Part shown: positions 1 to 64,000 of the stretch, one piece after another | Numbering within the stretch: position 1 is the stretch's first letter | Layout of the letters: each line of letters opens with the position of its first letter | DNA from: Candidatus Sysuiplasma jiujiangense | GTDB lineage: Archaea > Thermoplasmatota > Thermoplasmata > Sysuiplasmatales > Sysuiplasmataceae | NCBI GenBank assembly: GCA_019721075.1 | Contig: JAHEAD010000004.1 | Coordinates: 62,001 to 126,000 of the forward strand | Direction: 5' to 3' | Length of the DNA: 64,000 bases | The notes under the pieces: generated by a model | Database searches by the model: none | Told to the model about the DNA's origin: nothing | What the model saw: only the letters and a program-made list of their open reading frames with translations | Position numbers and translations under genes: made by a program

Positions 1-251
1 ATTTCACTGTCCATATCACCAACACTGAATGCAATGTGATCCAGCTGATCTCCCTCTGTATACGGCCTTCCGTCATTCCACATTGTGAGTTCGATGTTAT
101 GCGTCGTTCCTTCAGTCCCGAGAAATGCAATTTCCGCATTGTTCTGCGGTATTTCATGTCTTCTGATAAGCTTCATTCCCATAATTTCTGTGTAAAATTT
201 TATACTCCTGTCCATGTCCTTTACCGTGACGGAAGTGTGCAATAGTTTCAT
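1..251 (-). CDS. VOC/glyoxalase I family protein (runs off the window edge; not in ORF track)
   Basis: Manual translation from ATG at 251: MKLLHTSVTVKDMDRSIKFYTEIMGMKLIRRHEIPQNNAEIAFLG...IELT...DHIAFSV, a typical VOC pattern (H..V.D...S..FY...G; IEL; HIAF). Confidence 0.85.
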   Translation of the reverse strand, partial: MKLLHTSVTVKDMDRSIKFYTEIMGMKLIRRHEIPQNNAEIAFLGTEGTTHNIELTMWNDGRPYTEGDQLDHIAFSVGDMDSE

Positions 252-308
252 TCAACCATATCAGAGAAATAAATTGGTCTATAAATCAAATTGCATTCTC
301 GGTTGAAA

Positions 309-953
309 TTAACAGCTTTTCGTATCGCATACAAGACCGTTATGTTCCAAAAATCCCCTGAGCTTCTCTGTAGATGAATAGAGATGTGATAAAATTCCTA
401 TATTATTTGCAGCTTCAACGTTCTCAATTGCATCGTCCACAAACAGACATCTGGCTGATGATGTGCCTGCTGTTTGCAGGGCCACATCGAAAAGTCTTCT
501 ATCCGGCTTAAGCATCTTATGCTGGTATGAAAGAACGGTAACATCAAAAAGGCCGTCTATCCCCTTCAAGCTTCTGATGAGTTTCCATGTATATTCCGGC
601 ATGTTGCTTACCGCTACAATTCTGACATTATTCTGCTTCTTAACCTTCCTGTACAGCGAAATCACGTCTGTTTTTTCTTTCAGGCCCCTGTCATGAATGG
701 CTGAAAACCTGCCCGGATCCATATTCACTCCGAGGGATCGCAGCGTAATTTCTGCAAATACACTGAAACTGATTTTGCCTGCGTCAAATTCCCTTGCGTT
801 TAATTTCATCACCTGATAGGCATGGCCTGCATCTATTCCGTAATTGTTTCCGATGTATTCTGCAACAAAGATGTACGGGTTGCTGATGCATACGCCTCCT
901 ATGTCGGTCAGGAGGGTGCTGTACTTCGACCCTGTCCGAATTTCTCCGCTCAT
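309..953 (-). CDS. HAD-superfamily hydrolase (phosphatase)
   Basis: DIGGV motif I, SN motif II, KPD motif III, FVDD...NV..A motif IV. Confidence 0.85.
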   Translation of the reverse strand: MSGEIRTGSKYSTLLTDIGGVCISNPYIFVAEYIGNNYGIDAGHAYQVMKLNAREFDAGKISFSVFAEITLRSLGVNMDPGRFSAIHDRGLKEKTDVISLYRKVKKQNNVRIVAVSNMPEYTWKLIRSLKGIDGLFDVTVLSYQHKMLKPDRRLFDVALQTAGTSSARCLFVDDAIENVEAANNIGILSHLYSSTEKLRGFLEHNGLVCDTKSC

Positions 954-1008
954 TGTCTTACCGACCCGTAAAATATGTGCATAAATCAGCTGCCTGACCT
1001 GGAGGTCA

Positions 1009-2745
1009 TCAAGTAAATGTTATGGACCTCGAATCTATAAATTTCAACAGTCCTTCAACAAATGAGAAGAGGTCTCCCACTATTGCAAGATCGGCGTAAT
1101 GGAATATTGGCGCATCCCTGTTGCTGTTTACCGCTATAACCTTGCCTGCGTATCTTATCCCCACCACATGATTATCCTGCCCGGAAATGCCCAGGGCGAT
1201 GTATACATCGGGGGATATTGAGAGACCCGTAAGTCCGACCTGCTGCTGCCGCGGTACCCATCCCGCATCAACGATCGGCCTGGAACCGGCTATAGCCGCA
1301 TCGAGTTTCTGAGCAAGTGGGAACACCCTTGCAACGTTTTCTCTGTTCTTCAGACCACGGCCAAGTCCTATGACTATCCGTGAGCTCTGAAGGGGCCTGT
1401 ACGTGCTCTCGACCGCTGTGAAACCCCTTCTCTTCACCCTTGGCTTTCCCGCAATACTGATTCTTTCAACACGCATTGGTGCGCTTCCGGTTTTCCTGCG
1501 AAGCATTCCGGGCCTTACCGTAGCCATCTCCGGCTTTGTTTTCGATGTAATTGCCGCAACGAGTCCACCGCCAAAAGCCGGTTTGTACTGAATGAGGCTG
1601 CCGTCTTTATAGGCAAGATCAATGCAGTCCGCTGTCAGGCCCAGGCCCAGTTTTGCGGCGACAGATGACGAAATTTCACGCCCGTCCACCGTTGAAGGAA
1701 GTACAACAAACATCGGTTTTTCAGCCGATATGCATGCGGCTAGTGTTTCAGCTATCAGCTCATTGTCTGTGCAATCCGTGTAACGGTAAGAATGGCACAG
1801 CATGCCCTGCAGTCTTTCGGGTTCGACATTTCCTGTCATCCTCACAAATGAATTGGTCCCGGCTGATATTTCCGCCAGTTTTGAAGAAATTTCGAAGGCA
1901 GTCTGGGCGTCATTCAGCGCGACACCCCAGATTTCACCGTTCAGTGAAGTGCTTTCCCGGAGTGTAATTGTCTCCACGTTTCCGGCTGGTCTGCTCTTAA
2001 GCATTTCCACCACCCGATTGAATGCCGCATCACCCAATTCAACAAATTCAGGCTTCCTCAGGTTCTCAACTTTATCCGTCCGGATTACAACTGTCGGCGA
2101 ATCGGCTCCCCTTATGCCGCTGTTCAGCTGTGTTTCGCCGACAGTTGAAACCTTGCTGTCAAATTCCGGCGAAGCGGGGGCAGGCATCCTTGCCCTGTTT
2201 ATCTTTTCACTTACCGAAATCACAGCCGGAAGAGGTACCTCGAAGGACGTCAGTCCATCCTCTCTTTCCTGTTCCGCAATGATGTAACTGTTTTCAGCCT
2301 CGAATTCTATTTTGGAAACAGAGGATTTGAATGAATATCCTGTCATCTCCGCTATTTCAGGAGGGACCTGGGAAGTCTCGCCGTCAAGCGAATATTTGCC
2401 GGCAAGGACAATATCAGGACTGATAGATCTGACAAATGTGGAAAGAACCTTTGATGTAATATAGGTGTCAGCGCCGGCAAACTCCCTGTCAGTGATCAGG
2501 TAGCCCCTGTCTATTCCCATTCTAACTGATTCCACGGCAACATCCTTTGCTGACGGCGGTCCCATAGTCACAACCGATGTCTTTCCACCAATCCTCTCCT
2601 TGATCCTCAGTGCTTCCTCCACCGCCTTTCTGTCAAAAGCGTTCATCAGGAGGGGAACACCCTCCCTTCGAATCCTCATTGTCGCAGGATCGAACTGTAT
2701 TCTGTTGACATCCGGTATCTGTTTTACAAGAACGAGGACGTGCAT
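1009..2745 (-). CDS. Fused electron transfer flavoprotein beta+alpha (FixA/FixB-type fusion)
   Basis: N-half VLVKQIPD...FAGADT...DGETSQVP (ETF beta); C-half GLTADC...PAFGG...TVRPG...QQVGLTG...YIALGISG..NH.VG (ETF alpha). Confidence 0.9.
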   Translation of the reverse strand: MHVLVLVKQIPDVNRIQFDPATMRIRREGVPLLMNAFDRKAVEEALRIKERIGGKTSVVTMGPPSAKDVAVESVRMGIDRGYLITDREFAGADTYITSKVLSTFVRSISPDIVLAGKYSLDGETSQVPPEIAEMTGYSFKSSVSKIEFEAENSYIIAEQEREDGLTSFEVPLPAVISVSEKINRARMPAPASPEFDSKVSTVGETQLNSGIRGADSPTVVIRTDKVENLRKPEFVELGDAAFNRVVEMLKSRPAGNVETITLRESTSLNGEIWGVALNDAQTAFEISSKLAEISAGTNSFVRMTGNVEPERLQGMLCHSYRYTDCTDNELIAETLAACISAEKPMFVVLPSTVDGREISSSVAAKLGLGLTADCIDLAYKDGSLIQYKPAFGGGLVAAITSKTKPEMATVRPGMLRRKTGSAPMRVERISIAGKPRVKRRGFTAVESTYRPLQSSRIVIGLGRGLKNRENVARVFPLAQKLDAAIAGSRPIVDAGWVPRQQQVGLTGLSISPDVYIALGISGQDNHVVGIRYAGKVIAVNSNRDAPIFHYADLAIVGDLFSFVEGLLKFIDSRSITFT

Positions 2746-3074
2746 CAGACATCAACCAGTACTTTTGAACCTTCAATTTTTACATTGAATGTCTGAAGCG
2801 GTCTTGCGTCGCCGCCATCCTCAGGACCTGCCAGCACCTCTCCGGTGGAAGGACTGTACGTGGCATAGTGGAAACCACACACTATGTTGCCGTTTTCAAA
2901 TGTCCCTGTCGACAAATCATCATTTTCATGCGTGCATCTCAACGATGTGGCAAATATCTTTTCCCCGCTTCTGATAAGCAGTATTTCCTTTCCTTCGACT
3001 TCCGCCCTGAACAGGCCTGTAGCCGGCATCTCATCAATGTTTGCTGCAAATTGCCATGCCATGGCTTCATCCAA
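2745..3074 (-). CDS. Rieske-type [2Fe-2S] ferredoxin (probable start ATG at 3062)
   Basis: CTH...CGFH Rieske ligand motifs; its TGA overlaps the ETF start (TGATG). Confidence 0.85.
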   Translation of the reverse strand: MDEAMAWQFAANIDEMPATGLFRAEVEGKEILLIRSGEKIFATSLRCTHENDDLSTGTFENGNIVCGFHYATYSPSTGEVLAGPEDGGDARPLQTFNVKIEGSKVLVDV

Positions 3075-3143
3075 TTTTAATCGAATATAAATCGTTCGAC
3101 TTTTCGCTCTGCTAATGCAGAGCGCCCGTCTCCGTTTAGCGCG

Positions 3144-3713
3144 TCATGCATGCACAAGGAGTCTCAGGGCTTCCTCCTTTGTCTCAGGGTGTGTCTCGAA
3201 ATTTCCCCTTATGGCGCTGGACACTGTTTCAGACTGGTGGGATCTGGCCCCTCTCATCTCCATGCACATGTGTCGAGCGGTTACGAGTACCATCACGCCT
3301 TTCGCGTTGAGCTTCCTTGAGAGGAAGTCTGCGAGCTCGCTGGTGAGTTTTTCCTGGACCTGCGGCCTGGATGCAAAGTACTTCACTGTGCGCGGGATCT
3401 TTGACAGGCCGACTATTCTCTCTCCAGGTATGTAAGCTATTGAAACATTGCCGAATATGGGTAGCAGGTGATGTTCGCACATCGAGTAAAAAGGTATGTC
3501 CCTGATTGCGATTATGTCGTGGTATCCAGGATTTTTGAAAGACGTCATTCTGGGCTCATTTTCATTATCCATCCCTGAAAAGAGCTCTGCATACATGCCG
3601 TAAACTCTCCGCGGCGTATTTCTGAAAACCTCTGTCTCCTCATCAACGCCTATCTCCCTGAGAATAGTCCTCACTGCCTCCTCAATTCTTGACTGCGATC
3701 TGGAACTCTTCAT
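3144..3713 (-). CDS. folE: GTP cyclohydrolase I (type IA, bacterial-type)
   Basis: TPRRV, SMCEHHLLP, GLSKIPR, RPQVQEKLT, HMCMEMRG motifs. Confidence 0.95.
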   Translation of the reverse strand: MKSSRSQSRIEEAVRTILREIGVDEETEVFRNTPRRVYGMYAELFSGMDNENEPRMTSFKNPGYHDIIAIRDIPFYSMCEHHLLPIFGNVSIAYIPGERIVGLSKIPRTVKYFASRPQVQEKLTSELADFLSRKLNAKGVMVLVTARHMCMEMRGARSHQSETVSSAIRGNFETHPETKEEALRLLVHA

Positions 3714-3836
3714 TTTTCTCTGGTTTGAGACATTTGCAAAATATAAATAGTTTGAGATTTAAACGAAAACCCCTCTGATAAGCACTTCCCTCGATTTCGC
3801 ATAATTTATTAAGTGAATCCGCGGATAGGCGCTTTA

Positions 3837-4586
3837 ATGAGAAATCTTTCCGGCAGGACAGCTCTGGTCACAGGAGCGGCAAGGAGAATTGGCCGACAGA
3901 TATCGCTTTCTCTGGCGGATTCGGGCTGCGACGTTGTCCTGCACTACAGCCGTTCCGAGAGTGAGGCTCTGGAACTAAAGGGCGAAATTGAGCGAAAAGG
4001 ACAGAGAGCATGGACAGTAGGCCAGACGTTTGATGCAATCGATTCAGCCGACACTCTCATGGCAAGCGTAAAGGAGAAGGCAGGCGACGTTGATATACTC
4101 GTAAACAGCGCATCGGTATTTCCATCCAAATTGGAGACATCGCCGGCGGTGGCCGATTTTGAATCCGTTTTGAGTGTCAATGCGCTGATACCGTGGAGGC
4201 TTTCCATTCTGTTTTCCATGCAGACGGCATCTGGAGACATAGTAAACATACTCGATTCACGTATTTCCGGTCATGACATTGGCAGGCCTGTCTATTATCT
4301 CAGCAAGCAGATGCTCCGGCACGTTACAGAAGAAACCGCATTGAGTCTTGCCCCGTCAATCAAGGTTAACGCAGTCGCACCCGGTCTGGCACTTCCTCCT
4401 CACGGCAGGGGAATCGACTATTTCGAGAAGCTGAAGGATGAAGTTCCACTGAAGACATACGGAAGTCCCGAAGATGTCGTGGATGCGGTGCTCTTTCTCA
4501 TCAGGAGCTCGTTCATCACCGGTCAGATAATATATGTGGACGGGGGACAGCACCTTACTGCCAGGACCTACGGCACTGTACATTAG
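3837..4586 (+). CDS. Pteridine/dihydromonapterin reductase-like SDR (FolM/PTR1 family)
   Basis: TGAARRIG (Arg-containing PTR1/FolM NADPH motif), VNSAS, YYLSK, ITGQIIYVDGG; located in a pterin gene cluster. Confidence 0.8.
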   Translation: MRNLSGRTALVTGAARRIGRQISLSLADSGCDVVLHYSRSESEALELKGEIERKGQRAWTVGQTFDAIDSADTLMASVKEKAGDVDILVNSASVFPSKLETSPAVADFESVLSVNALIPWRLSILFSMQTASGDIVNILDSRISGHDIGRPVYYLSKQMLRHVTEETALSLAPSIKVNAVAPGLALPPHGRGIDYFEKLKDEVPLKTYGSPEDVVDAVLFLIRSSFITGQIIYVDGGQHLTARTYGTVH

Positions 4587-4890
4587 CCGGTTAACAGGAT
4601 TGCAACTATTGTCAAACTGCCGCTGAAATAAACGCGGATGCATTCCACGAAATCCAGTCATTGATACGGCATCGGAGAGAATAAGTATGCCGGGAAACAT
4701 GCTGGCACCGGCAGGGCATCGACATGCCCGTTCATCGTTTGCGCAGGGAACGCAGGCAGGAAATGATCGTGTGTTAGACGGTTTTTCGACTGCGTTTTCA
4801 GCGGAAAACGTACTGTCCGGGCAAGTGAGCTGTTTCATCTCTTAAACATGCATAATACGCTGCCTGCGTCTGCAACAAAGATGTGAGAAC

Positions 4891-5277
4891 ATGACAGACC
4901 AGATCAACTTTTCAGACGACACTGGTAAGATAGTAATTTCAGAATTGAGGCTGCGCTGTATAATTGGAATAAACGAGCATGAACGCCGCATGAAGCAGGA
5001 TGTGCTCATCAATATTGAGATGTGGAGCGATTTTTCGGCTGCCATAAGGACCGATTCCATCGAGAACGCCGTCGATTACAAATCGGTGACAAAGGAGATA
5101 ATCGAAAAGGTTGAATCGTCAAAGTTTTTCCTTGTTGAGTCGCTTGCATCAATGGTCGCTTCCATATGCCTTTCGCATGAACGCGTTTTAAGAGCGGTTG
5201 TTTCAGTGGACAAGCCCGGCGCGCTCCGATTCACGAGAAGCGTAGGTGTTGTCCTTTCGAGAACAAAGAACGGTTAA
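4891..5277 (+). CDS. folB: Dihydroneopterin aldolase/epimerase (FolB/FolX family)
   Basis: LRLRCIIGINEHER..KQ, VDY, FFLVESLA, DKPGA motifs. Confidence 0.85.
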   Translation: MTDQINFSDDTGKIVISELRLRCIIGINEHERRMKQDVLINIEMWSDFSAAIRTDSIENAVDYKSVTKEIIEKVESSKFFLVESLASMVASICLSHERVLRAVVSVDKPGALRFTRSVGVVLSRTKNG

Positions 5278-5278
5278 C

Positions 5279-5806
5279 ATGACTGACATATACGCTGCAC
5301 TTGGATCAAACATCGAACCTGAAACAAATATAGTTCTTGCGGTAAAGAACCTGATGAAGGTTTTCCGGCTGCATTCAATTTCCACTGTTTACAGGACAGG
5401 TCCCCTTCGCAATATGGAACAGCCTGATTATTACAATCTCGTGCTTAGAGGAAGCAGTCTCCTCCATCCTCATGAATTGAAATTTTCGCATTTCAGGCGA
5501 ATCGAGACCAGTCTCGGCCGCGTCAGGACAGCGGACAAGTTCGAGTCCAGGACTATAGACATCGACCTCCTTATATATGGTCAGGAGTGCATAGAAACAG
5601 CGGATTTACGTATCCCCGATCCGGACATCTGGGAAAGACCGTTTCTTGCCATCTGTATCTATGAGTTAAATCCGACACTGGAAATATCATGCGCTTCACT
5701 GGATATCAAATATCTCGCAGGTAAAATGTCGAAGAGGGGAATGACACCCCTGCCAGTTTTCACACGAAAACTCAGACAGTTTTTAACAGACAATGCCAAA
5801 CCATAA
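5279..5806 (+). CDS. folK: 2-amino-4-hydroxy-6-hydroxymethyldihydropteridine diphosphokinase
   Basis: YAALGSNI, QPDYYNLV, IE..LGR.R, SRTIDIDLL, ERPF; ATG 1 nt after the folB stop. Confidence 0.9.
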   Translation: MTDIYAALGSNIEPETNIVLAVKNLMKVFRLHSISTVYRTGPLRNMEQPDYYNLVLRGSSLLHPHELKFSHFRRIETSLGRVRTADKFESRTIDIDLLIYGQECIETADLRIPDPDIWERPFLAICIYELNPTLEISCASLDIKYLAGKMSKRGMTPLPVFTRKLRQFLTDNAKP

Positions 5807-5875
5807 TATCGGCGCGTGAAACTGCAGTGAAAAGTTTAATTTACCGTTACCCTTCATACAAGTCGGGTCGTTTAA

Positions 5876-6694
5876 TTGCCTCCACCTCGTAAAGTTAATT
5901 GTCCGGCGTGCGGTTTTTCCATAAGTGCTACAGCGAAGACATGTGATTTCTGCGGCTATGAGCTCGAAACACAGATGGAGGACACCCCCTCCTCCCAGGC
6001 GTTCAGGTCGGATCTGGTTGAAAGTGAAGCCCGACAGACTGCTTCAAACACCAGGAAAAATGGGAATGGAAAAAAGAACACAGGCAGAGGCGTACGCTCG
6101 AATGTCAGGGAACAGGAGCAGGAGAAGAAAGTGCAGAATGCTCCTGCTCCGTCTCATGCGGCAGAGGAAGGGCCCGCGGATGTTTCCCAGTCTGTTGTTC
6201 CACCGGCTGCTGCTGAGAAGAGAATAAAAGAACTGGAGAAACAGCTCTCTGATGCTGAGAAAGAGCTCGACGTCATATCAAAAATCCTTGCAGAGAGCAA
6301 TGCTGCCGAAACCGGTCAAGGTGCCATCGCACCAGCTTCAGCAGCTGTTTCGGTCACTGAAACAGCTAAAAAGTGGCCAGAGCCTGTGAAGACAGCCGAG
6401 TCCGTCGCTGATCCGAAGTCAGAGACGGGCATGCCTGGAAGGGCGGCTGCCTCCCCGACAGTGCACGAATACAGGAGGACAAAGGGTTCAGGCCTTAGAT
6501 TCAGGATAAAGATGATGGCTGCTGTTCCGCTAGTCGCGGGCATAGCATTGTATCTGGGCGCGTTCGCGCTGTCTGCGCAGCTCGGGTCTATCGAGGAGTA
6601 TTTCCTGCTGATTGCGGGCACGGTGCTTGTTTCGCTCGGCCTTTATTCGTCATTTGAGCCGGTTGAAACGCAGGATATGGGAACAGCTGCGTAA
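5876..6694 (+). CDS. Zinc-ribbon / coiled-coil protein with two C-terminal transmembrane helices
   Basis: CPACG..CDFCG at the N-terminus, low-complexity linker, heptad EKRIKELEKQLSDAEKELD, two hydrophobic C-terminal segments. Confidence 0.65.
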   Translation: MPPPRKVNCPACGFSISATAKTCDFCGYELETQMEDTPSSQAFRSDLVESEARQTASNTRKNGNGKKNTGRGVRSNVREQEQEKKVQNAPAPSHAAEEGPADVSQSVVPPAAAEKRIKELEKQLSDAEKELDVISKILAESNAAETGQGAIAPASAAVSVTETAKKWPEPVKTAESVADPKSETGMPGRAAASPTVHEYRRTKGSGLRFRIKMMAAVPLVAGIALYLGAFALSAQLGSIEEYFLLIAGTVLVSLGLYSSFEPVETQDMGTAA

Positions 6695-6723
6695 ATCAGG
6701 AAACGGGACGGTTCACGCACTTC

Positions 6724-7380
6724 TCAGAGCCTGAGTGCGTCTTCGATGCGGCCTATCTCAATTGGCGTGGTATTATTTCCTGTCAGGGCGCCGCTCGAAT
6801 TGGCAAGAATGCATGCGCCGACAAGGGGAACCCCATAGTTGGCTGTCCCGATCTTGGCTTTTACCTTCAGAACATCCTCAAGCAGGCGCAACTCATCGTC
6901 TGTAACCTCCGGATGGCACAGTACCCCGGAGTTGTTCGCCACGCAGGCCGATCCCACAGTCTTCAGACCGGCGATTGTTCCCTTTGCGGCCTCAACACCT
7001 AGCGTTTCGGCAATCTGTTTTACAGCCTTGTTACTCATCTCAGGATTGACAAGTGCCCCATGATCGTTTGCCACTATGTTGTTGCCGGCAGCGTTGAATT
7101 TATCTTTAAGCACGAGCGTTGGAGACAGCAGCCGAATCCGCGAAAGCTCCGCTTCCGTAATGAATCCGCTGACAACAGCTCCTTTGCTGTTCACAACCAT
7201 AAGGGCACCGACAAGGTTCGTGCCGGCAACCGTGGTCAGGAGCACCTCCGCATTCAGCAGGTTCTTCGCCTTTTCCGATGTTTGCGGCTTAGTACCGGGC
7301 GGCATTATTACGAATCTGTCACATACGGTACCATATATGCCGAGATAATTGCTTCCGCCTACATCTGCAAACGCAATCAT
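6724..7380 (-). CDS. eif6: Translation initiation factor 6 (aIF6)
   Basis: GNNIVANDHGALVNP, GTIAG..TVGS, GTANYG...VG, TTPIEIGRIEDAL. Confidence 0.95.
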   Translation of the reverse strand: MIAFADVGGSNYLGIYGTVCDRFVIMPPGTKPQTSEKAKNLLNAEVLLTTVAGTNLVGALMVVNSKGAVVSGFITEAELSRIRLLSPTLVLKDKFNAAGNNIVANDHGALVNPEMSNKAVKQIAETLGVEAAKGTIAGLKTVGSACVANNSGVLCHPEVTDDELRLLEDVLKVKAKIGTANYGVPLVGACILANSSGALTGNNTTPIEIGRIEDALRL

Positions 7381-7392
7381 CCGGTGCTCTCC

Positions 7393-7671
7393 CTACGGTT
7401 CCTCAGGAAATGAAACCTCCACCAGGCCGTCTTCAAATTTTACAGCCCTTACAGTGATTTTTGTTGGCGGTTTCCTGATCCCCCTGGACCATATGTATTC
7501 GCCAACGTGACCGTCAATCCAGACATTTTCAGCATCCGCTTTCATGTGCTGGACTATGAACTTCCTGATGTGCGCTATGGCCGCTATCGCCCTCCTTGTC
7601 CTCGGAACACCCTTCACGGACTTCAGGCTTATGTTGAAGACAGTTTCTTCGGTTGATATCTCTTCTGCCAT
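7393..7671 (-). CDS. rpl31e: 50S ribosomal protein L31e
   Basis: PRTRRA..AI..IRKF...HMK, IWSRGIRKPP.KI.V. Confidence 0.95.
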   Translation of the reverse strand: MAEEISTEETVFNISLKSVKGVPRTRRAIAAIAHIRKFIVQHMKADAENVWIDGHVGEYIWSRGIRKPPTKITVRAVKFEDGLVEVSFPEEP

Positions 7672-7682
7672 TCAAAAACACC

Positions 7683-7838
7683 TCATCGTTTTGCCCTGCC
7701 CTTGCTCCATGTCCTTCTCTTCGGCTGCCTTAGCACGTTCCTGTTTGTCTTCATCATCACCCAGTGGGGAACCCTGGCATTGACTCTTCCCGCTTTAAGC
7801 AATCTTATTTTCCTTGCAAAAGGCTTATTTCTTGCCAT
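7683..7838 (-). CDS. rpl39e: 50S ribosomal protein L39e (below ORF-track cutoff)
   Basis: Manual translation [51 protein letters not shown]; conserved position upstream of L31e. Confidence 0.93.
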
Positions 7839-7856
7839 GTGAGCACCTGTTTTTAC

Positions 7857-8207
7857 CTATTTTCTCTCTATTGTGATTTCCCTCTTTTTGGGTATAATGC
7901 GATAGAGGAGATCTTTCATCATTTTGTCGTCAATCTTCCTGTTGATTCTGCCCTGAGAGGCAAGCATCATAAGCTGCTGTTCCACATCCGCAACGAGTTC
8001 CGGCCTTGCCATTCTTAAGGCCGCCAGCCGCTCGCGTGCCTCCGGAGTGAGTATACTTCTCAGTATGGCCTGCTTTTGTGCCTGTGCTTCGGCATTTCTC
8101 GACCTGTCATCATTAAGCTGCTGCTCGTTCTCAAGCTGCATCTGCAGTTCGGCGAGTCTCCTTCTGCGGAGCATCTCAAGCTCTTCATCGTCCGGCATTA
8201 CCATCAA
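7857..8207 (-). CDS. DNA-binding protein, PDCD5/TFAR19 family
   Basis: DEELEMLRRRRLAELQ...ILTPEARERL..LRMARPE...VE.QL; conserved S19e operon context. Confidence 0.92.
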   Translation of the reverse strand: MMVMPDDEELEMLRRRRLAELQMQLENEQQLNDDRSRNAEAQAQKQAILRSILTPEARERLAALRMARPELVADVEQQLMMLASQGRINRKIDDKMMKDLLYRIIPKKREITIERK

Positions 8208-8680
8208 CTCTCTGCCTTAACCTTCAATCTGTATTTCTCCATTTCTGGATTTGCCTTGAGGAGTTCCTGCAGCACTTCATGCGCCGTGTCGTCAATCAGG
8301 GAACGCCCCCTGGCTGTAACGACTCGTCCCTGGTTTTTCTGCCGCTGTATCAGGCCGGCCTTTTCAAGCTGCTGGAGTGACAGTCTGGTTATGGACCCGC
8401 TTCCTTTAACGGCAGCATTCGGCTTTGACCCCCTGTCAGATGAGCCTCCGAATTCGGCAGCAAGCCTGGAGGTTCCTATCGGACCCAGCATGTAAACCTT
8501 TCTCAGTACAGCGGCAACCCTTCTGTGCCACCAGTCGGTTTCCGCAGGCGCCTTTTCCCTGTGCCTTCCAGTTTTAACAAACTGTGTCCAGTCTTCAACC
8601 TTGATCGCATCGATATTCCTGAGCTTCGCTGTAAGTGCATCAATCAGATCCCGCGCTGGAACGTCATATCCTGTTGTCAT
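8204..8680 (-). CDS. rps19e: 30S ribosomal protein S19e
   Basis: MTT.YDVP, FVKTG.HRE..P...DWW..R.AA.LRK.Y, QQLEKAGL. Confidence 0.95.
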   Translation of the reverse strand: MTTGYDVPARDLIDALTAKLRNIDAIKVEDWTQFVKTGRHREKAPAETDWWHRRVAAVLRKVYMLGPIGTSRLAAEFGGSSDRGSKPNAAVKGSGSITRLSLQQLEKAGLIQRQKNQGRVVTARGRSLIDDTAHEVLQELLKANPEMEKYRLKVKAES

Positions 8681-8830
8681 GTCGATTCACCGGTGTATAT
8701 CGCAGCCATAACCCTGTCTGGCGGCATTTACTGCTAAATTTCACTAAACTGAATGGTTACTTAAAGATTTCCTGATTTCAGCTGCGATGGCTGCAGCGAA
8801 GCGGCTGTTCGGGGAAGCATCCGGTTCCGT

Positions 8831-11725
8831 TTACTCAATGAAGATCGCCGGTTTAGAGGGGAAACTGCTGCTCTTTCTTCCGCCAGCCTCGTCGTCGCGC
8901 AGTTCTTCCGCCCTGACCACCAAGACATCGCACCCAAACTCTCTTGAAAGGAATGCACTGTTTTCCTTCAGGCAATCGAACTCATCCACCGCCAGTGCCG
9001 TCTCGGCTGTGGCCTGTAATCTTCCCTGCTGCCTTTCACGGGCAATGTTCCTGAGCAGTTTTTCGAGTCCGTTTCTGTCTGCTCCCTGTATTTTTTTCCT
9101 GAGGGCTGAAGCTTCCTCCCTGCTGTTCCTATATTCCATGTCGAGCAGTTTCCTCTTCCAATCCTCGGCAACAATCAGCCTGATGCTCTTTGGTCTGATA
9201 CCTGTCACCCTGAGTATTTCCTGCACGTCGGACATCACACCTTCAAGATATTTTTCAGCTGTCAGCGATGCGACTTCAACCTTTATGCTCTGCCTGTCAG
9301 GCAGTAGCTGCGTGCATACGGATCCTTCGTGGCCTGCGTTTTCCCAGGCCTCCTCGCACACGTGCGGCGTAAAGGGTGACAGCATAAGAATCTGCATCGA
9401 GACAAAATGATTCATCGTCTTCCTGTTAAGTCTGCCCTCCTTTCTTCTGGTATACCATCGTAATGCATTCTGCATGTCAAGCAGGCTTGCCCTGACAGCC
9501 GGCTTGTAGAGCATATTGTCCATCGCATCGGCGTAAGAGAGGTAGAGTGAGTTAACTGTCGATATCATCCATCTGTCTAAGTAGTCTTCGTCCTGTTCAC
9601 TGAGCCCTTCGAGAGAACGCGCAGTCTCGAGCATCTGTAAAAGCCTCTTTCCCGCTGATTCTGCAAAATCCTGGTCCCAGTTGGGATCGTTGAAACCCTC
9701 ATCTGCATAGGCCTCGGTGATACGCGTGACATCTGCACCGAACATTTCCAGTGCACTGTCGAGGGCGAGCGCATTTCCTGCGGATTTGCTCATCTTCGAA
9801 CCGCTAATTGTTATCCACCCGTTGACGCCGTACGATCTCGGCCATAGCTCTTTAGGGAATAGCGCGACATGGTTGAATATTGAAAAGGTAAGGTGATTTC
9901 CAACGAGGTCCTTGCCAGAATTCCTAAGATCGAGCGGATACCAGTAGAGGAATTCATTTCTCATGGATTCTGCAGACTTCACATCGAATCCGCCTGCCTT
10001 TGCAGCGGCTGCGGCGTTGCCCTTCCCAAGGAAGACGTAGTCGAAAAATTCCGTCCCGATCATCCTGTCTGAAATGTTCCTGCCATCCTGTATCCATTCA
10101 GCTATTGTGTAATAGGCCATGTATATGGTGGAGTCCGAAAGCGATTCTATTTTCCATCCGCTGTCCCAAGGCAGCTCCGTTCCGAGTCCGGTGTGGTGAA
10201 CACATGCCCAGTCCTTCAGCCAGTCTATCACGTTGTCGAACTGTTTCTGCATGAATGCAGGAAAGAAACGCATCGTTGCAACCGCTTCATGCGCAAGTCG
10301 CTTCCACTCATCATCTCCGTAAGCTAGGAACCACTGGTTATCAACGACCTTGACGATGCACTCTGTAAGACATCTGCAGACAACTTCGCCCGATGGCTCA
10401 TAGAATATGTCTGCAGTTCCTTCTTCAATCATTTTTTTCTTTATTGCGTCTCTCGCCGCATCAACCTTCATGCCGGCGTATGGTCCGCATGTCTGGAGCA
10501 TTGTGCCGTTGTAGTAGCCTTCCCTGTATACTTCCTCCCTTGCCGCGTCCAGTTTTTCCTTCTCATTCTGGCTTTGAATGTGCATCCTTTCAATGACCTT
10601 CTTTGCGGGCAGAGTTCCGTAGCCCGGCGTATCAATGATCTCTATCGGCTTAATTTTCAGTACCGTTTCACTTTCTGCCTCATTCATTCTGGAATTTCGT
10701 GCAGTCTTCTTCAGATCGAGCAGCGCGATGTAGTCGTCAGGCGAGTCGCTGGGCACTGAGGTTACAATGCCGGTTCCCTTCGACGGATTCGCAAATGAGG
10801 CCGCCAGTACAGGGATCCATCTGTTCATAGTGCTGGAGAACACCTCCGTCCCGGTCAAGGAACTGCCCTGAACGCTCCCCTTCACCACAACATCCTTGCC
10901 CTGCTCACCGAGCTTTTTTGCACACTCCCTGCTAACAATCCATGTTTCACTGCCGACCTGGCAGCGAACATAGGTAACTTCCGGATTGATCCACAGATTT
11001 GTCTGTCCATATGAGGTTTCAGGTCTCAGTGTTGCGGTAATGATGAATTCACCAGCATGAGTTCTGAATTTCAGCAGCGTGTATTCAGTGGGCGTTTCCC
11101 CCTCACCCCGTAGTCTGTCGTGGTCGCCCACAGGTATATTGTCCTTGGGGCACCAGATTACAGGATGCGAGCCTATCCTTACATAATTTTTCTCTCTCAG
11201 CAGCGTGAATTGCCATCTCACAAATGAATCATAGCTCTTATTCAGCGGTGTGGTGATGAACTTCCTTCTCCAGTCTATCGACATCCCCAGTTTCCGCATG
11301 CTCTTTTCCCATCTTTCAGGAAAATACCTTGTCCAGTATACAGGATCGGCGAAATGCGGTATTTCGCCATCAGGTATGCCCATCGATTTCATCATGTCTA
11401 TCTGTCTGGGCTCTGCTTCGCTTATTCTCTTGGCCGCTGCGACTATGGGCACTCCCGTGCAGTGGAATGCGAAAGGGAACAGTACATTGTAGTTCAGCAT
11501 CCTCCTGTATCTGCACTGGAAGTCTACCCGCAGCGCAGTGAAGGCATGTCCGATATGCGGCAATCCGTTCATGTAGCTGTAAGGATAAGTTGCAAAGAAT
11601 TTTTTTCTGCCGTCCGGAACGGATTCATACAAACCCGTTTCATCCCATTTCCTGCGCCACTTGTCCTCTATGCGGAAAATTTCCTTACGTTCCGATGCCA
11701 CAGCGATGCCTCCATTTCCAACCAA
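8831..11725 (-). CDS. leuS: Leucine--tRNA ligase (archaeal type; probable start GTG at 11701 after GGAGG)
   Basis: YPYSYMNG.PHIGH, TLRPET editing domain, SLSDSTIYMAYYT, KMSKS. Confidence 0.95.
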   Translation of the reverse strand: MVGNGGIAVASERKEIFRIEDKWRRKWDETGLYESVPDGRKKFFATYPYSYMNGLPHIGHAFTALRVDFQCRYRRMLNYNVLFPFAFHCTGVPIVAAAKRISEAEPRQIDMMKSMGIPDGEIPHFADPVYWTRYFPERWEKSMRKLGMSIDWRRKFITTPLNKSYDSFVRWQFTLLREKNYVRIGSHPVIWCPKDNIPVGDHDRLRGEGETPTEYTLLKFRTHAGEFIITATLRPETSYGQTNLWINPEVTYVRCQVGSETWIVSRECAKKLGEQGKDVVVKGSVQGSSLTGTEVFSSTMNRWIPVLAASFANPSKGTGIVTSVPSDSPDDYIALLDLKKTARNSRMNEAESETVLKIKPIEIIDTPGYGTLPAKKVIERMHIQSQNEKEKLDAAREEVYREGYYNGTMLQTCGPYAGMKVDAARDAIKKKMIEEGTADIFYEPSGEVVCRCLTECIVKVVDNQWFLAYGDDEWKRLAHEAVATMRFFPAFMQKQFDNVIDWLKDWACVHHTGLGTELPWDSGWKIESLSDSTIYMAYYTIAEWIQDGRNISDRMIGTEFFDYVFLGKGNAAAAAKAGGFDVKSAESMRNEFLYWYPLDLRNSGKDLVGNHLTFSIFNHVALFPKELWPRSYGVNGWITISGSKMSKSAGNALALDSALEMFGADVTRITEAYADEGFNDPNWDQDFAESAGKRLLQMLETARSLEGLSEQDEDYLDRWMISTVNSLYLSYADAMDNMLYKPAVRASLLDMQNALRWYTRRKEGRLNRKTMNHFVSMQILMLSPFTPHVCEEAWENAGHEGSVCTQLLPDRQSIKVEVASLTAEKYLEGVMSDVQEILRVTGIRPKSIRLIVAEDWKRKLLDMEYRNSREEASALRKKIQGADRNGLEKLLRNIARERQQGRLQATAETALAVDEFDCLKENSAFLSREFGCDVLVVRAEELRDDEAGGRKSSSFPSKPAIFIE

Positions 11726-11746
11726 ATATGTCCAAGCGCAACTGCG

Positions 11747-12262
11747 TTAATAATGATCGTAGTTGACCAGTTCGTGCAGCTGTTTTGCCGGAGGAACAGA
11801 AATTACCTCGCTCGCGGTGCCAAGCGGAGAGATTGAGACAATTCTGCATTCTTCAGGCGCACCTATAATCTCTCTCACCTTTTCCTCCCTGAATGAAAAC
11901 TGCCAGTCTGTATGCATCCCCATCTGGCCGGCCACAATAGTGATGCGCCCGATGAGCATGCCGGCATCTACAGAAAAGCTGTTCAGGTAACCCCCAAGTG
12001 TGGGATATGCATCATCCGGCATCCCGCAGACAATCATTGCAATCGGCGCCTCGATGAGCGATTTGTTGTTGGAACAGGCCGCTGAAATGCTTTTCTTTGT
12101 CTCCTCGCTACGAATGAAAACTATTTTCCATGGCTGTCTGTTGTCCATAGAAGGACAGCTTCTGATGGCCGCACTGAGAAGCTTGAGTTTTGATTCATCA
12201 ATAGGTGTCTGCGAAAATCTCTTCGGCGCTATATTGTTCCTGAAAATTTCATTTGCTTCCAT
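11747..12262 (-). CDS. Nitroreductase family protein
   Basis: AIRSCPSMDNRQPWKIV, APIAMIVC, VREIIGAP. Confidence 0.8.
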   Translation of the reverse strand: MEANEIFRNNIAPKRFSQTPIDESKLKLLSAAIRSCPSMDNRQPWKIVFIRSEETKKSISAACSNNKSLIEAPIAMIVCGMPDDAYPTLGGYLNSFSVDAGMLIGRITIVAGQMGMHTDWQFSFREEKVREIIGAPEECRIVSISPLGTASEVISVPPAKQLHELVNYDHY

Positions 12263-12633
12263 TCAATCATTCGTCCGGACTAACATACAATCACTGAAAA
12301 GTCGGCGGTTCCAACTGCCTCTGAAAACGATTGATCGGTCACAGCATCTCCTCTAAAAAACTGTTACCACGCTGAACTCATCAGCAAAAAGGCCCATCAT
12401 GCTCATGTTATTGCCTGTCTCATACCCTTACTTAAATATTATTTTTTGCATGCGCGCGGCTTTGCTATTGAATCAAAAATTCGCTCCGAATCCTCACGAT
12501 TTTAGGTATTTCAGGGTTAGAGCTACAGCCTATCCGCCTGGATCTGCACCCTAAAGCGCATCGGCTGCATTCAAAAGTCTAATATGCACATGATCGCTTT
12601 GATCCGTTGTCGTTTATTAACAGGTGATCGAAA

Positions 12634-14052
12634 ATGGAATTCAGAAAAGAAATTGATTCTCTTGGCGAAGTGGCTGTTCCGGCGGATGCATATTATGGAG
12701 CCCAGACCCAGCGTGCTCTTCAGAATTTCCAGATTAGCGGAATCCACCCGTTTGATGAATTTCTCTGGGCAACGGCAGCAGTTAAACTCGCGGCAGCAAG
12801 GGCCAACATGATGACGGGTGAACTCGATGCCGGGAAAGGGGAGGCGATTGCCAGGGCAGCACAGGAAATACTCGAGGGCAGACTCAGGGAACAGTTTGTT
12901 GTGGATGTTTTTCAGGCAGGGGCCGGCACGTCCCACAATATGAACGCAAACGAGGTGATAGCAAACCGTGCTATTGAACTCCTTGGAGGCAGACGAGGCG
13001 ACTATACCTTGGTTCATCCCAATGACCATGTTAACATGTCACAGTCCACCAACGACACCGTTCCGACAGCAATCCGCATCTCATCCATCAGACTTATATC
13101 TGAGCTGAATGCTGAACTCAAACTGCTCATAGAATCGCTGAACCGAAAGGGGAGAGAGTTCGACAATGTTGTAAAATCGGGAAGAACCCATCTGGAGGAT
13201 GCAGCGCCAGTAAGGCTTGGCCAGGAATTCAGGGCATATGCCGACATGCTTGATTATGATATGAAGAGGCTTGCCCACGTGATGGAAAACCTGTCGGAAC
13301 TGAACATCGGTGCAACTGCCGTTGGAACCGGAGTTAACGCCGATCCGCTTTACGTGAAGAAAGTGGTGAGTGAGCTGACCTCAATTACAGGTTTCAGGCT
13401 GAAGAATGGAAAAAGTCTCATGGCGCTTACGCAGTCGATGACAGACTTCGTTGAAGCATCGGGAGCTGTGAAGGCGCTGTCTTCTGATATCACAAAGATT
13501 GCAAATGACATCAGACTCATGAATTCGGGTCCTGTGACAGGCCTTGGGGAAATCACTGTTCCGCCTGTTCAGCCCGGCTCTTCAATAATGCCGGGAAAGG
13601 TCAATCCTGTTATTGCTGAATGCATGAACATGATTGCATTCCAGTGCATGGGCAATGATCTGTCGCTTCTGTTTGCGTCCCAGGCCGGACAGCTTGAGCT
13701 GAATGTGATGATGCCCCTAATAGCCTTCGATATGCTCTTTTCGCTCAGGATTATGAAGAATGGTTTGCGTATGTTCCGCGAAAAACTGATAGACGGAATT
13801 GCAGCCAACGAACAGAAATGCAGGGAAATGGTCGAAAGATCGCCCGGAATTGCTCTGGTGCTCAATCCTTACATCGGATACGGAAGGGCGGCAGAGGCGG
13901 TGAAGGAATCGCTGAAGACAGGTAAGGCAATCAGGCAGATCGTGCTGGAAAGAGGATGGCTGGACAGCAAGATACTAGACAGCGTACTTGATTTCTACGC
14001 GATGACCGAGCCGGGGATAAAGGGGAAGAAACCCGGCAGGCGTTCAAATTGA
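12634..14052 (+). CDS. Aspartate ammonia-lyase / class II fumarase family
   Basis: YYGAQTQRA, GAGTSHNMNANEV, SQSTND, GRTHL.DA, GSSIMPGKVNP signature. Confidence 0.9.
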   Translation: MEFRKEIDSLGEVAVPADAYYGAQTQRALQNFQISGIHPFDEFLWATAAVKLAAARANMMTGELDAGKGEAIARAAQEILEGRLREQFVVDVFQAGAGTSHNMNANEVIANRAIELLGGRRGDYTLVHPNDHVNMSQSTNDTVPTAIRISSIRLISELNAELKLLIESLNRKGREFDNVVKSGRTHLEDAAPVRLGQEFRAYADMLDYDMKRLAHVMENLSELNIGATAVGTGVNADPLYVKKVVSELTSITGFRLKNGKSLMALTQSMTDFVEASGAVKALSSDITKIANDIRLMNSGPVTGLGEITVPPVQPGSSIMPGKVNPVIAECMNMIAFQCMGNDLSLLFASQAGQLELNVMMPLIAFDMLFSLRIMKNGLRMFREKLIDGIAANEQKCREMVERSPGIALVLNPYIGYGRAAEAVKESLKTGKAIRQIVLERGWLDSKILDSVLDFYAMTEPGIKGKKPGRRSN

Positions 14053-14286
14053 ATTAATGCGGAAGCGGCGTTCAGCGGGATGCAACTCCGTGATCCACGG
14101 AGGCTTTTCATGTATTCGCCAAGCCATGAATAAAATGGGCCATGCCGCGCCATGTTTCCCAGTGTTTCGATATGTTGACTGTGAATGATGCGCTTGCGTT
14201 GCGCTGATTGTGTGTTGTTTAATCATCTATTTATAATCCCTGCTTTTTGCTCATTACTGAAACGCTGATAAACCGAGGTTATAAGA

Positions 14287-15051
14287 ATGGTTGAGGCAAG
14301 TGTTCAGGCAGGGGCTCCGGCCCAGGTCACCCAGAGACGGAGAGTTACCAGAGGCGAATACGTTGTTGCTTTCAATGAGGAAACAAACCCCGAAGTCAAT
14401 GTGATAAGGTTCAACCCCACAAACGGCCAGATGTTTGATTTTGAACCGGGACAGTTTGTTTCGATTTCTGCTGTCAAACCAGACGGCAAGAAGATCGCAA
14501 GGGACTATTCAATCTTCTCCCCTCCCTCCTTCAGGGATGGCTTCGAGCTCTGCATCAAAAGAGTTGAGGGCGGCTTTATGTCAAACTACCTCTGCGATCT
14601 GAAGAATGGCGACAAAATAAATGCAATAGGGCCAATGGGTGCATTCACTATCAGGAAGCCGCTGCCGCCCGAAATATTCTTCGTTTCGACCGGAACCGGC
14701 GTCGCACCATTCAGGAGCATGGCTGAAACAATGCTTTCGCAGGGCGTAGGCGAGCAGATATATCTGATATTCGGAACAAGGCACCCGGAAGACATCATTT
14801 ACCGCTCCTATTTCGAGGAACTTGAGAGCAAGTACAGCAATTTCCATTATCTGCCCACTCTCAGCAGGGCAGATGACACCTGGAAGGGTCACAGGGGGCA
14901 TGTCCAGGAAACGCTGAAGAAATACCTGCAGGATCCTGCAAGGAAGGATGTCTATATATGCGGCCTGCAGATAATGGTCGACCAGGTGAAGGATCTGGCT
15001 GTTTCCTCGGGGGTCAGTCCAAACAATGTCTACTATGAGCGTTATGACTGA
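14287..15051 (+). CDS. FAD-binding ferredoxin-NAD(P) reductase-type oxidoreductase
   Basis: FEPGQFV, RDYSI, GGFMS.YL, GPMG.F, TGTGVAPF, YICG, ERY. Confidence 0.88.
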   Translation: MVEASVQAGAPAQVTQRRRVTRGEYVVAFNEETNPEVNVIRFNPTNGQMFDFEPGQFVSISAVKPDGKKIARDYSIFSPPSFRDGFELCIKRVEGGFMSNYLCDLKNGDKINAIGPMGAFTIRKPLPPEIFFVSTGTGVAPFRSMAETMLSQGVGEQIYLIFGTRHPEDIIYRSYFEELESKYSNFHYLPTLSRADDTWKGHRGHVQETLKKYLQDPARKDVYICGLQIMVDQVKDLAVSSGVSPNNVYYERYD

Positions 15052-15161
15052 ATGCAGTTTCGTCAGTGCCCCTCAAGACAACCGCACATTCAATCAGCAT
15101 TAAATACGAATTAATGTTCACAGGTACAGCAGGTAATCCCGCTGTAAAACTGCAGGTGATA

Positions 15162-15458
15162 ATGCTGCCGGAATACAAGCTGCCGGAACGATGTGACGAA
15201 TGCCCTTTTTTTATACAGGTCTTCACTCAGGAGCTGAAGAGGCGGACACCGGATGGCCTGAAATCGGTTCCTGTTCTCACCGGGCTGTGCGGTGCGATGC
15301 GCCTGAGTGAAATAAGGGTGAATGTTCCGCGGTACGAAACAACGCACAGGCGCGCAGGTGACTCAAAATGCTATTTTTCATCGGGGGAGGGCATAGTGCT
15401 CTCCACGAAGGTTGCATGGCTTGTCGAAAAACAGAGGATTCTCAAAACCTCGAGCTGA
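15162..15458 (+). CDS. Small Cys-containing hypothetical protein
   Basis: ATG 15162 preceded by AGGTGAT; CDEC...C...C; fills the gap between convergent genes. Confidence 0.5.
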   Translation: MLPEYKLPERCDECPFFIQVFTQELKRRTPDGLKSVPVLTGLCGAMRLSEIRVNVPRYETTHRRAGDSKCYFSSGEGIVLSTKVAWLVEKQRILKTSS

Positions 15459-15468
15459 TGACATGCAA

Positions 15469-16311
15469 TCAGAAAATTCTTGACGCGTGCGCCATTTCCG
15501 ACGTGGCAGCCTCTCCTGTGCCCTGATCGGAAATTGCGATAAGGCCTACAGACACATCCTGCTCGTAGAGTGCAACGCCCTTCTCCACAGCCTGCTGCGG
15601 ATGCATTCCACCCTCAATCAAATCGTAGACCGTTTTGGAAAGGACCTTCCTTATTATTTCCTCACCTATCCCGGTTGCAGCAACAGCCCCGGCACTGCCG
15701 GCATAAATGCCGCAGCCGATCATAGGCACATCGCCAACCCTCCCTTTCAGCGCTGGAAAAGTTCCGCCTGTTGAGTTTGCTGCCGCAAACTCTCCATCTG
15801 CATCTCTCCCAACCGCCCCTACTGTGTCCACATTGTAATATCTCCAGTTTTCAGGCCACTTTGGTCTCTTCCCTGACTTGAATTCCTCAAGTCCGGTCCT
15901 GAGCCTTTCCCTCGTCCTTTGCGTACTGTTGTCGTATTTCCCGAAGCCCTTCTTTTCAGCAAATTCCTGGGCACCTTCGGCAACAAGCAGAATATGCGGC
16001 GTCTTCATCACTTCACAGGCGACCCTGATGGGATTCCTGATCTCCCTGAGGGAGGCGACCGCTCCGCATTTGCCTGCTGATGTCATAACTGCTGCGTCCA
16101 TATAGGCGACACCGTCAAATCTCAGTACAGAACCAGTTCCTGCATTGAAACGATCATCGTCTTCCATTACCGTGACTGCCTCCACAACCGCCTCGAGAGC
16201 GCTTCCGCCTGTCCGGAGAAAGGAAAACCCTGTTTCGGCAGCACGCGCCGGTCCGTCGCTCAGACTCGCGGGAGACCCTGCGCCTCCGTGGACTGCGATC
16301 CCATATTTCAC
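15469..16311 (-). CDS. Isoaspartyl peptidase / L-asparaginase (Ntn hydrolase)
   Basis: IAVHGGAG, FNAGTGS, MDAA.M, DTVGAV (autocleavage Thr), STGG, GRVGD.P..G.G.YA. Confidence 0.92.
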   Translation of the reverse strand: MKYGIAVHGGAGSPASLSDGPARAAETGFSFLRTGGSALEAVVEAVTVMEDDDRFNAGTGSVLRFDGVAYMDAAVMTSAGKCGAVASLREIRNPIRVACEVMKTPHILLVAEGAQEFAEKKGFGKYDNSTQRTRERLRTGLEEFKSGKRPKWPENWRYYNVDTVGAVGRDADGEFAAANSTGGTFPALKGRVGDVPMIGCGIYAGSAGAVAATGIGEEIIRKVLSKTVYDLIEGGMHPQQAVEKGVALYEQDVSVGLIAISDQGTGEAATSEMAHASRIF

Positions 16312-16419
16312 GGCAGACCATCCGTTCTTATTATCTCAAACTTTTGGAACCTTTTGCCGTTATTTTGCTCCGTAGGCATGCGTATTCTGTCTGTTCACAG
16401 ACAGATGCTGCAGGCTGAT

Positions 16420-17109
16420 TCAAAGCAGTTCGTCCAGCAGGGCAGGCAGATCCCTCCTTACGCATACAAACATAGGCGTATCCCTCACAGTGTAGCGGCT
16501 TGCTTCCGTATTTCGCAATTCCATCACGAGTGTCTGAAAAGCATACAGGTCGTTTCCGTCGAAGGACAGGAAGAAATCCTGATCTCCGATTCCGAACGAA
16601 TAAGCTGTGTTAATGCGCACACCGGGATATTTCCTGCCGACCATGATATGCTCCTGCATTATTCTCCTTCTCTCCTGCGGTGAAAGCAGATACCATTCCC
16701 TTGTCTTTATGAAGGGGTAGACAAAAAGCAGCTCCCCTTCCCCACTCTTCAGATGCACTTCAGATTCGCCGTCCGCGCTGTACTCGGAAGAGCGTTTTGT
16801 GCACAGATAGGTGTAGGGTGTCTCCAGATATCTGAACAGTTTCAGTTTGCGGGAGGCAGCAAGCCTGCGCTGCATTTCCAGAACATCCGCATGGCTGAAA
16901 TGCAGCATGAAGTCGGTTTCAGGCCGCAGCCCTGCCAGCGAATAGGAGTTCACGAGCAGCCCGCTGTTCTCCATGTAGCCGCTGAATTCCTCTTTCATCT
17001 GCGTTCTCTCTACCCCGCTTCTGTCCATTGCCTGTCTTGAAATTCTGTAGAAGGCAAAGTTATGTATCTCAGTTCTTCCGTCCCGGCTGTCTTCGCCCAT
17101 TGAAATCAC
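16420..17109 (-). CDS. Coproheme decarboxylase / chlorite dismutase family (ChdC/HemQ-like)
   Basis: YSL.GLR..TDF, YPFIKTREWYLL...ER..IM.EH...G..Y, YSFGI.DQDF, LR.TEAS.YT. Confidence 0.85.
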   Translation of the reverse strand: MISMGEDSRDGRTEIHNFAFYRISRQAMDRSGVERTQMKEEFSGYMENSGLLVNSYSLAGLRPETDFMLHFSHADVLEMQRRLAASRKLKLFRYLETPYTYLCTKRSSEYSADGESEVHLKSGEGELLFVYPFIKTREWYLLSPQERRRIMQEHIMVGRKYPGVRINTAYSFGIGDQDFFLSFDGNDLYAFQTLVMELRNTEASRYTVRDTPMFVCVRRDLPALLDELL

Positions 17110-18116
17110 ACAAAATATTCCACTCGCTGCTTTTTGTATTCCTTGGTGCTGTAAAGTATGACATAGTCCGCTATTCCAGTCTGTTTTGAAATTTCCTCAG
17201 CAATCTTTTCACATTCCTTCCTCTCCCTGCCGTGTATCATCGTAAAAGTGCTGTATGGCCAGTCTTCATAAGTCGGGCGCATATAACAATGGCTCACCTC
17301 ATTGATTTTGGACGTCACATCAGCAATCCTTGCAGAATCCTGCTCATCAGCCTTCCAGCAGACCATCCCGTTAGCCACAAATCCGGCCTTCTGATGTCTC
17401 AGGATCGCCGCAAATCTCCTCATGACACCGAGCCTCTGGTAGTAGTCGAACTTCCCGAAGAGTTCTTTTACGCTCATGCCCAGTTCATCAGCCACAGGAT
17501 TGAACGGCCTCTCAATGATACGAATATCTTTCTGGGTTGCCCTTATGAACCTCTTGTCATCCTCGCCCGCCGAAAATGGCGTTTCCCACTGTCTTCTGTC
17601 TTTCTGTTGCTTCATTTCTTCCCCGGTCATATTGAGTCTAACGCCAATCTTGTAGAGTTTCAGCGCAGGAAGGAGATGCCAGCGGCGGATCCCATTCTCC
17701 TCTGCAAGCCTGGCCGCCTCGGCCGTGACATCTGTTCCGGGAGGCGTCGCCAGCGTGAACCAGAGATTGAATTCACTGTCCCTCCTGTAATTGTGGCTCA
17801 CTCCGGGATGCATGTTTATGCGTTCAGCAACGGCATCCACATCCCCATCCCCCACAGCAAAAGATACGAGAGTGCTGGAATACCCAAGTCTTCTGGTGTC
17901 GTAGATTGCGTTAATCTGCCTGATTATTCCGGATGCTTTCAGCTTCGAAACACGCGAAATTGCGTCGCTTTCATCAGTGCCGACCTTCCTTCCGATTGCA
18001 GCGAACGGCTTCTCGTCCAGCGGGAATTCCCACTGTATTTCGTTCAGCAGTTTTCTATCCGTACCGTCGAGCAAGTCTGTGGCATCCTCATGTCTGCCAT
18101 CACTCCTGCTTATCAA
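17106..18116 (-). CDS. Fused siroheme decarboxylase AhbA-AhbB (NirDL/GH-like)
   Basis: Two Lrp/AsnC-like halves: FPL..PF..IG, VSHNYRR..FNLWFT; RRFAA.LRH..AGF.ANGM, VSHCY.RP...WPY..FTMIHG. Confidence 0.9.
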   Translation of the reverse strand: MISRSDGRHEDATDLLDGTDRKLLNEIQWEFPLDEKPFAAIGRKVGTDESDAISRVSKLKASGIIRQINAIYDTRRLGYSSTLVSFAVGDGDVDAVAERINMHPGVSHNYRRDSEFNLWFTLATPPGTDVTAEAARLAEENGIRRWHLLPALKLYKIGVRLNMTGEEMKQQKDRRQWETPFSAGEDDKRFIRATQKDIRIIERPFNPVADELGMSVKELFGKFDYYQRLGVMRRFAAILRHQKAGFVANGMVCWKADEQDSARIADVTSKINEVSHCYMRPTYEDWPYSTFTMIHGRERKECEKIAEEISKQTGIADYVILYSTKEYKKQRVEYFV

Positions 18117-18792
18117 ACGAATTCACCTTCCTGACGGCAAGCTCGGCCGCCTCGGCCTTCCTTCCCTGATCCAGCAGTATCCATATTTCAGGATCGTATA
18201 CAATGGAGCAGAGCATCTCCCGTCTGCGTGACATTTCGGGTATGGAATGGCGAAGTCTGCTCCTGAGCGCTGTCTGCAAATCAAGCATTTCCCAGAAACT
18301 TCTGTTAAGTGCATTCATTATTGTCTCTTTAGTAAATCTTGCCATGGTAGGGGACATTCCGTTTGTGGAAATGGATATTGTAAGCGGTCCTCCCTTGATC
18401 ATAGAACCGAAATAAACATCTGATGATGTTACGTCGACGTTATTGCACAATATCCCCTTTTCAGCACAGTAGTTCATCACGACATTGTTGAATTCGTGAT
18501 CGTCGGTCGCGCATATAACCAGAAAGGGATTGCCAATTGCCTTCAGAATGTCATTTCCATGTGCTTTTATTTTGCCTACATTCAGGTTTTCAAAGTCATC
18601 GCTGAATGTGTCGCTGTAAACAGTGACGGACCCTGCATAGGGTGAAAGAAGGGCAGCCTTGTGAAACGCTATGTCGCCGCCCCCGACGATTACGACATCC
18701 CTTTCCGCCAGGTTTATCAGAAGCGGAAAATGCCCTGCATGTTCCGGGGAACTGCCGTTGTCATCCCCAATGGAATTTAGTGTCTCTTCCAT
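18100..18792 (-). CDS. Precorrin-2 dehydrogenase / sirohydrochlorin ferrochelatase (SirC/Met8-like)
   Basis: FPLL.NL....V.IVGGG.IA..K, LVICATDD..FN, CNNVD, ISISTNG.SP. Confidence 0.88.
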   Translation of the reverse strand: MEETLNSIGDDNGSSPEHAGHFPLLINLAERDVVIVGGGDIAFHKAALLSPYAGSVTVYSDTFSDDFENLNVGKIKAHGNDILKAIGNPFLVICATDDHEFNNVVMNYCAEKGILCNNVDVTSSDVYFGSMIKGGPLTISISTNGMSPTMARFTKETIMNALNRSFWEMLDLQTALRSRLRHSIPEMSRRREMLCSIVYDPEIWILLDQGRKAEAAELAVRKVNSFDKQE

Positions 18793-18897
18793 TATCTCGG
18801 CTGCCTATTTGCTGAACCGATATAAGTAGTCTGCAGAAGTGCCTGTGTCATTTATTGCGCCGATAGCAGCGGGTGGCGCTCGGTTCCGGGGCAGCGC

Positions 18898-19896
18898 TCA
18901 GGGAAGCATGCAGTAGTTTATCGAGACCTCGCAAATATCAGTCGAGTAATATGCAGTCCTCCTGATGGACTCCTCGATCAGTGCAAGATTGATTGCCTCC
19001 TCTCCCTTGACCTTCTGTATTTTCCTTGACAGTTCAGAAAGAAAATCCTTGAGCGATTCCCTTTGATCGATGACCCTGTTCGCTTCCTCGACGTTTCTTC
19101 TGAAGAAAGCATTCATGGCTCCATCCAGCATCCGTATTGCTATCTGGTGGGCGTTAGCGAACTTCTCCTTCATTTCGCCGCCAGGCTGAAATTCATTGAG
19201 CTCCCCGACTGATTTGGCAATCTGCACCGCATGGTCTCCAATCCTTTCAAGATATCTGGCAATCTGGAAAAAAGAGTTACTCTCATCGACAGTTATCCTG
19301 AGCTTCTCCGACAGCATCATATTTTTCATCATCATGTTGTGCACCTTCATGATAATCCAGTAAAGCCGGTCAGCATCGTAGTCTCTGTTTATCACATCCA
19401 CCGCTAAAGAAGCATCACTGTTCATGAATGCACCGACGGCATCCTCCTGCATGGACTTCACAATGAGATGCAGGCGCCTTACTCCCTTTTCCTGCGAGAG
19501 TTCAAGCGGATCGCTCAGATCCTTGATGACTATGTTGTTTATGCTCTCTTCCACAATCTCAACACCTGTAACAGATCTCGTGAAATGCCTTATTCTCTCC
19601 TTCATTGAATTATCTATTCTTTCCTTTGCCCTCACTGTTATCGTGTCGAAACCCATCACATAGGCACCTATCAGCATCCTCTCGAGATGTACGGGGCTCT
19701 CCTTGCCTATCATGAATTCCTTGATCCTTGACCTGCGCGCTTCCATGATTGTCGGACTCACATTGAGTATTCCGCTGTCGCCAATTGAAAGCGCAAGAAA
19801 ATCGCCTGTCTTAACACCCATTTTCCTTACCCATTCCTTTGGCAGTGATATGGTGTAAGTTGAATTGCCAGTGAACTGCACTTTTCTTGTTTCCAT
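18898..19896 (-). CDS. Phosphate uptake regulator, AbrB-PhoU-PhoU type
   Basis: METRKVQFTG.STYTISLPKEW (AbrB-like), AYVMGFD.I, D..DRLYW, LERIGDHA, RR.A.YS.DI.E. Confidence 0.9.
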   Translation of the reverse strand: METRKVQFTGNSTYTISLPKEWVRKMGVKTGDFLALSIGDSGILNVSPTIMEARRSRIKEFMIGKESPVHLERMLIGAYVMGFDTITVRAKERIDNSMKERIRHFTRSVTGVEIVEESINNIVIKDLSDPLELSQEKGVRRLHLIVKSMQEDAVGAFMNSDASLAVDVINRDYDADRLYWIIMKVHNMMMKNMMLSEKLRITVDESNSFFQIARYLERIGDHAVQIAKSVGELNEFQPGGEMKEKFANAHQIAIRMLDGAMNAFFRRNVEEANRVIDQRESLKDFLSELSRKIQKVKGEEAINLALIEESIRRTAYYSTDICEVSINYCMLP

Positions 19897-19900
19897 AATC

Positions 19901-19965
19901 TCTATAGTAACTAAATAAGTATATATTTTAATGTATCTCTATATAGAATATATAAGCTATATTGA
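19901..19965. promoter_or_regulatory. AT-rich divergent promoter with repeated TATATA-like motifs; candidate operator for the AbrB-PhoU regulator
   Basis: TATATA at 19920, 19940 and 19949, TATATT at 19958, TAAATA at 19912; perfect palindrome TCTATATAGA at 19938-19947. Confidence 0.5.
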
Positions 19966-20076
19966 TAAATCAACCCGGTCTGTTCCGCATCTGTGACAGC
20001 GTCAGCAAATCAACCTGAAACAGTGCAGTCGTCGGATATGTCATTCAACCCGCTTGTCAGATGCCGGTGGTCCTGA

Positions 20077-22059
20077 TTGGGGAACAGCCCCGCACAGAGC
20101 CCTTTTGCGTCTCTGGATGAACAGGGAATCAGAAAATTTCACATAAGAACTCTAATCGTCTCGGGAATGGGCTTTTTCACGGACGCGTACGATCTGTTTG
20201 TCATAGGCGCGATACTTCCCATTATAAGTGTTTATTTCGGCATATCCGACAAGTCTCTCACCTACGCACTCATATCCAGTTCAGCGCTTTTCGGTGCAAT
20301 TATAGGACCGCTGATTTTCGGACCTATAGCGGACAGATTTGGCCGCAAGATTGTTTACAGTTTCGACCTTGTGATCCTGATATTGGCCGCGATCGGCTCC
20401 GCAACATCGGCTAATCCGAGCCAGCTCATCCTCTGGCGGTTTCTTCTCGGCATAGGCATCGGGGCAGATTACCCTGTAAGCGCAACAATAATGTCCGAGT
20501 TTTCCAACAGGAAGGACAGGGGAAAGCTTGTTGCCTCCGTCTTCGCAATGCAGGGATTCGGCCAGCTCACGGGAGCACTGGTCACTGTTCTGACGCTCCT
20601 TCTTCAGGCACCACTCTCGCTTTCCTGGAGAATACCGCTTGCAATGGGAGCAGTCCCGGCAATTGCAGTTCTGTATGTGAGGAATAAAATATCCGAAACA
20701 CCACGGTTTGCAGCATTTTCAGGAATGCAGTCCGGAGATGCGAATGCAGCCGTCACAAACAGCGCTGCACTGACTCAGGAAGAGCAGAGGAGATACGGTA
20801 TCAGGATACCAAAACGCGATATTTTTTCAATGTATATACCGCTTATACTCGGAACCTCACTGTGCTGGTTCGCCCTGGACGTTGCGTTTTACGGCACAGG
20901 AATATTCACCAACACCATAATACACAGCACAGGTTCCATTTCAATCCTGCATTCCACCGAAATCACTGCAGCAATTTTCCTTTTCTCTGCTTTCCCGGGT
21001 TACTGGGCGGCTGTTTATCTCATAGATAATCTGGGAAGAAGAAAACTGCAGGTTCTCGGTTTCCTCTTCATGGCAGTCGCATATTCTTCAATAGTGCTTA
21101 TACCGTTCATTATTTCGGATGTCACAGCTCTCTTTGTCGTATACGGTTCAACATTCTTCTTCATCAACATGGGTCCGAACACGACCACGTTTGTCGTTCC
21201 TGTTGAGGTGTTCCCCACCCAGGTGAGGAGTACTGCCCACGGCATAGCCGCCGCATCCGGCAAATCGGGCGCAGCAATGAGCGCGTTTCTGTTCCCGTTC
21301 ATGCTGAGCTATATTCATTTAAGCGGCATCTTTTCATGGCTCGCCGTGATATCGGTGATGGGTGTCGCGCTTACGCTGTTATTCATACCGGAGGGGCAGG
21401 ACAGGCGTCTCGAAGAAGTCAGCGGGGAGGAGAGACTGCTTAAAACATATTCGGAATTTTCGGATCTGACTTCGGAACTCACTGAAAAGATCGTCTACGC
21501 CTCGGAGGAGACAAACAGATTCGTGCAAACCTGGGGCGATACTGCAGATATTTCCAGGAGAGTGAAGGAAATAGAGCATGACTGTGACGAAATAGTTCAC
21601 AGGATCTTCGTAAGGCTTAATACAAAATTCATTGCGCCGATAAACAGAATGGAAATAGTTTCGCTTGCGCAGGCGCTGGACGATATAATGGATTACCTGG
21701 AGGCAACAGTTGCGAGATTCGCAATGTATCACATAGAAAAATCAGACGACAGCATAAGGGAATTCATGGGCACTATTGTGCAGTGCACAAGAGAAGTTGC
21801 CACAGGAATTCAGCACATAAACGACATTTATGACAAGCGGTTCGACAGGATAGTCAACAGCTGTATCGAAATCAACAAGTATGAAAACGAAGCGGACACA
21901 ACACTCCGTGTGTCACTCGAAAATCTCTTCAGGGGGACGGACGCGATAGAGATCGTAAAGCTGAAGGAAATTTACGACAACCTGGAAACTGTAACGGACA
22001 AATGCGAGGATGTTGCCGATATACTCAGGGATCTGACTGTGAAATACAGAGGCGTCTGA
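20077..22059 (+). CDS. MFS phosphate:H+ symporter (PHO84-like) fused to a C-terminal DUF47/PhoU-like domain
   Basis: GMGFFTDAYDLF, DRFGRK, GIG.DYP.SATIMSE, GPNTTTF..P.EVFP...RSTAHG..AA.GK; then KEIEHDCDEI...DDIMD...ENEAD...EIYDNLE..TDKCEDVAD. Confidence 0.88.
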   Translation: MGNSPAQSPFASLDEQGIRKFHIRTLIVSGMGFFTDAYDLFVIGAILPIISVYFGISDKSLTYALISSSALFGAIIGPLIFGPIADRFGRKIVYSFDLVILILAAIGSATSANPSQLILWRFLLGIGIGADYPVSATIMSEFSNRKDRGKLVASVFAMQGFGQLTGALVTVLTLLLQAPLSLSWRIPLAMGAVPAIAVLYVRNKISETPRFAAFSGMQSGDANAAVTNSAALTQEEQRRYGIRIPKRDIFSMYIPLILGTSLCWFALDVAFYGTGIFTNTIIHSTGSISILHSTEITAAIFLFSAFPGYWAAVYLIDNLGRRKLQVLGFLFMAVAYSSIVLIPFIISDVTALFVVYGSTFFFINMGPNTTTFVVPVEVFPTQVRSTAHGIAAASGKSGAAMSAFLFPFMLSYIHLSGIFSWLAVISVMGVALTLLFIPEGQDRRLEEVSGEERLLKTYSEFSDLTSELTEKIVYASEETNRFVQTWGDTADISRRVKEIEHDCDEIVHRIFVRLNTKFIAPINRMEIVSLAQALDDIMDYLEATVARFAMYHIEKSDDSIREFMGTIVQCTREVATGIQHINDIYDKRFDRIVNSCIEINKYENEADTTLRVSLENLFRGTDAIEIVKLKEIYDNLETVTDKCEDVADILRDLTVKYRGV

Positions 22060-22140
22060 TTGCCTGCGATGGAAGGTCCTGTCTGCCTTTAATATTCAGC
22101 TTTTATACTTTTTCAGCATCTCCTGACCTGGAGCGTTGAT

Positions 22141-23250
22141 TTGCGAAACATTCCGAATACCGGTAAATCTGTCGGTAAAAGGGACAGCAGCGTAAGCGCC
22201 TCCTCCCTGATCCGCAGGCTCAGGCGGATAGACCGCATTGAGAGGCTGCCGGAATTCAGAAAGGCCGTGAACCAGCTCCGCATCTCCCTGAGAGGTTCGG
22301 ACGTCGTTGCGGTTTACGAAGACGGTGACAGTGGTTCTGAACGCACGGAAATAACGGTTTCGGCCATTGCCAGAGAACTCGAACAGATGCTTGGCGCCTA
22401 TACGCTGGGACGGGCGAAATACTACCTGCACAGGCTGCTGAGGGGACTGAGTGAGACGAAGGAGAACGGCCTCAACGATATGAATATGAACAGATGGAAA
22501 GACTACGGTGACATCATAACGGACAGCCTGTGGATTTTTGACCGGAGAGACAGATCCGGCTCGCACAACGCGGGTTACTGGGGCAATTTCATACCACAGA
22601 TTCCGTACCAGCTCCTGAACAGATTTACAAAGAAGGGGCAATGGGTTCTGGACACATTTCTAGGAAGCGGCACAACGCTCATTGAATGCAGAAGGCTCGG
22701 AAGAAACGGCATAGGCATAGAGCTTTCTGCCGAAGCAGCACATGCCGCGGCCAACTCTATTGGCAGGGAAGCAAACAGATACGGAGTCCGAACTGAAATA
22801 ATCAGGGCAAACAGCATCGAACTGGATTATTCAAGAGTGCTTGAAGATGCGGGCATATCATCTGTCCAGTTCATACTTATGCATCCGCCCTATTGGGACA
22901 TAATAAAATTCAGCGGGGATCCGGCCGATCTTTCCAATTCCCCATCTGTTGAAGATTTTCTACGTGGGATCAGGTCGATCGCCGAAAGGACGTATCCGTA
23001 TCTTGAAAGTGGAAAATACATGGCCCTTGTAATCGGCGACAAGTACTCCGGGGGGGAATGGATTCCGCTGGGATTCCGTTCGATGGAGGAGATCCTCCGC
23101 ACTGGTTACAGGCTAAAATCGGTTATAGTGAAAAATTTTGATGAGACGAGGGGAAAAAAATCGCAGAAGGAGCTGTGGAGATACAGGGCGCTTTCCGGTG
23201 GTTTCTACGTATTCAAGCATGAATACATTTTCCTCTTCAGAAAGGGTTGA
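22141..23250 (+). CDS. SAM-dependent amino-methyltransferase (probable N4-C/N6-A DNA methyltransferase), orphan
   Basis: GNFIPQIP, VLDTFLGSGTT (motif I), GIEL, MHPPYW (motif IV variant), HEYIF. Confidence 0.75.
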   Translation: MRNIPNTGKSVGKRDSSVSASSLIRRLRRIDRIERLPEFRKAVNQLRISLRGSDVVAVYEDGDSGSERTEITVSAIARELEQMLGAYTLGRAKYYLHRLLRGLSETKENGLNDMNMNRWKDYGDIITDSLWIFDRRDRSGSHNAGYWGNFIPQIPYQLLNRFTKKGQWVLDTFLGSGTTLIECRRLGRNGIGIELSAEAAHAAANSIGREANRYGVRTEIIRANSIELDYSRVLEDAGISSVQFILMHPPYWDIIKFSGDPADLSNSPSVEDFLRGIRSIAERTYPYLESGKYMALVIGDKYSGGEWIPLGFRSMEEILRTGYRLKSVIVKNFDETRGKKSQKELWRYRALSGGFYVFKHEYIFLFRKG

Positions 23251-23288
23251 ATCATGCCCGGAATTGCATCTGCCTCGACGGGCGTGCA

Positions 23289-24971
23289 TCAAGGTGTGTA
23301 CTCGTAAATTGTTGCGAATCCGTTTGTGTACACTTCAACAAAATACTGTGTCTTCAGCATGGCTTCAAAATAGGGCGGTATCGGGTTATCTGGCTGGTTA
23401 GGATAGAAATTTGCCGATGCAAGCATCTCCTTGTCCAGTATTATGTAGCCTACCCTCGCAGGTCCGTAAGGCGTTCTGGAGCTGTTCAGCCGTTCGAGGA
23501 GCTGCTGAATGTCGGCTGAATGAAATACGGGATAGCCGCCAAATTCCCAGGTAGCCTCTCTATTTCCATATCCGAAAATAATCGAGCTTAGCCTGTGATC
23601 GGAGGCAAATGTGGAATTCTTCTGCGTGTTCCATGCGGCCCAGTTGGAAGCATCGAGATCCTGAAACGGGGTTGCGCCGATCTTGGATGGCGATGAAAGC
23701 TGCGTGCTCGCGGCTGTTATGGATGACGTCGAAAGTATGAGAATCACGGCCACTGCAACCGCACCCCAGACCCTTCGCTCAGGCTTCAGCAGCACCTCGA
23801 TAGAGGTTATCGCTGCAAAACCGACAATGAAAGAAAGAATGAGGTAGAGGTACTCGATTACCCTGAGGGGCACCAGGTATGATATCCCTGTCGCCATGCC
23901 AAACACAATTATGACCAGGACAGAGATCAGCAGGAGACCGAGAATCGCACTTTCAGTTTTAAGGGAAGAAAACTGGAGGAAAAGGAAACCGCCCAGTACA
24001 GGAAGAGCAAGGGAAGGTGTGAAGAGCACTGTCAGCGGGTTGGGATAGACCGGTATTGATGGAAAACCAATCACAGCTACTATTGTCGCCGCAATCAGGG
24101 TCCCTGTCACAACAGCTGCTATTTCAAGCCTCATTCTTGCTGAATTTACATGGAAATGTAACTGCTTACCCTGAACAGGCGAGTACCTGCCTGCAAACCA
24201 TATTATGAATGCGGTGGCGAACGGCGCGACGATCGCAGCAGGCAGGGGCATTATCCTGACAATGAAAAGGGTCACGAACTGCGGCGCCATTGTCAGCCAG
24301 TAAGCTAATCCGGCAGCCGATATCAAAACAAAGGAGAATAGCGACTTTTCCAGTTCCCTCGAGGCGCTTCTTCTCAGGAATGAATAATAGAAGAGCGCAA
24401 GCATCAGGAACAGTATGATAAATACAGTCCCGAGATGATACGAAGGCAGCATCGCGAAAGCTATCAGCATGGAAGAGACAAACCTGAAAATGCTTCCCGG
24501 GGAAGTAAGATAGAAGTACAGGAAGAAAATGAGCAGCAGTTCACCGAACGTATCGGACGAAAGTATGGAAGTGTGGCCCGCAGTTACAACAGATGCCGAG
24601 TAGAAGAGCGAAGCCATAACCGCACCGCCCCTGCTACCGGTGAGCGTTCTAGCGAGAGCTGCAACCGGAAATACAAGAAGGGATGAAATGAAGGGCATAG
24701 AAAGTTCGCTTATCGCCGATGAAGAAACGCCTGATGCCGCAGAGAGCGCTCCCAGCAGCTCATAAACACCGGGGAACTCTGTATACGTCTGTCCGAAACC
24801 GGTATATGGAAAGGGAATCCTGCCATTTGCTGCAAAATAGTTGACTATGTAGTAATTTTCACCGGTATCTGGTCCCCACACATTGAAGCTCAGCGGCATT
24901 ATGAGCCTTATCATTAATGAGGCAAAATAAAGCGAAAGTATTGAATAAAAATACCATTTTCCCTCTTTCAT
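23289..24971 (-). CDS. Polytopic membrane protein, possibly GT-C-like
   Basis: Many hydrophobic segments, first-loop WGPD motif, C-terminal soluble domain (W...NT...STF.SD). Confidence 0.6.
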   Translation of the reverse strand: MKEGKWYFYSILSLYFASLMIRLIMPLSFNVWGPDTGENYYIVNYFAANGRIPFPYTGFGQTYTEFPGVYELLGALSAASGVSSSAISELSMPFISSLLVFPVAALARTLTGSRGGAVMASLFYSASVVTAGHTSILSSDTFGELLLIFFLYFYLTSPGSIFRFVSSMLIAFAMLPSYHLGTVFIILFLMLALFYYSFLRRSASRELEKSLFSFVLISAAGLAYWLTMAPQFVTLFIVRIMPLPAAIVAPFATAFIIWFAGRYSPVQGKQLHFHVNSARMRLEIAAVVTGTLIAATIVAVIGFPSIPVYPNPLTVLFTPSLALPVLGGFLFLQFSSLKTESAILGLLLISVLVIIVFGMATGISYLVPLRVIEYLYLILSFIVGFAAITSIEVLLKPERRVWGAVAVAVILILSTSSITAASTQLSSPSKIGATPFQDLDASNWAAWNTQKNSTFASDHRLSSIIFGYGNREATWEFGGYPVFHSADIQQLLERLNSSRTPYGPARVGYIILDKEMLASANFYPNQPDNPIPPYFEAMLKTQYFVEVYTNGFATIYEYTP

Positions 24972-25199
24972 CTACCCCGTGAATCGGCCAACTCCTATAA
25001 ATCCGATGCATATTCGACTCTGCTGTCTTCCATACGCCAGTAATATGTGCCCGATGACCAATATGCCCGACAGTAAAATGGGAAATGTTATGTTATCCCG
25101 CTGGCTGCCGGCATGGGCTCTTGCAGCAGTATCTGCAGACGGGTCTGAAAAAAGGCAATTTCTTTATCCTATGTCCCATAATGGTATGGCGGCCCTGTT

Positions 25200-26384
25200 A
25201 TGCCGTATCTGAAGGATGTATATCTTGTCCATTACGTAAGGAGTGCTTTCAGCAGATCCAGACCAAGCCAGCCTGAAAGGGATGTATTCAACACGATTCG
25301 GATGGATGAAGTCCTTTCAAGGCTAATCATGCATGCTGTTTCGAGCAATTCCATCCGCGCTGCTGAAATCAATGATGTCATAGTTGGGTGCGCCTACCAG
25401 CGCGATGAAAACTGGACGTTCGGTGGAAGACACCCTGTATTCCTCTCACACCTGCCGGCTGAGGTCCCTTCTGCAGCCGTCGACAGGGCGTGTTCATCTT
25501 CGCTGAACGCGATTTCATTCGGCGCGATGGAAATTATGACCGGCGCAGCCGACATAGTACTCGCCGGCGGGATGGAACATATGACACATGTTCCCCGCCT
25601 TTCCAACAGGCTCTGCGAACCCCTCCTGAACGACGCATCCTACTCTTCATACAGAATGGATGTAGGTTATCATATGGGTCTCACCGCCGAGAAACTTGCA
25701 AGGGAACGGAATATTGGAAGGGCTGAGATGGATGAATACGCGCTCCGGAGTCACCTGCTCGCGACAGAAGCGCTCGAATCGGGTTTTCTCCAGGGTGAAA
25801 TACTTCCGATTGAAGTCGGCAGCCCGGATTCCAGGATGGTTGTTGACAGGGACCAGAGCATTAGGGCCGATACAACTTCTGAAAAGCTGGCGGCTCTTCC
25901 GCCTGCATTCATGAAGGACGGCCTTATTACTGCGGGCAATTCTTCCCCTCTTAACGCAGGTGCATCGCTGGTAACACTGATGTCAGGGGATAAGATGAAT
26001 GAGCTGGGTATAAAGCCGCTCGCAAAACTCGTTTCTCTAGGATGGGCGTCAGGTGATCCGTCCATTATGGGCGCAATGGTTGTGCCGGCAATCCGAAAAG
26101 CGCTGGAACGCGCTTCCCTGTCGGCTTCGGACGTTGACCTCTGGGAGATAAATGAGGCGTTTTCTGTCGTTGTTCTGAATGCAATCCGTGAGCTGAAGAT
26201 TGACAGCGGGACCGTGAATGTCAACGGCGGGGCAATCGCGATAGGTCATCCCCTGGGTGCAACCGGTGCAAGACTTGCCGGAACACTTTCAAGAATGCTT
26301 GAGGCAGGAAAAGGCGATTATGGTGTGGCAGCAGTCTGTGTCGGCGGCGGGCAGGGATATGCTGTCGTACTGCAGCGCGTTTAA
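25200..26384 (+). CDS. Acetyl-CoA C-acyltransferase (thiolase)
   Basis: RACSSS, GGMEHM, TAGNSSPLN.GA, EINEAF, NGGAIAIGHPLGATG, CVGGGQG. Confidence 0.93.
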   Translation: MPYLKDVYLVHYVRSAFSRSRPSQPERDVFNTIRMDEVLSRLIMHAVSSNSIRAAEINDVIVGCAYQRDENWTFGGRHPVFLSHLPAEVPSAAVDRACSSSLNAISFGAMEIMTGAADIVLAGGMEHMTHVPRLSNRLCEPLLNDASYSSYRMDVGYHMGLTAEKLARERNIGRAEMDEYALRSHLLATEALESGFLQGEILPIEVGSPDSRMVVDRDQSIRADTTSEKLAALPPAFMKDGLITAGNSSPLNAGASLVTLMSGDKMNELGIKPLAKLVSLGWASGDPSIMGAMVVPAIRKALERASLSASDVDLWEINEAFSVVVLNAIRELKIDSGTVNVNGGAIAIGHPLGATGARLAGTLSRMLEAGKGDYGVAAVCVGGGQGYAVVLQRV

Positions 26385-26449
26385 TCAGGAATGCAATGCC
26401 GTTTTCTTCAGTCAACTGCAGTACAAGCCGACGGGATATTTCCAAACGC

Positions 26450-27034
26450 TCAAATCAGAGGCCCTGAGGTCATCGTGTTTGTCTGAAGATCCACCAGATT
26501 CGATAACTTGGCTGTATTCATTCCTCCGAAATCGGAAAATACGATGTAGACGTAATGGCCAAGATGGCTGACCGCAAATGAGAAGCCGAGCACCGAGGAA
26601 AAACCGGATATTGTGGAGTTGTGCGGAAGAATTATGAACGCATAACGGTAGCTTTTGTAAGCAGAATATACGTAGTGGCTTGTCGGGAGGAAACTGTGCA
26701 GTTCACCTATGGAAGAGTTGATCGAATCATAGGCTGTTTGCGCTTCTGATGATGTATTGTAGAGGACTATTGTTATCCTGATGTAATTGCTGCCTGAAGT
26801 ATAGTTCGTTGACTCCGCCCTTACAACTGACAGGGAAGGTGTAATGCTTCCTGAAAGTACGGTGGTATTCAATTTCTGGCTGCTGTAGCTTGTTCCAGCC
26901 GCACTGTTCACACTCTGAACGCTCGGGAAAGCGAAATGAGGTGCAGTACCGAACGGTATGAAAGCGAGGACAACTGCAATCGCCACTATCACCACGGCGA
27001 AGAAACCGGCAACCATCTTTTCTTCTTTCTTCAA
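26450..27034 (-). CDS. Hypothetical membrane-anchored/secreted Ser/Thr-rich protein
   Basis: N-terminal hydrophobic helix, several N-x-S/T sequons. Confidence 0.6.
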   Translation of the reverse strand: MKKEEKMVAGFFAVVIVAIAVVLAFIPFGTAPHFAFPSVQSVNSAAGTSYSSQKLNTTVLSGSITPSLSVVRAESTNYTSGSNYIRITIVLYNTSSEAQTAYDSINSSIGELHSFLPTSHYVYSAYKSYRYAFIILPHNSTISGFSSVLGFSFAVSHLGHYVYIVFSDFGGMNTAKLSNLVDLQTNTMTSGPLI

Positions 27035-27257
27035 ATCCGTCTCAACTCCGTCAGGAATGCCTGCCTATACTCAGATTGATTGCATTATTTAATCCCGCTT
27101 GCATAGAAAATCATTGTAATGAGGCAGGCCGTGCACTCTTCAATTTTACTGGCTTCGCCGGTCAGCGCTATTGCACTTTTCAAAAGGTCTGTCAGCGACA
27201 CTGAGTGTATTGAGGATCTGCAAAATGTTTTATCTTAATGCGGCTGATTGTTCGGTT

Positions 27258-28205
27258 ATGCCAAAAGTGCTATCGACCTGTGTACTCCCGGGCAAGTATT
27301 TCGAATTACTCAGAGACAGCGTGGATTTGCAGTTATGGCCGAATGAAGGAGTCCCGGACAGCTCATGGCTGAAGGCAAACATGGGCGACAAAGAGGGTCT
27401 CATTGTCACGCTGTCCAGCAGGGTGGACAGAGAACTGATTGATGCAAGCCGCAAGCTGAAAGTCATAAGTACCTACAGCGTGGGATATGACCACATAGAT
27501 GTCAGGCATGCGAGGGAACGCGGGATATGTGTGACCTATACGCCCGATGTCCTGACAGGTGCAACGGCCGACCTTATATTCGGTCTCCTGCTTGCCGTCA
27601 GCAGGAGAATTGCAGAAGGGGATGCCTTCATCAGGAGTGGAATGTGGACAGAACCCTGGCGACCTGATTTCATGCTCGGCCATGATGTGAATGGAAAGAC
27701 GATTGGCATACTGGGGGGAGGGCGAATAGGAAGGGCCGTTGCCAGAAGGGCATCAGGTTTCGACATGAACGTTCTCTACAACAGCAGGAGCCCGAAACCC
27801 GGCTTCGAAGGAAGATACGTCAGCCTGAACACGCTCATCCAAATGTCCGATTTTGTAGTTCTGACAGTCAGCCTCAACAGCGAAACGTTTCATCTTATGA
27901 ATGAGGAGAGGCTTATGATGATGAAAGCCGGAGGCTTCCTGATAAATGCTTCCAGAGGGGGAGTAATTGACGAGACCGCACTTTTTAAAGTACTGAAGGA
28001 GGGCAGAATAGGCGGAGCTGCACTTGATGTATTTTCAAGGGAACCGCTCGGATCAGGCATTGCCTTTGGAAATCTGAAAAATGTAGTGCTCACGCCACAC
28101 CTCGGCAGCGCCACGTTTGAAACGCGGTTCAAAATGACAGAAGTGCTTGTCCGTGATTTGCTTGCGGTCCTGAACGGCTCTCCGCCCGCACATGCTGTAA
28201 AATGA
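27258..28205 (+). CDS. D-2-hydroxyacid dehydrogenase (glyoxylate reductase-like)
   Basis: YSVGYDHID, TPDVLT.ATAD, G.GRIG, INASRGGVIDE.AL, ALDVF..EP, TPHLGSAT. Confidence 0.9.
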   Translation: MPKVLSTCVLPGKYFELLRDSVDLQLWPNEGVPDSSWLKANMGDKEGLIVTLSSRVDRELIDASRKLKVISTYSVGYDHIDVRHARERGICVTYTPDVLTGATADLIFGLLLAVSRRIAEGDAFIRSGMWTEPWRPDFMLGHDVNGKTIGILGGGRIGRAVARRASGFDMNVLYNSRSPKPGFEGRYVSLNTLIQMSDFVVLTVSLNSETFHLMNEERLMMMKAGGFLINASRGGVIDETALFKVLKEGRIGGAALDVFSREPLGSGIAFGNLKNVVLTPHLGSATFETRFKMTEVLVRDLLAVLNGSPPAHAVK

Positions 28206-28233
28206 ACGGCGATCGGCCGACAGGGAAAAGAAA

Positions 28234-29157
28234 TTAATTCTTTTTTCGCGCGGTCCCGTCACCGTCCCTGCTGAATTCTTCCCCGATTACCCTCAGGAGT
28301 TCAAAAATGACACCAAGTCCTTTTCTTATGTCCGGATCAGAGGGAGACAGAAGCGAAAGTCCTCCCTTCTTTGCCGGTGCGTTTTCAAGCTGTTTAATCA
28401 GCGAGTCTGATGAAAGCACTGCCAGCATCCTCCTCAAAACAGGCGATGATGCCGCATTCAGCAGCGCCTGGACGTCTCTCCAGTGTGCAAGAACCTCTGA
28501 AAACAGCTCGGATAGGTTGGCGGCAGATTCGTCGTTCATGCCGTCACGAAACGACTTCAGTACGTAAGCACCGTCGATCAATGTATCCAATACACCCTCG
28601 CGTTCTATTCTTGCCAGTTTGGAAAGTGCCGACGTTATCTCTTCGCCGGTAAGGAGCGAGGAATATTGCTTCCAGAAGGACATAACTTCGGTCAGGTTGC
28701 CGAACAAATTCTCTATCGCATCGTCGTTCAGTCCCTCCCTGACGGCTCTGAGCACATACCCTGCACTTGCGAGATTCTCCAGGACTCCTTCCCTCTGCAT
28801 CCTGCCCAGAAGGTCGATGGTTTCCGCAAGTTCGCTGCTGTCCCGGCGGAGGGTATCAGCAAGTTTCAGCGTATCGTCTGTTGAAAGGGCGGAGGCCAGC
28901 TCAAGCAAACGGGAAGCTGTTCTGGAGACAGACTCTACAGCTTCGTCGTTCAGTCCTTCCCGCATTCCCCTGACAGCAGCCAGTACATGCGATAGCGCTT
29001 CCAGCTGGCCCTCATCCACAAGCTTCTTGAATTCGGTCATAACACTGTTGAACTTCGGCAGATCTGTTATGAAATCGTGCAGTAGCTTTTCTTCCGCAGT
29101 GTCGAGTACAAATCCACGCTCCTTTACGGCTCCATTTTCGCTCAAATCTATCACCAT
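28234..29157 (-). CDS. DUF1641-type helical membrane-plugin protein with internal repeats
   Basis: C-terminal GLSLL...DPDIRKGLG...ELLR.IG; three G.L..L.....L...R.G.ND repeats. Confidence 0.75.
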   Translation of the reverse strand: MVIDLSENGAVKERGFVLDTAEEKLLHDFITDLPKFNSVMTEFKKLVDEGQLEALSHVLAAVRGMREGLNDEAVESVSRTASRLLELASALSTDDTLKLADTLRRDSSELAETIDLLGRMQREGVLENLASAGYVLRAVREGLNDDAIENLFGNLTEVMSFWKQYSSLLTGEEITSALSKLARIEREGVLDTLIDGAYVLKSFRDGMNDESAANLSELFSEVLAHWRDVQALLNAASSPVLRRMLAVLSSDSLIKQLENAPAKKGGLSLLSPSDPDIRKGLGVIFELLRVIGEEFSRDGDGTARKKN

Positions 29158-29534
29158 ATGCTCATTATTTTGCTGCCTTCATTCTGCGCCAGAAAGCTTG
29201 TAAGACCGCCTATGCTGTCAACTACGTCTGTATAGTCCTCCTTCCTGAGGTTGAAGAGTTTGGACGCCATGCTGCAGGCGATCACCTTCACCCTGCCGGT
29301 TGCCTTTGCTTTCGCAAGATATTCGCCATACCTACCCCCGTTTTCGTTTTCTTTTATGGCACGCGACGAATCTCCTGATGAACTTATCAACGGCACTTTC
29401 CTGAATGCCTGAACACCGTCCATGGTAGCAAAAATTTCAGTCTCATCACCCATGCTCGATGCAAGGAATGCCGTCATCGCTGCAAATTCTACCTTTTCCA
29501 GGCTGTTTGAGCCGAGAACAACCGCTATCTTCAA
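29151..29534 (-). CDS. DsrE-family sulfur-transfer/peroxiredoxin-like protein
   Basis: IFATMDG...F, KVIACSMA...F, VD.I.G...FL. Confidence 0.8.
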   Translation of the reverse strand: MKIAVVLGSNSLEKVEFAAMTAFLASSMGDETEIFATMDGVQAFRKVPLISSSGDSSRAIKENENGGRYGEYLAKAKATGRVKVIACSMASKLFNLRKEDYTDVVDSIGGLTSFLAQNEGSKIMSIW

Positions 29535-29550
29535 GCGCGCATCACCAGAC

Positions 29551-30705
29551 TCAAATCAGCGTTCGAGCGTGCAAGCTCCAGTACATTTTGTTGTATGCCA
29601 GCTTGCCCCACCAGTATATCTGTGAGGGCATAGGGGGGTTTGGCGGATGGTTGTAGTCAAAGCGTATGTAGGTGGCCTGATCCATTCCAGTTGCAATGAA
29701 GCAGAAGACAGTACCGGGATAGTTCTTCTTGCTGTCTGTTCCGGTAACATCTGCTGCAACATTGTGGCTCACAACGTATGATTCGTAGTCTGCGGTAGAG
29801 CCTGCCTTTGAAATGGCTATGTCGGTGGTGTCTCCCATGGCGTAGATGTTGTCGCGCCCCTTAACCTGGAGTGTGAATTTATCTGTTGCGACCCAGTTCC
29901 TTCTGTCACCAAGACCGGAGTCGCCAATCACCTGCGCTCCCTTATGTGGCGGTATGCTGACAAGAAGGTCGTAGTTGAGCGTTTCGCCTTCTTTGGAAGT
30001 CATCTTTTTTGCATGCTGGTCAACGGAAGCAAGAGTGAACTGGCTGTGAACATTTATGTTGCGCTCCTCGAAAATGTGCAGCATCATTCTGTTCACATTG
30101 GGTATGCCGAAAACGCCGGCGACCGGATAGCAATAATCTATGCTGATCTTGTCCCTTATTCCATTCTTCCTGAAGTAATCGTCCAGCATCAGCGTTATTT
30201 CAAGCGGCGCGACAGGACATTTATGCGGAAGCAGGGATGTGTCCACGACCACTCTTCCCTCTTTAAATGACCGGACCTTCTTCCACATTTCCTGTGCCTT
30301 TGAAAGGTCAAAGAATGTGTCGGCACCTTCGCTGAAACCCGGAATCTCGCCAGGCTGTATGTGAGATCCGGTAGACAGGACAAGATGGTCGTATTTGTGT
30401 TTCACACCGTCGGAAGTGCTCACTTCGCTGTTATCCGCATCAATTTTTGTTATGAGTCCCTTGTCTCCGGTTATGAATCTGACCCTCCTGTCAAGCACGG
30501 AGCGTTCCATAACATAAGTTTCCTGAGGCTGCATTGCACCCATTGCTACCAGAAGAAAACCGGGCTGGTAAAAGTGTTTCTCGCTTTTATCGAGCACTGT
30601 CACGTTTACATTGCCGCTGTCAATTTCATTCGAAAGCTTTTGAGCGATTCTGTTGGCAACAATAGTCCCCCCTATCCCTCCACCTGCAATCAGTATATTT
30701 TTCAT
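29551..30705 (-). CDS. sqr: Sulfide:quinone oxidoreductase-like flavoprotein
   Basis: I.GGG.GG, HFYQPG, YD.LV..TG, KCPVAPLE, IPPH.G, YA.GD.T....SKAG..A, VFCFI (two catalytic Cys). Confidence 0.82.
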   Translation of the reverse strand: MKNILIAGGGIGGTIVANRIAQKLSNEIDSGNVNVTVLDKSEKHFYQPGFLLVAMGAMQPQETYVMERSVLDRRVRFITGDKGLITKIDADNSEVSTSDGVKHKYDHLVLSTGSHIQPGEIPGFSEGADTFFDLSKAQEMWKKVRSFKEGRVVVDTSLLPHKCPVAPLEITLMLDDYFRKNGIRDKISIDYCYPVAGVFGIPNVNRMMLHIFEERNINVHSQFTLASVDQHAKKMTSKEGETLNYDLLVSIPPHKGAQVIGDSGLGDRRNWVATDKFTLQVKGRDNIYAMGDTTDIAISKAGSTADYESYVVSHNVAADVTGTDSKKNYPGTVFCFIATGMDQATYIRFDYNHPPNPPMPSQIYWWGKLAYNKMYWSLHARTLI

Positions 30706-30945
30706 TCATTTCACCTTCTGTATGACCATCCTGTATTTTCCGTCCTCAGATCTGTCGACAACCACCTTATTTCCAGTCTTTGCCGTCCAAGCGAGTACGT
30801 CGTTTCTTGTTGCCTCATCAGAAACAATTATCTCCACCCCTTCCCCGGCATATGCGTCGTTCATTGCACCGGATAATTCCCCAATAGGACCAGTACAGCT
30901 GGATGACGTGGCATCTATCGACTTATACAACTTCATCCCCTCCAT
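30706..30945 (-). CDS. TusA/SirA-family sulfurtransferase
   Basis: IDAT..SCTGP, G..VEI..SD....NDV.AW....GN. Confidence 0.82.
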   Translation of the reverse strand: MEGMKLYKSIDATSSSCTGPIGELSGAMNDAYAGEGVEIIVSDEATRNDVLAWTAKTGNKVVVDRSEDGKYRMVIQKVK

Positions 30946-31415
30946 AGCAAGATCTCCCGAAATTTATGGAAGACATTATGAAATTCCACAAATTTAATAC
31001 TTATCTGAAATTTCTGTGTCGGACATGGGCCGCTTAGCTCTCTCCCCGCGGTTAACGAACAGTGGCATCTGCGGATTATGCGGCTGCCAAATAAAACCAG
31101 GAATTTGAGCGGAGGCCTGTATGACACTTTCATGTTTGCATATGACTGTTCATGTCAGATGTGTGAGATGTGATAGAGTGCGGCACTGTCAATCCTCAGA
31201 TTGCAACTTTAACGAGCTGCTACGGGGATGCGTCCCTGTTGCTCAGTATTGCACACTTCCATCCCTAATATTATTTGTCACACTGTTATTGTTTCATCCC
31301 GTATCCAGTGAATCTGTAGGTTACAGATTCACTGACTGCGCAAAATGCATATTTCAATCAGAAAAATGCTATGTTACAGTTTTAAGTAGTTACCGGAATT
31401 TAAAGCGTAACGCAA

Positions 31416-33731
31416 ATGAATAATCTGATAATCAGTGAGAAAAACAGTGTTGCCCTCCGCCTGGCAATAGTCCTTTCGGAAGGCAAATTCCAGAGGGAAA
31501 GGTCCCCGGGAATTCCTATTTTCCGTTTTACAAGGAATGGCGATAATTACACAATCGTTGGCTTGAGGGGCCATATTGTCGAATTAGATTATCCCGACAA
31601 ACTTAACAGCTGGGAAACTACAGATCCGAAGGAGCTGATATATGCAACTCCTGAAAAGCGGGTACTTTACAAGAAGATGGTTGATGCCCTGGTATCTGAG
31701 GCGGAAAACGCTGACTGGATAATCGTGGCAACCGATTTCGACAGGGAGGGAGAACTTATCGGTTTGGAAGCTATCGAGCTGATCAGGGGAGAAAATCCGC
31801 CTACAGGAAAGGTCTCAGAGTCTGTTCTAAGTGATCTGAAAATCAGGAGAGCTCGTTTTAGCAGTCTCAGTCGCTCTGAGGTGCTGAAGGCATTTGATGA
31901 GTTGCACCGCCTGGATATAAAACTTGCAAAATCTGCCGAGTGCAGACAGCTGATAGACCTTGCATGGGGGGCCACGCTTACACGCCTGCTTTCCCTTGCT
32001 GCAAACCAGGTTGGAAAGAACTTCCTCTCAGTTGGGCGTGTCCAGAGTCCTACACTGGCACTGATAGCGAGAAGAGAAAGGGAAATAGAAAGTTTCGTGC
32101 CAAAAAGCTATTACACACTTGTCGCAGATTGCAAAAAAGGGACTGAATTCACTGCAGCGCATGAGCAGAACCCGTTTTGGGAAAAAGAAAAAGCAAGCGA
32201 AATATTCTCCAGGATAGGCGGTGAAAAAACCGCGGCCGTTGAGGGATACTCCGCAGAGGAAAAGGAGGAATACGGTCCAACACCGTTCTCAACCACATTG
32301 TTCCTGGTGGACGCCACCAGGCTCGGCTACTCGGGCGCCGAAGCAATGGATATTGCCGAAAGGCTCTATTCAGACGGCCTTATTTCATACCCCCGTACAG
32401 ACAATACCGTCTATCCGCGTTCCCTCTATCTTAAAGGAATACTCGAGAAATTCAGGCAATCCGAATTTGCAGAGGATGCGCTGGCGCTTCTGTCGCAGGA
32501 GAAGATCGTTCCAACAAGAGGCAAGGTCGAGACAACAGACCATCCGCCGATTTATCCTGTGGAAGCTGCAACAAGGAAAAAGCTGTCGAAGAAGGAGTGG
32601 GGAATCTACGAGCTGATTGTAAGAAGATTTATGGCTTCCGTTGCTCCCAAATCTGTAGTGAAGAACAGCAGGGCCAGACTCAATATCGGGGGCGAACTGT
32701 TTCTCGCTGACGGAAAGGAGATGGTTTATGAGGGGTGGAGACACTATTATCCTTATTACAAATTTTACGAAACGAAAATACCTGAACTAAAGACAGGTGA
32801 AAGGGTGGAGGTCAATGGTGTGCATCTCCTTGAGGACAAAACCAGGCCCCCTTCACGTTATAATCAGGGAAATTTGATAAAGGAGATGGAGAAACTCGGT
32901 CTCGGAACGAAGAGCACAAGGCATGAGATAATTCAGAAACTCTACGACAGGAAGTATGTGCAGGGAGAGAGCATAAAGCCGACACTTACCGGCCTTTCCG
33001 TGACGCTTGCTCTTGAGAAAAGGGCGCCTGAGATTTGTGACAGCAAAATGACCGCAAGTCTGGAAGCCGACGTGGATAAAATCGCCGATGGCAGTAAAGA
33101 AATGGAGGAGGTTGTGTCCGAATCCAGGGCCATGCTCGGTACCGTTGTGGATGAGATCAATGCCAACAGGGAGGAAATTGGCAAACTGATCAAGGATGCA
33201 ATACTTGAACAGAAGAAGATCGGAAAATGCAGGGCGTGCGGCGGCGATCTGAGAATTATTGAGAGCGGCAGAAACCGTTTTGCCGGCTGCTCAAATTATC
33301 CCGAGTGTGCGGTGACGTATCCCCTGCCTTCAGGATATCTGATAAAACCGTCGGAAAGCGAATGTGAAGTCTGTTCGCTTCCCAAAATAAAACTGATTTC
33401 ACGCGGAAGCAGGCCGATTGAGGTCTGCATCGATCCTTCCTGCGAGTCCAACAGGCTAACTGGTTCGGTTGGCAAATGTCCTAAATGCGGCAGGGAGCTG
33501 CGCATTGTCCGATCACAGAAAGGGAAGAGATTCATAGGTTGCTCCGGTTATCCGGAATGCAATACGACCTATCCGCTTCCGCAGTCAGGGATTGTATCGT
33601 TTTCCGGCAAGAGTTGCGATGTCTGCGGCGCACCAGTCATCGAGATAAACTATCAGGGGAAGGGGAAGTGGAGCACCTGCGCAAATATGTCATGTGCGTC
33701 AAAGTCACGTCAATCAAGATCACGCAAGTAG
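31416..33731 (+). CDS. topA: DNA topoisomerase I (type IA) with C-terminal zinc ribbons
   Basis: ISEK, GH, ATDFDREGE, SVGRVQSPTL, ISYPRTD (catalytic Tyr), GLGTKSTR, GCS.YPEC repeats. Confidence 0.95.
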   Translation: MNNLIISEKNSVALRLAIVLSEGKFQRERSPGIPIFRFTRNGDNYTIVGLRGHIVELDYPDKLNSWETTDPKELIYATPEKRVLYKKMVDALVSEAENADWIIVATDFDREGELIGLEAIELIRGENPPTGKVSESVLSDLKIRRARFSSLSRSEVLKAFDELHRLDIKLAKSAECRQLIDLAWGATLTRLLSLAANQVGKNFLSVGRVQSPTLALIARREREIESFVPKSYYTLVADCKKGTEFTAAHEQNPFWEKEKASEIFSRIGGEKTAAVEGYSAEEKEEYGPTPFSTTLFLVDATRLGYSGAEAMDIAERLYSDGLISYPRTDNTVYPRSLYLKGILEKFRQSEFAEDALALLSQEKIVPTRGKVETTDHPPIYPVEAATRKKLSKKEWGIYELIVRRFMASVAPKSVVKNSRARLNIGGELFLADGKEMVYEGWRHYYPYYKFYETKIPELKTGERVEVNGVHLLEDKTRPPSRYNQGNLIKEMEKLGLGTKSTRHEIIQKLYDRKYVQGESIKPTLTGLSVTLALEKRAPEICDSKMTASLEADVDKIADGSKEMEEVVSESRAMLGTVVDEINANREEIGKLIKDAILEQKKIGKCRACGGDLRIIESGRNRFAGCSNYPECAVTYPLPSGYLIKPSESECEVCSLPKIKLISRGSRPIEVCIDPSCESNRLTGSVGKCPKCGRELRIVRSQKGKRFIGCSGYPECNTTYPLPQSGIVSFSGKSCDVCGAPVIEINYQGKGKWSTCANMSCASKSRQSRSRK

Positions 33732-33883
33732 CATCCCGGTGCCCATGGGTATCAAAATTCGTCCTGCGTCCAGTAAACTACTTATATTGAGAACATTACA
33801 GTTATTTAGTGAAGGGAGGGATGGGCAATATGTTTTCACCTTTCCCTTCAGGGTGAGGTTTCCCCCACCTCACCCATTAAACT

Positions 33884-34687
33884 CTATTTTGGGCGGGGAC
33901 TCAATTCCTGCTGTATCTGCTTTAATTCATAGGTGCTGCTTGATTTCTGCATGAAACCCGCAATATCATTCCTGATGGTATATGGCCGCTTGACGCCGAA
34001 GAAACATTCGCTGGGTATTGCTCTCGGGATGTCGGTTCCCTTGATGCTTACTTTGCCGTTCATACCGTCTCTTCCCATAAGGTTAACGCCAAGTCCGAGG
34101 CCTGCCGATGTTACCGGTATTATGTTCCCGAATGAAAACAGTCTTCCGAGCAGCGACATATGAACATCGATATCAACAAGATTTTCATAACGGACATAGA
34201 CTTCGTTGTAGGTGAGAAATCTCCTTATCATGGCTATCCTGAAATTGGTTATGAAATACTTGTATGCCTTCCTGTAATAATCGGCCAGTACAAAAGCAGC
34301 TATTCCCGCCGCAAGTGTAATTCCTCCAAGGAAATAACCCGGTGCCGTCCTGAAAAATGAAAATGTTTTCAACAGCAGAACTGCCGAGACGATGAGAAGG
34401 ATGAATGCTCCGAACGTGATAAAATGCCTGTGTCTTCTGGTGAGCATAAGTGCCGCCAGTGAAAGAAGAAATGTTACAATTAACCAGAATAATCCGTAGC
34501 TTCCTGCATCTGCCGTACCGAAAATTATTGACAGGTGCGATGCTGCGGGAACCAAAATAGGATGTATGTATTCCCTCCAGTATGGGCTCACCGCCAGCGC
34601 CGTGTATACTATCCCCCATGCTATGAAAATTGCACCAACAAGATATATTCTGATGAATGAAAGCCTGCTCGGGTGCAGCTCCTTCAC
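33884..34687 (-). CDS. Membrane protein with bacterial PH-like (bPH_2) domain
   Basis: Four TM segments, then Y.ITN.RI...R.F......V.Y..L.DI.V..SLLGRLF.FG.I. Confidence 0.7.
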   Translation of the reverse strand: MKELHPSRLSFIRIYLVGAIFIAWGIVYTALAVSPYWREYIHPILVPAASHLSIIFGTADAGSYGLFWLIVTFLLSLAALMLTRRHRHFITFGAFILLIVSAVLLLKTFSFFRTAPGYFLGGITLAAGIAAFVLADYYRKAYKYFITNFRIAMIRRFLTYNEVYVRYENLVDIDVHMSLLGRLFSFGNIIPVTSAGLGLGVNLMGRDGMNGKVSIKGTDIPRAIPSECFFGVKRPYTIRNDIAGFMQKSSSTYELKQIQQELSPRPK

Positions 34688-34834
34688 AAGTTTTTCATCC
34701 GGGAACAGCTGTATATCCGTTCTTATTCCTTCCTTTAAAGGGGTTATTTATCGGAGTCGGGCCGTGAAGTGTATTTTCTGGTGCCTTATTTAATTAATGG
34801 TCCTAAGCGCACGAATGAAATTCAAGATGTGATA

Positions 34835-35410
34835 TTACACGCGCCTGCGGTTAAATGGTGCGGTTTCCCTATCCCTGAAATCGCCGGAAATTGACTGCCT
34901 GATTTCCGGTCTTATGCCATAATCAGCTCCTTCTGCAATGCTTTTTTCGGCCGAGATCAGAAGCGCCGCCCTTCTGATCTTCCTTCTGAATTCATCATCA
35001 GTTCTCATGAAGCTCCAGATAACCAGCGTCCTGCCGTATCTGTCCCTGAATAATACGTCACATGTGTGAAAAATCCTGTGCCGCAGTCCTGATTCATTCA
35101 GCTCAAGCGAATAGATTCTGGAAAATGTGATACTGCGCTTCAGAACAATGAGTGTCGACGAAACAACTTTTCCGGTCGACGTGTCCAGAACATTTTTTGT
35201 GCTCTTCCAGAGGGCAACGGGAATAATGCATGTTACTGTTTCACCGGCAAAAATATAGGGTGTCAGGAGGTACGAATGGAAGAGGAATGAGAAGACACTG
35301 ACGGTTTCAGCCGCATAAAGCTGAAGAAGGAACAGGACGCAGAGGAATGCCGATGCGGCCAGGTATGGAAGAGGGGAGGAAGATCCCACAACATTCATTT
35401 TTGTCTTCAT
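34835..35410 (-). CDS. Membrane protein with degenerate bPH-like domain
   Basis: Two N-terminal TM segments; SITFSRIYSLELNES...RIF.TCDV.F pattern; 10 nt after the upstream ORF stop. Confidence 0.55.
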   Translation of the reverse strand: MKTKMNVVGSSSPLPYLAASAFLCVLFLLQLYAAETVSVFSFLFHSYLLTPYIFAGETVTCIIPVALWKSTKNVLDTSTGKVVSSTLIVLKRSITFSRIYSLELNESGLRHRIFHTCDVLFRDRYGRTLVIWSFMRTDDEFRRKIRRAALLISAEKSIAEGADYGIRPEIRQSISGDFRDRETAPFNRRRV

Positions 35411-35420
35411 TTATGTCTCA

Positions 35421-36128
35421 CTACTCCCCGGCACCCGAACCTCCTGAACCCCCCGCCAATTTCCCGGCCATACAGATTCCTGCCAGGATGCCGCAGTTGA
35501 ATGAAAGCATCGCCAGGGAAGCCGGCGAACTGCTCCTGATGTAATTGGAAAGTTCTGCGAGTGTGCTGTCTGCCGTGAATTCGCTGAACGGGTATTCACT
35601 GTCAATCGCCGAAGAAAGTGAAATGGAAAGCATATCCACCTCCGGCCTGAACTCTGCGCTCTCCAGCGCGCTGCGTACCTTTCCGGCTTCCCTTTCCACT
35701 TCAACCAGCTCACTTCTTCCTTTCGGTCTGCCGACCTCCTGCGTGAATGAAAAATTGTATTTTTCCAGCCCAGGGATTTCAAAAGTGCGGATCGGTTTTT
35801 GTCCGAGAGATGAAACCAGGCCTAGTGCCAGCTCAAGTGTTTCGGACTCTCCCTTAAGCCATCCTGACCAGAATGCAATCTCAATCAGCGTCTCCGGCTT
35901 GTCCATTGCGTTGTTCCCCGAAACGACTGCTCCCGGTCCCCTCCTGGAAAGGATGTCTCCCCGGATCTGTCTGGCCCACCATACGTCTTCAAATGAAATG
36001 TCTTCGAGTATGGAAACGGCCTCTGCAACCTCATCCCTTACTTCGCTGCACCACTGCATAAGGACAGATTCGACTCTTGCAAGGCAAAGACTGTCCTCAT
36101 GATTCTGTACTTTTCTTCCGCTTTTCAT
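35421..36128 (-). CDS. Hypothetical protein, coupled to the VirB4-like gene
   Basis: ATG at 36128 overlaps the ATPase TGA (TGATG); no recognisable family. Confidence 0.55.
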   Translation of the reverse strand: MKSGRKVQNHEDSLCLARVESVLMQWCSEVRDEVAEAVSILEDISFEDVWWARQIRGDILSRRGPGAVVSGNNAMDKPETLIEIAFWSGWLKGESETLELALGLVSSLGQKPIRTFEIPGLEKYNFSFTQEVGRPKGRSELVEVEREAGKVRSALESAEFRPEVDMLSISLSSAIDSEYPFSEFTADSTLAELSNYIRSSSPASLAMLSFNCGILAGICMAGKLAGGSGGSGAGE

Positions 36129-37933
36129 CAACCGCAGCCTCCACACATCAGTGCTATTTGTTCGAGTGTCCGGTTCGCCGTCTCGGCGACGAATGATTGA
36201 AATCGAGTCGTTTCGGTGTTCTCAGTACTGCAAAGAATAAACTCAATGTCGCTCGAGTCATGCTCCAGCAAAATCTTTCTTTCGCCGGTGAACAAAATGC
36301 TGTGGCTGTATTTCAGTTCACGCGGAATTACGGTGTTTATGAAAGCATGGTCCTCCTCATCAAGCTCGAGAACTGAAGTCATTCCGCCCTCAATCTTTTC
36401 ATGCCGGAACAGGAACAGCGATGCTGAGTTGTTCAGTATGCTTCCGTTTGAATCTGACACCAGATCCTTCAGATTCTGTGTTATGAGCACGATGCTCAGA
36501 TTGTAATGGCGCGAGTGTCTCATCGCCTTTGACAGATTGGAAAGCAGCATTCTGTCCTCAATGAATTTCCATGCTTCGTCAATGAAAATGCTCTTTCTGC
36601 CCTGGAGTTCCATGCATAAGCCGAAGGTGCAGTCGAGAAGGAATATGGACACAGCGTTCCTGACATCAGGATTCAAATCCGAATAATCTATCGTGCTGAC
36701 ACGAGCAGGATCTCTGAATATCCAGCTGCCTTTTGTCAGAAACTGAAGTTCGCCTGTGAGTGAGCTTTCAATTCTCGCCGCCGCATCCATCCTCCCCTCT
36801 TTTGACATTTCCGCTGCTATCGAACGGAGTACTGCCGAAATCTGTTGGGAGCCGCTGTTTCTCAGCCGCCTTCTGAACGATTCCCTGAACACCGAAGCTG
36901 TTCCAGCATCCGGCATGATACTGCAGAAAAGTTCCTCGATTTCGGGAATCAGATTTGTGTCGAGCGATGGAATCACGGACCCGATGCCTATTCCGTCATT
37001 TTTCACATTTACGTGCCTGCCACCAAGAAAAATGGTCACCCACTCGAATTCCCCCAGCGGATCCAGGATGAAACTGTAATTTCCGGTGTTTTCAGAGTTT
37101 TCCCTGATGAGCATCAGTTTTGCAAAAAAACTCTTGCCGCTGCCGCTCTTTCCGACAATGACACTGTTGAAGTTGGTTCCTGTGAACCTGTCAAAAACAA
37201 CGGGTGAAAGATCAGCCGCATCATGCCCTATGAGGATTCCCTCTTCATGAATGAGCGGTGTCTGGCTGAAAGGTACGAGCGAAGGAAGTGTCTGCTCGGT
37301 CACCGTCACCGATATGTCAAAAGTTGGAAGCACTGAGCGTGAGAAGTGTCTGGAAAGTTTCTCCTGCTCAAATTTTCCATCGTATACCTTGATTCCCGCT
37401 GAATCCAGCTCTGCAGTCAGCTCATTGAGCATCGACGCGGTATCGTCAGCTGTTCTCGAAGAAACGCAAAAAACAATCGCTGCCTCGATAAGGACCGTCC
37501 TGTCTGAGATAATGGCCTGCCTGAGTTCCTGCAGTTCCATGTTAAGCTCTGTGAGATGCGAAAAATGTCTGCCAACCTCTGTCCTGCGAATAATCTCAGA
37601 GCCGCACCGTGTAAGGGCCCTGTCTATTCTTGCAATCGAGTTTTTCTTGCTGAGCGGAAATGTCGACAGAGAAACTGAGAGGTAGGGGAATCGCTGAAGC
37701 AGCCTGCAGATAAACTGTTCCGGTAAATTCGCTGGCAGCTGTTTCACGGCCATAAATGAATAGCATGTGCCGCCAGAGACAATCAGCCGCGTCTTCAGTG
37801 ACCCTGATATCACCGGTCGCCGCCGGGTATGGCTCAGCCGTGCCAGTTCAGCCACCCCATTTTTTTGAAATGCCGCTCCCTGAGCGGGAGTCAACGTACT
37901 CATTTGATGGCATTCCGTCGATCGAAATTTCAT
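36128..37933 (-). CDS. VirB4/TraC/CedB-like FtsK-HerA superfamily ATPase (start uncertain)
   Basis: GILIG......PV.FD.F, N..IVGKSGSGKSF..K (Walker A), ILDP.GE, IFIDEAW (Walker B), RHSRHY...I.LITQ. Confidence 0.85.
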   Translation of the reverse strand: MKFRSTECHQMSTLTPAQGAAFQKNGVAELARLSHTRRRPVISGSLKTRLIVSGGTCYSFMAVKQLPANLPEQFICRLLQRFPYLSVSLSTFPLSKKNSIARIDRALTRCGSEIIRRTEVGRHFSHLTELNMELQELRQAIISDRTVLIEAAIVFCVSSRTADDTASMLNELTAELDSAGIKVYDGKFEQEKLSRHFSRSVLPTFDISVTVTEQTLPSLVPFSQTPLIHEEGILIGHDAADLSPVVFDRFTGTNFNSVIVGKSGSGKSFFAKLMLIRENSENTGNYSFILDPLGEFEWVTIFLGGRHVNVKNDGIGIGSVIPSLDTNLIPEIEELFCSIMPDAGTASVFRESFRRRLRNSGSQQISAVLRSIAAEMSKEGRMDAAARIESSLTGELQFLTKGSWIFRDPARVSTIDYSDLNPDVRNAVSIFLLDCTFGLCMELQGRKSIFIDEAWKFIEDRMLLSNLSKAMRHSRHYNLSIVLITQNLKDLVSDSNGSILNNSASLFLFRHEKIEGGMTSVLELDEEDHAFINTVIPRELKYSHSILFTGERKILLEHDSSDIEFILCSTENTETTRFQSFVAETANRTLEQIALMCGGCG

Positions 37934-38519
37934 CCGAGAGGGCTCTCAGCAGATAAGCCTGGCTTTCGTTCGACAGGACGGCATAATGATTTCGGGACCG
38001 ATAATCGTGGAAACCCAGTTTATTGCATCCGCGGCAGTCTTTCCCGCCCCTTTCCATACTGTGAAGGGAATCCTGCACCGCCAGGGATATGAATTTTGAG
38101 GATGAATTTGCGGTGCAGCACAATTCTATAAAAGATGACAGGAACACTTCCTTCTGCCGGCTGCCGGCCGATGCAAAGTTGATTTCACGGAGTTTGAAGG
38201 ACAGGACACCACAATTCGAATGAGGCTCAGAACTCGAATTAAAGAGAAGGTCATGTTTATAACCGACGCGACGGGCATTTCTGCGGCAATGCATGAAATA
38301 TTTCGTCGCAGAGGGAACGAAATGCCTGATCAGAATGAAGGCTGCGCCTGAGGAGATCAGTATGAGTGCGAATGTGCCGCTGTCGCGGCGGCCCGTCTGT
38401 GCGATCAGCATACCTCCCAGTGCAAAGGCAGTGAAAATTATCATCTCTCTCTGGGAAAATGGCCCGAACGCCGGACTTCCTGAGTTGAGATTCGGCGGTA
38501 CGTAGCACTGTTCAGTCAT
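37848..38519 (-). CDS. PrgI/VirB3-like membrane protein with VirB4 N-terminal-like extension
   Basis: YVPPNL......FGPFS.RE plus two TM helices (PrgI pattern); then INFA......KE..L..F..L. Confidence 0.6.
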   Translation of the reverse strand: MTEQCYVPPNLNSGSPAFGPFSQREMIIFTAFALGGMLIAQTGRRDSGTFALILISSGAAFILIRHFVPSATKYFMHCRRNARRVGYKHDLLFNSSSEPHSNCGVLSFKLREINFASAGSRQKEVFLSSFIELCCTANSSSKFISLAVQDSLHSMERGGKDCRGCNKLGFHDYRSRNHYAVLSNESQAYLLRALSDEISIDGMPSNEYVDSRSGSGISKKWGG

Positions 38520-39663
38520 CGTTCTCCCTTCTTGGCGAATAGATTTTGTGCGGTGCGTTTCTGCTGCCTGTTCTTTCTGCTGCTTTCAGCAGTGAATGCC
38601 GGAAAGGCACAAACCGGGACGGATTCAGCATCTGTCTGAACGACTGGAGCCGTGATGGCATTATATTCAGCTGCTCTCCCACTATCCTTCCGTGTGAAAG
38701 ACCTGCGGAATAGGCTCTCATCGGGTTGCGTGTCAGTCTGCTTGAAAGGCGGGAGGAACCGACAGCGCTTGAGGCGGATCTAATCCTGCCGGTCCTGGAG
38801 AGTGCTGAAGCAACAGGGGAGGATACCAGCCCCGATGCGTACGAAATGGCGCTTATTCCCAGAATTCCTGCCCCCGCTATAACCGTAGATGCAGCCGGAA
38901 GGCCAAACTGCTGCATGATTCTCGAGCCTGCAGGCGATAAAATAAAAGGAATCATCAGTGGGAGAAGATAGGTCCCGCCGATTACAAGCTGGCTGGACTG
39001 CAGCGAATTCATTGTGGTGTATGAAACAGCAATGCCGATCTTGAATGCTACCCCTATGAAGAATGGAAGAAAAGCCATTTCAGCAAACAGCTGTATGATC
39101 TTTTCGGCGAATCCCCTGGTCCAGTCGACAGTATAGCATAGCGCGATCAGAGGCATCAGTGCTGCGGTGAAGAATACTATCAGCGTTCTCATTACGAGAA
39201 CAAGGTAAAGCAGTCCTGCGATTATTGTGAGAAGTATCAGCGTAAGAAGGCTGTACCCGCCCAGTTTTTCAACTACCATGTGTGAATAGGTGGAAAGGCT
39301 GGCATATGGCATTACGGCCGAGGTCATAGCATCGTTGACATCAAGGACCAGCTGGCACATGAAGAGAGTAAACGGCATCAGAATAACTGCCATCACAAAA
39401 AGCGGAATTGATCGCTGGTCCCATCTTGCAAATCTGATGTTCCTCCCTGACATGTATGAGTAGGCAATTGCAATAAGAAAAATCGACGAAAGGGTGTAAG
39501 CAACCAGCAGAACGGACCGCCATGTGTCGTACACACCCTCACTGAACAGCGAGGTGCTCACTGAAAGGGCCGGCACTATGGCCTGGAGGAGCGCTGTCAG
39601 ACTTGCCGTAAACATTCCCTGGAAGAGTGATACAATCCCTGAAAATATGGATGCCAAGTGCAA
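38512..39663 (-). CDS. VirB6/TrbL/CedA-like polytopic membrane protein
   Basis: About 6-7 TM segments, V..T.....MP.......Y..W pattern (RTLIVFFTAALMPLIALCYTVDWT), basic C-terminal tail; lies between pilin and PrgI-like genes. Confidence 0.65.
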   Translation of the reverse strand: MHLASIFSGIVSLFQGMFTASLTALLQAIVPALSVSTSLFSEGVYDTWRSVLLVAYTLSSIFLIAIAYSYMSGRNIRFARWDQRSIPLFVMAVILMPFTLFMCQLVLDVNDAMTSAVMPYASLSTYSHMVVEKLGGYSLLTLILLTIIAGLLYLVLVMRTLIVFFTAALMPLIALCYTVDWTRGFAEKIIQLFAEMAFLPFFIGVAFKIGIAVSYTTMNSLQSSQLVIGGTYLLPLMIPFILSPAGSRIMQQFGLPAASTVIAGAGILGISAISYASGLVSSPVASALSRTGRIRSASSAVGSSRLSSRLTRNPMRAYSAGLSHGRIVGEQLNIMPSRLQSFRQMLNPSRFVPFRHSLLKAAERTGSRNAPHKIYSPRRENDD

Positions 39664-39771
39664 CTACCCCATCATTTTCCTTTCTATGAAGCTGATAATT
39701 TTTGCGACGAAAACCGCAAGGACTATACCGGTGATTGAATAGACACCGCTCTGAAAGGCTGTTATGTACAT
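39664..39771 (-). CDS. 35-aa single-TM micro-protein
   Basis: MYITAFQSGVYSITGIVLAVFVAKIISFIERKMMG; ATG 2 nt after the pilin stop; its TAG abuts the next TTG start. Confidence 0.55.
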   Translation of the reverse strand: MYITAFQSGVYSITGIVLAVFVAKIISFIERKMMG

Positions 39772-39773
39772 TG

Positions 39774-40121
39774 TCACGCGACCAGTGATTGTGCCAGGGC
39801 AACAAGAAACGATGAAGCGAAAAGAAGGAATATGCCGAATGTCACGTCCACGAAATATTTCCTGGCTCTGTATCTCTGCTCGGGATTGCCGTTGCTGAGC
39901 ATCCACATGTAGGCTGTAATCACGTAGCCTATGGCCGCGACAACGGTTCCCACTGCTATTAGCAGATTTCGCACGTTGTCGAGTGTGCTGACAAGTTCCT
40001 GCTGCGGACTTGTGGCTGCCAGTGCCGTTCCGCTGACCGTGAAAATAGTTCCGCCGATCAGGCACACAAAAAACAGTAACATCGCTTTCGTTTGTGTTTT
40101 CGTATGATTTGGTTTGCTCAA
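39774..40121 (-). CDS. VirB2/TrbC-like T4SS pilin (CedA1/TedC-like)
   Basis: Signal-like N-terminus ending ALAA, two hydrophobic helices joined by GNPEQRYRARK; SD GGTGA upstream of TTG. Confidence 0.7.
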   Translation of the reverse strand: MSKPNHTKTQTKAMLLFFVCLIGGTIFTVSGTALAATSPQQELVSTLDNVRNLLIAVGTVVAAIGYVITAYMWMLSNGNPEQRYRARKYFVDVTFGIFLLFASSFLVALAQSLVA

Positions 40122-40149
40122 TCAATCACCAACCGACATCATGATTGAA

Positions 40150-40205
40150 GGGTTATTTAAAAATTATTATATATTTTATATATTTTTAATAATATTCAAT
40201 TATTT
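40150..40205 (-). promoter_or_regulatory. AT-only promoter/operator region upstream of the pilin operon
   Basis: TTATTTAAAAATTATTATATATTTTATATATTTTTAATAATA: tandem TATATATTT x2 and imperfect dyad symmetry. Confidence 0.5.
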
Positions 40206-40661
40206 TCTTCCTGCCTCCATATGCTGAAGCACAAAGATGAGCCCTGATTCGAACCCTCTCTGGAAATCACTTTTTTCCGCGTCAGGCTTCTTCCAGAGGT
40301 TAAGCAGTTCGCTTCTTACCTGGGCGAGAATGTCGTAGTCCCCGAGCTCCTGTTTTGGCCCGCGCAGCACAGAGTTAATCACTTCGCTTATGCTTACCCT
40401 GCACTTCTTTTCCCTTTCTTCCATCTCCCTTCTCATCTTGATGAGCATATTCCATGCGGCCTGATCAAAATCGACCAGCCGCCTGTATTTTGCTTCACCG
40501 CCGATCTCCATTTCCGATTCTGCCCCTGAAGAATAATCACCGGGTGGGTTTGCACGCATGCTGTTTGAATGTCGGCAGCAACTTATGAATTGAACTGTTA
40601 CATGTAACAGTTTAACATTGCCTGATGATATGCGGGATAACTGCCGATATACTAAATACAC
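40200..40661 (-). CDS. Hypothetical protein with ribbon-helix-helix-like segment (true start probably downstream, near 40510-40560)
   Basis: RRLVDFDQAAWNMLIKMR...RVSISEVINSVL fits a strand-helix-helix RHH pattern. Confidence 0.5.
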   Translation of the reverse strand: MYLVYRQLSRISSGNVKLLHVTVQFISCCRHSNSMRANPPGDYSSGAESEMEIGGEAKYRRLVDFDQAAWNMLIKMRREMEEREKKCRVSISEVINSVLRGPKQELGDYDILAQVRSELLNLWKKPDAEKSDFQRGFESGLIFVLQHMEAGRK

Positions 40662-40693
40662 GGGACAGCAATATTGTCGGCAGGCTGTTTGAA

Positions 40694-40885
40694 ATGAAGT
40701 GCAAGGACTGCGAAAAATGGTACGGCGCCGAGGATGATGGTTTTGGTCCCTGCAGCATCAAGAATGCAAGGGGAGATGCGAAATACATCACTTTCGGTAT
40801 GCATCGGTGCGATGAGATTTACAAAGATCTTGATGATGAAGACGACTCTGCCCGGAGAAAATCGGATACCGCGTGTTCCGGGTAG
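40694..40885 (+). CDS. Small Cys-rich putative metal-binding protein
   Basis: MKCKDCEKW...GPC...HRCD, acidic tail. Confidence 0.55.
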   Translation: MKCKDCEKWYGAEDDGFGPCSIKNARGDAKYITFGMHRCDEIYKDLDDEDDSARRKSDTACSG

Positions 40886-40920
40886 TTGTCAGACAGAAGT
40901 CGTGAAAACAGGTTTTCACA

Positions 40921-41766
40921 ATGGACATTTCATTCAGGAGAATGGGAAGCGAAGATATTCCGTTTGTTCTGTCGGTCACGGTGGAGGAGCAGTGGTATCT
41001 GACAGAAAAGGACATTTCCTTCTACACCGGCAACAAAAGCGCGCTTGGTACCGTTGCTGAAATCGAAGGTATTCCGGTCGGGGCAGCAACCGCGGTCATT
41101 TATGGAAGGTCTGCCTGGATAGGGAACGTTATCGTGAAACCAGAAATGAGAAATATCGGACTTGGAAGACGGCTTGTTGACAGTCATATGCTCGCACTGA
41201 GGGAGAATGGAGTGGAGGAATTCATGCTTTACGCATACGATCGCAGTAAATCACTCTATGAACGCATGAATTTCGTCTTTGATGCAGTCTTCTGGGAACT
41301 GGCGCTGCAGCCCGATGCCACGGGCAGAAGGAGTATAAGCAAAAACGTTGCATTCGGGTACAGCGACGAAATAGGCATTTTCGACGGCAGGTATTTTAGA
41401 AACTCCCGGTCGGAGGTGCTAAGATTTGCCTCATCCAGGCCAGGTTCCGGTGCCATGACACACCGTAACAGGAACGGCGAGATTGACGGCTATCTGCTCT
41501 TCAGCCGTGTTGACGACAGTTATGGAACGGAACTGGCGCCATTTATATGCACAGCCGATGCATTGGCTGATATGATGTCATCGATAGGGATTGAAGGCGG
41601 GATATTCCATGTCTATGTGCCGCAGCAGAATCTGCGACTTATTGACGATCTCAGGCTGCGCTATTCAATGGTTCGACGTATTCACAGGGGTCATGTGGGT
41701 GAAGGTAAATTCCTGCCGATAATCAGCAGAGATGTCATTTCGCCGGGTTTCCTCGAAATGGGATAA
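40921..41766 (+). CDS. GNAT N-acetyltransferase, two-domain
   Basis: AWIGNVIVKPEMRNIGLGRRLV (AcCoA motif A), SLYERMNF; second degenerate domain D..YF...R....GY...LAPF. Confidence 0.85.
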   Translation: MDISFRRMGSEDIPFVLSVTVEEQWYLTEKDISFYTGNKSALGTVAEIEGIPVGAATAVIYGRSAWIGNVIVKPEMRNIGLGRRLVDSHMLALRENGVEEFMLYAYDRSKSLYERMNFVFDAVFWELALQPDATGRRSISKNVAFGYSDEIGIFDGRYFRNSRSEVLRFASSRPGSGAMTHRNRNGEIDGYLLFSRVDDSYGTELAPFICTADALADMMSSIGIEGGIFHVYVPQQNLRLIDDLRLRYSMVRRIHRGHVGEGKFLPIISRDVISPGFLEMG

Positions 41767-41876
41767 AACAGGCGGACACCCCGGTTTGACAGGATTCTCC
41801 AGTAAAGTTCTGCGGTAATGGTTTGATTAATGATTAATACGTTATCGCACTAGCGGGAAGAAGGGACATAACGGAA

Positions 41877-43085
41877 ATGACTGTCAGAATATTCAACACG
41901 CTTTCAGCAAAAGTGGAAGACATAAAAGGGAGAGGCCTGAACCCGTCACACATCAATATGTACATCTGCGGACCGACCGTTTATGACTCGCCGCATGTGG
42001 GACACAGCAGGAGTTATCTTTTCTTCGATGTGCTGAAGCGGGTGCTGATGCTCGACGGTTATACAGTATCACACATACAGAACTTTTCAGATGTTGACGA
42101 GAAGATAGACAGAAGGGCTCAAACCGAAAGGGTGGATCCTCTGCGGCTTGCCTTAAAATATTCTGATGAATTCATTTCGCAGATGGACATGCTCAACGTG
42201 ATCAGGCCGGAAAGATATGTCCGGGCTTCAGAATCCAGAGATATCATGCATAAAATCACCCTGAGTTTCATTCAGAAGGACTTCGTATACGAAGCTTCGG
42301 GAAATATGTATTTCAGGGCAATGAAAGGCGGCGGGTACGGCAGCCTTCTGCACAACAGGCTGGACAACCTGATATGCGGGAACGAGTCTGATAGCTACAC
42401 TTTTGTAAAGGAGAATAAGGAGGATTTTACCTTATGGCTCGGCAAATTCAGCAAGACGGACATTTCAGCCGGTCTGCCTTCCTGGAATCTGGAGTGCTTT
42501 TCCATGGTTCACAGGTTCTTCGGCTGCGAGCTGGATATTCAGGGCGGAGGAATGGACCTGATATTCCCTCATCACGAAGTTGCTTCCGTAATGTCCAAGG
42601 CCTACTGCAGTGTCGAATTTGCCAACTATTACGTCCATAACGCTTTTGTAACCAACAACAATGACAAGATGTCCAAATCAACAAAAAATTTTGTCTCTCT
42701 CCACTCACTTCTCGACGGCTACAGCCCCGACGCCATCAGGATGTACCTCCTGTCATCAAACTTCCGCACAAATATAGAATTCAGCTTCAGTTCCCTGAAG
42801 AGGTTCGAATCGCTCGCTTCCCTCCTGTCTGAAAGGGGAAGCAAATCCGGAGCAGGCGAGGGCGGAAGAGAAGTGAATGTGGATGAATCAAAACACGCAT
42901 CCGGACGCTGGATCAGATTTTTCGATTTGCTCAGAAACAATGTCGACACCGCGGATGCGCTGGGTGTTTTGACGGAAACTGCCGAATCCTATGGCTTCTC
43001 GGGAAGGAGCGGAAGAACCGATTTCAGGCTCATGTGTGCTGCACTTGGATTATTCGGCTACCGGCCGATAGCATCCGTCAACTGA
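41877..43085 (+). CDS. Cysteinyl-tRNA synthetase paralog lacking the C-terminal anticodon-binding region (MshC-like architecture)
   Basis: MYICGPTVYD..HVGH, QNFSDVD.K, PSWNLEC, DIQGGG.DL.FPHHE, KMSKS; ends at 402 aa just after the DALR-like helices. Confidence 0.8.
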   Translation: MTVRIFNTLSAKVEDIKGRGLNPSHINMYICGPTVYDSPHVGHSRSYLFFDVLKRVLMLDGYTVSHIQNFSDVDEKIDRRAQTERVDPLRLALKYSDEFISQMDMLNVIRPERYVRASESRDIMHKITLSFIQKDFVYEASGNMYFRAMKGGGYGSLLHNRLDNLICGNESDSYTFVKENKEDFTLWLGKFSKTDISAGLPSWNLECFSMVHRFFGCELDIQGGGMDLIFPHHEVASVMSKAYCSVEFANYYVHNAFVTNNNDKMSKSTKNFVSLHSLLDGYSPDAIRMYLLSSNFRTNIEFSFSSLKRFESLASLLSERGSKSGAGEGGREVNVDESKHASGRWIRFFDLLRNNVDTADALGVLTETAESYGFSGRSGRTDFRLMCAALGLFGYRPIASVN

Positions 43086-43133
43086 ATGAATCTGCTCAGG
43101 CAGCGCGTCCGGTCCGTGCTGCCCCTGTGGCGG

Positions 43134-43736
43134 CTATTCCCTGTTTGTTTCAGGATGCAGATGTACAGATTTCGCACCGGTTGTCCTTTCAATGAGTGCG
43201 AGATCCCGTGAATTCATTGCTTCCGGTTCGACACTCAGGTATAGCGCGGAGCCGCAGCTGTTAACTATGTCGCTTATCTGGTTTATGAACTTCAGCACGG
43301 TGTTGAAATCATTCTCGGCAATCAGGTACTCTATGCCGTCGATGAGCAGTCCGAACCTTTCGCCTGTTTCGGAAAGGTGTCTGACCATTGAAATGATTTT
43401 GCCGAGGGATCCGGGTGCGATTTTATTCTCTCCGACCAAATTTGTGAGCCAGTAGAACTGTGAACTCAATCCGGTGAAGGAGTCCCTGATCCTGTCCGGA
43501 AATGTCCTGCTTATCGAAATAAACTGAATTTCCGGTGAGAGGGAGCACTGGATGTAGTTTATTATGTCCTCGGAGCTTCCGCCCTTAATGACAAAGACTT
43601 CGCCTGCAGTGGAAACACAGCTGTCAAAACCGTTTTCACTGCCCTTAAGAGATATGCTCTCCATCCCGCATCCCTTTGCCGGAATTTGACTCATGTCAGA
43701 GTGCATTACTCGAATTCCCAGACACAATATAAGCAA
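43134..43736 (-). CDS. DUF835-domain protein (start probably downstream)
   Basis: ISR..P, YWLT, I.P..L, LIDGIEYLI.EN.F..VLKF...I.D. Confidence 0.75.
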   Translation of the reverse strand: MLILCLGIRVMHSDMSQIPAKGCGMESISLKGSENGFDSCVSTAGEVFVIKGGSSEDIINYIQCSLSPEIQFISISRTFPDRIRDSFTGLSSQFYWLTNLVGENKIAPGSLGKIISMVRHLSETGERFGLLIDGIEYLIAENDFNTVLKFINQISDIVNSCGSALYLSVEPEAMNSRDLALIERTTGAKSVHLHPETNRE

Positions 43737-43819
43737 TGTTCAGCATGGCTATCTGTATTGATAATATTGAGAAGAATATCCAGTCTACCGTTTTCTGGTG
43801 CCGGAGGGCCTGCACATGC

Positions 43820-45100
43820 TCATTTCCTGAAAAAGCTTACAGATGAGAACGGTATCTCAGGATGCATCATTTCAATCTCGAGCAGGCGGTTGTATTTCGC
43901 AACCCTTTCGCCCCTCGCGGGCGCACCGGTTTTTATCTGGCCCGCGCCGAGTCCGGTTGCCAGATCCGCTATGAAATCGTCCGGTGTCTCTCCTGAACGG
44001 TGGCTTACAACGGCGTTCATGCCAGAATGCATTGTCAGCTGCGCGCTCTCAATGGTTTCGCTTACCGTCCCTATCTGATTCAGCTTTATCAGCACCGCGT
44101 TTGTCGATTTTTTCTCAATTCCGGTCCTTATCCTTCCGGTATTGGTCACATAGAGGTCGTCACCGATGATCTGTATTTTCGAGCCAATCTTTCTGTTGAG
44201 TTCGGCAAACTCGTCGAATGCCTCTTCATCGAACGGATCCTCGATCGACGCTATTGGAAATTTCGAAATGAGCGACTGGTAATAGTCGATGAGTTGGGGA
44301 GGATCAAGCCTCAAGCCGTCTATGCTGTACGTCCCATTTTTGTAGAATTCGGAAGCTGCTGCGTCTATTGCAATGTGTATTTCGCTTCCTGCTGCATATC
44401 CTGCTTCCCCGATGGATTCAAGGATGGCCTCAACTGCCTCTGCTGTTTTTCCCACAGGCGGCACAAAACCTCCCTCATCCCCTATATTCGTCGCAAAAGG
44501 ACCGTATTTCTTCTTCAGATGACTTTTGAGCTGCTGATAAATCTCCGAAGCAGCCCTGAGCGCGTCGGAAAATCTGCTGAAACCTGACGGAACAATAAGA
44601 AATTCCTGTACGGCGAGTTCACCGCCCGCGTGAACGCCTCCGTTTATTATATTGAGCAATGGAACAGGAATGGCCGGCTTGGTTGCTGCTGTCTCGGAAA
44701 GGAACTTGTAAAGTTCAAGCCCGTTCGATTTAGACAGCAGCCTGGACAGTGCCATCGAAACACCGAGTATCGCGTTAGCGCCCAGTTTGGATTTGTTTGC
44801 GGTTCCGTCAAGTTCAATCATTCTTCTGTCACATTCTGCTATGCTGCCGAACGATCTGCCGGTCAGTGCGGATGCGATGGGGCCGTTCACGTTGCCCACC
44901 GCTTTCGTCACTCCCTTGCCGCCGAATTGTCTGCCGGCATCCCTGAGCTCAAGCGCCTCATGCTTTCCCGTGCTCGCGCCGGACGGAACAGATGCCACGC
45001 ATCTGTCTGTCACGCCAGACGCGAATACCTGCACGGTCGGATTGCCTCTCGAATCCAGTATCTGCCTTGCCCTAAGGTCTTTGACTTCAACATTTATCAT
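43820..45100 (-). CDS. eno: Enolase
   Basis: ILDSRGNPTV, VPSGASTG.HEALELRD, GDEGGF, SHRSGET, QIKTGAP.RGER. Confidence 0.97.
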   Translation of the reverse strand: MINVEVKDLRARQILDSRGNPTVQVFASGVTDRCVASVPSGASTGKHEALELRDAGRQFGGKGVTKAVGNVNGPIASALTGRSFGSIAECDRRMIELDGTANKSKLGANAILGVSMALSRLLSKSNGLELYKFLSETAATKPAIPVPLLNIINGGVHAGGELAVQEFLIVPSGFSRFSDALRAASEIYQQLKSHLKKKYGPFATNIGDEGGFVPPVGKTAEAVEAILESIGEAGYAAGSEIHIAIDAAASEFYKNGTYSIDGLRLDPPQLIDYYQSLISKFPIASIEDPFDEEAFDEFAELNRKIGSKIQIIGDDLYVTNTGRIRTGIEKKSTNAVLIKLNQIGTVSETIESAQLTMHSGMNAVVSHRSGETPDDFIADLATGLGAGQIKTGAPARGERVAKYNRLLEIEMMHPEIPFSSVSFFRK

Positions 45101-45149
45101 ATGATGCTGTCCCCTTCATTCAAGCATCCCTTTCTATGTCGATGCATGT

Positions 45150-45458
45150 CTATTTGCCTTTCATTGCCTTCTTCCTTCTCTCTTTGGAGGTGTATCCAGT
45201 TACACCTTCCAGGAACCTGTTGTACCTTGCAACGGTATCCGCGGCAACAGCATCGCTTACATCCCTGTTGCCCACGGTGTCCACGCACAGCTGCTTCTTC
45301 TCGTTAAGCCAGCATTCCAGCTTTGTAAGTGCACCGTAACTGGAAATAATGTGCCCGTCGCGTTCTTCCACTGGGCCAAACTCGTTTTTAGCTATTTCAG
45401 CAATTCTGCCGAGCGATATTTCGGATTTGATACTGCGTTTTATTTCATACTGCTGCAT
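45150..45458 (-). CDS. Conserved archaeal protein (DUF5611-like)
   Basis: MQ.Y.IKR, SYGAL, YN.FLE..TGYT.KER.KK. Confidence 0.7.
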   Translation of the reverse strand: MQQYEIKRSIKSEISLGRIAEIAKNEFGPVEERDGHIISSYGALTKLECWLNEKKQLCVDTVGNRDVSDAVAADTVARYNRFLEGVTGYTSKERRKKAMKGK

Positions 45459-45471
45459 TAGTCCTCACCTG

Positions 45472-46572
45472 CTATATGCTGAATCTGTAATCGGCCGCAG
45501 TAGTGTAATTCCCCAGGGCCGATATCGAGACTTCATTCCGCCATGTTTCCCTGCATCTGCAGTCAAGCACTTCAAGAGACGCACGATCCTGTTTGACCGA
45601 GAAATCGGCAATTGCGCTGAGAACTCTTTTGTCACACTTGCCGCAATTGTGAGCTCCCCGGACAGTTCCAGCCCCCGTCGGCTTGCTCATAAGCCGCACA
45701 CCGTCACCGTAACCGCTGTTGAGAACGGCGACAACGCTCCAGAGCCATGGCGGCCTGTATGCCCCTCTCTTCCAGAGAAGTTCGACCACTGTGTCCTTCT
45801 GTATATTTGTGGGATTTACCGAAATCGTATCAGCATAGGGTTTCACGTCCCTTATTGTCTGCGATGCATCCCGTATTGCATCAATTTCGGAAAGAAAGGG
45901 CGGCTTGAGCATGATGTATGCCTTGATCCTGAAACGATTACGGCGCGCAAGTTCCGCGGCCCTTGCAAAATGGCTGAAACAGGAAGGCTTATTTACTGAA
46001 TAATTGACCACAATATCATTGGAACTCTCCAGCCCGACGGCAAACATCAGCCTTTCACCGAACTCGCTCAGTTCATCAAGTGTTTTCTGCGTTATGTATT
46101 CATGTCTCGTTTCCACGACGATCTTCTCGAACCGCTGCGATGCATCAGAAAGAATTCTCCGTCTCAATTCGGTTGAAAGCTCAAATTTGTCGAGAAAACT
46201 CCCTGAAGTGTATATTTTGAGCACCTTCTGCTGCCTGAAGTTCTTCAGCCCGCTGACATACTGTTCCCAGACGCTTTCATCCGTTGCAAGTGATGAGGAC
46301 TCGTTGGTATAGCCGCACATGCTGCACCCTGACCGGAGCGCCCACGAGCATCCTTTCGTTGCAAGAATGAGGACCATTGCATCGCAAGCCTCACCATCGA
46401 GTACCTCTTCCTCTGTCCAGCATGAAACATATTCGTACGGGTTACGATCTCTCCTGGCTCTGGACCGTTCCCTGGTTCCCGCTTCCCTGATCTTTTTCAT
46501 CAGCGGCTGTGACAGTGACCAGTTTTGTCCCACCACTGTCGGAATGTTCATCGGCGTGGAATTAACAGCCAA
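45472..46572 (-). CDS. Radical SAM protein, RaSEA-like (archaeosine biosynthesis, TIGR01210-type)
   Basis: T.GCSW....GCSMCGY, KIYTSGSFLD, VETR, GLES, KAY..LKPPF, YRPPWLWS, RGAHNCG.CD. Confidence 0.82.
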   Translation of the reverse strand: MAVNSTPMNIPTVVGQNWSLSQPLMKKIREAGTRERSRARRDRNPYEYVSCWTEEEVLDGEACDAMVLILATKGCSWALRSGCSMCGYTNESSSLATDESVWEQYVSGLKNFRQQKVLKIYTSGSFLDKFELSTELRRRILSDASQRFEKIVVETRHEYITQKTLDELSEFGERLMFAVGLESSNDIVVNYSVNKPSCFSHFARAAELARRNRFRIKAYIMLKPPFLSEIDAIRDASQTIRDVKPYADTISVNPTNIQKDTVVELLWKRGAYRPPWLWSVVAVLNSGYGDGVRLMSKPTGAGTVRGAHNCGKCDKRVLSAIADFSVKQDRASLEVLDCRCRETWRNEVSISALGNYTTAADYRFSI

Positions 46573-46782
46573 TCGATTATAAACCTAACTGACAGCCAAT
46601 GCATGTTTCAAGTCCGGTGCCGGCGGTCAGTCCTTGGAGTGCAGCAACTGTTGTACTATGCAATCTTATGCAAGTTCCAAATCTGCCGTCAAATTTCCCT
46701 TTTTTGACGCCTGAGGCAAAAATAGACGCGCTTTGCTGTCATGGGAAACTTATTTACACAGATAGAAAATTGCAAGTTTCAG

Positions 46783-47832
46783 ATGTCACGGGATGAACTA
46801 ATCGATAAAATCCTGGGCTATGCCCAGGAAGTCGTTACCGAAGAGGAATTTCGGAGATTATTCGAAAGCAGCGATCATCCTGAGGCATATATCGGATTTG
46901 AGCCGTCCGGATTCCTGCATATAGGCAATTTTCTCATAACTTCAAGGATGGTCAACCTCCTCATCGACGCAGGCTTCCACGTCAAAATACTGCTCGCCGA
47001 CTGGCATGCCTTCATAAACGACAAGTTTGGAGGAAACATGGAAAGCATCAGGGCTTGCGGCCGGTATATGGAGGATGCATTCAGATTTTCCTCTGACAGA
47101 CGGAAAGGACTTGATTTTGTTTATGCGACTGATGTCATAGGTAACTCCGATTACTGGACAGAGCTGATCAAAAATGCAAAGTCTGTGACTCTCTCAAGAC
47201 TGAAGAGGGCACTGACAATAATGGGCAGAAGCGAAGACGAAGCAGAAATGGATTCATCAAAAATGCTATATCCACTGATGCAGGTGACGGACATTTTCAT
47301 GCTCGGTGTCGATGTTGCCTACGCGGGGATGGACCAGAGGAAAGCCCACATGCTGGCAAGGGAAGTAGCAGAATCAAGGAAGCTGAAAAAGCCGGTTGCG
47401 CTGCATACGCCGCTGCTATCCAGCCTTAAGGGCAGCAACAGAATGGAGAGCGCTCTTTCCAAAATGTCAAAAAGCGATCCGTCGGGTTCAATTTTTTTAC
47501 ATGACGGCGAGCAGGAGATATATGCAAAGATAAAATCGGCATACTGTCCCGTTGAGGAGGAGGCAAACCCGGTACTCGACATATGCAGATTCATAATCTT
47601 TCCGTACGCGGGCCGAATCCATGTCGAACGGCAGGAAAAGTACGGCGGAAATGTGGATTTTGGTGACTATGTTTCCCTGCGGGAGACATATCTATCAGGA
47701 AAACTGCATCCACTTGATCTGAAGACGTCTGCCGCGGCTGCACTGTGGGGCATTATGGAGCCTTTCCACAGGCATTATATGGAGAATCCGTCCGAACTGG
47801 ATGCTTTAAAACAACTGAAGATAACAAGGTAG
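46783..47832 (+). CDS. tyrS: Tyrosine--tRNA ligase (archaeal type)
   Basis: YIGFEPSG.LHIG, LADWHA..N.K, YPLMQV.DI, GMDQRK.HMLARE, KMSKS. Confidence 0.95.
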   Translation: MSRDELIDKILGYAQEVVTEEEFRRLFESSDHPEAYIGFEPSGFLHIGNFLITSRMVNLLIDAGFHVKILLADWHAFINDKFGGNMESIRACGRYMEDAFRFSSDRRKGLDFVYATDVIGNSDYWTELIKNAKSVTLSRLKRALTIMGRSEDEAEMDSSKMLYPLMQVTDIFMLGVDVAYAGMDQRKAHMLAREVAESRKLKKPVALHTPLLSSLKGSNRMESALSKMSKSDPSGSIFLHDGEQEIYAKIKSAYCPVEEEANPVLDICRFIIFPYAGRIHVERQEKYGGNVDFGDYVSLRETYLSGKLHPLDLKTSAAAALWGIMEPFHRHYMENPSELDALKQLKITR

Positions 47833-47923
47833 GTGCAAATGTCTCTGGAAGTGCACCAGCAGGGAGGATGAAGCTGCCCTTCGCCCGGCGCGGCACAGCC
47901 GCCATGCATCGAACGCATTCAGA

Positions 47924-50308
47924 TCAGACACTGAAATGCCTGAAGACGATATTCTTACCCTGATCGGTCACTACCATGAATACAAATGTAAACAGTAGTA
48001 TCAGCAATATGTATTCAAACGGAACCGGCGTGACAAGGAATCCATATGTGGAAATCAGCGTTATGAACACTATGTCTGATGCACTGGCTGCAAGAAGATA
48101 TTTTCCCGGCATGGAAGACCAGAACCTTCCCCTCTCCCTGACCATGTAGATGGTAAACTGGCCGGTGAATACCAGCGCATCAAAAACAAACGTCTGTATT
48201 TCCTTTACACCCATCGCAAGGTGGATTCCCAACCAGAGTGTAAAGAACATTTCCAGTATTACAGGTAAGGCGAGAAATGCAGAGGAGCCGACAAGCGAAC
48301 CAACGTTCCATTTTTCTGGCTTTTCAGAATATCTGACGTTATCAGTGGCAACAGACATAGTCACGAAATCATTCGCGAACAGCAGAAGTATGACATCGGA
48401 TGGCGTTGTAACCAGGAATCCCACTATGAAGAAAGAAACTGTGAGAAATATTGCAACCTGAAGCGTTTTTATTATCTTGTTGAGGGTATAGGTCAGCATC
48501 CTCTGGTAAATTCTTCGGCCGGATCTGACTGCTTCCACAATGTCCTCCAGTCCCTCATGTGTGAGAACTATGCTTGCGGACGCTTTTGCGACATCAGTAG
48601 CATTTGCCACCGCAATGCCGACTTCCGCTTTCTTCAGTGCGGGTGCATCGTTTACACCGTCGCCCGTCATTCCGGTCACATGCCCGGCAGACTGCAGTGC
48701 GGTTACTATGTCGTATTTGTCTTCGGGATAAACCTCGGCGAACGAATCGCATTCGATTATCCTTCCAGCGCTGTTTCTGACTTCGGACCCCTTACAGACC
48801 TTTTTGCCTATTCCTGTTTCATCCACCACCAGTTCAGCTATCGCTTCGTTGTCGCCTGTAATCATAATCGGTTTTATGGCGAGCGCTTTGATGTCAGATA
48901 TGAATCTTCTGGAATCCGCGCGGGGCGGATCGTAGAGCGGTATCAGGCCAATAATTTCCATTTTACCGTTGCGCCCAGCTGCAACCGCGATCGTCCTGAA
49001 TCCCTTCTTCGAGAATCCGTATGTTTCCTCAGCTATCTCGTCCGCACGCCCGGCTATTGATGATATAACCTGCGGGGCTCCTTTGACTATTCTGAGTTCA
49101 CTGCTATCCTCAAGGACAAATGCCTCAGTCCTCTTAGTGGAAGGATCGAACGGAACGAACAGTCTTCTCTTTGAATAATCCACATTCAGCTTCATCCGGC
49201 GGGCGTAATCCAGTATTGCGTTGTCTATCGGATCCTGGCTTGCTGCGTCTGAGGCGAGAGAGGCATATCTCATAAGCAGTGCAATATCGCAGTTGAACGG
49301 TTTCGGATCCTTCACGGTGAGTTCATTAACCGTGATTGTTCCGGTTTTGTCAAGGCAGAGGGTATCCATGGAAGCGGCATCTTCGACGGCTGTCAACCTT
49401 GAGACAAGCACCCCCTTTGAAGAGAGTTCCAGCGCTCCGACAGCCATTGCTATGGTGAAGGTAACAGGCAAAGCAACCGGAACGGAAGCTATCAGTACGA
49501 CGAGCGAAAAAGGCAGTATATCCGTCAGGCTTACATTGAGCAGTATTGAGTAGGCAGTCAGAGCTATGACGAGTATTATGTCCAGAGCGATTAGGTATTT
49601 CACTATGCCGAGTATAAGCTGTTCCAGGTGCGATTCAGTGGAAGCGGACTGGACAAGCTCAGTGGTTTTGCCGAAATAGGTATTTTTTCCTGTTGTAATT
49701 ACCAGGCCGTTCAGTTCCCCCCTCTTCACGGTTGAACCGGAAAATATAACGTCCCCGGCTCCCTTCTCAACAGGCATGGATTCGCCTGTGAGCATCGACT
49801 GATCAACGAGTACCTGTCCTTCAATTATCTTTATGTCTGAGGGGACTATATCGCCAAGCCTGACTCTGACTACGTCGCCGGGCACTATGTTTTTGGCAGG
49901 CACAATCTTCCATTCCCCATCACGCTTCACTCTGGCATTTATGCTGAGTTTCTTCTTCAGCAGTTCAACCGCATTTTCGGCGTTATGTTCCTGGACATAG
50001 CTCACCACGCTGTTGAAAAACAGCAGGAATGTTATTATATATAAACTTAAATATTTATGTAAAATGAAAGTCAGGAGTGCGGTTATCTCAAGCATCCATG
50101 GAACGGGAGCCCAGAATTTTTTGAGAAATTTGAACAGGCTGTTCTCCCTTTCTTCCCTTACTTCATTAAGTCCATAATCCGCCACTCTGTGTGCGGCTTC
50201 ATTCTCAGTCAGCCCTCCGGAACCTGAATGAAGCGCTGCAAAGGCGTTATCAAGGCTGATATGCTGAAAATCAGTCCTGTTCCTTCCCGCTTCTGTTCCG
50301 GCTCCCAA
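47924..50308 (-). CDS. P-type ATPase, type IIIA plasma-membrane proton-efflux family
   Basis: FW.P.PWMLE, LTGES, ASVPVALP, DKTGTIT, DPIDNAI, KGAPQVI, DPPR.DS, TGDGVNDAP, ANDFVTMS. Confidence 0.92.
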   Translation of the reverse strand: MGAGTEAGRNRTDFQHISLDNAFAALHSGSGGLTENEAAHRVADYGLNEVREERENSLFKFLKKFWAPVPWMLEITALLTFILHKYLSLYIITFLLFFNSVVSYVQEHNAENAVELLKKKLSINARVKRDGEWKIVPAKNIVPGDVVRVRLGDIVPSDIKIIEGQVLVDQSMLTGESMPVEKGAGDVIFSGSTVKRGELNGLVITTGKNTYFGKTTELVQSASTESHLEQLILGIVKYLIALDIILVIALTAYSILLNVSLTDILPFSLVVLIASVPVALPVTFTIAMAVGALELSSKGVLVSRLTAVEDAASMDTLCLDKTGTITVNELTVKDPKPFNCDIALLMRYASLASDAASQDPIDNAILDYARRMKLNVDYSKRRLFVPFDPSTKRTEAFVLEDSSELRIVKGAPQVISSIAGRADEIAEETYGFSKKGFRTIAVAAGRNGKMEIIGLIPLYDPPRADSRRFISDIKALAIKPIMITGDNEAIAELVVDETGIGKKVCKGSEVRNSAGRIIECDSFAEVYPEDKYDIVTALQSAGHVTGMTGDGVNDAPALKKAEVGIAVANATDVAKASASIVLTHEGLEDIVEAVRSGRRIYQRMLTYTLNKIIKTLQVAIFLTVSFFIVGFLVTTPSDVILLLFANDFVTMSVATDNVRYSEKPEKWNVGSLVGSSAFLALPVILEMFFTLWLGIHLAMGVKEIQTFVFDALVFTGQFTIYMVRERGRFWSSMPGKYLLAASASDIVFITLISTYGFLVTPVPFEYILLILLFTFVFMVVTDQGKNIVFRHFSV

Positions 50309-50410
50309 CTCAGCAACCCTCCGGTTCCCTGATGTCTACCAGTCATTTAACCTGTTGGCGAAGGAAATTGTCCTGCCGCTGGTGTATTACGGCACTTTAT
50401 TCTTCGGGGC

Positions 50411-50905
50411 TTACCGTACTATGAGAACGGAGGTGGGAGAATCGGCAGCCACCCTGGATGACACGGATCCGAGAAATATCCCCTTTTTGTATCCGGGACG
50501 TCTGTTGCCCATGACAACCAGATCAGGCTTGATTTCATTTATGATTTCGACAAGCACATGGTGCGGATCGCCTCTCCTGACAATCGCTTCACAGTTGCCG
50601 ACTCCCAGCTTTTTTGCACGGGTTACCATCCTCTTCAGCTTCGTTTCCACTTCTCTGGCATATTTCTCTTCATTTTCCATGACGACCTCTGTTCCGTATG
50701 CGATGTCGCCCATTGCTACGTAAATCGACTTTACAACGGAGACAAAGACAAGTCTGCTGCCTTCTCTCTGTTTTGCGATCGAAACAGCGACTTCGCACGC
50801 CTTCTCTGACTTTTCAGACAGATCTGTGGCGCACACTATAGTTCTGATTTCAACAGGATCCTTTTTCAACCCGAGCACCGGCTGTAACGTGGATTCAAGT
50901 GTCAT
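50411..50905 (-). CDS. Universal stress protein
   Basis: IVCATD.S..S..A, GDP, DLVVMG.R, LGSVS..V....P.SVLIVR. Confidence 0.88.
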   Translation of the reverse strand: MTLESTLQPVLGLKKDPVEIRTIVCATDLSEKSEKACEVAVSIAKQREGSRLVFVSVVKSIYVAMGDIAYGTEVVMENEEKYAREVETKLKRMVTRAKKLGVGNCEAIVRRGDPHHVLVEIINEIKPDLVVMGNRRPGYKKGIFLGSVSSRVAADSPTSVLIVR

Positions 50906-51028
50906 ATAATACTGCTTTCCCTTATATTTCAAGCAGAATTCAACGCAGCCTTTCAATCAAGCTTCTGAACAGCCTCGCGCCGGAAAGTTAGATTTACTTC
51001 AATTCCCATTGCAAAACAGGGTTTTCCC

Positions 51029-52366
51029 ATGTCTTACGACTATGATGCGGTTGTTCTCGGAGGCGGAGGGGCCGGATACACGGCGGCATTCGGGCTCTCT
51101 GACGCAGGAATGAATGTTCTGATGCTTGACCCGAAAGGCGAGCTGGGAGGAAACTGCCTGTTCGAAGGCTGCATCCCTTCAAAAACTTACTGGCTGGGTG
51201 CGAAATCAACGGAAAGCATGCCTTTCTGCCGGACATCCGCTGAAATAGATTTTAAAAAACTTGTTGGCTGGAAAAATGAGATACAGGAAAAGAGATTTGC
51301 GCAGCACAGGGCCGAAATTGGCGAGCGCAGCACGCTAGTCTTTATGCCGGAGGAGGGGCGTCTTGTCGACGAGCACACCGTATCTGTTGGTCAGCGCAGG
51401 ATTACGGGTAAATACGTTGTTGTAGCAACCGGCTCAGAACCTGTTGTCCCCGAAAATTTCAGGGATGGCATAACCACCCACGATCTGCTGAAACCGGATA
51501 CGCCGCTGGTGGACGTGCCAGAAACGCTGGGTATAATCGGGGGTGGCTACATAGGCATTGAAATGGCGGGAATATTTGCAAAGCTCGGTTCGCAGGTGAC
51601 AATCTTCTGTAATAGAATTTTACCCCCCGTCTCGCAGGAAATTCAGCTTCTTCTTGAACGCCGGCTGATCGAGCTGGGTGTAAAGCTCGAAAGGCAGAAG
51701 GCGAAGGGGGTGAAGTTTTCCGACGGCTCGAAGGCCGTGCTGCTGGACGGCGGAAGCAAAAAATTCAGTGAAGTCCTGGTTGCTGTGGGAAGGAGACCGA
51801 ACCTGAGGAACATTTCACTGGAATTCCGGCTGAACAGCAGAGGATTCATTGATGTTTCACCAGGCATGCGCACCCAATACGGCAACATATTTGCTCCCGG
51901 GGATGTCAACGGAAAACACATGCTGTTTCATGTCGCAGTGCAGGAAGGATGGATCGCGGCCAGAAATATACTCGAAGGCGGCCGCGAAAGGATGCTGATT
52001 GATTATTCCAGCGTCCCGTATGCTGTTTACAGCGACCCGCAGGTTGCCTGGACGGGACTCTGGAAGGAGGATGCGACCGGAAAGGGATTCGACGTCGAAT
52101 GCAGGCGATATGCGCTTGCAGGCGATGCGAGGATGCAGATTGAAAATAGTGAAACTGGATGGATCGATATTGTTGTGATTCCCGGAACAGGAAGGATCAT
52201 AGGAGCGCAGGCAGTGGGAGCAGATGCAGACCTTGTGATAGGTGAACTTTCCATCATTTTATCTCAGGGTATCTCGATTTATGAACTCTCCCGGATCAGT
52301 CAGCCGCATCCGACACAACTTGAGGGAATAATAGACCTTTCAAGGAGATTGAAAACAGATGGCTGA
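51029..52366 (+). CDS. Pyridine nucleotide-disulfide oxidoreductase (dihydrolipoamide dehydrogenase family)
   Basis: GGGGAG, GGNCLFEGCIPSK, GGGYIG.E, GD..G..ML.H.A, HPTQLE. Confidence 0.88.
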   Translation: MSYDYDAVVLGGGGAGYTAAFGLSDAGMNVLMLDPKGELGGNCLFEGCIPSKTYWLGAKSTESMPFCRTSAEIDFKKLVGWKNEIQEKRFAQHRAEIGERSTLVFMPEEGRLVDEHTVSVGQRRITGKYVVVATGSEPVVPENFRDGITTHDLLKPDTPLVDVPETLGIIGGGYIGIEMAGIFAKLGSQVTIFCNRILPPVSQEIQLLLERRLIELGVKLERQKAKGVKFSDGSKAVLLDGGSKKFSEVLVAVGRRPNLRNISLEFRLNSRGFIDVSPGMRTQYGNIFAPGDVNGKHMLFHVAVQEGWIAARNILEGGRERMLIDYSSVPYAVYSDPQVAWTGLWKEDATGKGFDVECRRYALAGDARMQIENSETGWIDIVVIPGTGRIIGAQAVGADADLVIGELSIILSQGISIYELSRISQPHPTQLEGIIDLSRRLKTDG

Positions 52367-52576
52367 TTTTTCAATACAGGCTGTATGGTGACAGAAGCTG
52401 CGGCAACTGTGCCGTCGACCGACTGCCGGAGTCAGGCTGCCGGTAGAAACGGGGCCGCATACTGCGACCAGTGCGACATGAGGCATGCTGCACAGGCTTG
52501 CCGTTTACGCAGATAATCGGCAAGGTATATATGGAACCATACTTTCGTGAACGGTTGTCAGATGGTGTAGATTCAA

Positions 52577-53716
52577 ATGGCAATCACAGTTGCGGTTCCG
52601 AAAGAGACGTCGGCCGGCGAACGAAGGGTTTCCATGGTTCCGGAAGCTGCTGCCAGGCTCTCAAAATCGGGTTTCAGTATTCAGGTAGAGTCGGGTGCCG
52701 GCGCAGGTTCATATTATTCGGACAGCGATTATGAAAAGGCCGGAGCCGGAATTGTTAAAGATCGGCGGTCTCTTCTCAGCAGCGCCGATATAGTCCTGGC
52801 AGTACAGCCTCCGAAACCGGAAGACATAATGCTGATGAAGCAGGAGGCTATAGCCATAGGCTTCATGAATCCATTCAGGAATGAAAAGGGAATCAGGGCA
52901 ATGCAGAAGGCAAAAGTTTCCGCATTTGCACTTGAACTTGTGCCCAGGATAACCAGGGCCCAGGGAATGGATGCTCTCTCGTCTCAGGCTACTGTGGGTG
53001 GATACAAGGCGGTGCTGATAGCTGCAGACAATATGCCGAAATTTCTTCCAATGCTCACAACTGCGGCAGGAACCATCAGACCTGCAAAAGTGCTTGTTCT
53101 GGGTGCCGGAGTTGCAGGTCTGATGGCCATAGCGACAGCAAAGAGACTTGGCGCGATGGTGGAAGCCTATGATGTCAGAAGGGCTGCCGGGGAACAGGTC
53201 AGGAGTCTCGGTGCCAAATTCCTTGAGCTGCAGATCAATGCAGAAGGCACCGGCGGTTACGCACGTGAACTGACCCCTGAGGAAAAGAAACAGGAGGAGG
53301 CAATGGTCAGGGAGGCGGTCGCGCAGGCGGATGCAATAATAACGACCGCGAACATACCTGGGAAAAAGGCCCCGCGCCTCGTGTCAAAGGAGATGGTGAT
53401 GAGCATGAAACCCGGTTCAGTCATCGTTGATATGGCTGCCGAGTCGGGAGGCAACTGCGAACTGACAAAGGTTGATGAAACCGTCACTGAAAACGGTGTC
53501 ACTATTTTCGGTCCGTCCAACCTGCCCGGGCAGATTCCTTTCCATTCGAGCCAGATGTATGCAAAAAACCTTCAGTCCTTTCTCTCACTGCTGGTCACAA
53601 AGGAAGGAAATCTTGTTTCTGACTTTTCCGATGAGATACTGGCTGCAAGTCTTCTTGTTTACAAGGGTGAGATCAGGTTTGGCCCTGTGAAGGAACTGCT
53701 GGAGGGAAAGAAATGA
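52577..53716 (+). CDS. pntA: NAD(P) transhydrogenase subunit alpha, part 1 (dI)
   Basis: PKE...GERRV, PRITRAQ.MDALSSQ, TAAGT..PAKV, GAGVAGL.AI, GGYA, TTA.IPG..AP. Confidence 0.93.
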   Translation: MAITVAVPKETSAGERRVSMVPEAAARLSKSGFSIQVESGAGAGSYYSDSDYEKAGAGIVKDRRSLLSSADIVLAVQPPKPEDIMLMKQEAIAIGFMNPFRNEKGIRAMQKAKVSAFALELVPRITRAQGMDALSSQATVGGYKAVLIAADNMPKFLPMLTTAAGTIRPAKVLVLGAGVAGLMAIATAKRLGAMVEAYDVRRAAGEQVRSLGAKFLELQINAEGTGGYARELTPEEKKQEEAMVREAVAQADAIITTANIPGKKAPRLVSKEMVMSMKPGSVIVDMAAESGGNCELTKVDETVTENGVTIFGPSNLPGQIPFHSSQMYAKNLQSFLSLLVTKEGNLVSDFSDEILAASLLVYKGEIRFGPVKELLEGKK

Positions 53717-54018
53717 CCTCCGATGTGTATGCGGCGCTGTATATCGTCGTCCTCGCGGCACTTGTCGGCTACGAAGTAATATCCAGGGTTCCGGTGATAC
53801 TTCACACACCGCTGATGTCCGGATCCAATTTCATACACGGAATTGTCCTGGTAGGTGCGATTATCGCACTCGGGTATGCCCAGACTCCGCTGGAGGATGG
53901 AATAGGCTTTGTTGCAGTCATTATGGCTTCACTGAACGTTACAGGCGGTTACGCCGTTACCGAACGTATTCTGCAGATGTTTGAACGGAACAAGACAAAA
54001 GGAAACAAGGGGGCATAG
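53713..54018 (+). CDS. pntA: NAD(P) transhydrogenase subunit alpha, part 2 (membrane)
   Basis: VI..VP..LHTPLMSG.N.I.G, N..GGY.VT.R.L.MF. Confidence 0.92.
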   Translation: MTSDVYAALYIVVLAALVGYEVISRVPVILHTPLMSGSNFIHGIVLVGAIIALGYAQTPLEDGIGFVAVIMASLNVTGGYAVTERILQMFERNKTKGNKGA

Positions 54019-54020
54019 AA

Positions 54021-55391
54021 CTGTCCATAAATATATTTGACCCAGTATACATCATTGCAGTCTTTTTCTTTATAGTCGGCCTTCACAGAATGAGCCACCC
54101 GCTGACTGCGAGAAGCGGCATAGTCTGGGCCGGATGGGCAATGCTCCTCGCGATCCTGGTGACATTCCTCCTGCCGGGCATGAGGAATATACCGCTGATC
54201 GTGATCGGCGTTGCAATCGGCGGCGGCATCGGGTGGGTCGCGGCAAAGAGGGTTGCCATGACGGACATGCCGCAGATGGTTGCAATATACAACGGCATGG
54301 GCGGCGGAGCTGCAGGTGCAATAGCGGCGGTTGAGCTGCTCAGGAGCACTTCAGTGGCGTCGTTGGCTGCACTTTCGGTTGCAGGAGGTCTCATCGGAGG
54401 AATATCCATTGCAGGCAGCATCATAGCGTTCCTCAAGCTTCAGGGATGGATAAGACAGAGGGCCATAACCTACCCTCTCCAGCAGCCTGGAAACATTGCC
54501 GTGCTCCTTATTGCCCTGATTATGGGTGCGCTCGTGGTTGATCCTTCAAGTATACATGGCGCATTCCAGCCGCTCCTCCCATTCTTTGTCTTTTCCCTTG
54601 CATTCGGATTCCTGATGGCTCTTCCGATAGGGGGAGCGGACATGCCTGTTGTCATTTCCCTTTTCAACGCACTCACTGGACTTGCAGTGGCGCTTGACGG
54701 CTTTGCTCTTACCAATTACGCGATGATTATTGCAGGCACGCTCGTGGGTGCGGCCGGTTCCATGCTCACTCTTGTTATGGCAAAGGCGATGAACCGCTCA
54801 ATTCCAAACATACTTTTCGGCGCATTCGGCGCAAAGGAGGAAGAGCAGGGTGAAATCAAAGGCTCCATGAAGCCTATTGAAGCGGATGATGTGGCAGTCA
54901 TGCTGGCGTATGCAAACAGCGTGATAATCGCACCAGGTTACGGCATGGCGGTCGCCCAGGCGCAGCAGAAGGTCAAAGAGCTCATGGATCTTCTCGAAGC
55001 CAAAGGGGTAACAGTGAAATTTGCCATACACCCGGTTGCGGGAAGGATGCCCGGGCACATGAATGTCCTTCTCGCTGAGGCCGGCGTTCCCTACGACCAT
55101 CTGTTTGACAGGGATGAAATCAACCAGGAATTCGGCAACACCGACGTTGTTCTTGTTATAGGTGCAAACGATGTCGTCAATCCTGCTGCAAGGAGACAGG
55201 GGAGCCCGCTGTTCGGAATGCCCATACTGGACGTTGACAGGGCAAAGAATGTCATCGTCCTCAAGAGGGGACAGGGGAAGGGATTCTCGGGCGTCGAGAA
55301 CGAACTCTTCTACGGAGACAATACAAAGCTGCTCTACGGCGACGCTCAGGACAGCGTATCCAGGGTGATTCAGGCACTGAAGAAACTCTGA
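54021..55391 (+). CDS. pntB: NAD(P) transhydrogenase subunit beta (inferred CTG start)
   Basis: MT.MPQMVA..N, IGGADMPVVIS..N, AMNR, PGYGMAVAQAQ, HPVAGRMPGHMNVLLAEA, GANDVVNP; the conserved first TM (YIIA..FFI.GL..MSHP) lies upstream of ATG 54090. Confidence 0.92.
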   Translation: MSINIFDPVYIIAVFFFIVGLHRMSHPLTARSGIVWAGWAMLLAILVTFLLPGMRNIPLIVIGVAIGGGIGWVAAKRVAMTDMPQMVAIYNGMGGGAAGAIAAVELLRSTSVASLAALSVAGGLIGGISIAGSIIAFLKLQGWIRQRAITYPLQQPGNIAVLLIALIMGALVVDPSSIHGAFQPLLPFFVFSLAFGFLMALPIGGADMPVVISLFNALTGLAVALDGFALTNYAMIIAGTLVGAAGSMLTLVMAKAMNRSIPNILFGAFGAKEEEQGEIKGSMKPIEADDVAVMLAYANSVIIAPGYGMAVAQAQQKVKELMDLLEAKGVTVKFAIHPVAGRMPGHMNVLLAEAGVPYDHLFDRDEINQEFGNTDVVLVIGANDVVNPAARRQGSPLFGMPILDVDRAKNVIVLKRGQGKGFSGVENELFYGDNTKLLYGDAQDSVSRVIQALKKL

Positions 55392-55425
55392 CCTCCACCA
55401 CTCTGCAGCGGGGGCCATGCGCCGC

Positions 55426-56418
55426 TTAGGCATCGTTCGGTCGCGCTGCGCCCTGCCGCTCTTGAATCCATTCAACAGATTCGGCGGCACAGGAATTCAG
55501 AAGTGCCTCCATGTCCCCCTCCGAGCTGAGCACAGCAGCCCCGGCATGTCCGCCGAAGGTACCTCCGAATCCCTGAGCGACGTTTCTGAATACGGTGATT
55601 AGGCTGAAACCCTTACCGATCGCTACCGCAGCCGCTCTGCCCGTTACCCTCACAGAGCCACTGTCTTCAGATGCCACAAACGCAACATCGGCACCTGCAG
55701 TCAGCAGCATACCGGCGACAGATGATTCGAAAGCGGAGGCATGGCTGCAGCAAACAGTGAAACCGGACAAACTCCTGAAAACCATCCGCTGCATCCCTTT
55801 CAGTATGGCAGTCAGTTCAGACATGTCACGCTGACCATCGACAGACAGCTCTTTCGAATCCATCTCCAGCCCTGCAGTCTCGAGGAGTTCCGCGCATTTT
55901 CTGAGTGTTGAGGGTTTTGCCCTCTTCAGTCTACCTGTATCCGCAAGTATTCCCGCGAGCAGGATCCCTGCCGTTTCTCCGTCGATAGCGTGACCGCCGT
56001 CCGTAATTATGTCATAGACTATCTCCGAACATGAGGGCGCCGTCGAGTCTGTCAGTGAAATACAGTGTTCCGGCTGCCGGTCAATTTCATGGTGGTCTAT
56101 CACTATGATGACCCTGTCCCTGAACTGCTCCGGTATCACGGTGATGTCGCTTGTGTCCACGATTATGGCCGCCGTCGCACCTTCAGGAAATTTGGCCAGG
56201 AGGCTTGCGGAATGCTTCTTCAGCAGCAGATTCCCTGCCCTGTCCGGCTTTGACGGAGACCAGAGATCGCCTATGCCGAACCTCTTTGACAGCGCACACG
56301 CGCTTGCAACGCAGTCAGGATCTGCATGCGGGTGCAGTACAATGACCGGCGAGGCAGATTCAGCCATGAGAAATGAAATTTCGGAGATCCTGCGCCGGTA
56401 TGCATCAGTTTGATTCAT
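55426..56418 (-). CDS. DHH/DHHA1 phosphoesterase
   Basis: H..ADPD..AS, VDT, IDHH, GILADTG, GGH..AA; conserved end of the exosome superoperon. Confidence 0.88.
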   Translation of the reverse strand: MNQTDAYRRRISEISFLMAESASPVIVLHPHADPDCVASACALSKRFGIGDLWSPSKPDRAGNLLLKKHSASLLAKFPEGATAAIIVDTSDITVIPEQFRDRVIIVIDHHEIDRQPEHCISLTDSTAPSCSEIVYDIITDGGHAIDGETAGILLAGILADTGRLKRAKPSTLRKCAELLETAGLEMDSKELSVDGQRDMSELTAILKGMQRMVFRSLSGFTVCCSHASAFESSVAGMLLTAGADVAFVASEDSGSVRVTGRAAAVAIGKGFSLITVFRNVAQGFGGTFGGHAGAAVLSSEGDMEALLNSCAAESVEWIQERQGAARPNDA

Positions 56419-56767
56419 CCTTTTTCTGCCCGAGTTCCCTGCTCAGCTCATCCTGCAGCGACTGGTATCGTTCCCTCAGGTGTTTTTCCTGCCGTTCTAC
56501 CGTTTTCACTCTTATGTCAAGCGTTTCCTTCTGCTCTGAAAGTTCCCTGATGACGGTTTCCCTGTCCTTCACCCTGATCATCAGGGATCCTATATTCTTG
56601 TAAATTGAAGAATCAGCATCCAGTTTGTTCAGCTCCTCAAGGGCCCGCGTAAGCTCCTTCAGCTGCGCCTCCAGCTGGTACCTCTGGCTTGCGATGACCT
56701 GGATCTGCTGCTGCATCTGCTGGTACTGGTTTATCTGATTCTGCAACTTGGGACTGATGTCGTTCAT
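56405..56767 (-). CDS. pfdB: Prefoldin subunit beta
   Basis: P..Q.Q..Q.QQ.QQQ, AL.EL, IYK.IG.L.I coiled coil; SD GAAGGTGA. Confidence 0.92.
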   Translation of the reverse strand: MNDISPKLQNQINQYQQMQQQIQVIASQRYQLEAQLKELTRALEELNKLDADSSIYKNIGSLMIRVKDRETVIRELSEQKETLDIRVKTVERQEKHLRERYQSLQDELSRELGQKKDESN

Positions 56768-56787
56768 TAATATCACCTTCAGTCAGT

Positions 56788-57033
56788 TCAGGAAGGCCTG
56801 ATTCTCCTGAAGACACTCAGTGCCACATTAGCCCATCTCATATAAGAATTGAGTGCCGCCCGCAGGGCATGCAGGTCTTCGGCTTCTATTATCAGTCTGT
56901 ATCCGCCTTCTGCCTCCAGCCATCTCACGGTGCACCTCCTGAGTTCGCCCGACTCCGGACCCATGACGCTGCAGAGGAATTTCCCCTCCTCACTTCCGAG
57001 GAACAGGGTAGCAGTATGTCTTGCACTGCTCAT
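56788..57033 (-). CDS. pcc1: KEOPS complex subunit Pcc1
   Basis: I.AEDL.ALRAALNSY.RW motif; operon context. Confidence 0.85.
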   Translation of the reverse strand: MSSARHTATLFLGSEEGKFLCSVMGPESGELRRCTVRWLEAEGGYRLIIEAEDLHALRAALNSYMRWANVALSVFRRIRPS

Positions 57034-57164
57034 TTGGCCGTCAGCTGTTTCTTTACACTGGGCCTGTCCTTGACAAAGATCTTGGAACCGCACCTGTCGC
57101 ACTGAAGGCCGAAGGTGTTTACGCCGGATCTGATCGGCTCACCGCACTTGATGCACTTGTACAT
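57030..57164 (-). CDS. rpoP: RNA polymerase subunit P / Rpo12 (below ORF-track cutoff)
   Basis: Manual translation MYKCIKCGEPIRSGVNTFGLQCDRCGSKIFVKDRPSVKKQLTAK; overlaps the L37Ae stop and Pcc1 start. Confidence 0.92.
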   Translation of the reverse strand: MYKCIKCGEPIRSGVNTFGLQCDRCGSKIFVKDRPSVKKQLTAK

Positions 57165-57457
57165 TACTTTCCATCCTCCTTTTCAGCGGCTGCAGCAGCC
57201 TCGAGTTCATGCGAAACCACCGTTTTTCTGAACTGGCCGACATACGCTCTGCCCGCATATTTATGACCGCAGTGCCTGCATGCGTAAATCGATGTGCTCA
57301 CCCTGCCTACGGAATAGGCGCCGCATCTCGGGCAGGCAATTTCCTTTGCCGCATCCTTCTCGATCTCAAGTATCCTGGAGCGTATCCTGACACCGTATCT
57401 CGGTCCAAATCTGGCGACCGAACCAACCTTCTTCGCCGAACCTGACAATTTTGACAC
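57164..57457 (-). CDS. rpl37ae: 50S ribosomal protein L37Ae
   Basis: RFGPRYG..IR, CPRCG...V.R..T.I..C..CG..YAG. Confidence 0.93.
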   Translation of the reverse strand: MSKLSGSAKKVGSVARFGPRYGVRIRSRILEIEKDAAKEIACPRCGAYSVGRVSTSIYACRHCGHKYAGRAYVGQFRKTVVSHELEAAAAAEKEDGK

Positions 57458-57458
57458 C

Positions 57459-58232
57459 TCATAGCTTCTTTCTTATAAGATTCCCGGCAGAGGCGGACAT
57501 TTTTATCGCGCTTCTCACTTCCTCAATGGTGAAATGCCCTGTCCCGCCCTTCTGCATTGCGCGTATGTCTCCGTTTTCATCCGTCGCCACTGTGAGTCTC
57601 GCAGACGAAACATCTTCTTCTTCAAGCGTGGGATCTATTATCAGTCTGTCGCCTATTTTAACTGTTGTACATGATATGGGCACCGATCTGAGTGGCAGCC
57701 TGTAATCCTCCCCCTTGCCAAGTCTCTTTGCAGGGACAACGGTGTTCTTAAGTGCGCTGACAGCAGCTATCGAGGCCGCGTCAAAGAGGTTGCCGTCATA
57801 ATCCAGCGGATAAATATCAATGTACAGGACCCAGACTTCCTCTTTGGGCTTGATGCAGAGTGCAGCCATGTCTATGAGCTGACTCTCTCTGATTCCTCTG
57901 TCCACGACACGCGAAAGCTCTATTGCGCTCGGCGACGGCGGTCCGCTTTCGAAATCTTCCGAAGCCATCGGAATCAGCTCAACGTTTGTTGTGAGCACAC
58001 CTTTGTCTGGAGAGTCGTCGAACGGCTCGCCGACATCCATCTTTATTCCTACAACAACCTCTGTATTTCCCAGCCTGAGTCTTGAGGATCCTTCCGCAGT
58101 CTCTATCGTTCCGGTCTCAACGGTAATTTCCCTGAATTCGTCGAATTTCCTGCCATCCGTTCTTACGCCGCGTGAAAGCACATTGAGGATGTGTCCCCTT
58201 TTCACATCCGACATCGGACTCCTTGAAAGCAT
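57459..58232 (-). CDS. rrp42: Exosome complex subunit Rrp42
   Basis: R.DGR..DEFR.I, AEGS....LG.T, ESGPP...AIEL.RVVDRGIRES, DYDGNL.DA, QKGG. Confidence 0.93.
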   Translation of the reverse strand: MLSRSPMSDVKRGHILNVLSRGVRTDGRKFDEFREITVETGTIETAEGSSRLRLGNTEVVVGIKMDVGEPFDDSPDKGVLTTNVELIPMASEDFESGPPSPSAIELSRVVDRGIRESQLIDMAALCIKPKEEVWVLYIDIYPLDYDGNLFDAASIAAVSALKNTVVPAKRLGKGEDYRLPLRSVPISCTTVKIGDRLIIDPTLEEEDVSSARLTVATDENGDIRAMQKGGTGHFTIEEVRSAIKMSASAGNLIRKKL

Positions 58233-58233
58233 T

Positions 58234-58998
58234 TCAGTTCGCCTCCTCTGTTTTTGTCTCCTCTTCAGAAAGTATGACGGAATATTTCCTTTTGAGCGCT
58301 TCCTGCTGGAGAGCGTATATCTTTGAGCAGCCGCCCATGGCAAGTTCAATCGCCCTGTCAAACTCCTCCTGTGTCATGTGGCCGTCCATCTGCAGAAGGA
58401 GTATTTCCCCCGTTCTCGGCAGATATGCAAGCGGAACATCGGCCTGGCCGAAGTTGTCCTCTTCCTTGTTCAGGTCAAGTACTATTGTGTCTGCAACCTT
58501 GCCTGCAGCGCAGGCCGGCACGAGATCCCTCATCGGTATTCCCGCATCAGCGAGCGCTACCGATGCGGCTGTAAGGCCAGCACATCTGGTGCCGGCATTG
58601 GCCTGGAGCACCACAATGTAGACGTCTATGGAAGTTCTCGGAAACTGCTCCAGAAAAACGACATGCTCCAGCGCTTCAGAGAGTATCTTGGAAATTTCCA
58701 CCGATCTTCTGTCGGGGCCCGGTCTCTTTCTGTCGTCCACAGAGAATGAAAGCATATTGTAGTTGCACTGGACGATGGCCCTGGTCGGATCCTGCAGATG
58801 CCTGGGGTGGCATTCCCTTGGTCCGTACACGGCCGCAAGTATCTTGTTCTTTCCCATTTCGACATAAGCTGAGCCGTCGGCCCGCTTCAGAACCCCTGCC
58901 TCGATCCTTATCGGCCTCAGCTCGTCAGCTCTCCTGCCGTCAATCCTCTTTCCGTTTTCGTCAATCAGTTTTAGCCCTTCAGGCATATCCATGCTCAT
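58234..58998 (-). CDS. rrp41: Exosome complex exonuclease Rrp41
   Basis: RIDGR..DELRP, RADGSAY, YGPRE.HP.H, PDRRS.EIS, FPR..ID, AGTR.A, DL..EED. Confidence 0.95.
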
Positions 58999-59022
58999 TA
59001 AAACACCAACCGTGAGTATCTC

Positions 59023-59706
59023 TTATCTATTTTTCAGGTTATCCTCGAGGAATTCCCTGATCCTGTTTGTAAGGCCGAAAGTCTGGGCCTCCATGTCTAT
59101 GATCCTGAGTGCCTTGGCAACCACCAGGACCCTTTCTATTTCACCGTCAATCCAGATGCGTCCATTCCTTCCGACTATTATCCTGCATCCTGACATGGAC
59201 CTAAGCATCTCTATCATTGAGCTGTTCTTGCCAACAACTCTGGCAACCTTTCCGAAAGGTATGTCCACGATGTGGCCGCCGTTCAGCTTGCGCAGCCTCT
59301 GGTCCCTCATCGTCACCTGTACATGCTTCGAGTCGTCCACCGAAAGGATTTCGGCAATCACATTGTCCCCTATGTCCAGATATTTGGAAGTGGCATTGAA
59401 TTCAACCTTCCAGGGGGACTCGGAGGCGTGAAGAAGAGCGGGGTAGGGAGAATTGATGTCAAGCAGCCAGCTTGATGCATTTATCTCCGAGACAGTGCCG
59501 ATTACCTCCTCCTCCCTGAACGGTATGTACTTCCCGCCAAGCGGGATGATGTCGACATAATTCCCTCTCATTGACTTCAGACCCAGTGTGGAGGAGTAGA
59601 ATCTCCCGTCCTTCCTGTACATTCCAAACCCCGCCTTCCTACCTGCACACTCCACAGGTTCCCCGGGTACAACAATATCCCTAACTTCGGAACCTGAACG
59701 GGCCAT
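59023..59706 (-). CDS. rrp4: Exosome RNA-binding subunit Rrp4
   Basis: VVPGE, IPL.G.YIP, DINSPY.A.L, KV.RV.GK..SM, GRNG.IWI. Confidence 0.93.
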   Translation of the reverse strand: MARSGSEVRDIVVPGEPVECAGRKAGFGMYRKDGRFYSSTLGLKSMRGNYVDIIPLGGKYIPFREEEVIGTVSEINASSWLLDINSPYPALLHASESPWKVEFNATSKYLDIGDNVIAEILSVDDSKHVQVTMRDQRLRKLNGGHIVDIPFGKVARVVGKNSSMIEMLRSMSGCRIIVGRNGRIWIDGEIERVLVVAKALRIIDMEAQTFGLTNRIREFLEDNLKNR

Positions 59707-59756
59707 TTCACTTCACTTTCCAGTATCGACCTGAATATGAATTCTAAATCCACACT

Positions 59757-60452
59757 CTATTTTAATATTTTGGTCTCTGCCTTGCCCTTGGTTTTGTGCC
59801 CGATCTTCTCAAAAAGATCTGTCTGCATCCCTGCCGGTATCTCCAGTATTCCCACCCAGTGACCGTCATTCTGCCACTCTTCCCTCGTTATTTTGCCGAA
59901 GTGAAGGAGATCCTCATAGCAGCGGCCATAATCCTCCCCGCTCAGTTTTATCGCGATCTTCGCATTCTCAAACCTTATCGGTATCAGCGGCCTTAGTGCA
60001 TCCAGCACTTCCTGAACCTGTGATTCCGCAGACTTGAATGGATCAATTCTGACCCTCGCCTCTTCCATGGCTGCCTCAATCCTGGCCAGCGGATGAGGGG
60101 TCCTGGTCTGCGGATTTATTGCGTTTCTTGCTATGATGGTGGCCACCTGCTTCCGTTTTGTCTCCGCCATGATGCGGCGCTGCTCGGTTGTCAGCTGGAC
60201 CTGCCCCTTCTGGAGTATGGTACGGGCCACCTGTCCTATATCGTCCGTGTCGAAAAATTCCTTCAGTTTTTCCGGCGACTGCTTTGTCCCTTTTTTAGCA
60301 TCCTTGAAGATTTCCTCGACGGCCATGTGGTTTGCGACGTCAACCTCCTTCCCTTCCTTCAGGTATTTGACTATGCGCGGATCTATGAGTATTTCGAAAA
60401 CCTCTCCCTTGATTTCGTATCTGCCCACTATGGCCTCGTCAAGATCTACCAT
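59757..60452 (-). CDS. Ribosome maturation factor SBDS/Sdo1
   Basis: FEIL.DP, IF.DAKKG, QLT.EQRR, NPQT..PHP..RIE.AM, L...IPIRFE. Confidence 0.93.
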   Translation of the reverse strand: MVDLDEAIVGRYEIKGEVFEILIDPRIVKYLKEGKEVDVANHMAVEEIFKDAKKGTKQSPEKLKEFFDTDDIGQVARTILQKGQVQLTTEQRRIMAETKRKQVATIIARNAINPQTRTPHPLARIEAAMEEARVRIDPFKSAESQVQEVLDALRPLIPIRFENAKIAIKLSGEDYGRCYEDLLHFGKITREEWQNDGHWVGILEIPAGMQTDLFEKIGHKTKGKAETKILK

Positions 60453-60473
60453 ACACGTGCACCGGTTGTATTA

Positions 60474-61193
60474 TCAGGAGGCACCAACCAGCTTCACGAA
60501 TTTGTCAACCTCTCCGGTTTCGAGCTTCCTGAAATTTTCACCAGATTTTACCATCCCTACCTCAATAGCCTTGGGATTGAGTTCCTCTTCGGTTGCCTTC
60601 TTCAATCCCTTGAGCGCGAGGACGGTCGCATCCTCCATGGAGAGATCTTCCTTGTAATTCTCTTCAAAGAAATCCATCACGACATTTCTGCCGGCTCCAA
60701 TGGAACTTGCCTTGTAGGATGCAAGGCCTCCGCTCGGATCAGTTTCGAACAGATGTGCACCGCTGTCATCCACGCCGGCAACCAGAAGCGAGGTTCCGAA
60801 GGGCCTGACCCCACCGTACTGGGTATACTGCTGCTTGTAGTCGCATATCCTCTTCACAAGCGCTTCCACGCTTATCCTGTCGCCGTATGTTATCTTGTTT
60901 ACCTGCGACATGACCCTTGCATTGTCCACAAGCACGCGGGCATCGGCAACAAGTCCCGAAGTCGCACACCCGATGTGATCGTCGATGAGGTATATCTTCT
61001 CCATTGAGGAGGGCTCCATCAGCCTGCTTGCGATCCTCTTGTCGACTATGAGTGCAACGCCGTCCTTGAATTTTATACCCACCGTCGTCGTCCCGCGTCT
61101 CACGGCTTCCCTGGCGTATTCGACCTGAAACAGTCTGCCATCCGGCGAGAAAACCGTAATTGCCCTGTCGTAGGCCATCTGTCCTGGCTGCAT
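60474..61193 (-). CDS. psmA: Proteasome subunit alpha
   Basis: YDRAITVFSPDGRLFQVEYAREAV, SGLVADAR, TQYGGVRPFG, ETDPSG. Confidence 0.97.
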   Translation of the reverse strand: MQPGQMAYDRAITVFSPDGRLFQVEYAREAVRRGTTTVGIKFKDGVALIVDKRIASRLMEPSSMEKIYLIDDHIGCATSGLVADARVLVDNARVMSQVNKITYGDRISVEALVKRICDYKQQYTQYGGVRPFGTSLLVAGVDDSGAHLFETDPSGGLASYKASSIGAGRNVVMDFFEENYKEDLSMEDATVLALKGLKKATEEELNPKAIEVGMVKSGENFRKLETGEVDKFVKLVGAS

Positions 61194-61279
61194 TATTTAA
61201 CCAACTCCAAATATGACATAAGTTCGGATGCGATTATCTTATTTAAGCTTAAAAACTCTTCTTTTCCTGTCCTTGCGCT

Positions 61280-61603
61280 CTAACTCCCCTTTCCCGTCTC
61301 CGCCGACGGCTGTCCGAGCATGTGCCTCAGTGATTTCAGCGTTCCCGATGTGCACAGTGTGGTGCACCTGTATTTTCCACCTATCCTGTTCAGCCCGTTC
61401 ACGACGGTTGCCGCACTGTAATGAACACATCTTATTATGGCCACGTTCCCTTTCATTGAGATGAATTTCACCCGTGCCTCCATAACCGCAGTCCGGCCTA
61501 TGGCTTCAGACAGAAGACGCACTATCTCATTGCCTCCAGAGAGCGGGGGTACAAACGAGGCAGCTATGTATCTCCTTCTTCCCGTCTTTTCCTTTACTGT
61601 CAA
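61280..61603 (-). CDS. RNase P protein Pop5/Rpp14 family
   Basis: GRRRYI, AIIRC.H, T...SGTLK.L; conserved position upstream of psmA. Confidence 0.8.
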   Translation of the reverse strand: MTVKEKTGRRRYIAASFVPPLSGGNEIVRLLSEAIGRTAVMEARVKFISMKGNVAIIRCVHYSAATVVNGLNRIGGKYRCTTLCTSGTLKSLRHMLGQPSAETGKGS

Positions 61604-61626
61604 CCCGAATTCGAGTAGGATGCTTC

Positions 61627-62715
61627 CTATTTAATGAAATCGACTCCCCGGTCGCTCAGGCTGTCCTGCGGGAGCATGAAGGGTGACTTTACACCCGTTA
61701 TCACAACAAGCACCTTTATCTTCCCGTCGGACTCCGGCTCGACGCTGCAACCCCAGATGATTCTTGCCCTGGGCCCCATAGCTGCCGACGCCGCCTCGGC
61801 CACTCTCTGCGCTTCCTTTAGCGTCATGTCGCTCCCTCCCACAACCCTTATAAGTGCGCCCTTTGCCTCCTTTATGTCCACATCGCCCAGCAGGGGCGAT
61901 GTCAGGGCCTGTCTCAGCGCATCCTCGACACGTTCGTCCTTTGCACCTGTCGATTCTCCTATCCCTATGAGCGCAACACCGCCTGATCCCATTATTGTCT
62001 TTATGTCCGCGAAATCGATGTTGACGAGTCCGGGCTTGGTTACAATTTCTGTTATGCCCTTGATGCACTGCGCAAGCACTTCATCAGCGACGCGGAACGC
62101 AGCATCAAGAGGGAGTCTTGGAACGATTTCCAGAAGTTTGTCGTTCGGAATGACCACTGTCGTATCCGCAAAACTTCGAAGCCTCTCAAGTCCACGGAGC
62201 GCATTCTGCATTCTTATTGTGCCCTCAGCCTTGAACGGAAGAGTGACAACAGCCATGACAAGCGCACGATTCTCCTTTGCAATCTGCGCCACTACCGGTA
62301 TTGAGCCGGTACCCGTGCCGCCTCCCATTCCGGCAGTGACGAATACGATGTCATCATGTTCCAGATATTTACGTATGTCCTCCCTTGCCTCCTCGGCTGC
62401 CTGATTCCCTATTTCGGGAAGCGCACCTGCCCCGAGGCCCCTTGTAAGTCTCCTGCCGAGAAGCACTTTGTGAGGGGCATTGAGAAGAAGCAGATGTCTT
62501 GCATCCGTGTTTGCCGCGATGAGGGATGCGCCAAAAACACCTCCCTGGTGCAATCTCCTTATTGTATTCGAGCCTCCGCCACCGCAGCCTATAATGCTTA
62601 TCCTCACCTTAAGTGAATCAACTAAGCGCATCAGCTCTTCATCTGTCGCGTCCGAAAACGTTCCATCCACAGCTCCGTGGTCCTGCTTAAGTGCATCCTC
62701 TACGATCGATTCCAT
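61627..62715 (-). CDS. ftsZ: Cell division protein FtsZ
   Basis: [22 protein letters not shown] signature, [20 protein letters not shown]. Confidence 0.96.
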
Positions 62716-62865
62716 CTAGTTCCCATCCCGAGAAAGGTAGTTTAGAGGTATTGCAAATAATGTATTTAAAACATCACTTATCGTCTGACGATTGTCATAC
62801 GAAATTCGATTGTTCCGGAGATGATGAAACACTTGACCTTGACAGGCGCAGCCGGTTCGGATGGT

Positions 62866-63570
62866 TCAGACGGGTTCCAGTTCAAAGCGGATATTGCAAC
62901 CAGCACAGTAAAGTTCGTCATCAGTCGGTGCACCGCACCTGGTGCATGTCGGAGGTAAGGTCATTCCGCAACTGCATTCGAGATCGCCAGCCTCGATCAG
63001 CCGCAGGCAGTACGGGCACTGGATGAGTGTCACAGCTTCGTCGCCGAAGGTTGCTCCGCAGCAGCTGCAGAATGAATTTTCAGTCTTTATCTCTGTTGTG
63101 CAGACCGGGCAGAGGAAGCCGGTAACGGTGCTCAGATGGTATCCGCACCCGCCGCAGTAGCGATCCTTTGCGCCAACCTCTGCATTGCAGTTTCGACAGT
63201 GAAGTGATGTGAATGATTCATCGCCAGACAGATCATCGAAGTTTGCGAACTTTGGCAGCCACCCAGATTCCCTCAGAGCAATACTTTCTTCAGAACTGCT
63301 GCTTCTGCATCTGGAACAGAAATGCAGTGTCATGAAGCATCCTCTGTGATAGTTTGCACCACAGTCACAACTGTAGCTGTCCTGTGAATCAACCGTGTCC
63401 AGGCAGAGGATGCAAAACCTGTCGCGGCGTGCATGGACTTTCGGCATGCCACCGTGGTTGAAAACAGCTTTTAACACTCCGTGCAGTTCAGAGAGCTGGC
63501 GAAGTATGACGCCGCTTACTCCGTCCGCTGAGGCGTGGCTGCTGTCTGTCACTGCGTGCCTGTCCCCCAC
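62866..63570 (-). CDS. Prokaryotic RING-like plus double zinc-ribbon protein (start uncertain)
   Basis: CILC...CDCGANYHRGC...CSRC followed by multiple CxxC...CxxCG ribbons. Confidence 0.65.
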   Translation of the reverse strand: MGDRHAVTDSSHASADGVSGVILRQLSELHGVLKAVFNHGGMPKVHARRDRFCILCLDTVDSQDSYSCDCGANYHRGCFMTLHFCSRCRSSSSEESIALRESGWLPKFANFDDLSGDESFTSLHCRNCNAEVGAKDRYCGGCGYHLSTVTGFLCPVCTTEIKTENSFCSCCGATFGDEAVTLIQCPYCLRLIEAGDLECSCGMTLPPTCTRCGAPTDDELYCAGCNIRFELEPV

Positions 63571-63623
63571 TCCTCATGGACTCCCTGCATACAAATATTT
63601 CCGTTGAACAGATTTCTTTCGGG

Positions 63624-64000
63624 TCAGTTATTTTTCCGTGTCTTTCCCTCACCGCGTATAACATTCGTCGCAAGCCTTCCCAGAAATGTACCGTCAAGAA
63701 GATAGAGTCTGCTCTTTCTGACTTCAATCAGCCTGTTTCTAAACAGGGGGCCAAGCCCGCCCGGATCTCTGTTCACGGGAGTCCCGGTCAGAAATGGATT
63801 GAATGCCGGTACCACAACAACCTCTTCAGGCAGCCGTCTGTATGTCGAAGTAGGATCTCTCTTCCTGAACGGGGCCCTCAGCCAGCACTTCTCGATGTAA
63901 CTGTTTCCGAGAGAATCCACGAACTCGATAGCGGGGTGAAGGTGACCCATGAGCAGTATCTTCCTTTTCATCATTTCCTCTTCAGGCCAGGTATGGCCGT
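63624..64000 (-). CDS. Metallophosphoesterase (calcineurin-like; 5' part beyond the window)
   Basis: Frame is open to the window edge: GHTWP...MGHLHPAI...VVVPAFNP. Confidence 0.75.
   Translation of the reverse strand, partial: GHTWPEEEMMKRKILLMGHLHPAIEFVDSLGNSYIEKCWLRAPFRKRDPTSTYRRLPEEVVVVPAFNPFLTGTPVNRDPGGLGPLFRNRLIEVRKSRLYLLDGTFLGRLATNVIRGEGKTRKNN

What the first reader, a model, noticed from the sequence alone, without database searches (positions are those of the whole stretch)
34835..40661. Minimal, apparently domesticated T4SS (Ced/Ted-like) operon in a euryarchaeal chromosome
Seen: a co-oriented chain with abutting or overlapping stops and starts. Order: RHH-like gene, AT-rich promoter, VirB2-like pilin (signal, two TMs, GNPEQRYRARK loop), 35-aa TM peptide, VirB6-like membrane protein, PrgI/VirB3-like protein, VirB4-like ATPase with intact Walker A/B, a ~235-aa unknown, and a bPH membrane protein. 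The window has no relaxase, VirD4 coupling protein, integrase, replication gene or tRNA/att boundary, and the locus sits among housekeeping genes (topA, eno, tyrS). Established: the crenarchaeal Ced (Sulfolobales/Desulfurococcales) and Ted (Thermoproteales) DNA-import systems are domesticated conjugation machineries built from VirB2-, VirB6- and VirB4-like parts. Inference: this may be an independent Thermoplasmata-type DNA uptake/exchange or secretion system with extra PrgI and PH-domain subunits.
Basis: partly seen in the sequence, partly recalled or inferred. Interest (0 to 1): 0.88.

Follow-up and report, generated by a model that had tools for sequence, protein, structure and literature searches.

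The report
Chromosomal conjugation-type pilus machine in Thermoplasmata
An acid-mine archaeon and all its sampled family relatives carry, at one fixed chromosomal site, a stripped-down conjugation-type pilus machine that looks captured for the cell's own use, most plausibly to move DNA between cells.

Summary
The gene chain is real. It lies on the minus strand at 34835-40661. It encodes a TrbC/VirB2 pilin (above Pfam's cut-off), a 35-aa membrane peptide, a VirB6/TrbL-like protein, a PrgI/VirB3-like protein that also carries the first part of the VirB4 N-domain, a VirB4 ATPase, and two lineage-specific proteins. A third lineage-specific gene, a bPH membrane protein, lies just outside at 33884-34687.

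The whole block sits between topA and GNAT-cysS-eno in the same order in 7 of 7 relatives' loci. It is also found at contig edges in the other two family genomes, so it is in all 10 genomes and 3 genera of one Thermoplasmata family. All genes are under purifying selection (dN/dS 0.08-0.23). The contig has no integrase or tRNA, and no relaxase was found in the genome.

It is not Ced: the CedB model scores 20-35 bits against a cut-off of 700, and the trees separate them. An unlinked FtsK/HerA-type ATPase with weak T4CP/CedD-like signals occurs only in VirB4-positive genomes. Similar pilin-VirB6-VirB4 cassettes are near-universal in several other Thermoplasmata families.

The "RHH" label, and the "bPH" label for the 191-aa protein, are not verified. 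A DNA-transfer function is inferred, not shown. This is a new variant of a known kind.

The parts
40200..40556 (-). 118-aa putative regulator. The longest ORF runs to 40661. It is called 'RHH-like' only from a strand-helix-helix pattern read by eye.
   Evidence: The ORF is. Orthologues are found only in the 3 same-genus genomes, at 43-51% identity, and none is found in the 4 sister-genus loci. There were 0 Pfam families in 4 of 4 at E<=10.
40122..40199 (-). AT-rich promoter region of the operon, with a TATA-like ATTTAAATA and an upstream AT-rich near-palindrome.
   Evidence: The sequence is. The motif is conserved in the 4 genomes of the window's genus, and a different conserved upstream motif is found in the sister genus. 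Promoter function is inferred.
39774..40121 (-). VirB2/TrbC-family pilin of 115 aa: a signal peptide, two hydrophobic helices and a basic loop GNPEQRYRARK.
   Evidence: Pfam TrbC 9.9e-10 (39 bits against 27.9) and T4SS_pilin 1.9e-6 (28.3 against 26.6). The mature part is nearly invariant in 8 genomes, with 56 invariant columns. dN/dS is 0.03-0.08.
39664..39771 (-). 35-aa single-pass membrane micro-protein.
   Evidence: A 33-36-aa hydrophobic ORF fills the same VirB2-VirB6 gap in 8 of 8 genomes. tblastn finds 38% identity to the nearest relative.
38512..39663 (-). VirB6/TrbL-like polytopic membrane protein of 383 aa, with about 8 hydrophobic segments and a Ser/Arg-rich tail.
   Evidence: Pfam TrbL hits the same region in 7 of 8 orthologues, E 1.1e-6 to 6.2e-3, one above the cut-off. 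Identity across the family is 42-57%.
37848..38519 (-). 223-aa PrgI/VirB3-like TM hairpin plus the first segment of the VirB4 N-terminal domain, as a split gene.
   Evidence: hhalign against the N-termini of 5 PrgI-VirB4 fusion proteins gives probability 70.7%, E 3.8e-5, colinear 8-147 against 4-152. In the AF2 model only the hairpin at residues 21-70 is confident. The complex with VirB4 scores ipSAE 0.74 against 0.00 for the best control. It is a separate ORF in 8 of 8 genomes.
36128..37933 (-). VirB4-family ATPase. The longest ORF is 601 aa, and relatives align from about residue 45.
   Evidence: Pfam P-loop_TraG 3.5e-14 and AAA_10 3.8e-10. NCBIfam VirB4_plasma 4.6e-31, CD1110 1e-27, CedB only 8.6e-9. 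PDB 4AG5 E 7.6e-25. The Walker motifs are invariant.
35421..36146 (-). 241-aa all-helical protein with a C-terminal hydrophobic helix. It is family-restricted and of no known family.
   Evidence: It overlaps the VirB4 stop by 19 nt. There were 0 significant Pfam or NCBIfam hits. Only 15 hits were found in 1.84 billion representative proteins. AF2 pLDDT is 62.8, all-alpha. No PDB fold match reached E<=0.001. dN/dS is 0.10.
34835..35410 (-). 191-aa membrane protein with an N-terminal TM region and a beta-rich C-terminal domain. A PH-like fold is possible but not shown.
   Evidence: It is conserved in 8 of 8 genomes plus G004. bPH_2 was hit in only 1 of 8 at E 0.0097, and EbsA/DUF6107 hits are weak. 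hhalign against the neighbouring bPH protein finds nothing. dN/dS is 0.14-0.16.
33884..34687 (-). 267-aa membrane protein with four TM segments and a bPH_2 domain. It is outside the given coordinates, after a 147-nt gap.
   Evidence: Pfam bPH_2 E 4e-6, 27.4 bits against 22. It is adjacent to the operon in every locus that reaches it. It was found in 8 of 9 family relatives and in 0 of 51 other genomes of the class with this query. Membership of the machine is inferred from co-distribution only.

Best explanation
This is a vertically inherited, chromosomally fixed ('domesticated') minimal type IV secretion machine of the monoderm/archaeal (MPF-FATA-like) lineage.

**Shown**
- The gene content is a VirB2/TrbC pilin, a micro-protein, VirB6/TrbL, a split PrgI/VirB3-VirB4 pair, and family-specific membrane or helical proteins.
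- The block sits at one site in every genome of the family.
- All genes are under purifying selection.
- There are no mobility genes around it.

**Inferred mechanism**
- The pilin is inserted through its signal peptide.
- The VirB3-like hairpin, VirB4 hexamer and VirB6 platform extract the pilin from the membrane and polymerise it into a hollow conjugation-type pilus.
- The 223-aa protein tethers VirB4 to the membrane by completing its N-domain.
- The 241-aa and 191-aa proteins, and perhaps the bPH protein, replace the missing VirB8-type scaffold in a wall-less or S-layer envelope.
- The pilus and channel most likely carry chromosomal DNA between cells of the species, by import as in Ced/Ted or by exchange. 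The unlinked FtsK/HerA-type ATPase with weak T4CP/CedD-like signals may help.
For: **Identities**
- VirB2 scores above Pfam's cut-off.
- VirB4 is supported by Pfam, NCBIfam and PDB 4AG5.
- VirB6/TrbL is hit in 7 of 8 orthologues.
- The 223-aa protein is colinear with the N-termini of PrgI-VirB4 fusions: hhalign probability 70.7%, E 3.8e-5.
- The predicted complex of the 223-aa protein with VirB4 has ipSAE 0.74 (median of 3 runs). The best of 3 controls scored 0.00. The mark was reached by 116 of 157 solved complexes and 2 of 215 mismatched pairs. The runs agree in at least 75% of contacts, and the partner's pLDDT is at least 64.
- In that model, strand 141-146 of the 223-aa protein pairs with VirB4 residues 86-92.
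- As these are halves of a split gene with solved VirB3-VirB4 relatives, the pass may reflect likeness to known structures.

**Fixation**
- Gene order and flanks are the same in 7 of 7 loci. The GNAT-cysS side is present in 7 of 7. The topA side is present in 6 of 7, because one contig ends inside the operon.
- The locus also lies at contig edges in G004 and G009.
- VirB4 is found in 9 of 9 family relatives.
- The VirB4 tree splits by genus with support 99 and 96.

**Function retained**
- dN/dS is 0.08-0.23 for all 7 genes in the closest pair.
- Pilin identity is 71-87%, higher than topA (61-73%) and cysS (53-66%).

**No mobility**
- No tRNA in the window.
- 7 integrase matches in the genome, none on this contig.
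- No PF03432 relaxase.
- GC content is unremarkable.

**Second ATPase**
- It is present in 15 of 61 genomes, all of them VirB4-positive, and in 0 of the 41 VirB4-negative genomes.
- It is adjacent to VirB4 on two contigs of G050.

**Precedent**
- Ced and Ted are domesticated T4SSs that import DNA. CedD, an unlinked second ATPase, is essential for import. CedB and CedD split a VirB4-like N-domain (PMC9905601 passages; PMC11823120 section 16; PMC11868833 section 9).
Against: - No experiment or expression data bears on the function. DNA transfer, and its direction, is pure analogy.
- The VirB4 is far from CedB: 34.6 bits and 20.5 bits against a cut-off of 700. The family VirB4 HMM gives CedB 33-56 bits, against 110-253 bits for other Thermoplasmata VirB4s. 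So Ced biology may not carry over.
- The second ATPase is only weakly T4CP/CedD-like. Its CedD score is 31-37 bits against 600, and its Pfam hits cover only the P-loop region.
- That ATPase lies in variable contexts, on short contigs, and in several copies or fragments in two relatives. It may belong to mobile elements or to another system.
- Only PF03432 was searched for relaxases. Archaeal conjugative plasmids have no recognisable relaxase anyway (recalled), so its absence is weak evidence.
- The roles of the 241-aa, 191-aa and bPH proteins are guesses.
- The genome is a 55-contig assembly, 97% complete.
Confidence: 0.55

Rival explanations
1. The machine is domesticated but does not move DNA. 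The pilus and channel serve adhesion, biofilm formation, cell-cell contact (for example with DPANN episymbionts in acid mine communities) or protein delivery.
For: - No relaxase and no clear T4CP lie in the locus.
- The closest non-family VirB4s in the protein search include proteins named as from Patescibacteria and Diapherotrites. In Patescibacteria, a chromosomal T4SS is near-universal and its role is open (PMC12102498 passages).
- The organism is found in mine-drainage and tailings metagenomes of 7 studies.
- Inter-species connections between Thermoplasmatales and ARMAN cells are in print (PMC4110969, search listing only).
- The pilin is more conserved than the ATPase. That fits a surface structure under recognition constraints.
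Against: - VirB2-type pili with a VirB4/VirB6 core and no effector, adhesin or chaperone genes are, in the known archaeal cases, DNA importers (PMC9905601).
- No candidate substrate or adhesin gene lies in the operon.
- A second FtsK/HerA-type, weakly T4CP-like ATPase co-occurs with VirB4.
Confidence: 0.25
2. The machine is a DNA exporter. It is a chromosomal conjugation apparatus that, with the unlinked weakly T4CP-like ATPase, pushes chromosomal DNA (Hfr-like) or mobilises integrated elements and plasmids in trans.
For: - The T4CP/CedD-like ATPase tracks VirB4 across families and sits beside VirB4 on two short contigs of G050 that look element-borne.
- The family's VirB4 groups with conjugation-type VirB4s rather than with CedB.
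- The genome holds 7 integrases elsewhere.
Against: - No relaxase or oriT-type function was found (only one relaxase family was searched).
- Fixation of the block without any cargo, in 10 of 10 genomes, is not what serving transient elements predicts.
- In Ced, the VirD4-like CedD is needed for import, so a T4CP-like ATPase does not imply export (PMC11823120 section 16).
Confidence: 0.15
3. The block is a decaying or immobilised remnant of an integrative conjugative element, with no present function.
For: The set is minimal and lacks VirB8, VirB1, VirB11, T4CP and relaxase genes. VirB4 and the accessory proteins are very divergent even within a genus, at 39-49%.
Against: - All genes are intact in 8 of 8 complete loci.
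- dN/dS is 0.08-0.23.
- The position is identical across 3 genera.
- The pilin is near-invariant.
- The Walker motifs are invariant.
- No pseudogenes or integrase lie nearby.
Confidence: 0.04

Closest known systems
Ced system of Sulfolobales/Desulfurococcales (CedA, CedA1, CedA2, CedB, CedD)
   Same: Both are chromosomal, conjugation-derived minimal sets: a VirB2-like pilin, VirB6-like protein and VirB4-like ATPase, with no relaxase. Both have small extra membrane proteins, an unlinked second ATPase, and a VirB4 N-domain divided between two proteins (PMC9905601; PMC11868833 section 9; PMC11823120 section 16).
   Different: - The ATPase is not a CedB: 20-35 bits against a cut-off of 700, and it is separated by long, fully supported branches in the tree.
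- Here the pilin is recognisable by sequence as TrbC/VirB2.
- Here all core genes are in one operon.
- The N-domain split falls between a PrgI-like TM protein and VirB4, not between two ATPases.
- The 241-aa, 191-aa and bPH proteins have no reported Ced counterpart.
- The phylum is different (Thermoplasmatota).
- UV induction and DNA import have not been tested here.
Ted system of Thermoproteales (TedA, TedB, TedC)
   Same: It is a domesticated T4SS with a VirB2-like pilus, VirB6-like protein and VirB4 (PMC9905601 passages). Its TedB is described as a true VirB4 rather than a CedB-type ATPase (PMC11868833 section 9).
   Different: No Ted reference sequence was available through the tools, so the relationship is untested. 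Ted components are reported to share no recognisable sequence similarity with Ced. The accessory genes and the host lineage differ.
MPF-FATA/FA conjugative T4SS of monoderm bacteria and archaeal plasmids (PrgI/PrgJ-type, CD1110/Tn916-type, Mycoplasma ICE VirB4)
   Same: The best curated family hits for the ATPase are VirB4_plasma (107 bits) and conju_CD1110 (97 bits). The module is PrgI-like plus VirB4, with VirB6/TrbL. The monoderm-type set lacks an outer-membrane core.
   Different: - Those systems are carried on plasmids or ICEs with a T4CP, a relaxase, VirB8/PrgL and a hydrolase. None of these is in this locus.
- All scores are far below the equivalog cut-offs of 590 and 325.
- This block is fixed in the chromosome and vertically inherited.
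Chromosomal T4SS of Patescibacteria (PMC12102498)
   Same: It is a VirB4-centred, MPF-FATA-derived system with VirB2-like pilins. It is near-universal and lineage-specific in a group of small-genome organisms, and its function is open.
   Different: It is a bacterial clade. In the quick tree, the metagenomic Patescibacteria/DPANN-like VirB4s form their own fully supported clade beside the family clade, not inside it.
T4SS components noted in Thermoplasmatales genomes (Cuniculiplasma: arCOG05340, VirB4 arCOG04034, arCOG05369, plus a TraG/VirD4-family ATPase elsewhere; PMC5155288 section 12; 'E-plasma' VirB4, PMC10354927)
   Same: The class is the same. The layout is the same: a small membrane protein, a multipass protein and VirB4 in a cluster, with a TraG/VirD4-family ATPase unlinked. 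Cassettes of this kind were seen here in families f10, f13, f18 and f19.
   Different: - Those papers list the genes in a sentence, without any reading as a domesticated machine.
- Their VirB4s are only 21-29% identical to this one and lie at other chromosomal sites.
- The TrbC-class pilin, the 241-aa and 191-aa proteins and the bPH protein of this family were not detected there with the family HMMs.

Membership tests
Type IV secretion system (VirB4-defined, monoderm MPF-FATA-like) | VirB4-family ATPase with intact Walker A/B | tested here: met
   Pfam P-loop_TraG 3.5e-14. NCBIfam VirB4_plasma 4.6e-31 and VirB4_CagE 1.1e-13. PDB 4AG5 E 7.6e-25. The motifs are invariant in 8 of 8. All scores are below the equivalog cut-offs, so it belongs to the superfamily, not to any named equivalog.
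Type IV secretion system (VirB4-defined, monoderm MPF-FATA-like) | VirB2/TrbC-type pilin | tested here: met
   TrbC 39 bits against 27.9, and T4SS_pilin 28.3 against 26.6. No sequence match to solved pilins: of 5 hits at E<=10, the best is 0.074, to designed proteins.
Type IV secretion system (VirB4-defined, monoderm MPF-FATA-like) | VirB6/TrbL polytopic channel protein | tested here: met
   TrbL hits the same region in 7 of 8 orthologues, and one (29.1 bits) is above the cut-off of 25.9. The window copy scores 18.1 bits, E 0.0024.
Type IV secretion system (VirB4-defined, monoderm MPF-FATA-like) | VirB3/PrgI-like small TM partner of VirB4 | tested here: inconclusive
   Pfam PrgI was hit in only 1 of 8, at E 0.062. 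hhalign against PrgI-VirB4 fusions gives probability 70.7%, E 3.8e-5. The AF2 TM hairpin has pLDDT 72-85. The complex scores ipSAE 0.74 against 0.00 for the control. The evidence is supportive but not decisive.
Conjugative element (ICE/plasmid) | Type IV coupling protein (VirD4/TraG) with the T4SS | tested here: inconclusive
   None is in the locus. The PF02534 hit in the genome is a HerA/DUF87 protein. An ATPase of about 840 aa on another contig has weak hits: TrwB_AAD_bind 25.4 bits, TraG-D_C 17-19 bits, CedD 31-37 bits. It co-occurs with VirB4.
Conjugative element (ICE/plasmid) | Relaxase | tested here: not met
   PF03432 gave 0 matches in the genome (97% complete). Other relaxase families were not searched.
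Conjugative element (ICE/plasmid) | Integrase, att or tRNA boundary, and patchy distribution among close relatives | tested here: not met
   There is no tRNA in 64 kb. Of 7 PF00589 matches, none is on contig C34. The block is at the same site in all 10 family genomes.
Ced system | CedB ATPase (NCBIfam NF041017, cut-off 700 bits) | tested here: not met
   It scores 34.6 bits and 20.5 bits. The control Sulfolobus acidocaldarius scores above the cut-off. In the tree, 8 CedB sequences are separated by a 100%-supported long branch.
Ced system | CedA/CedA1/CedA2 membrane proteins, and the CedD ATPase | tested here: inconclusive
   No CedA-type models were searched. The CedD model (NF053655) scores only 31-37 bits against 600 on relatives' unlinked ATPase.
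Ced system | DNA-damage-induced import of chromosomal DNA | not testable with these tools
Ted system | TedA/TedB/TedC homology | not tested
   No Ted reference sequences or models were reachable. One weak CedB-model hit from Thermoproteota (L098) sat on a long, unreliable branch.
bPH_2 (PF03703) membrane proteins | bPH_2 domain above the gathering score | tested here: met
   This holds for the 267-aa neighbour only: 27.4 bits against 22. For the 191-aa operon protein the test was not met: 0 hits in the window copy, 1 of 8 orthologues at 16.6 bits, and hhalign against the neighbour gives probability 0.2%.

The most novel reading that the evidence does not exclude
Conjugation machinery has been captured by the host repeatedly or anciently across the class Thermoplasmata. 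VirB4-centred cassettes are in 125 of 401 sampled genomes. They are near-universal in some families (9/9, 55/59, 42/43, 6/6) and were not found in others (0/46, 0/48, 0/33). These pili could be the unknown route of the intense homologous recombination and mosaic genomes long seen in acid-mine archaeal populations. The family studied here would be a third, independent archaeal domestication and the first outside Thermoproteota. It has a sequence-recognisable TrbC pilin, a split VirB3-VirB4 motor, and new scaffold proteins (the 241-aa and 191-aa proteins and the bPH protein) that adapt a T4SS to a wall-less envelope.
Probability: 0.3. Interest if true: 0.85.

Novelty: new variant of a known kind. 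Interest (0 to 1): 0.66.

Why it matters
[quoted passage not shown] Six searches of the held library found only one-sentence gene listings for Thermoplasmatales (PMC5155288, PMC10354927). A fixed, selected T4SS in a Thermoplasmata family extends such machines beyond hyperthermophilic Thermoproteota. The look-alike cassettes in several other families point the same way.
- **It offers a candidate mechanism for an old observation.** High recombination has been documented in acid-mine Ferroplasma populations (PMC2704941 passages).
- **It is testable.** Cultured Thermoplasmatales carry analogous cassettes.
- **It adds machine parts to study.** These are a pilin recognisable by sequence, a new way of splitting VirB4, and three lineage-specific proteins that may show how a T4SS works without a wall or a VirB8 scaffold.

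Tried and rejected
- **241-aa protein.**
  - No Pfam or NCBIfam family was found in 8 of 8 orthologues.
  - Foldseek against the PDB gave 0 matches at E<=0.001. There were 157 at E<=10, the best at 1.6.
  - The ESM Atlas gave no usable hit.
  - The representative library returned only its own family, 15 proteins.
- **191-aa protein.**
  - hhalign against the bPH neighbour found nothing.
  - The top Atlas rows, at 0.95, are unnamed bacterial clusters and DUF5381. These are a lead only.
- **223-aa protein.**
  - NCBIfam gave nothing relevant in 8 of 8.
  - The AF2 monomer is poor, with pLDDT 49.8, so no fold search was made.
- **Pilin against PDB sequences.** Only chance-level hits were found.
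- **The search for related loci in genome contigs.**
  - Only 32 were confirmed, mostly Firmicutes conjugative VirB4s.
  - The family relatives were not listed.
- **Expression.** No RNA holder was listed among the 24 runs.
Population-level checks for deletion or excision junctions are therefore missing.
- **PF02534 as a T4CP.** This was rejected, because the hit is a HerA/DUF87 protein on contig C2.
- **Decaying-ICE reading.** This was rejected on conservation and dN/dS.
- **Membership of Ced.** This was rejected on the CedB model scores and the tree.

Full report
**What is there.**

On the minus strand of the window, eight ORFs run head to tail from 40661 down to 34835.

| Element | Coordinates | Size |
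|---|---|---|
| First ORF | 40200-40661 | 153 aa (118 aa from the ATG at 40556) |
| AT-rich gap | 40122-40199 | 78 nt |
| VirB2-like | 39774-40121 | 115 aa |
| Small ORF | 39664-39771 | 35 aa |
| VirB6-like | 38512-39663 | 383 aa |
| PrgI-like | 37848-38519 | 223 aa |
| VirB4 | 36128-37933 | 601 aa |
| Unknown | 35421-36146 | 241 aa |
| Membrane protein | 34835-35410 | 191 aa |

- The junctions are gaps of 2, 0 and 10 nt and overlaps of 8, 86 and 19 nt.
- A ninth co-oriented gene of 267 aa (33884-34687) follows after 147 nt.
- The flanks are housekeeping genes. topA lies at 31416-33731. On the other side are GNAT at 40921-41766, cysS, DUF835, eno, a radical-SAM gene and tyrS.
- ARAGORN finds no tRNA in the 64 kb.
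- GC content across the block is 0.45-0.52, like the rest of the window.

**Identities.**

- **Pilin.** The 115-aa protein is a TrbC/VirB2 pilin. It scores above Pfam's curated cut-offs on two models: TrbC 39 bits against 27.9, and T4SS_pilin 28.3 against 26.6.
- **ATPase.** The 601-aa protein is a VirB4-family ATPase.
  - Pfam P-loop_TraG gives 3.5e-14.
  - NCBIfam gives VirB4_plasma 4.6e-31, conju_CD1110 1e-27 and VirB4_CagE 1.1e-13.
  - The family profile hits the solved VirB4-like protein 4AG5 at E 7.6e-25.
  - Walker A (261-268) and DEAW (452-455) are invariant in eight orthologues.
- **VirB6.** The 383-aa protein has about eight hydrophobic segments. It hits TrbL/VirB6 in the same region in 7 of 8 orthologues, at E 1.1e-6 to 6.2e-3, and one hit is above the cut-off.
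- **35-aa ORF.** It is real. A 33-36-aa hydrophobic ORF fills the same gap in 8 of 8 genomes.
- **Unverified labels.**
  - 'RHH-like' has no profile support: 0 families in 4 of 4 orthologues at E<=10.
  - That gene exists only in the window's genus.
  - The 191-aa protein hits bPH_2 in only 1 of 8 orthologues, at E 0.0097.
  - The 191-aa protein is unrelated by hhalign to the 267-aa neighbour.
  - The neighbour is the one with a significant bPH_2 domain, E 4e-6.

**The 223-aa protein is half of a split motor.**

- The window's VirB4 aligns to curated VirB4 models only from model position about 200-315 onward. It therefore lacks the usual N-terminal stretch.
- Metagenomic relatives of about 1000 aa carry PrgI fused to VirB4.
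- A profile of the 223-aa family aligns colinearly with the first 152 residues of five such fusions: hhalign probability 70.7%, E 3.8e-5. Comparisons against single fusion sequences were weaker, at E 0.033 and 0.00098.
- AlphaFold2 folds only the TM hairpin (residues 21-70) with confidence. The overall pLDDT is 49.8.
- Folded together with VirB4, the pair scores ipSAE 0.74 (median of three runs).
  - The best of 3 controls scored 0.00.
  - The mark was reached by 116 of 157 solved complexes and 2 of 215 mismatched pairs.
  - The runs agree in at least 75% of contacts, and the partner's pLDDT is at least 64.
  - Strand 141-146 of the small protein pairs with VirB4 residues 86-92.
- These are halves of a split gene with solved VirB3-VirB4 relatives, so the pass may reflect likeness to known structures.
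- The split is conserved as two ORFs in 8 of 8 genomes.
- It recalls the report that CedB and CedD together make up a VirB4-like N-domain (PMC11868833, section 9 read in full).

**Fixed and inherited, not mobile.**

- The window is part of a 137.7-kb contig of a 2.29-Mb assembly with 55 contigs, 97% complete.
- VirB4 searches found the gene in 19 of 61 relatives' genomes, and in 8 of 9 of the same family. With the family profile it was found in 9 of 9.
- Seven relatives' loci were fetched, and all seven have the same gene order.
  - The GNAT-cysS side is present in 7 of 7.
  - The topA side is present in 6 of 7. The seventh contig ends inside the operon, and its bPH gene is on another contig.
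- In the third genus (G004, 80% complete) the contig begins inside VirB4 and continues through the 241-aa gene, the 191-aa gene, bPH and topA.
- G009 holds a VirB4 fragment at a contig start.
- The block is therefore in all 10 genomes and all 3 genera sampled in this family.
- Identities to the window are shown below.

| Gene | Identity to window |
|---|---|
| Pilin | 71-87% |
| VirB6 | 42-57% |
| VirB4 | 32-49% |
| 241-aa | 31-38% |
| 223-aa | 24-31% (tblastn found 5 of 7) |
| 191-aa | 29-32% (tblastn found 5 of 7) |
| bPH | 52-67% |
| topA | 61-73% |
| cysS | 53-66% |

- The mature pilin has 56 invariant columns.
- Nei-Gojobori dN/dS is 0.08-0.23 for all seven genes in the closest pair (dS 0.23-0.42). 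It is 0.03-0.21 in a second pair.
- The VirB4 tree recovers the two genera with support 99 and 96.
- The genome has 7 tyrosine-recombinase matches, none on this contig.
- It has no PF03432 relaxase.

**Relation to Ced and to conjugative systems.**

- The CedB equivalog model gives 34.6 bits and 20.5 bits against a cut-off of 700. The control Sulfolobus acidocaldarius passes.
- Ten true CedB genes were fetched from 301 sampled Thermoproteota genomes.
- The family's VirB4 HMM gives the following scores.

| Target | Bits |
|---|---|
| CedB | 33-56 |
| Firmicutes VirB4 | 82-113 |
| Nitrososphaeria/Bathyarchaeia VirB4 | 133-150 |
| Other Thermoplasmata VirB4 | 110-253 |

- A quick IQ-TREE was built with 59 rows, 547 columns, LG+G4 and SH-aLRT support only.
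  - The family is a 100%-supported clade on a long stem.
  - It is separated from 8 CedB sequences by a 100%-supported long branch.
  - It lies in an unresolved group (support 90) with the other Thermoplasmata clades and a clade of metagenomic proteins, some of them named as from Patescibacteria or Diapherotrites.
- Limits of the tree:
  - The root on CedB is arbitrary.
  - 22 rows have deviant composition.
  - One row (L098) is long and unreliable.
  - TedB and crenarchaeal plasmid VirB4s were not available.
- The protein library shows the family as 16 clusters at 32% identity or more, then a gap to 27% or less. The only source names are 'DUF87 domain-containing protein [Thermoplasmata archaeon]'.

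**A second ATPase elsewhere.**

- PF02534 hit only a 491-aa HerA/DUF87 protein on contig C2.
- PF12696 weakly hit an ORF that runs off the start of the 5-kb contig C38.
- Full-length orthologues are 835-863 aa and belong to the FtsK/HerA superfamily. Their signals are weak.
  - FtsK_SpoIIIE scores 27.3 bits and TrwB_AAD_bind 25.4 bits. Both are just above their cut-offs and restricted to the P-loop region.
  - CedD scores 31-37 bits against 600, and CD1115 VirD4-like up to 33.5 bits against 250.
- The ATPase is found in 15 of 61 genomes. All 15 are VirB4-positive, and none of the 41 VirB4-negative genomes has it.
- On two short contigs of G050 it lies next to VirB4.
- Its neighbours differ among family members. 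Two relatives hold extra copies or fragments.
- It is therefore a candidate coupling or second motor ATPase, not an established one.
- In Ced, an unlinked VirD4-like CedD is essential for import (PMC11823120, section 16 read in full).

**Beyond this family.**

- In 401 sampled genomes of the class, VirB4-like genes occur in 125.

| Family | With VirB4 / sampled |
|---|---|
| f1 | 9/9 |
| f10 | 55/59 |
| f18 | 42/43 |
| f19 | 6/6 |
| f13 | 4/8 |
| f15 | 1/44 |
| f4 | 0/46 |
| f6 | 0/48 |
| f25 | 0/33 |
| f8 | 0/13 |
| f22 | 0/11 |

- The f10 and class tallies include three genomes flagged unpublished (G399, G513, G603).
- The other families' VirB4s are 21-29% identical to the window's and are not at the topA-cysS site.
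- They do sit in cassettes made of a small TM protein, VirB6, a protein of about 250 aa, and VirB4.
  - Two of the small proteins weakly hit T4SS_pilin, at 1.7e-4 and 0.0081.
  - In f10, a housekeeping flank (HUMPS/RraA) is shared by three loci.
- The family-specific TrbC-class pilin, the 241-aa and 191-aa proteins and the bPH protein were not detected there.
- Thermoplasmatales T4SS genes have been listed in a sentence each in two genome papers (PMC5155288 section 12 passage; PMC10354927 passage).

**Mechanism and odds.**

- Shown: the parts list, the fixation, the selection, and the absence of linked mobility genes.
- Inferred: a VirB3-VirB4/VirB6 platform polymerises the pilin into a hollow pilus. 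Lineage-specific membrane proteins stand in for VirB8-type scaffolding.
- By analogy with the only known host-owned archaeal T4SSs, I put DNA transfer between cells at about 0.55, with the direction open.
- The rivals are a non-DNA contact or secretion role at 0.25, export or mobilisation in trans at 0.15, and a dead remnant at 0.04.

**Literature basis.**

- Read as passages found by term search: PMC9905601, PMC12102498, PMC5155288, PMC10354927, PMC2704941, and PMC12350378 (which has 0 occurrences of VirB, 'type IV secretion' or T4SS).
- Read as abstract plus one full section each: PMC11868833 and PMC11823120.
- Seen in search listings only: PMC4110969 and PMC8975820.
- The statement that this system is not in print rests on searches of the held library only.

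Noticed in passing
G000 contig C38:105-1823 (outside the window); relatives L105:9024-11531, L107:2804-5329, L109:205-2712: An FtsK/HerA-superfamily ATPase of about 840 aa with weak T4CP/CedD-like signals. It is cut by the contig edge in the window's genome. It occurs only in VirB4-positive Thermoplasmata genomes (15 of 61; 0 of 41 VirB4-negative) and lies next to VirB4 on two G050 contigs. Its contexts vary, and two relatives hold extra copies or fragments.
   Followed up: partly
Loci L060-L071 (other Thermoplasmata families): Cassettes made of a small TM (weakly pilin-like) protein, VirB6, a protein of about 250 aa, and VirB4. They are near-universal in families f10, f18 and f19 and were not found in many others. 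In f10 a housekeeping flank is shared. This may be a class-wide set of host-owned T4SSs.
   Followed up: partly
L067:6588-10895 and L066 (G050 contigs C152, C43): A 1435-aa ORF that appears to fuse VirB6-like and VirB4 regions, and an 838-aa VirB4. Both are the best non-family matches to the window's VirB4 (25-29% identity). They lie on short contigs next to the second ATPase, so they may be element-borne relatives.
   Followed up: no
window 40625-40885 (+): A small Cys-rich ORF. It is up to 86 aa, and likely about 63 aa from an internal Met, with CxxC...C...HxC spacing. It is divergent from the operon and lies upstream of the GNAT gene. It may be a zinc-ribbon protein.
   Followed up: no
window 22141-23250 (+) and 23289-24971 (-): An N6/N4 DNA methylase (Pfam 3.5e-21) next to a 560-aa protein with no Pfam family. 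This may be a restriction-modification pair, about 10 kb from the operon.
   Followed up: no
G000 contig C2:9976-11451 (outside the window): A 491-aa HerA/DUF87 ATPase (Pfam 1.5e-32) among housekeeping genes. It is the source of the genome's only PF02534 'VirD4' hit.
   Followed up: partly
G042:C21:4363-5748 and G428:C1:137194-138555 (family f19): The VirB4 matches in two genomes of one genus each contain a single in-frame TAG. This could be recoding, a split gene or an assembly error.
   Followed up: no
window 18898-19896 (-) and 20077-22059 (+): A PhoU protein with an N-terminal MazE/AbrB-type domain, and a sugar/MFS transporter fused to a PhoU-like DUF47 domain.
   Followed up: no
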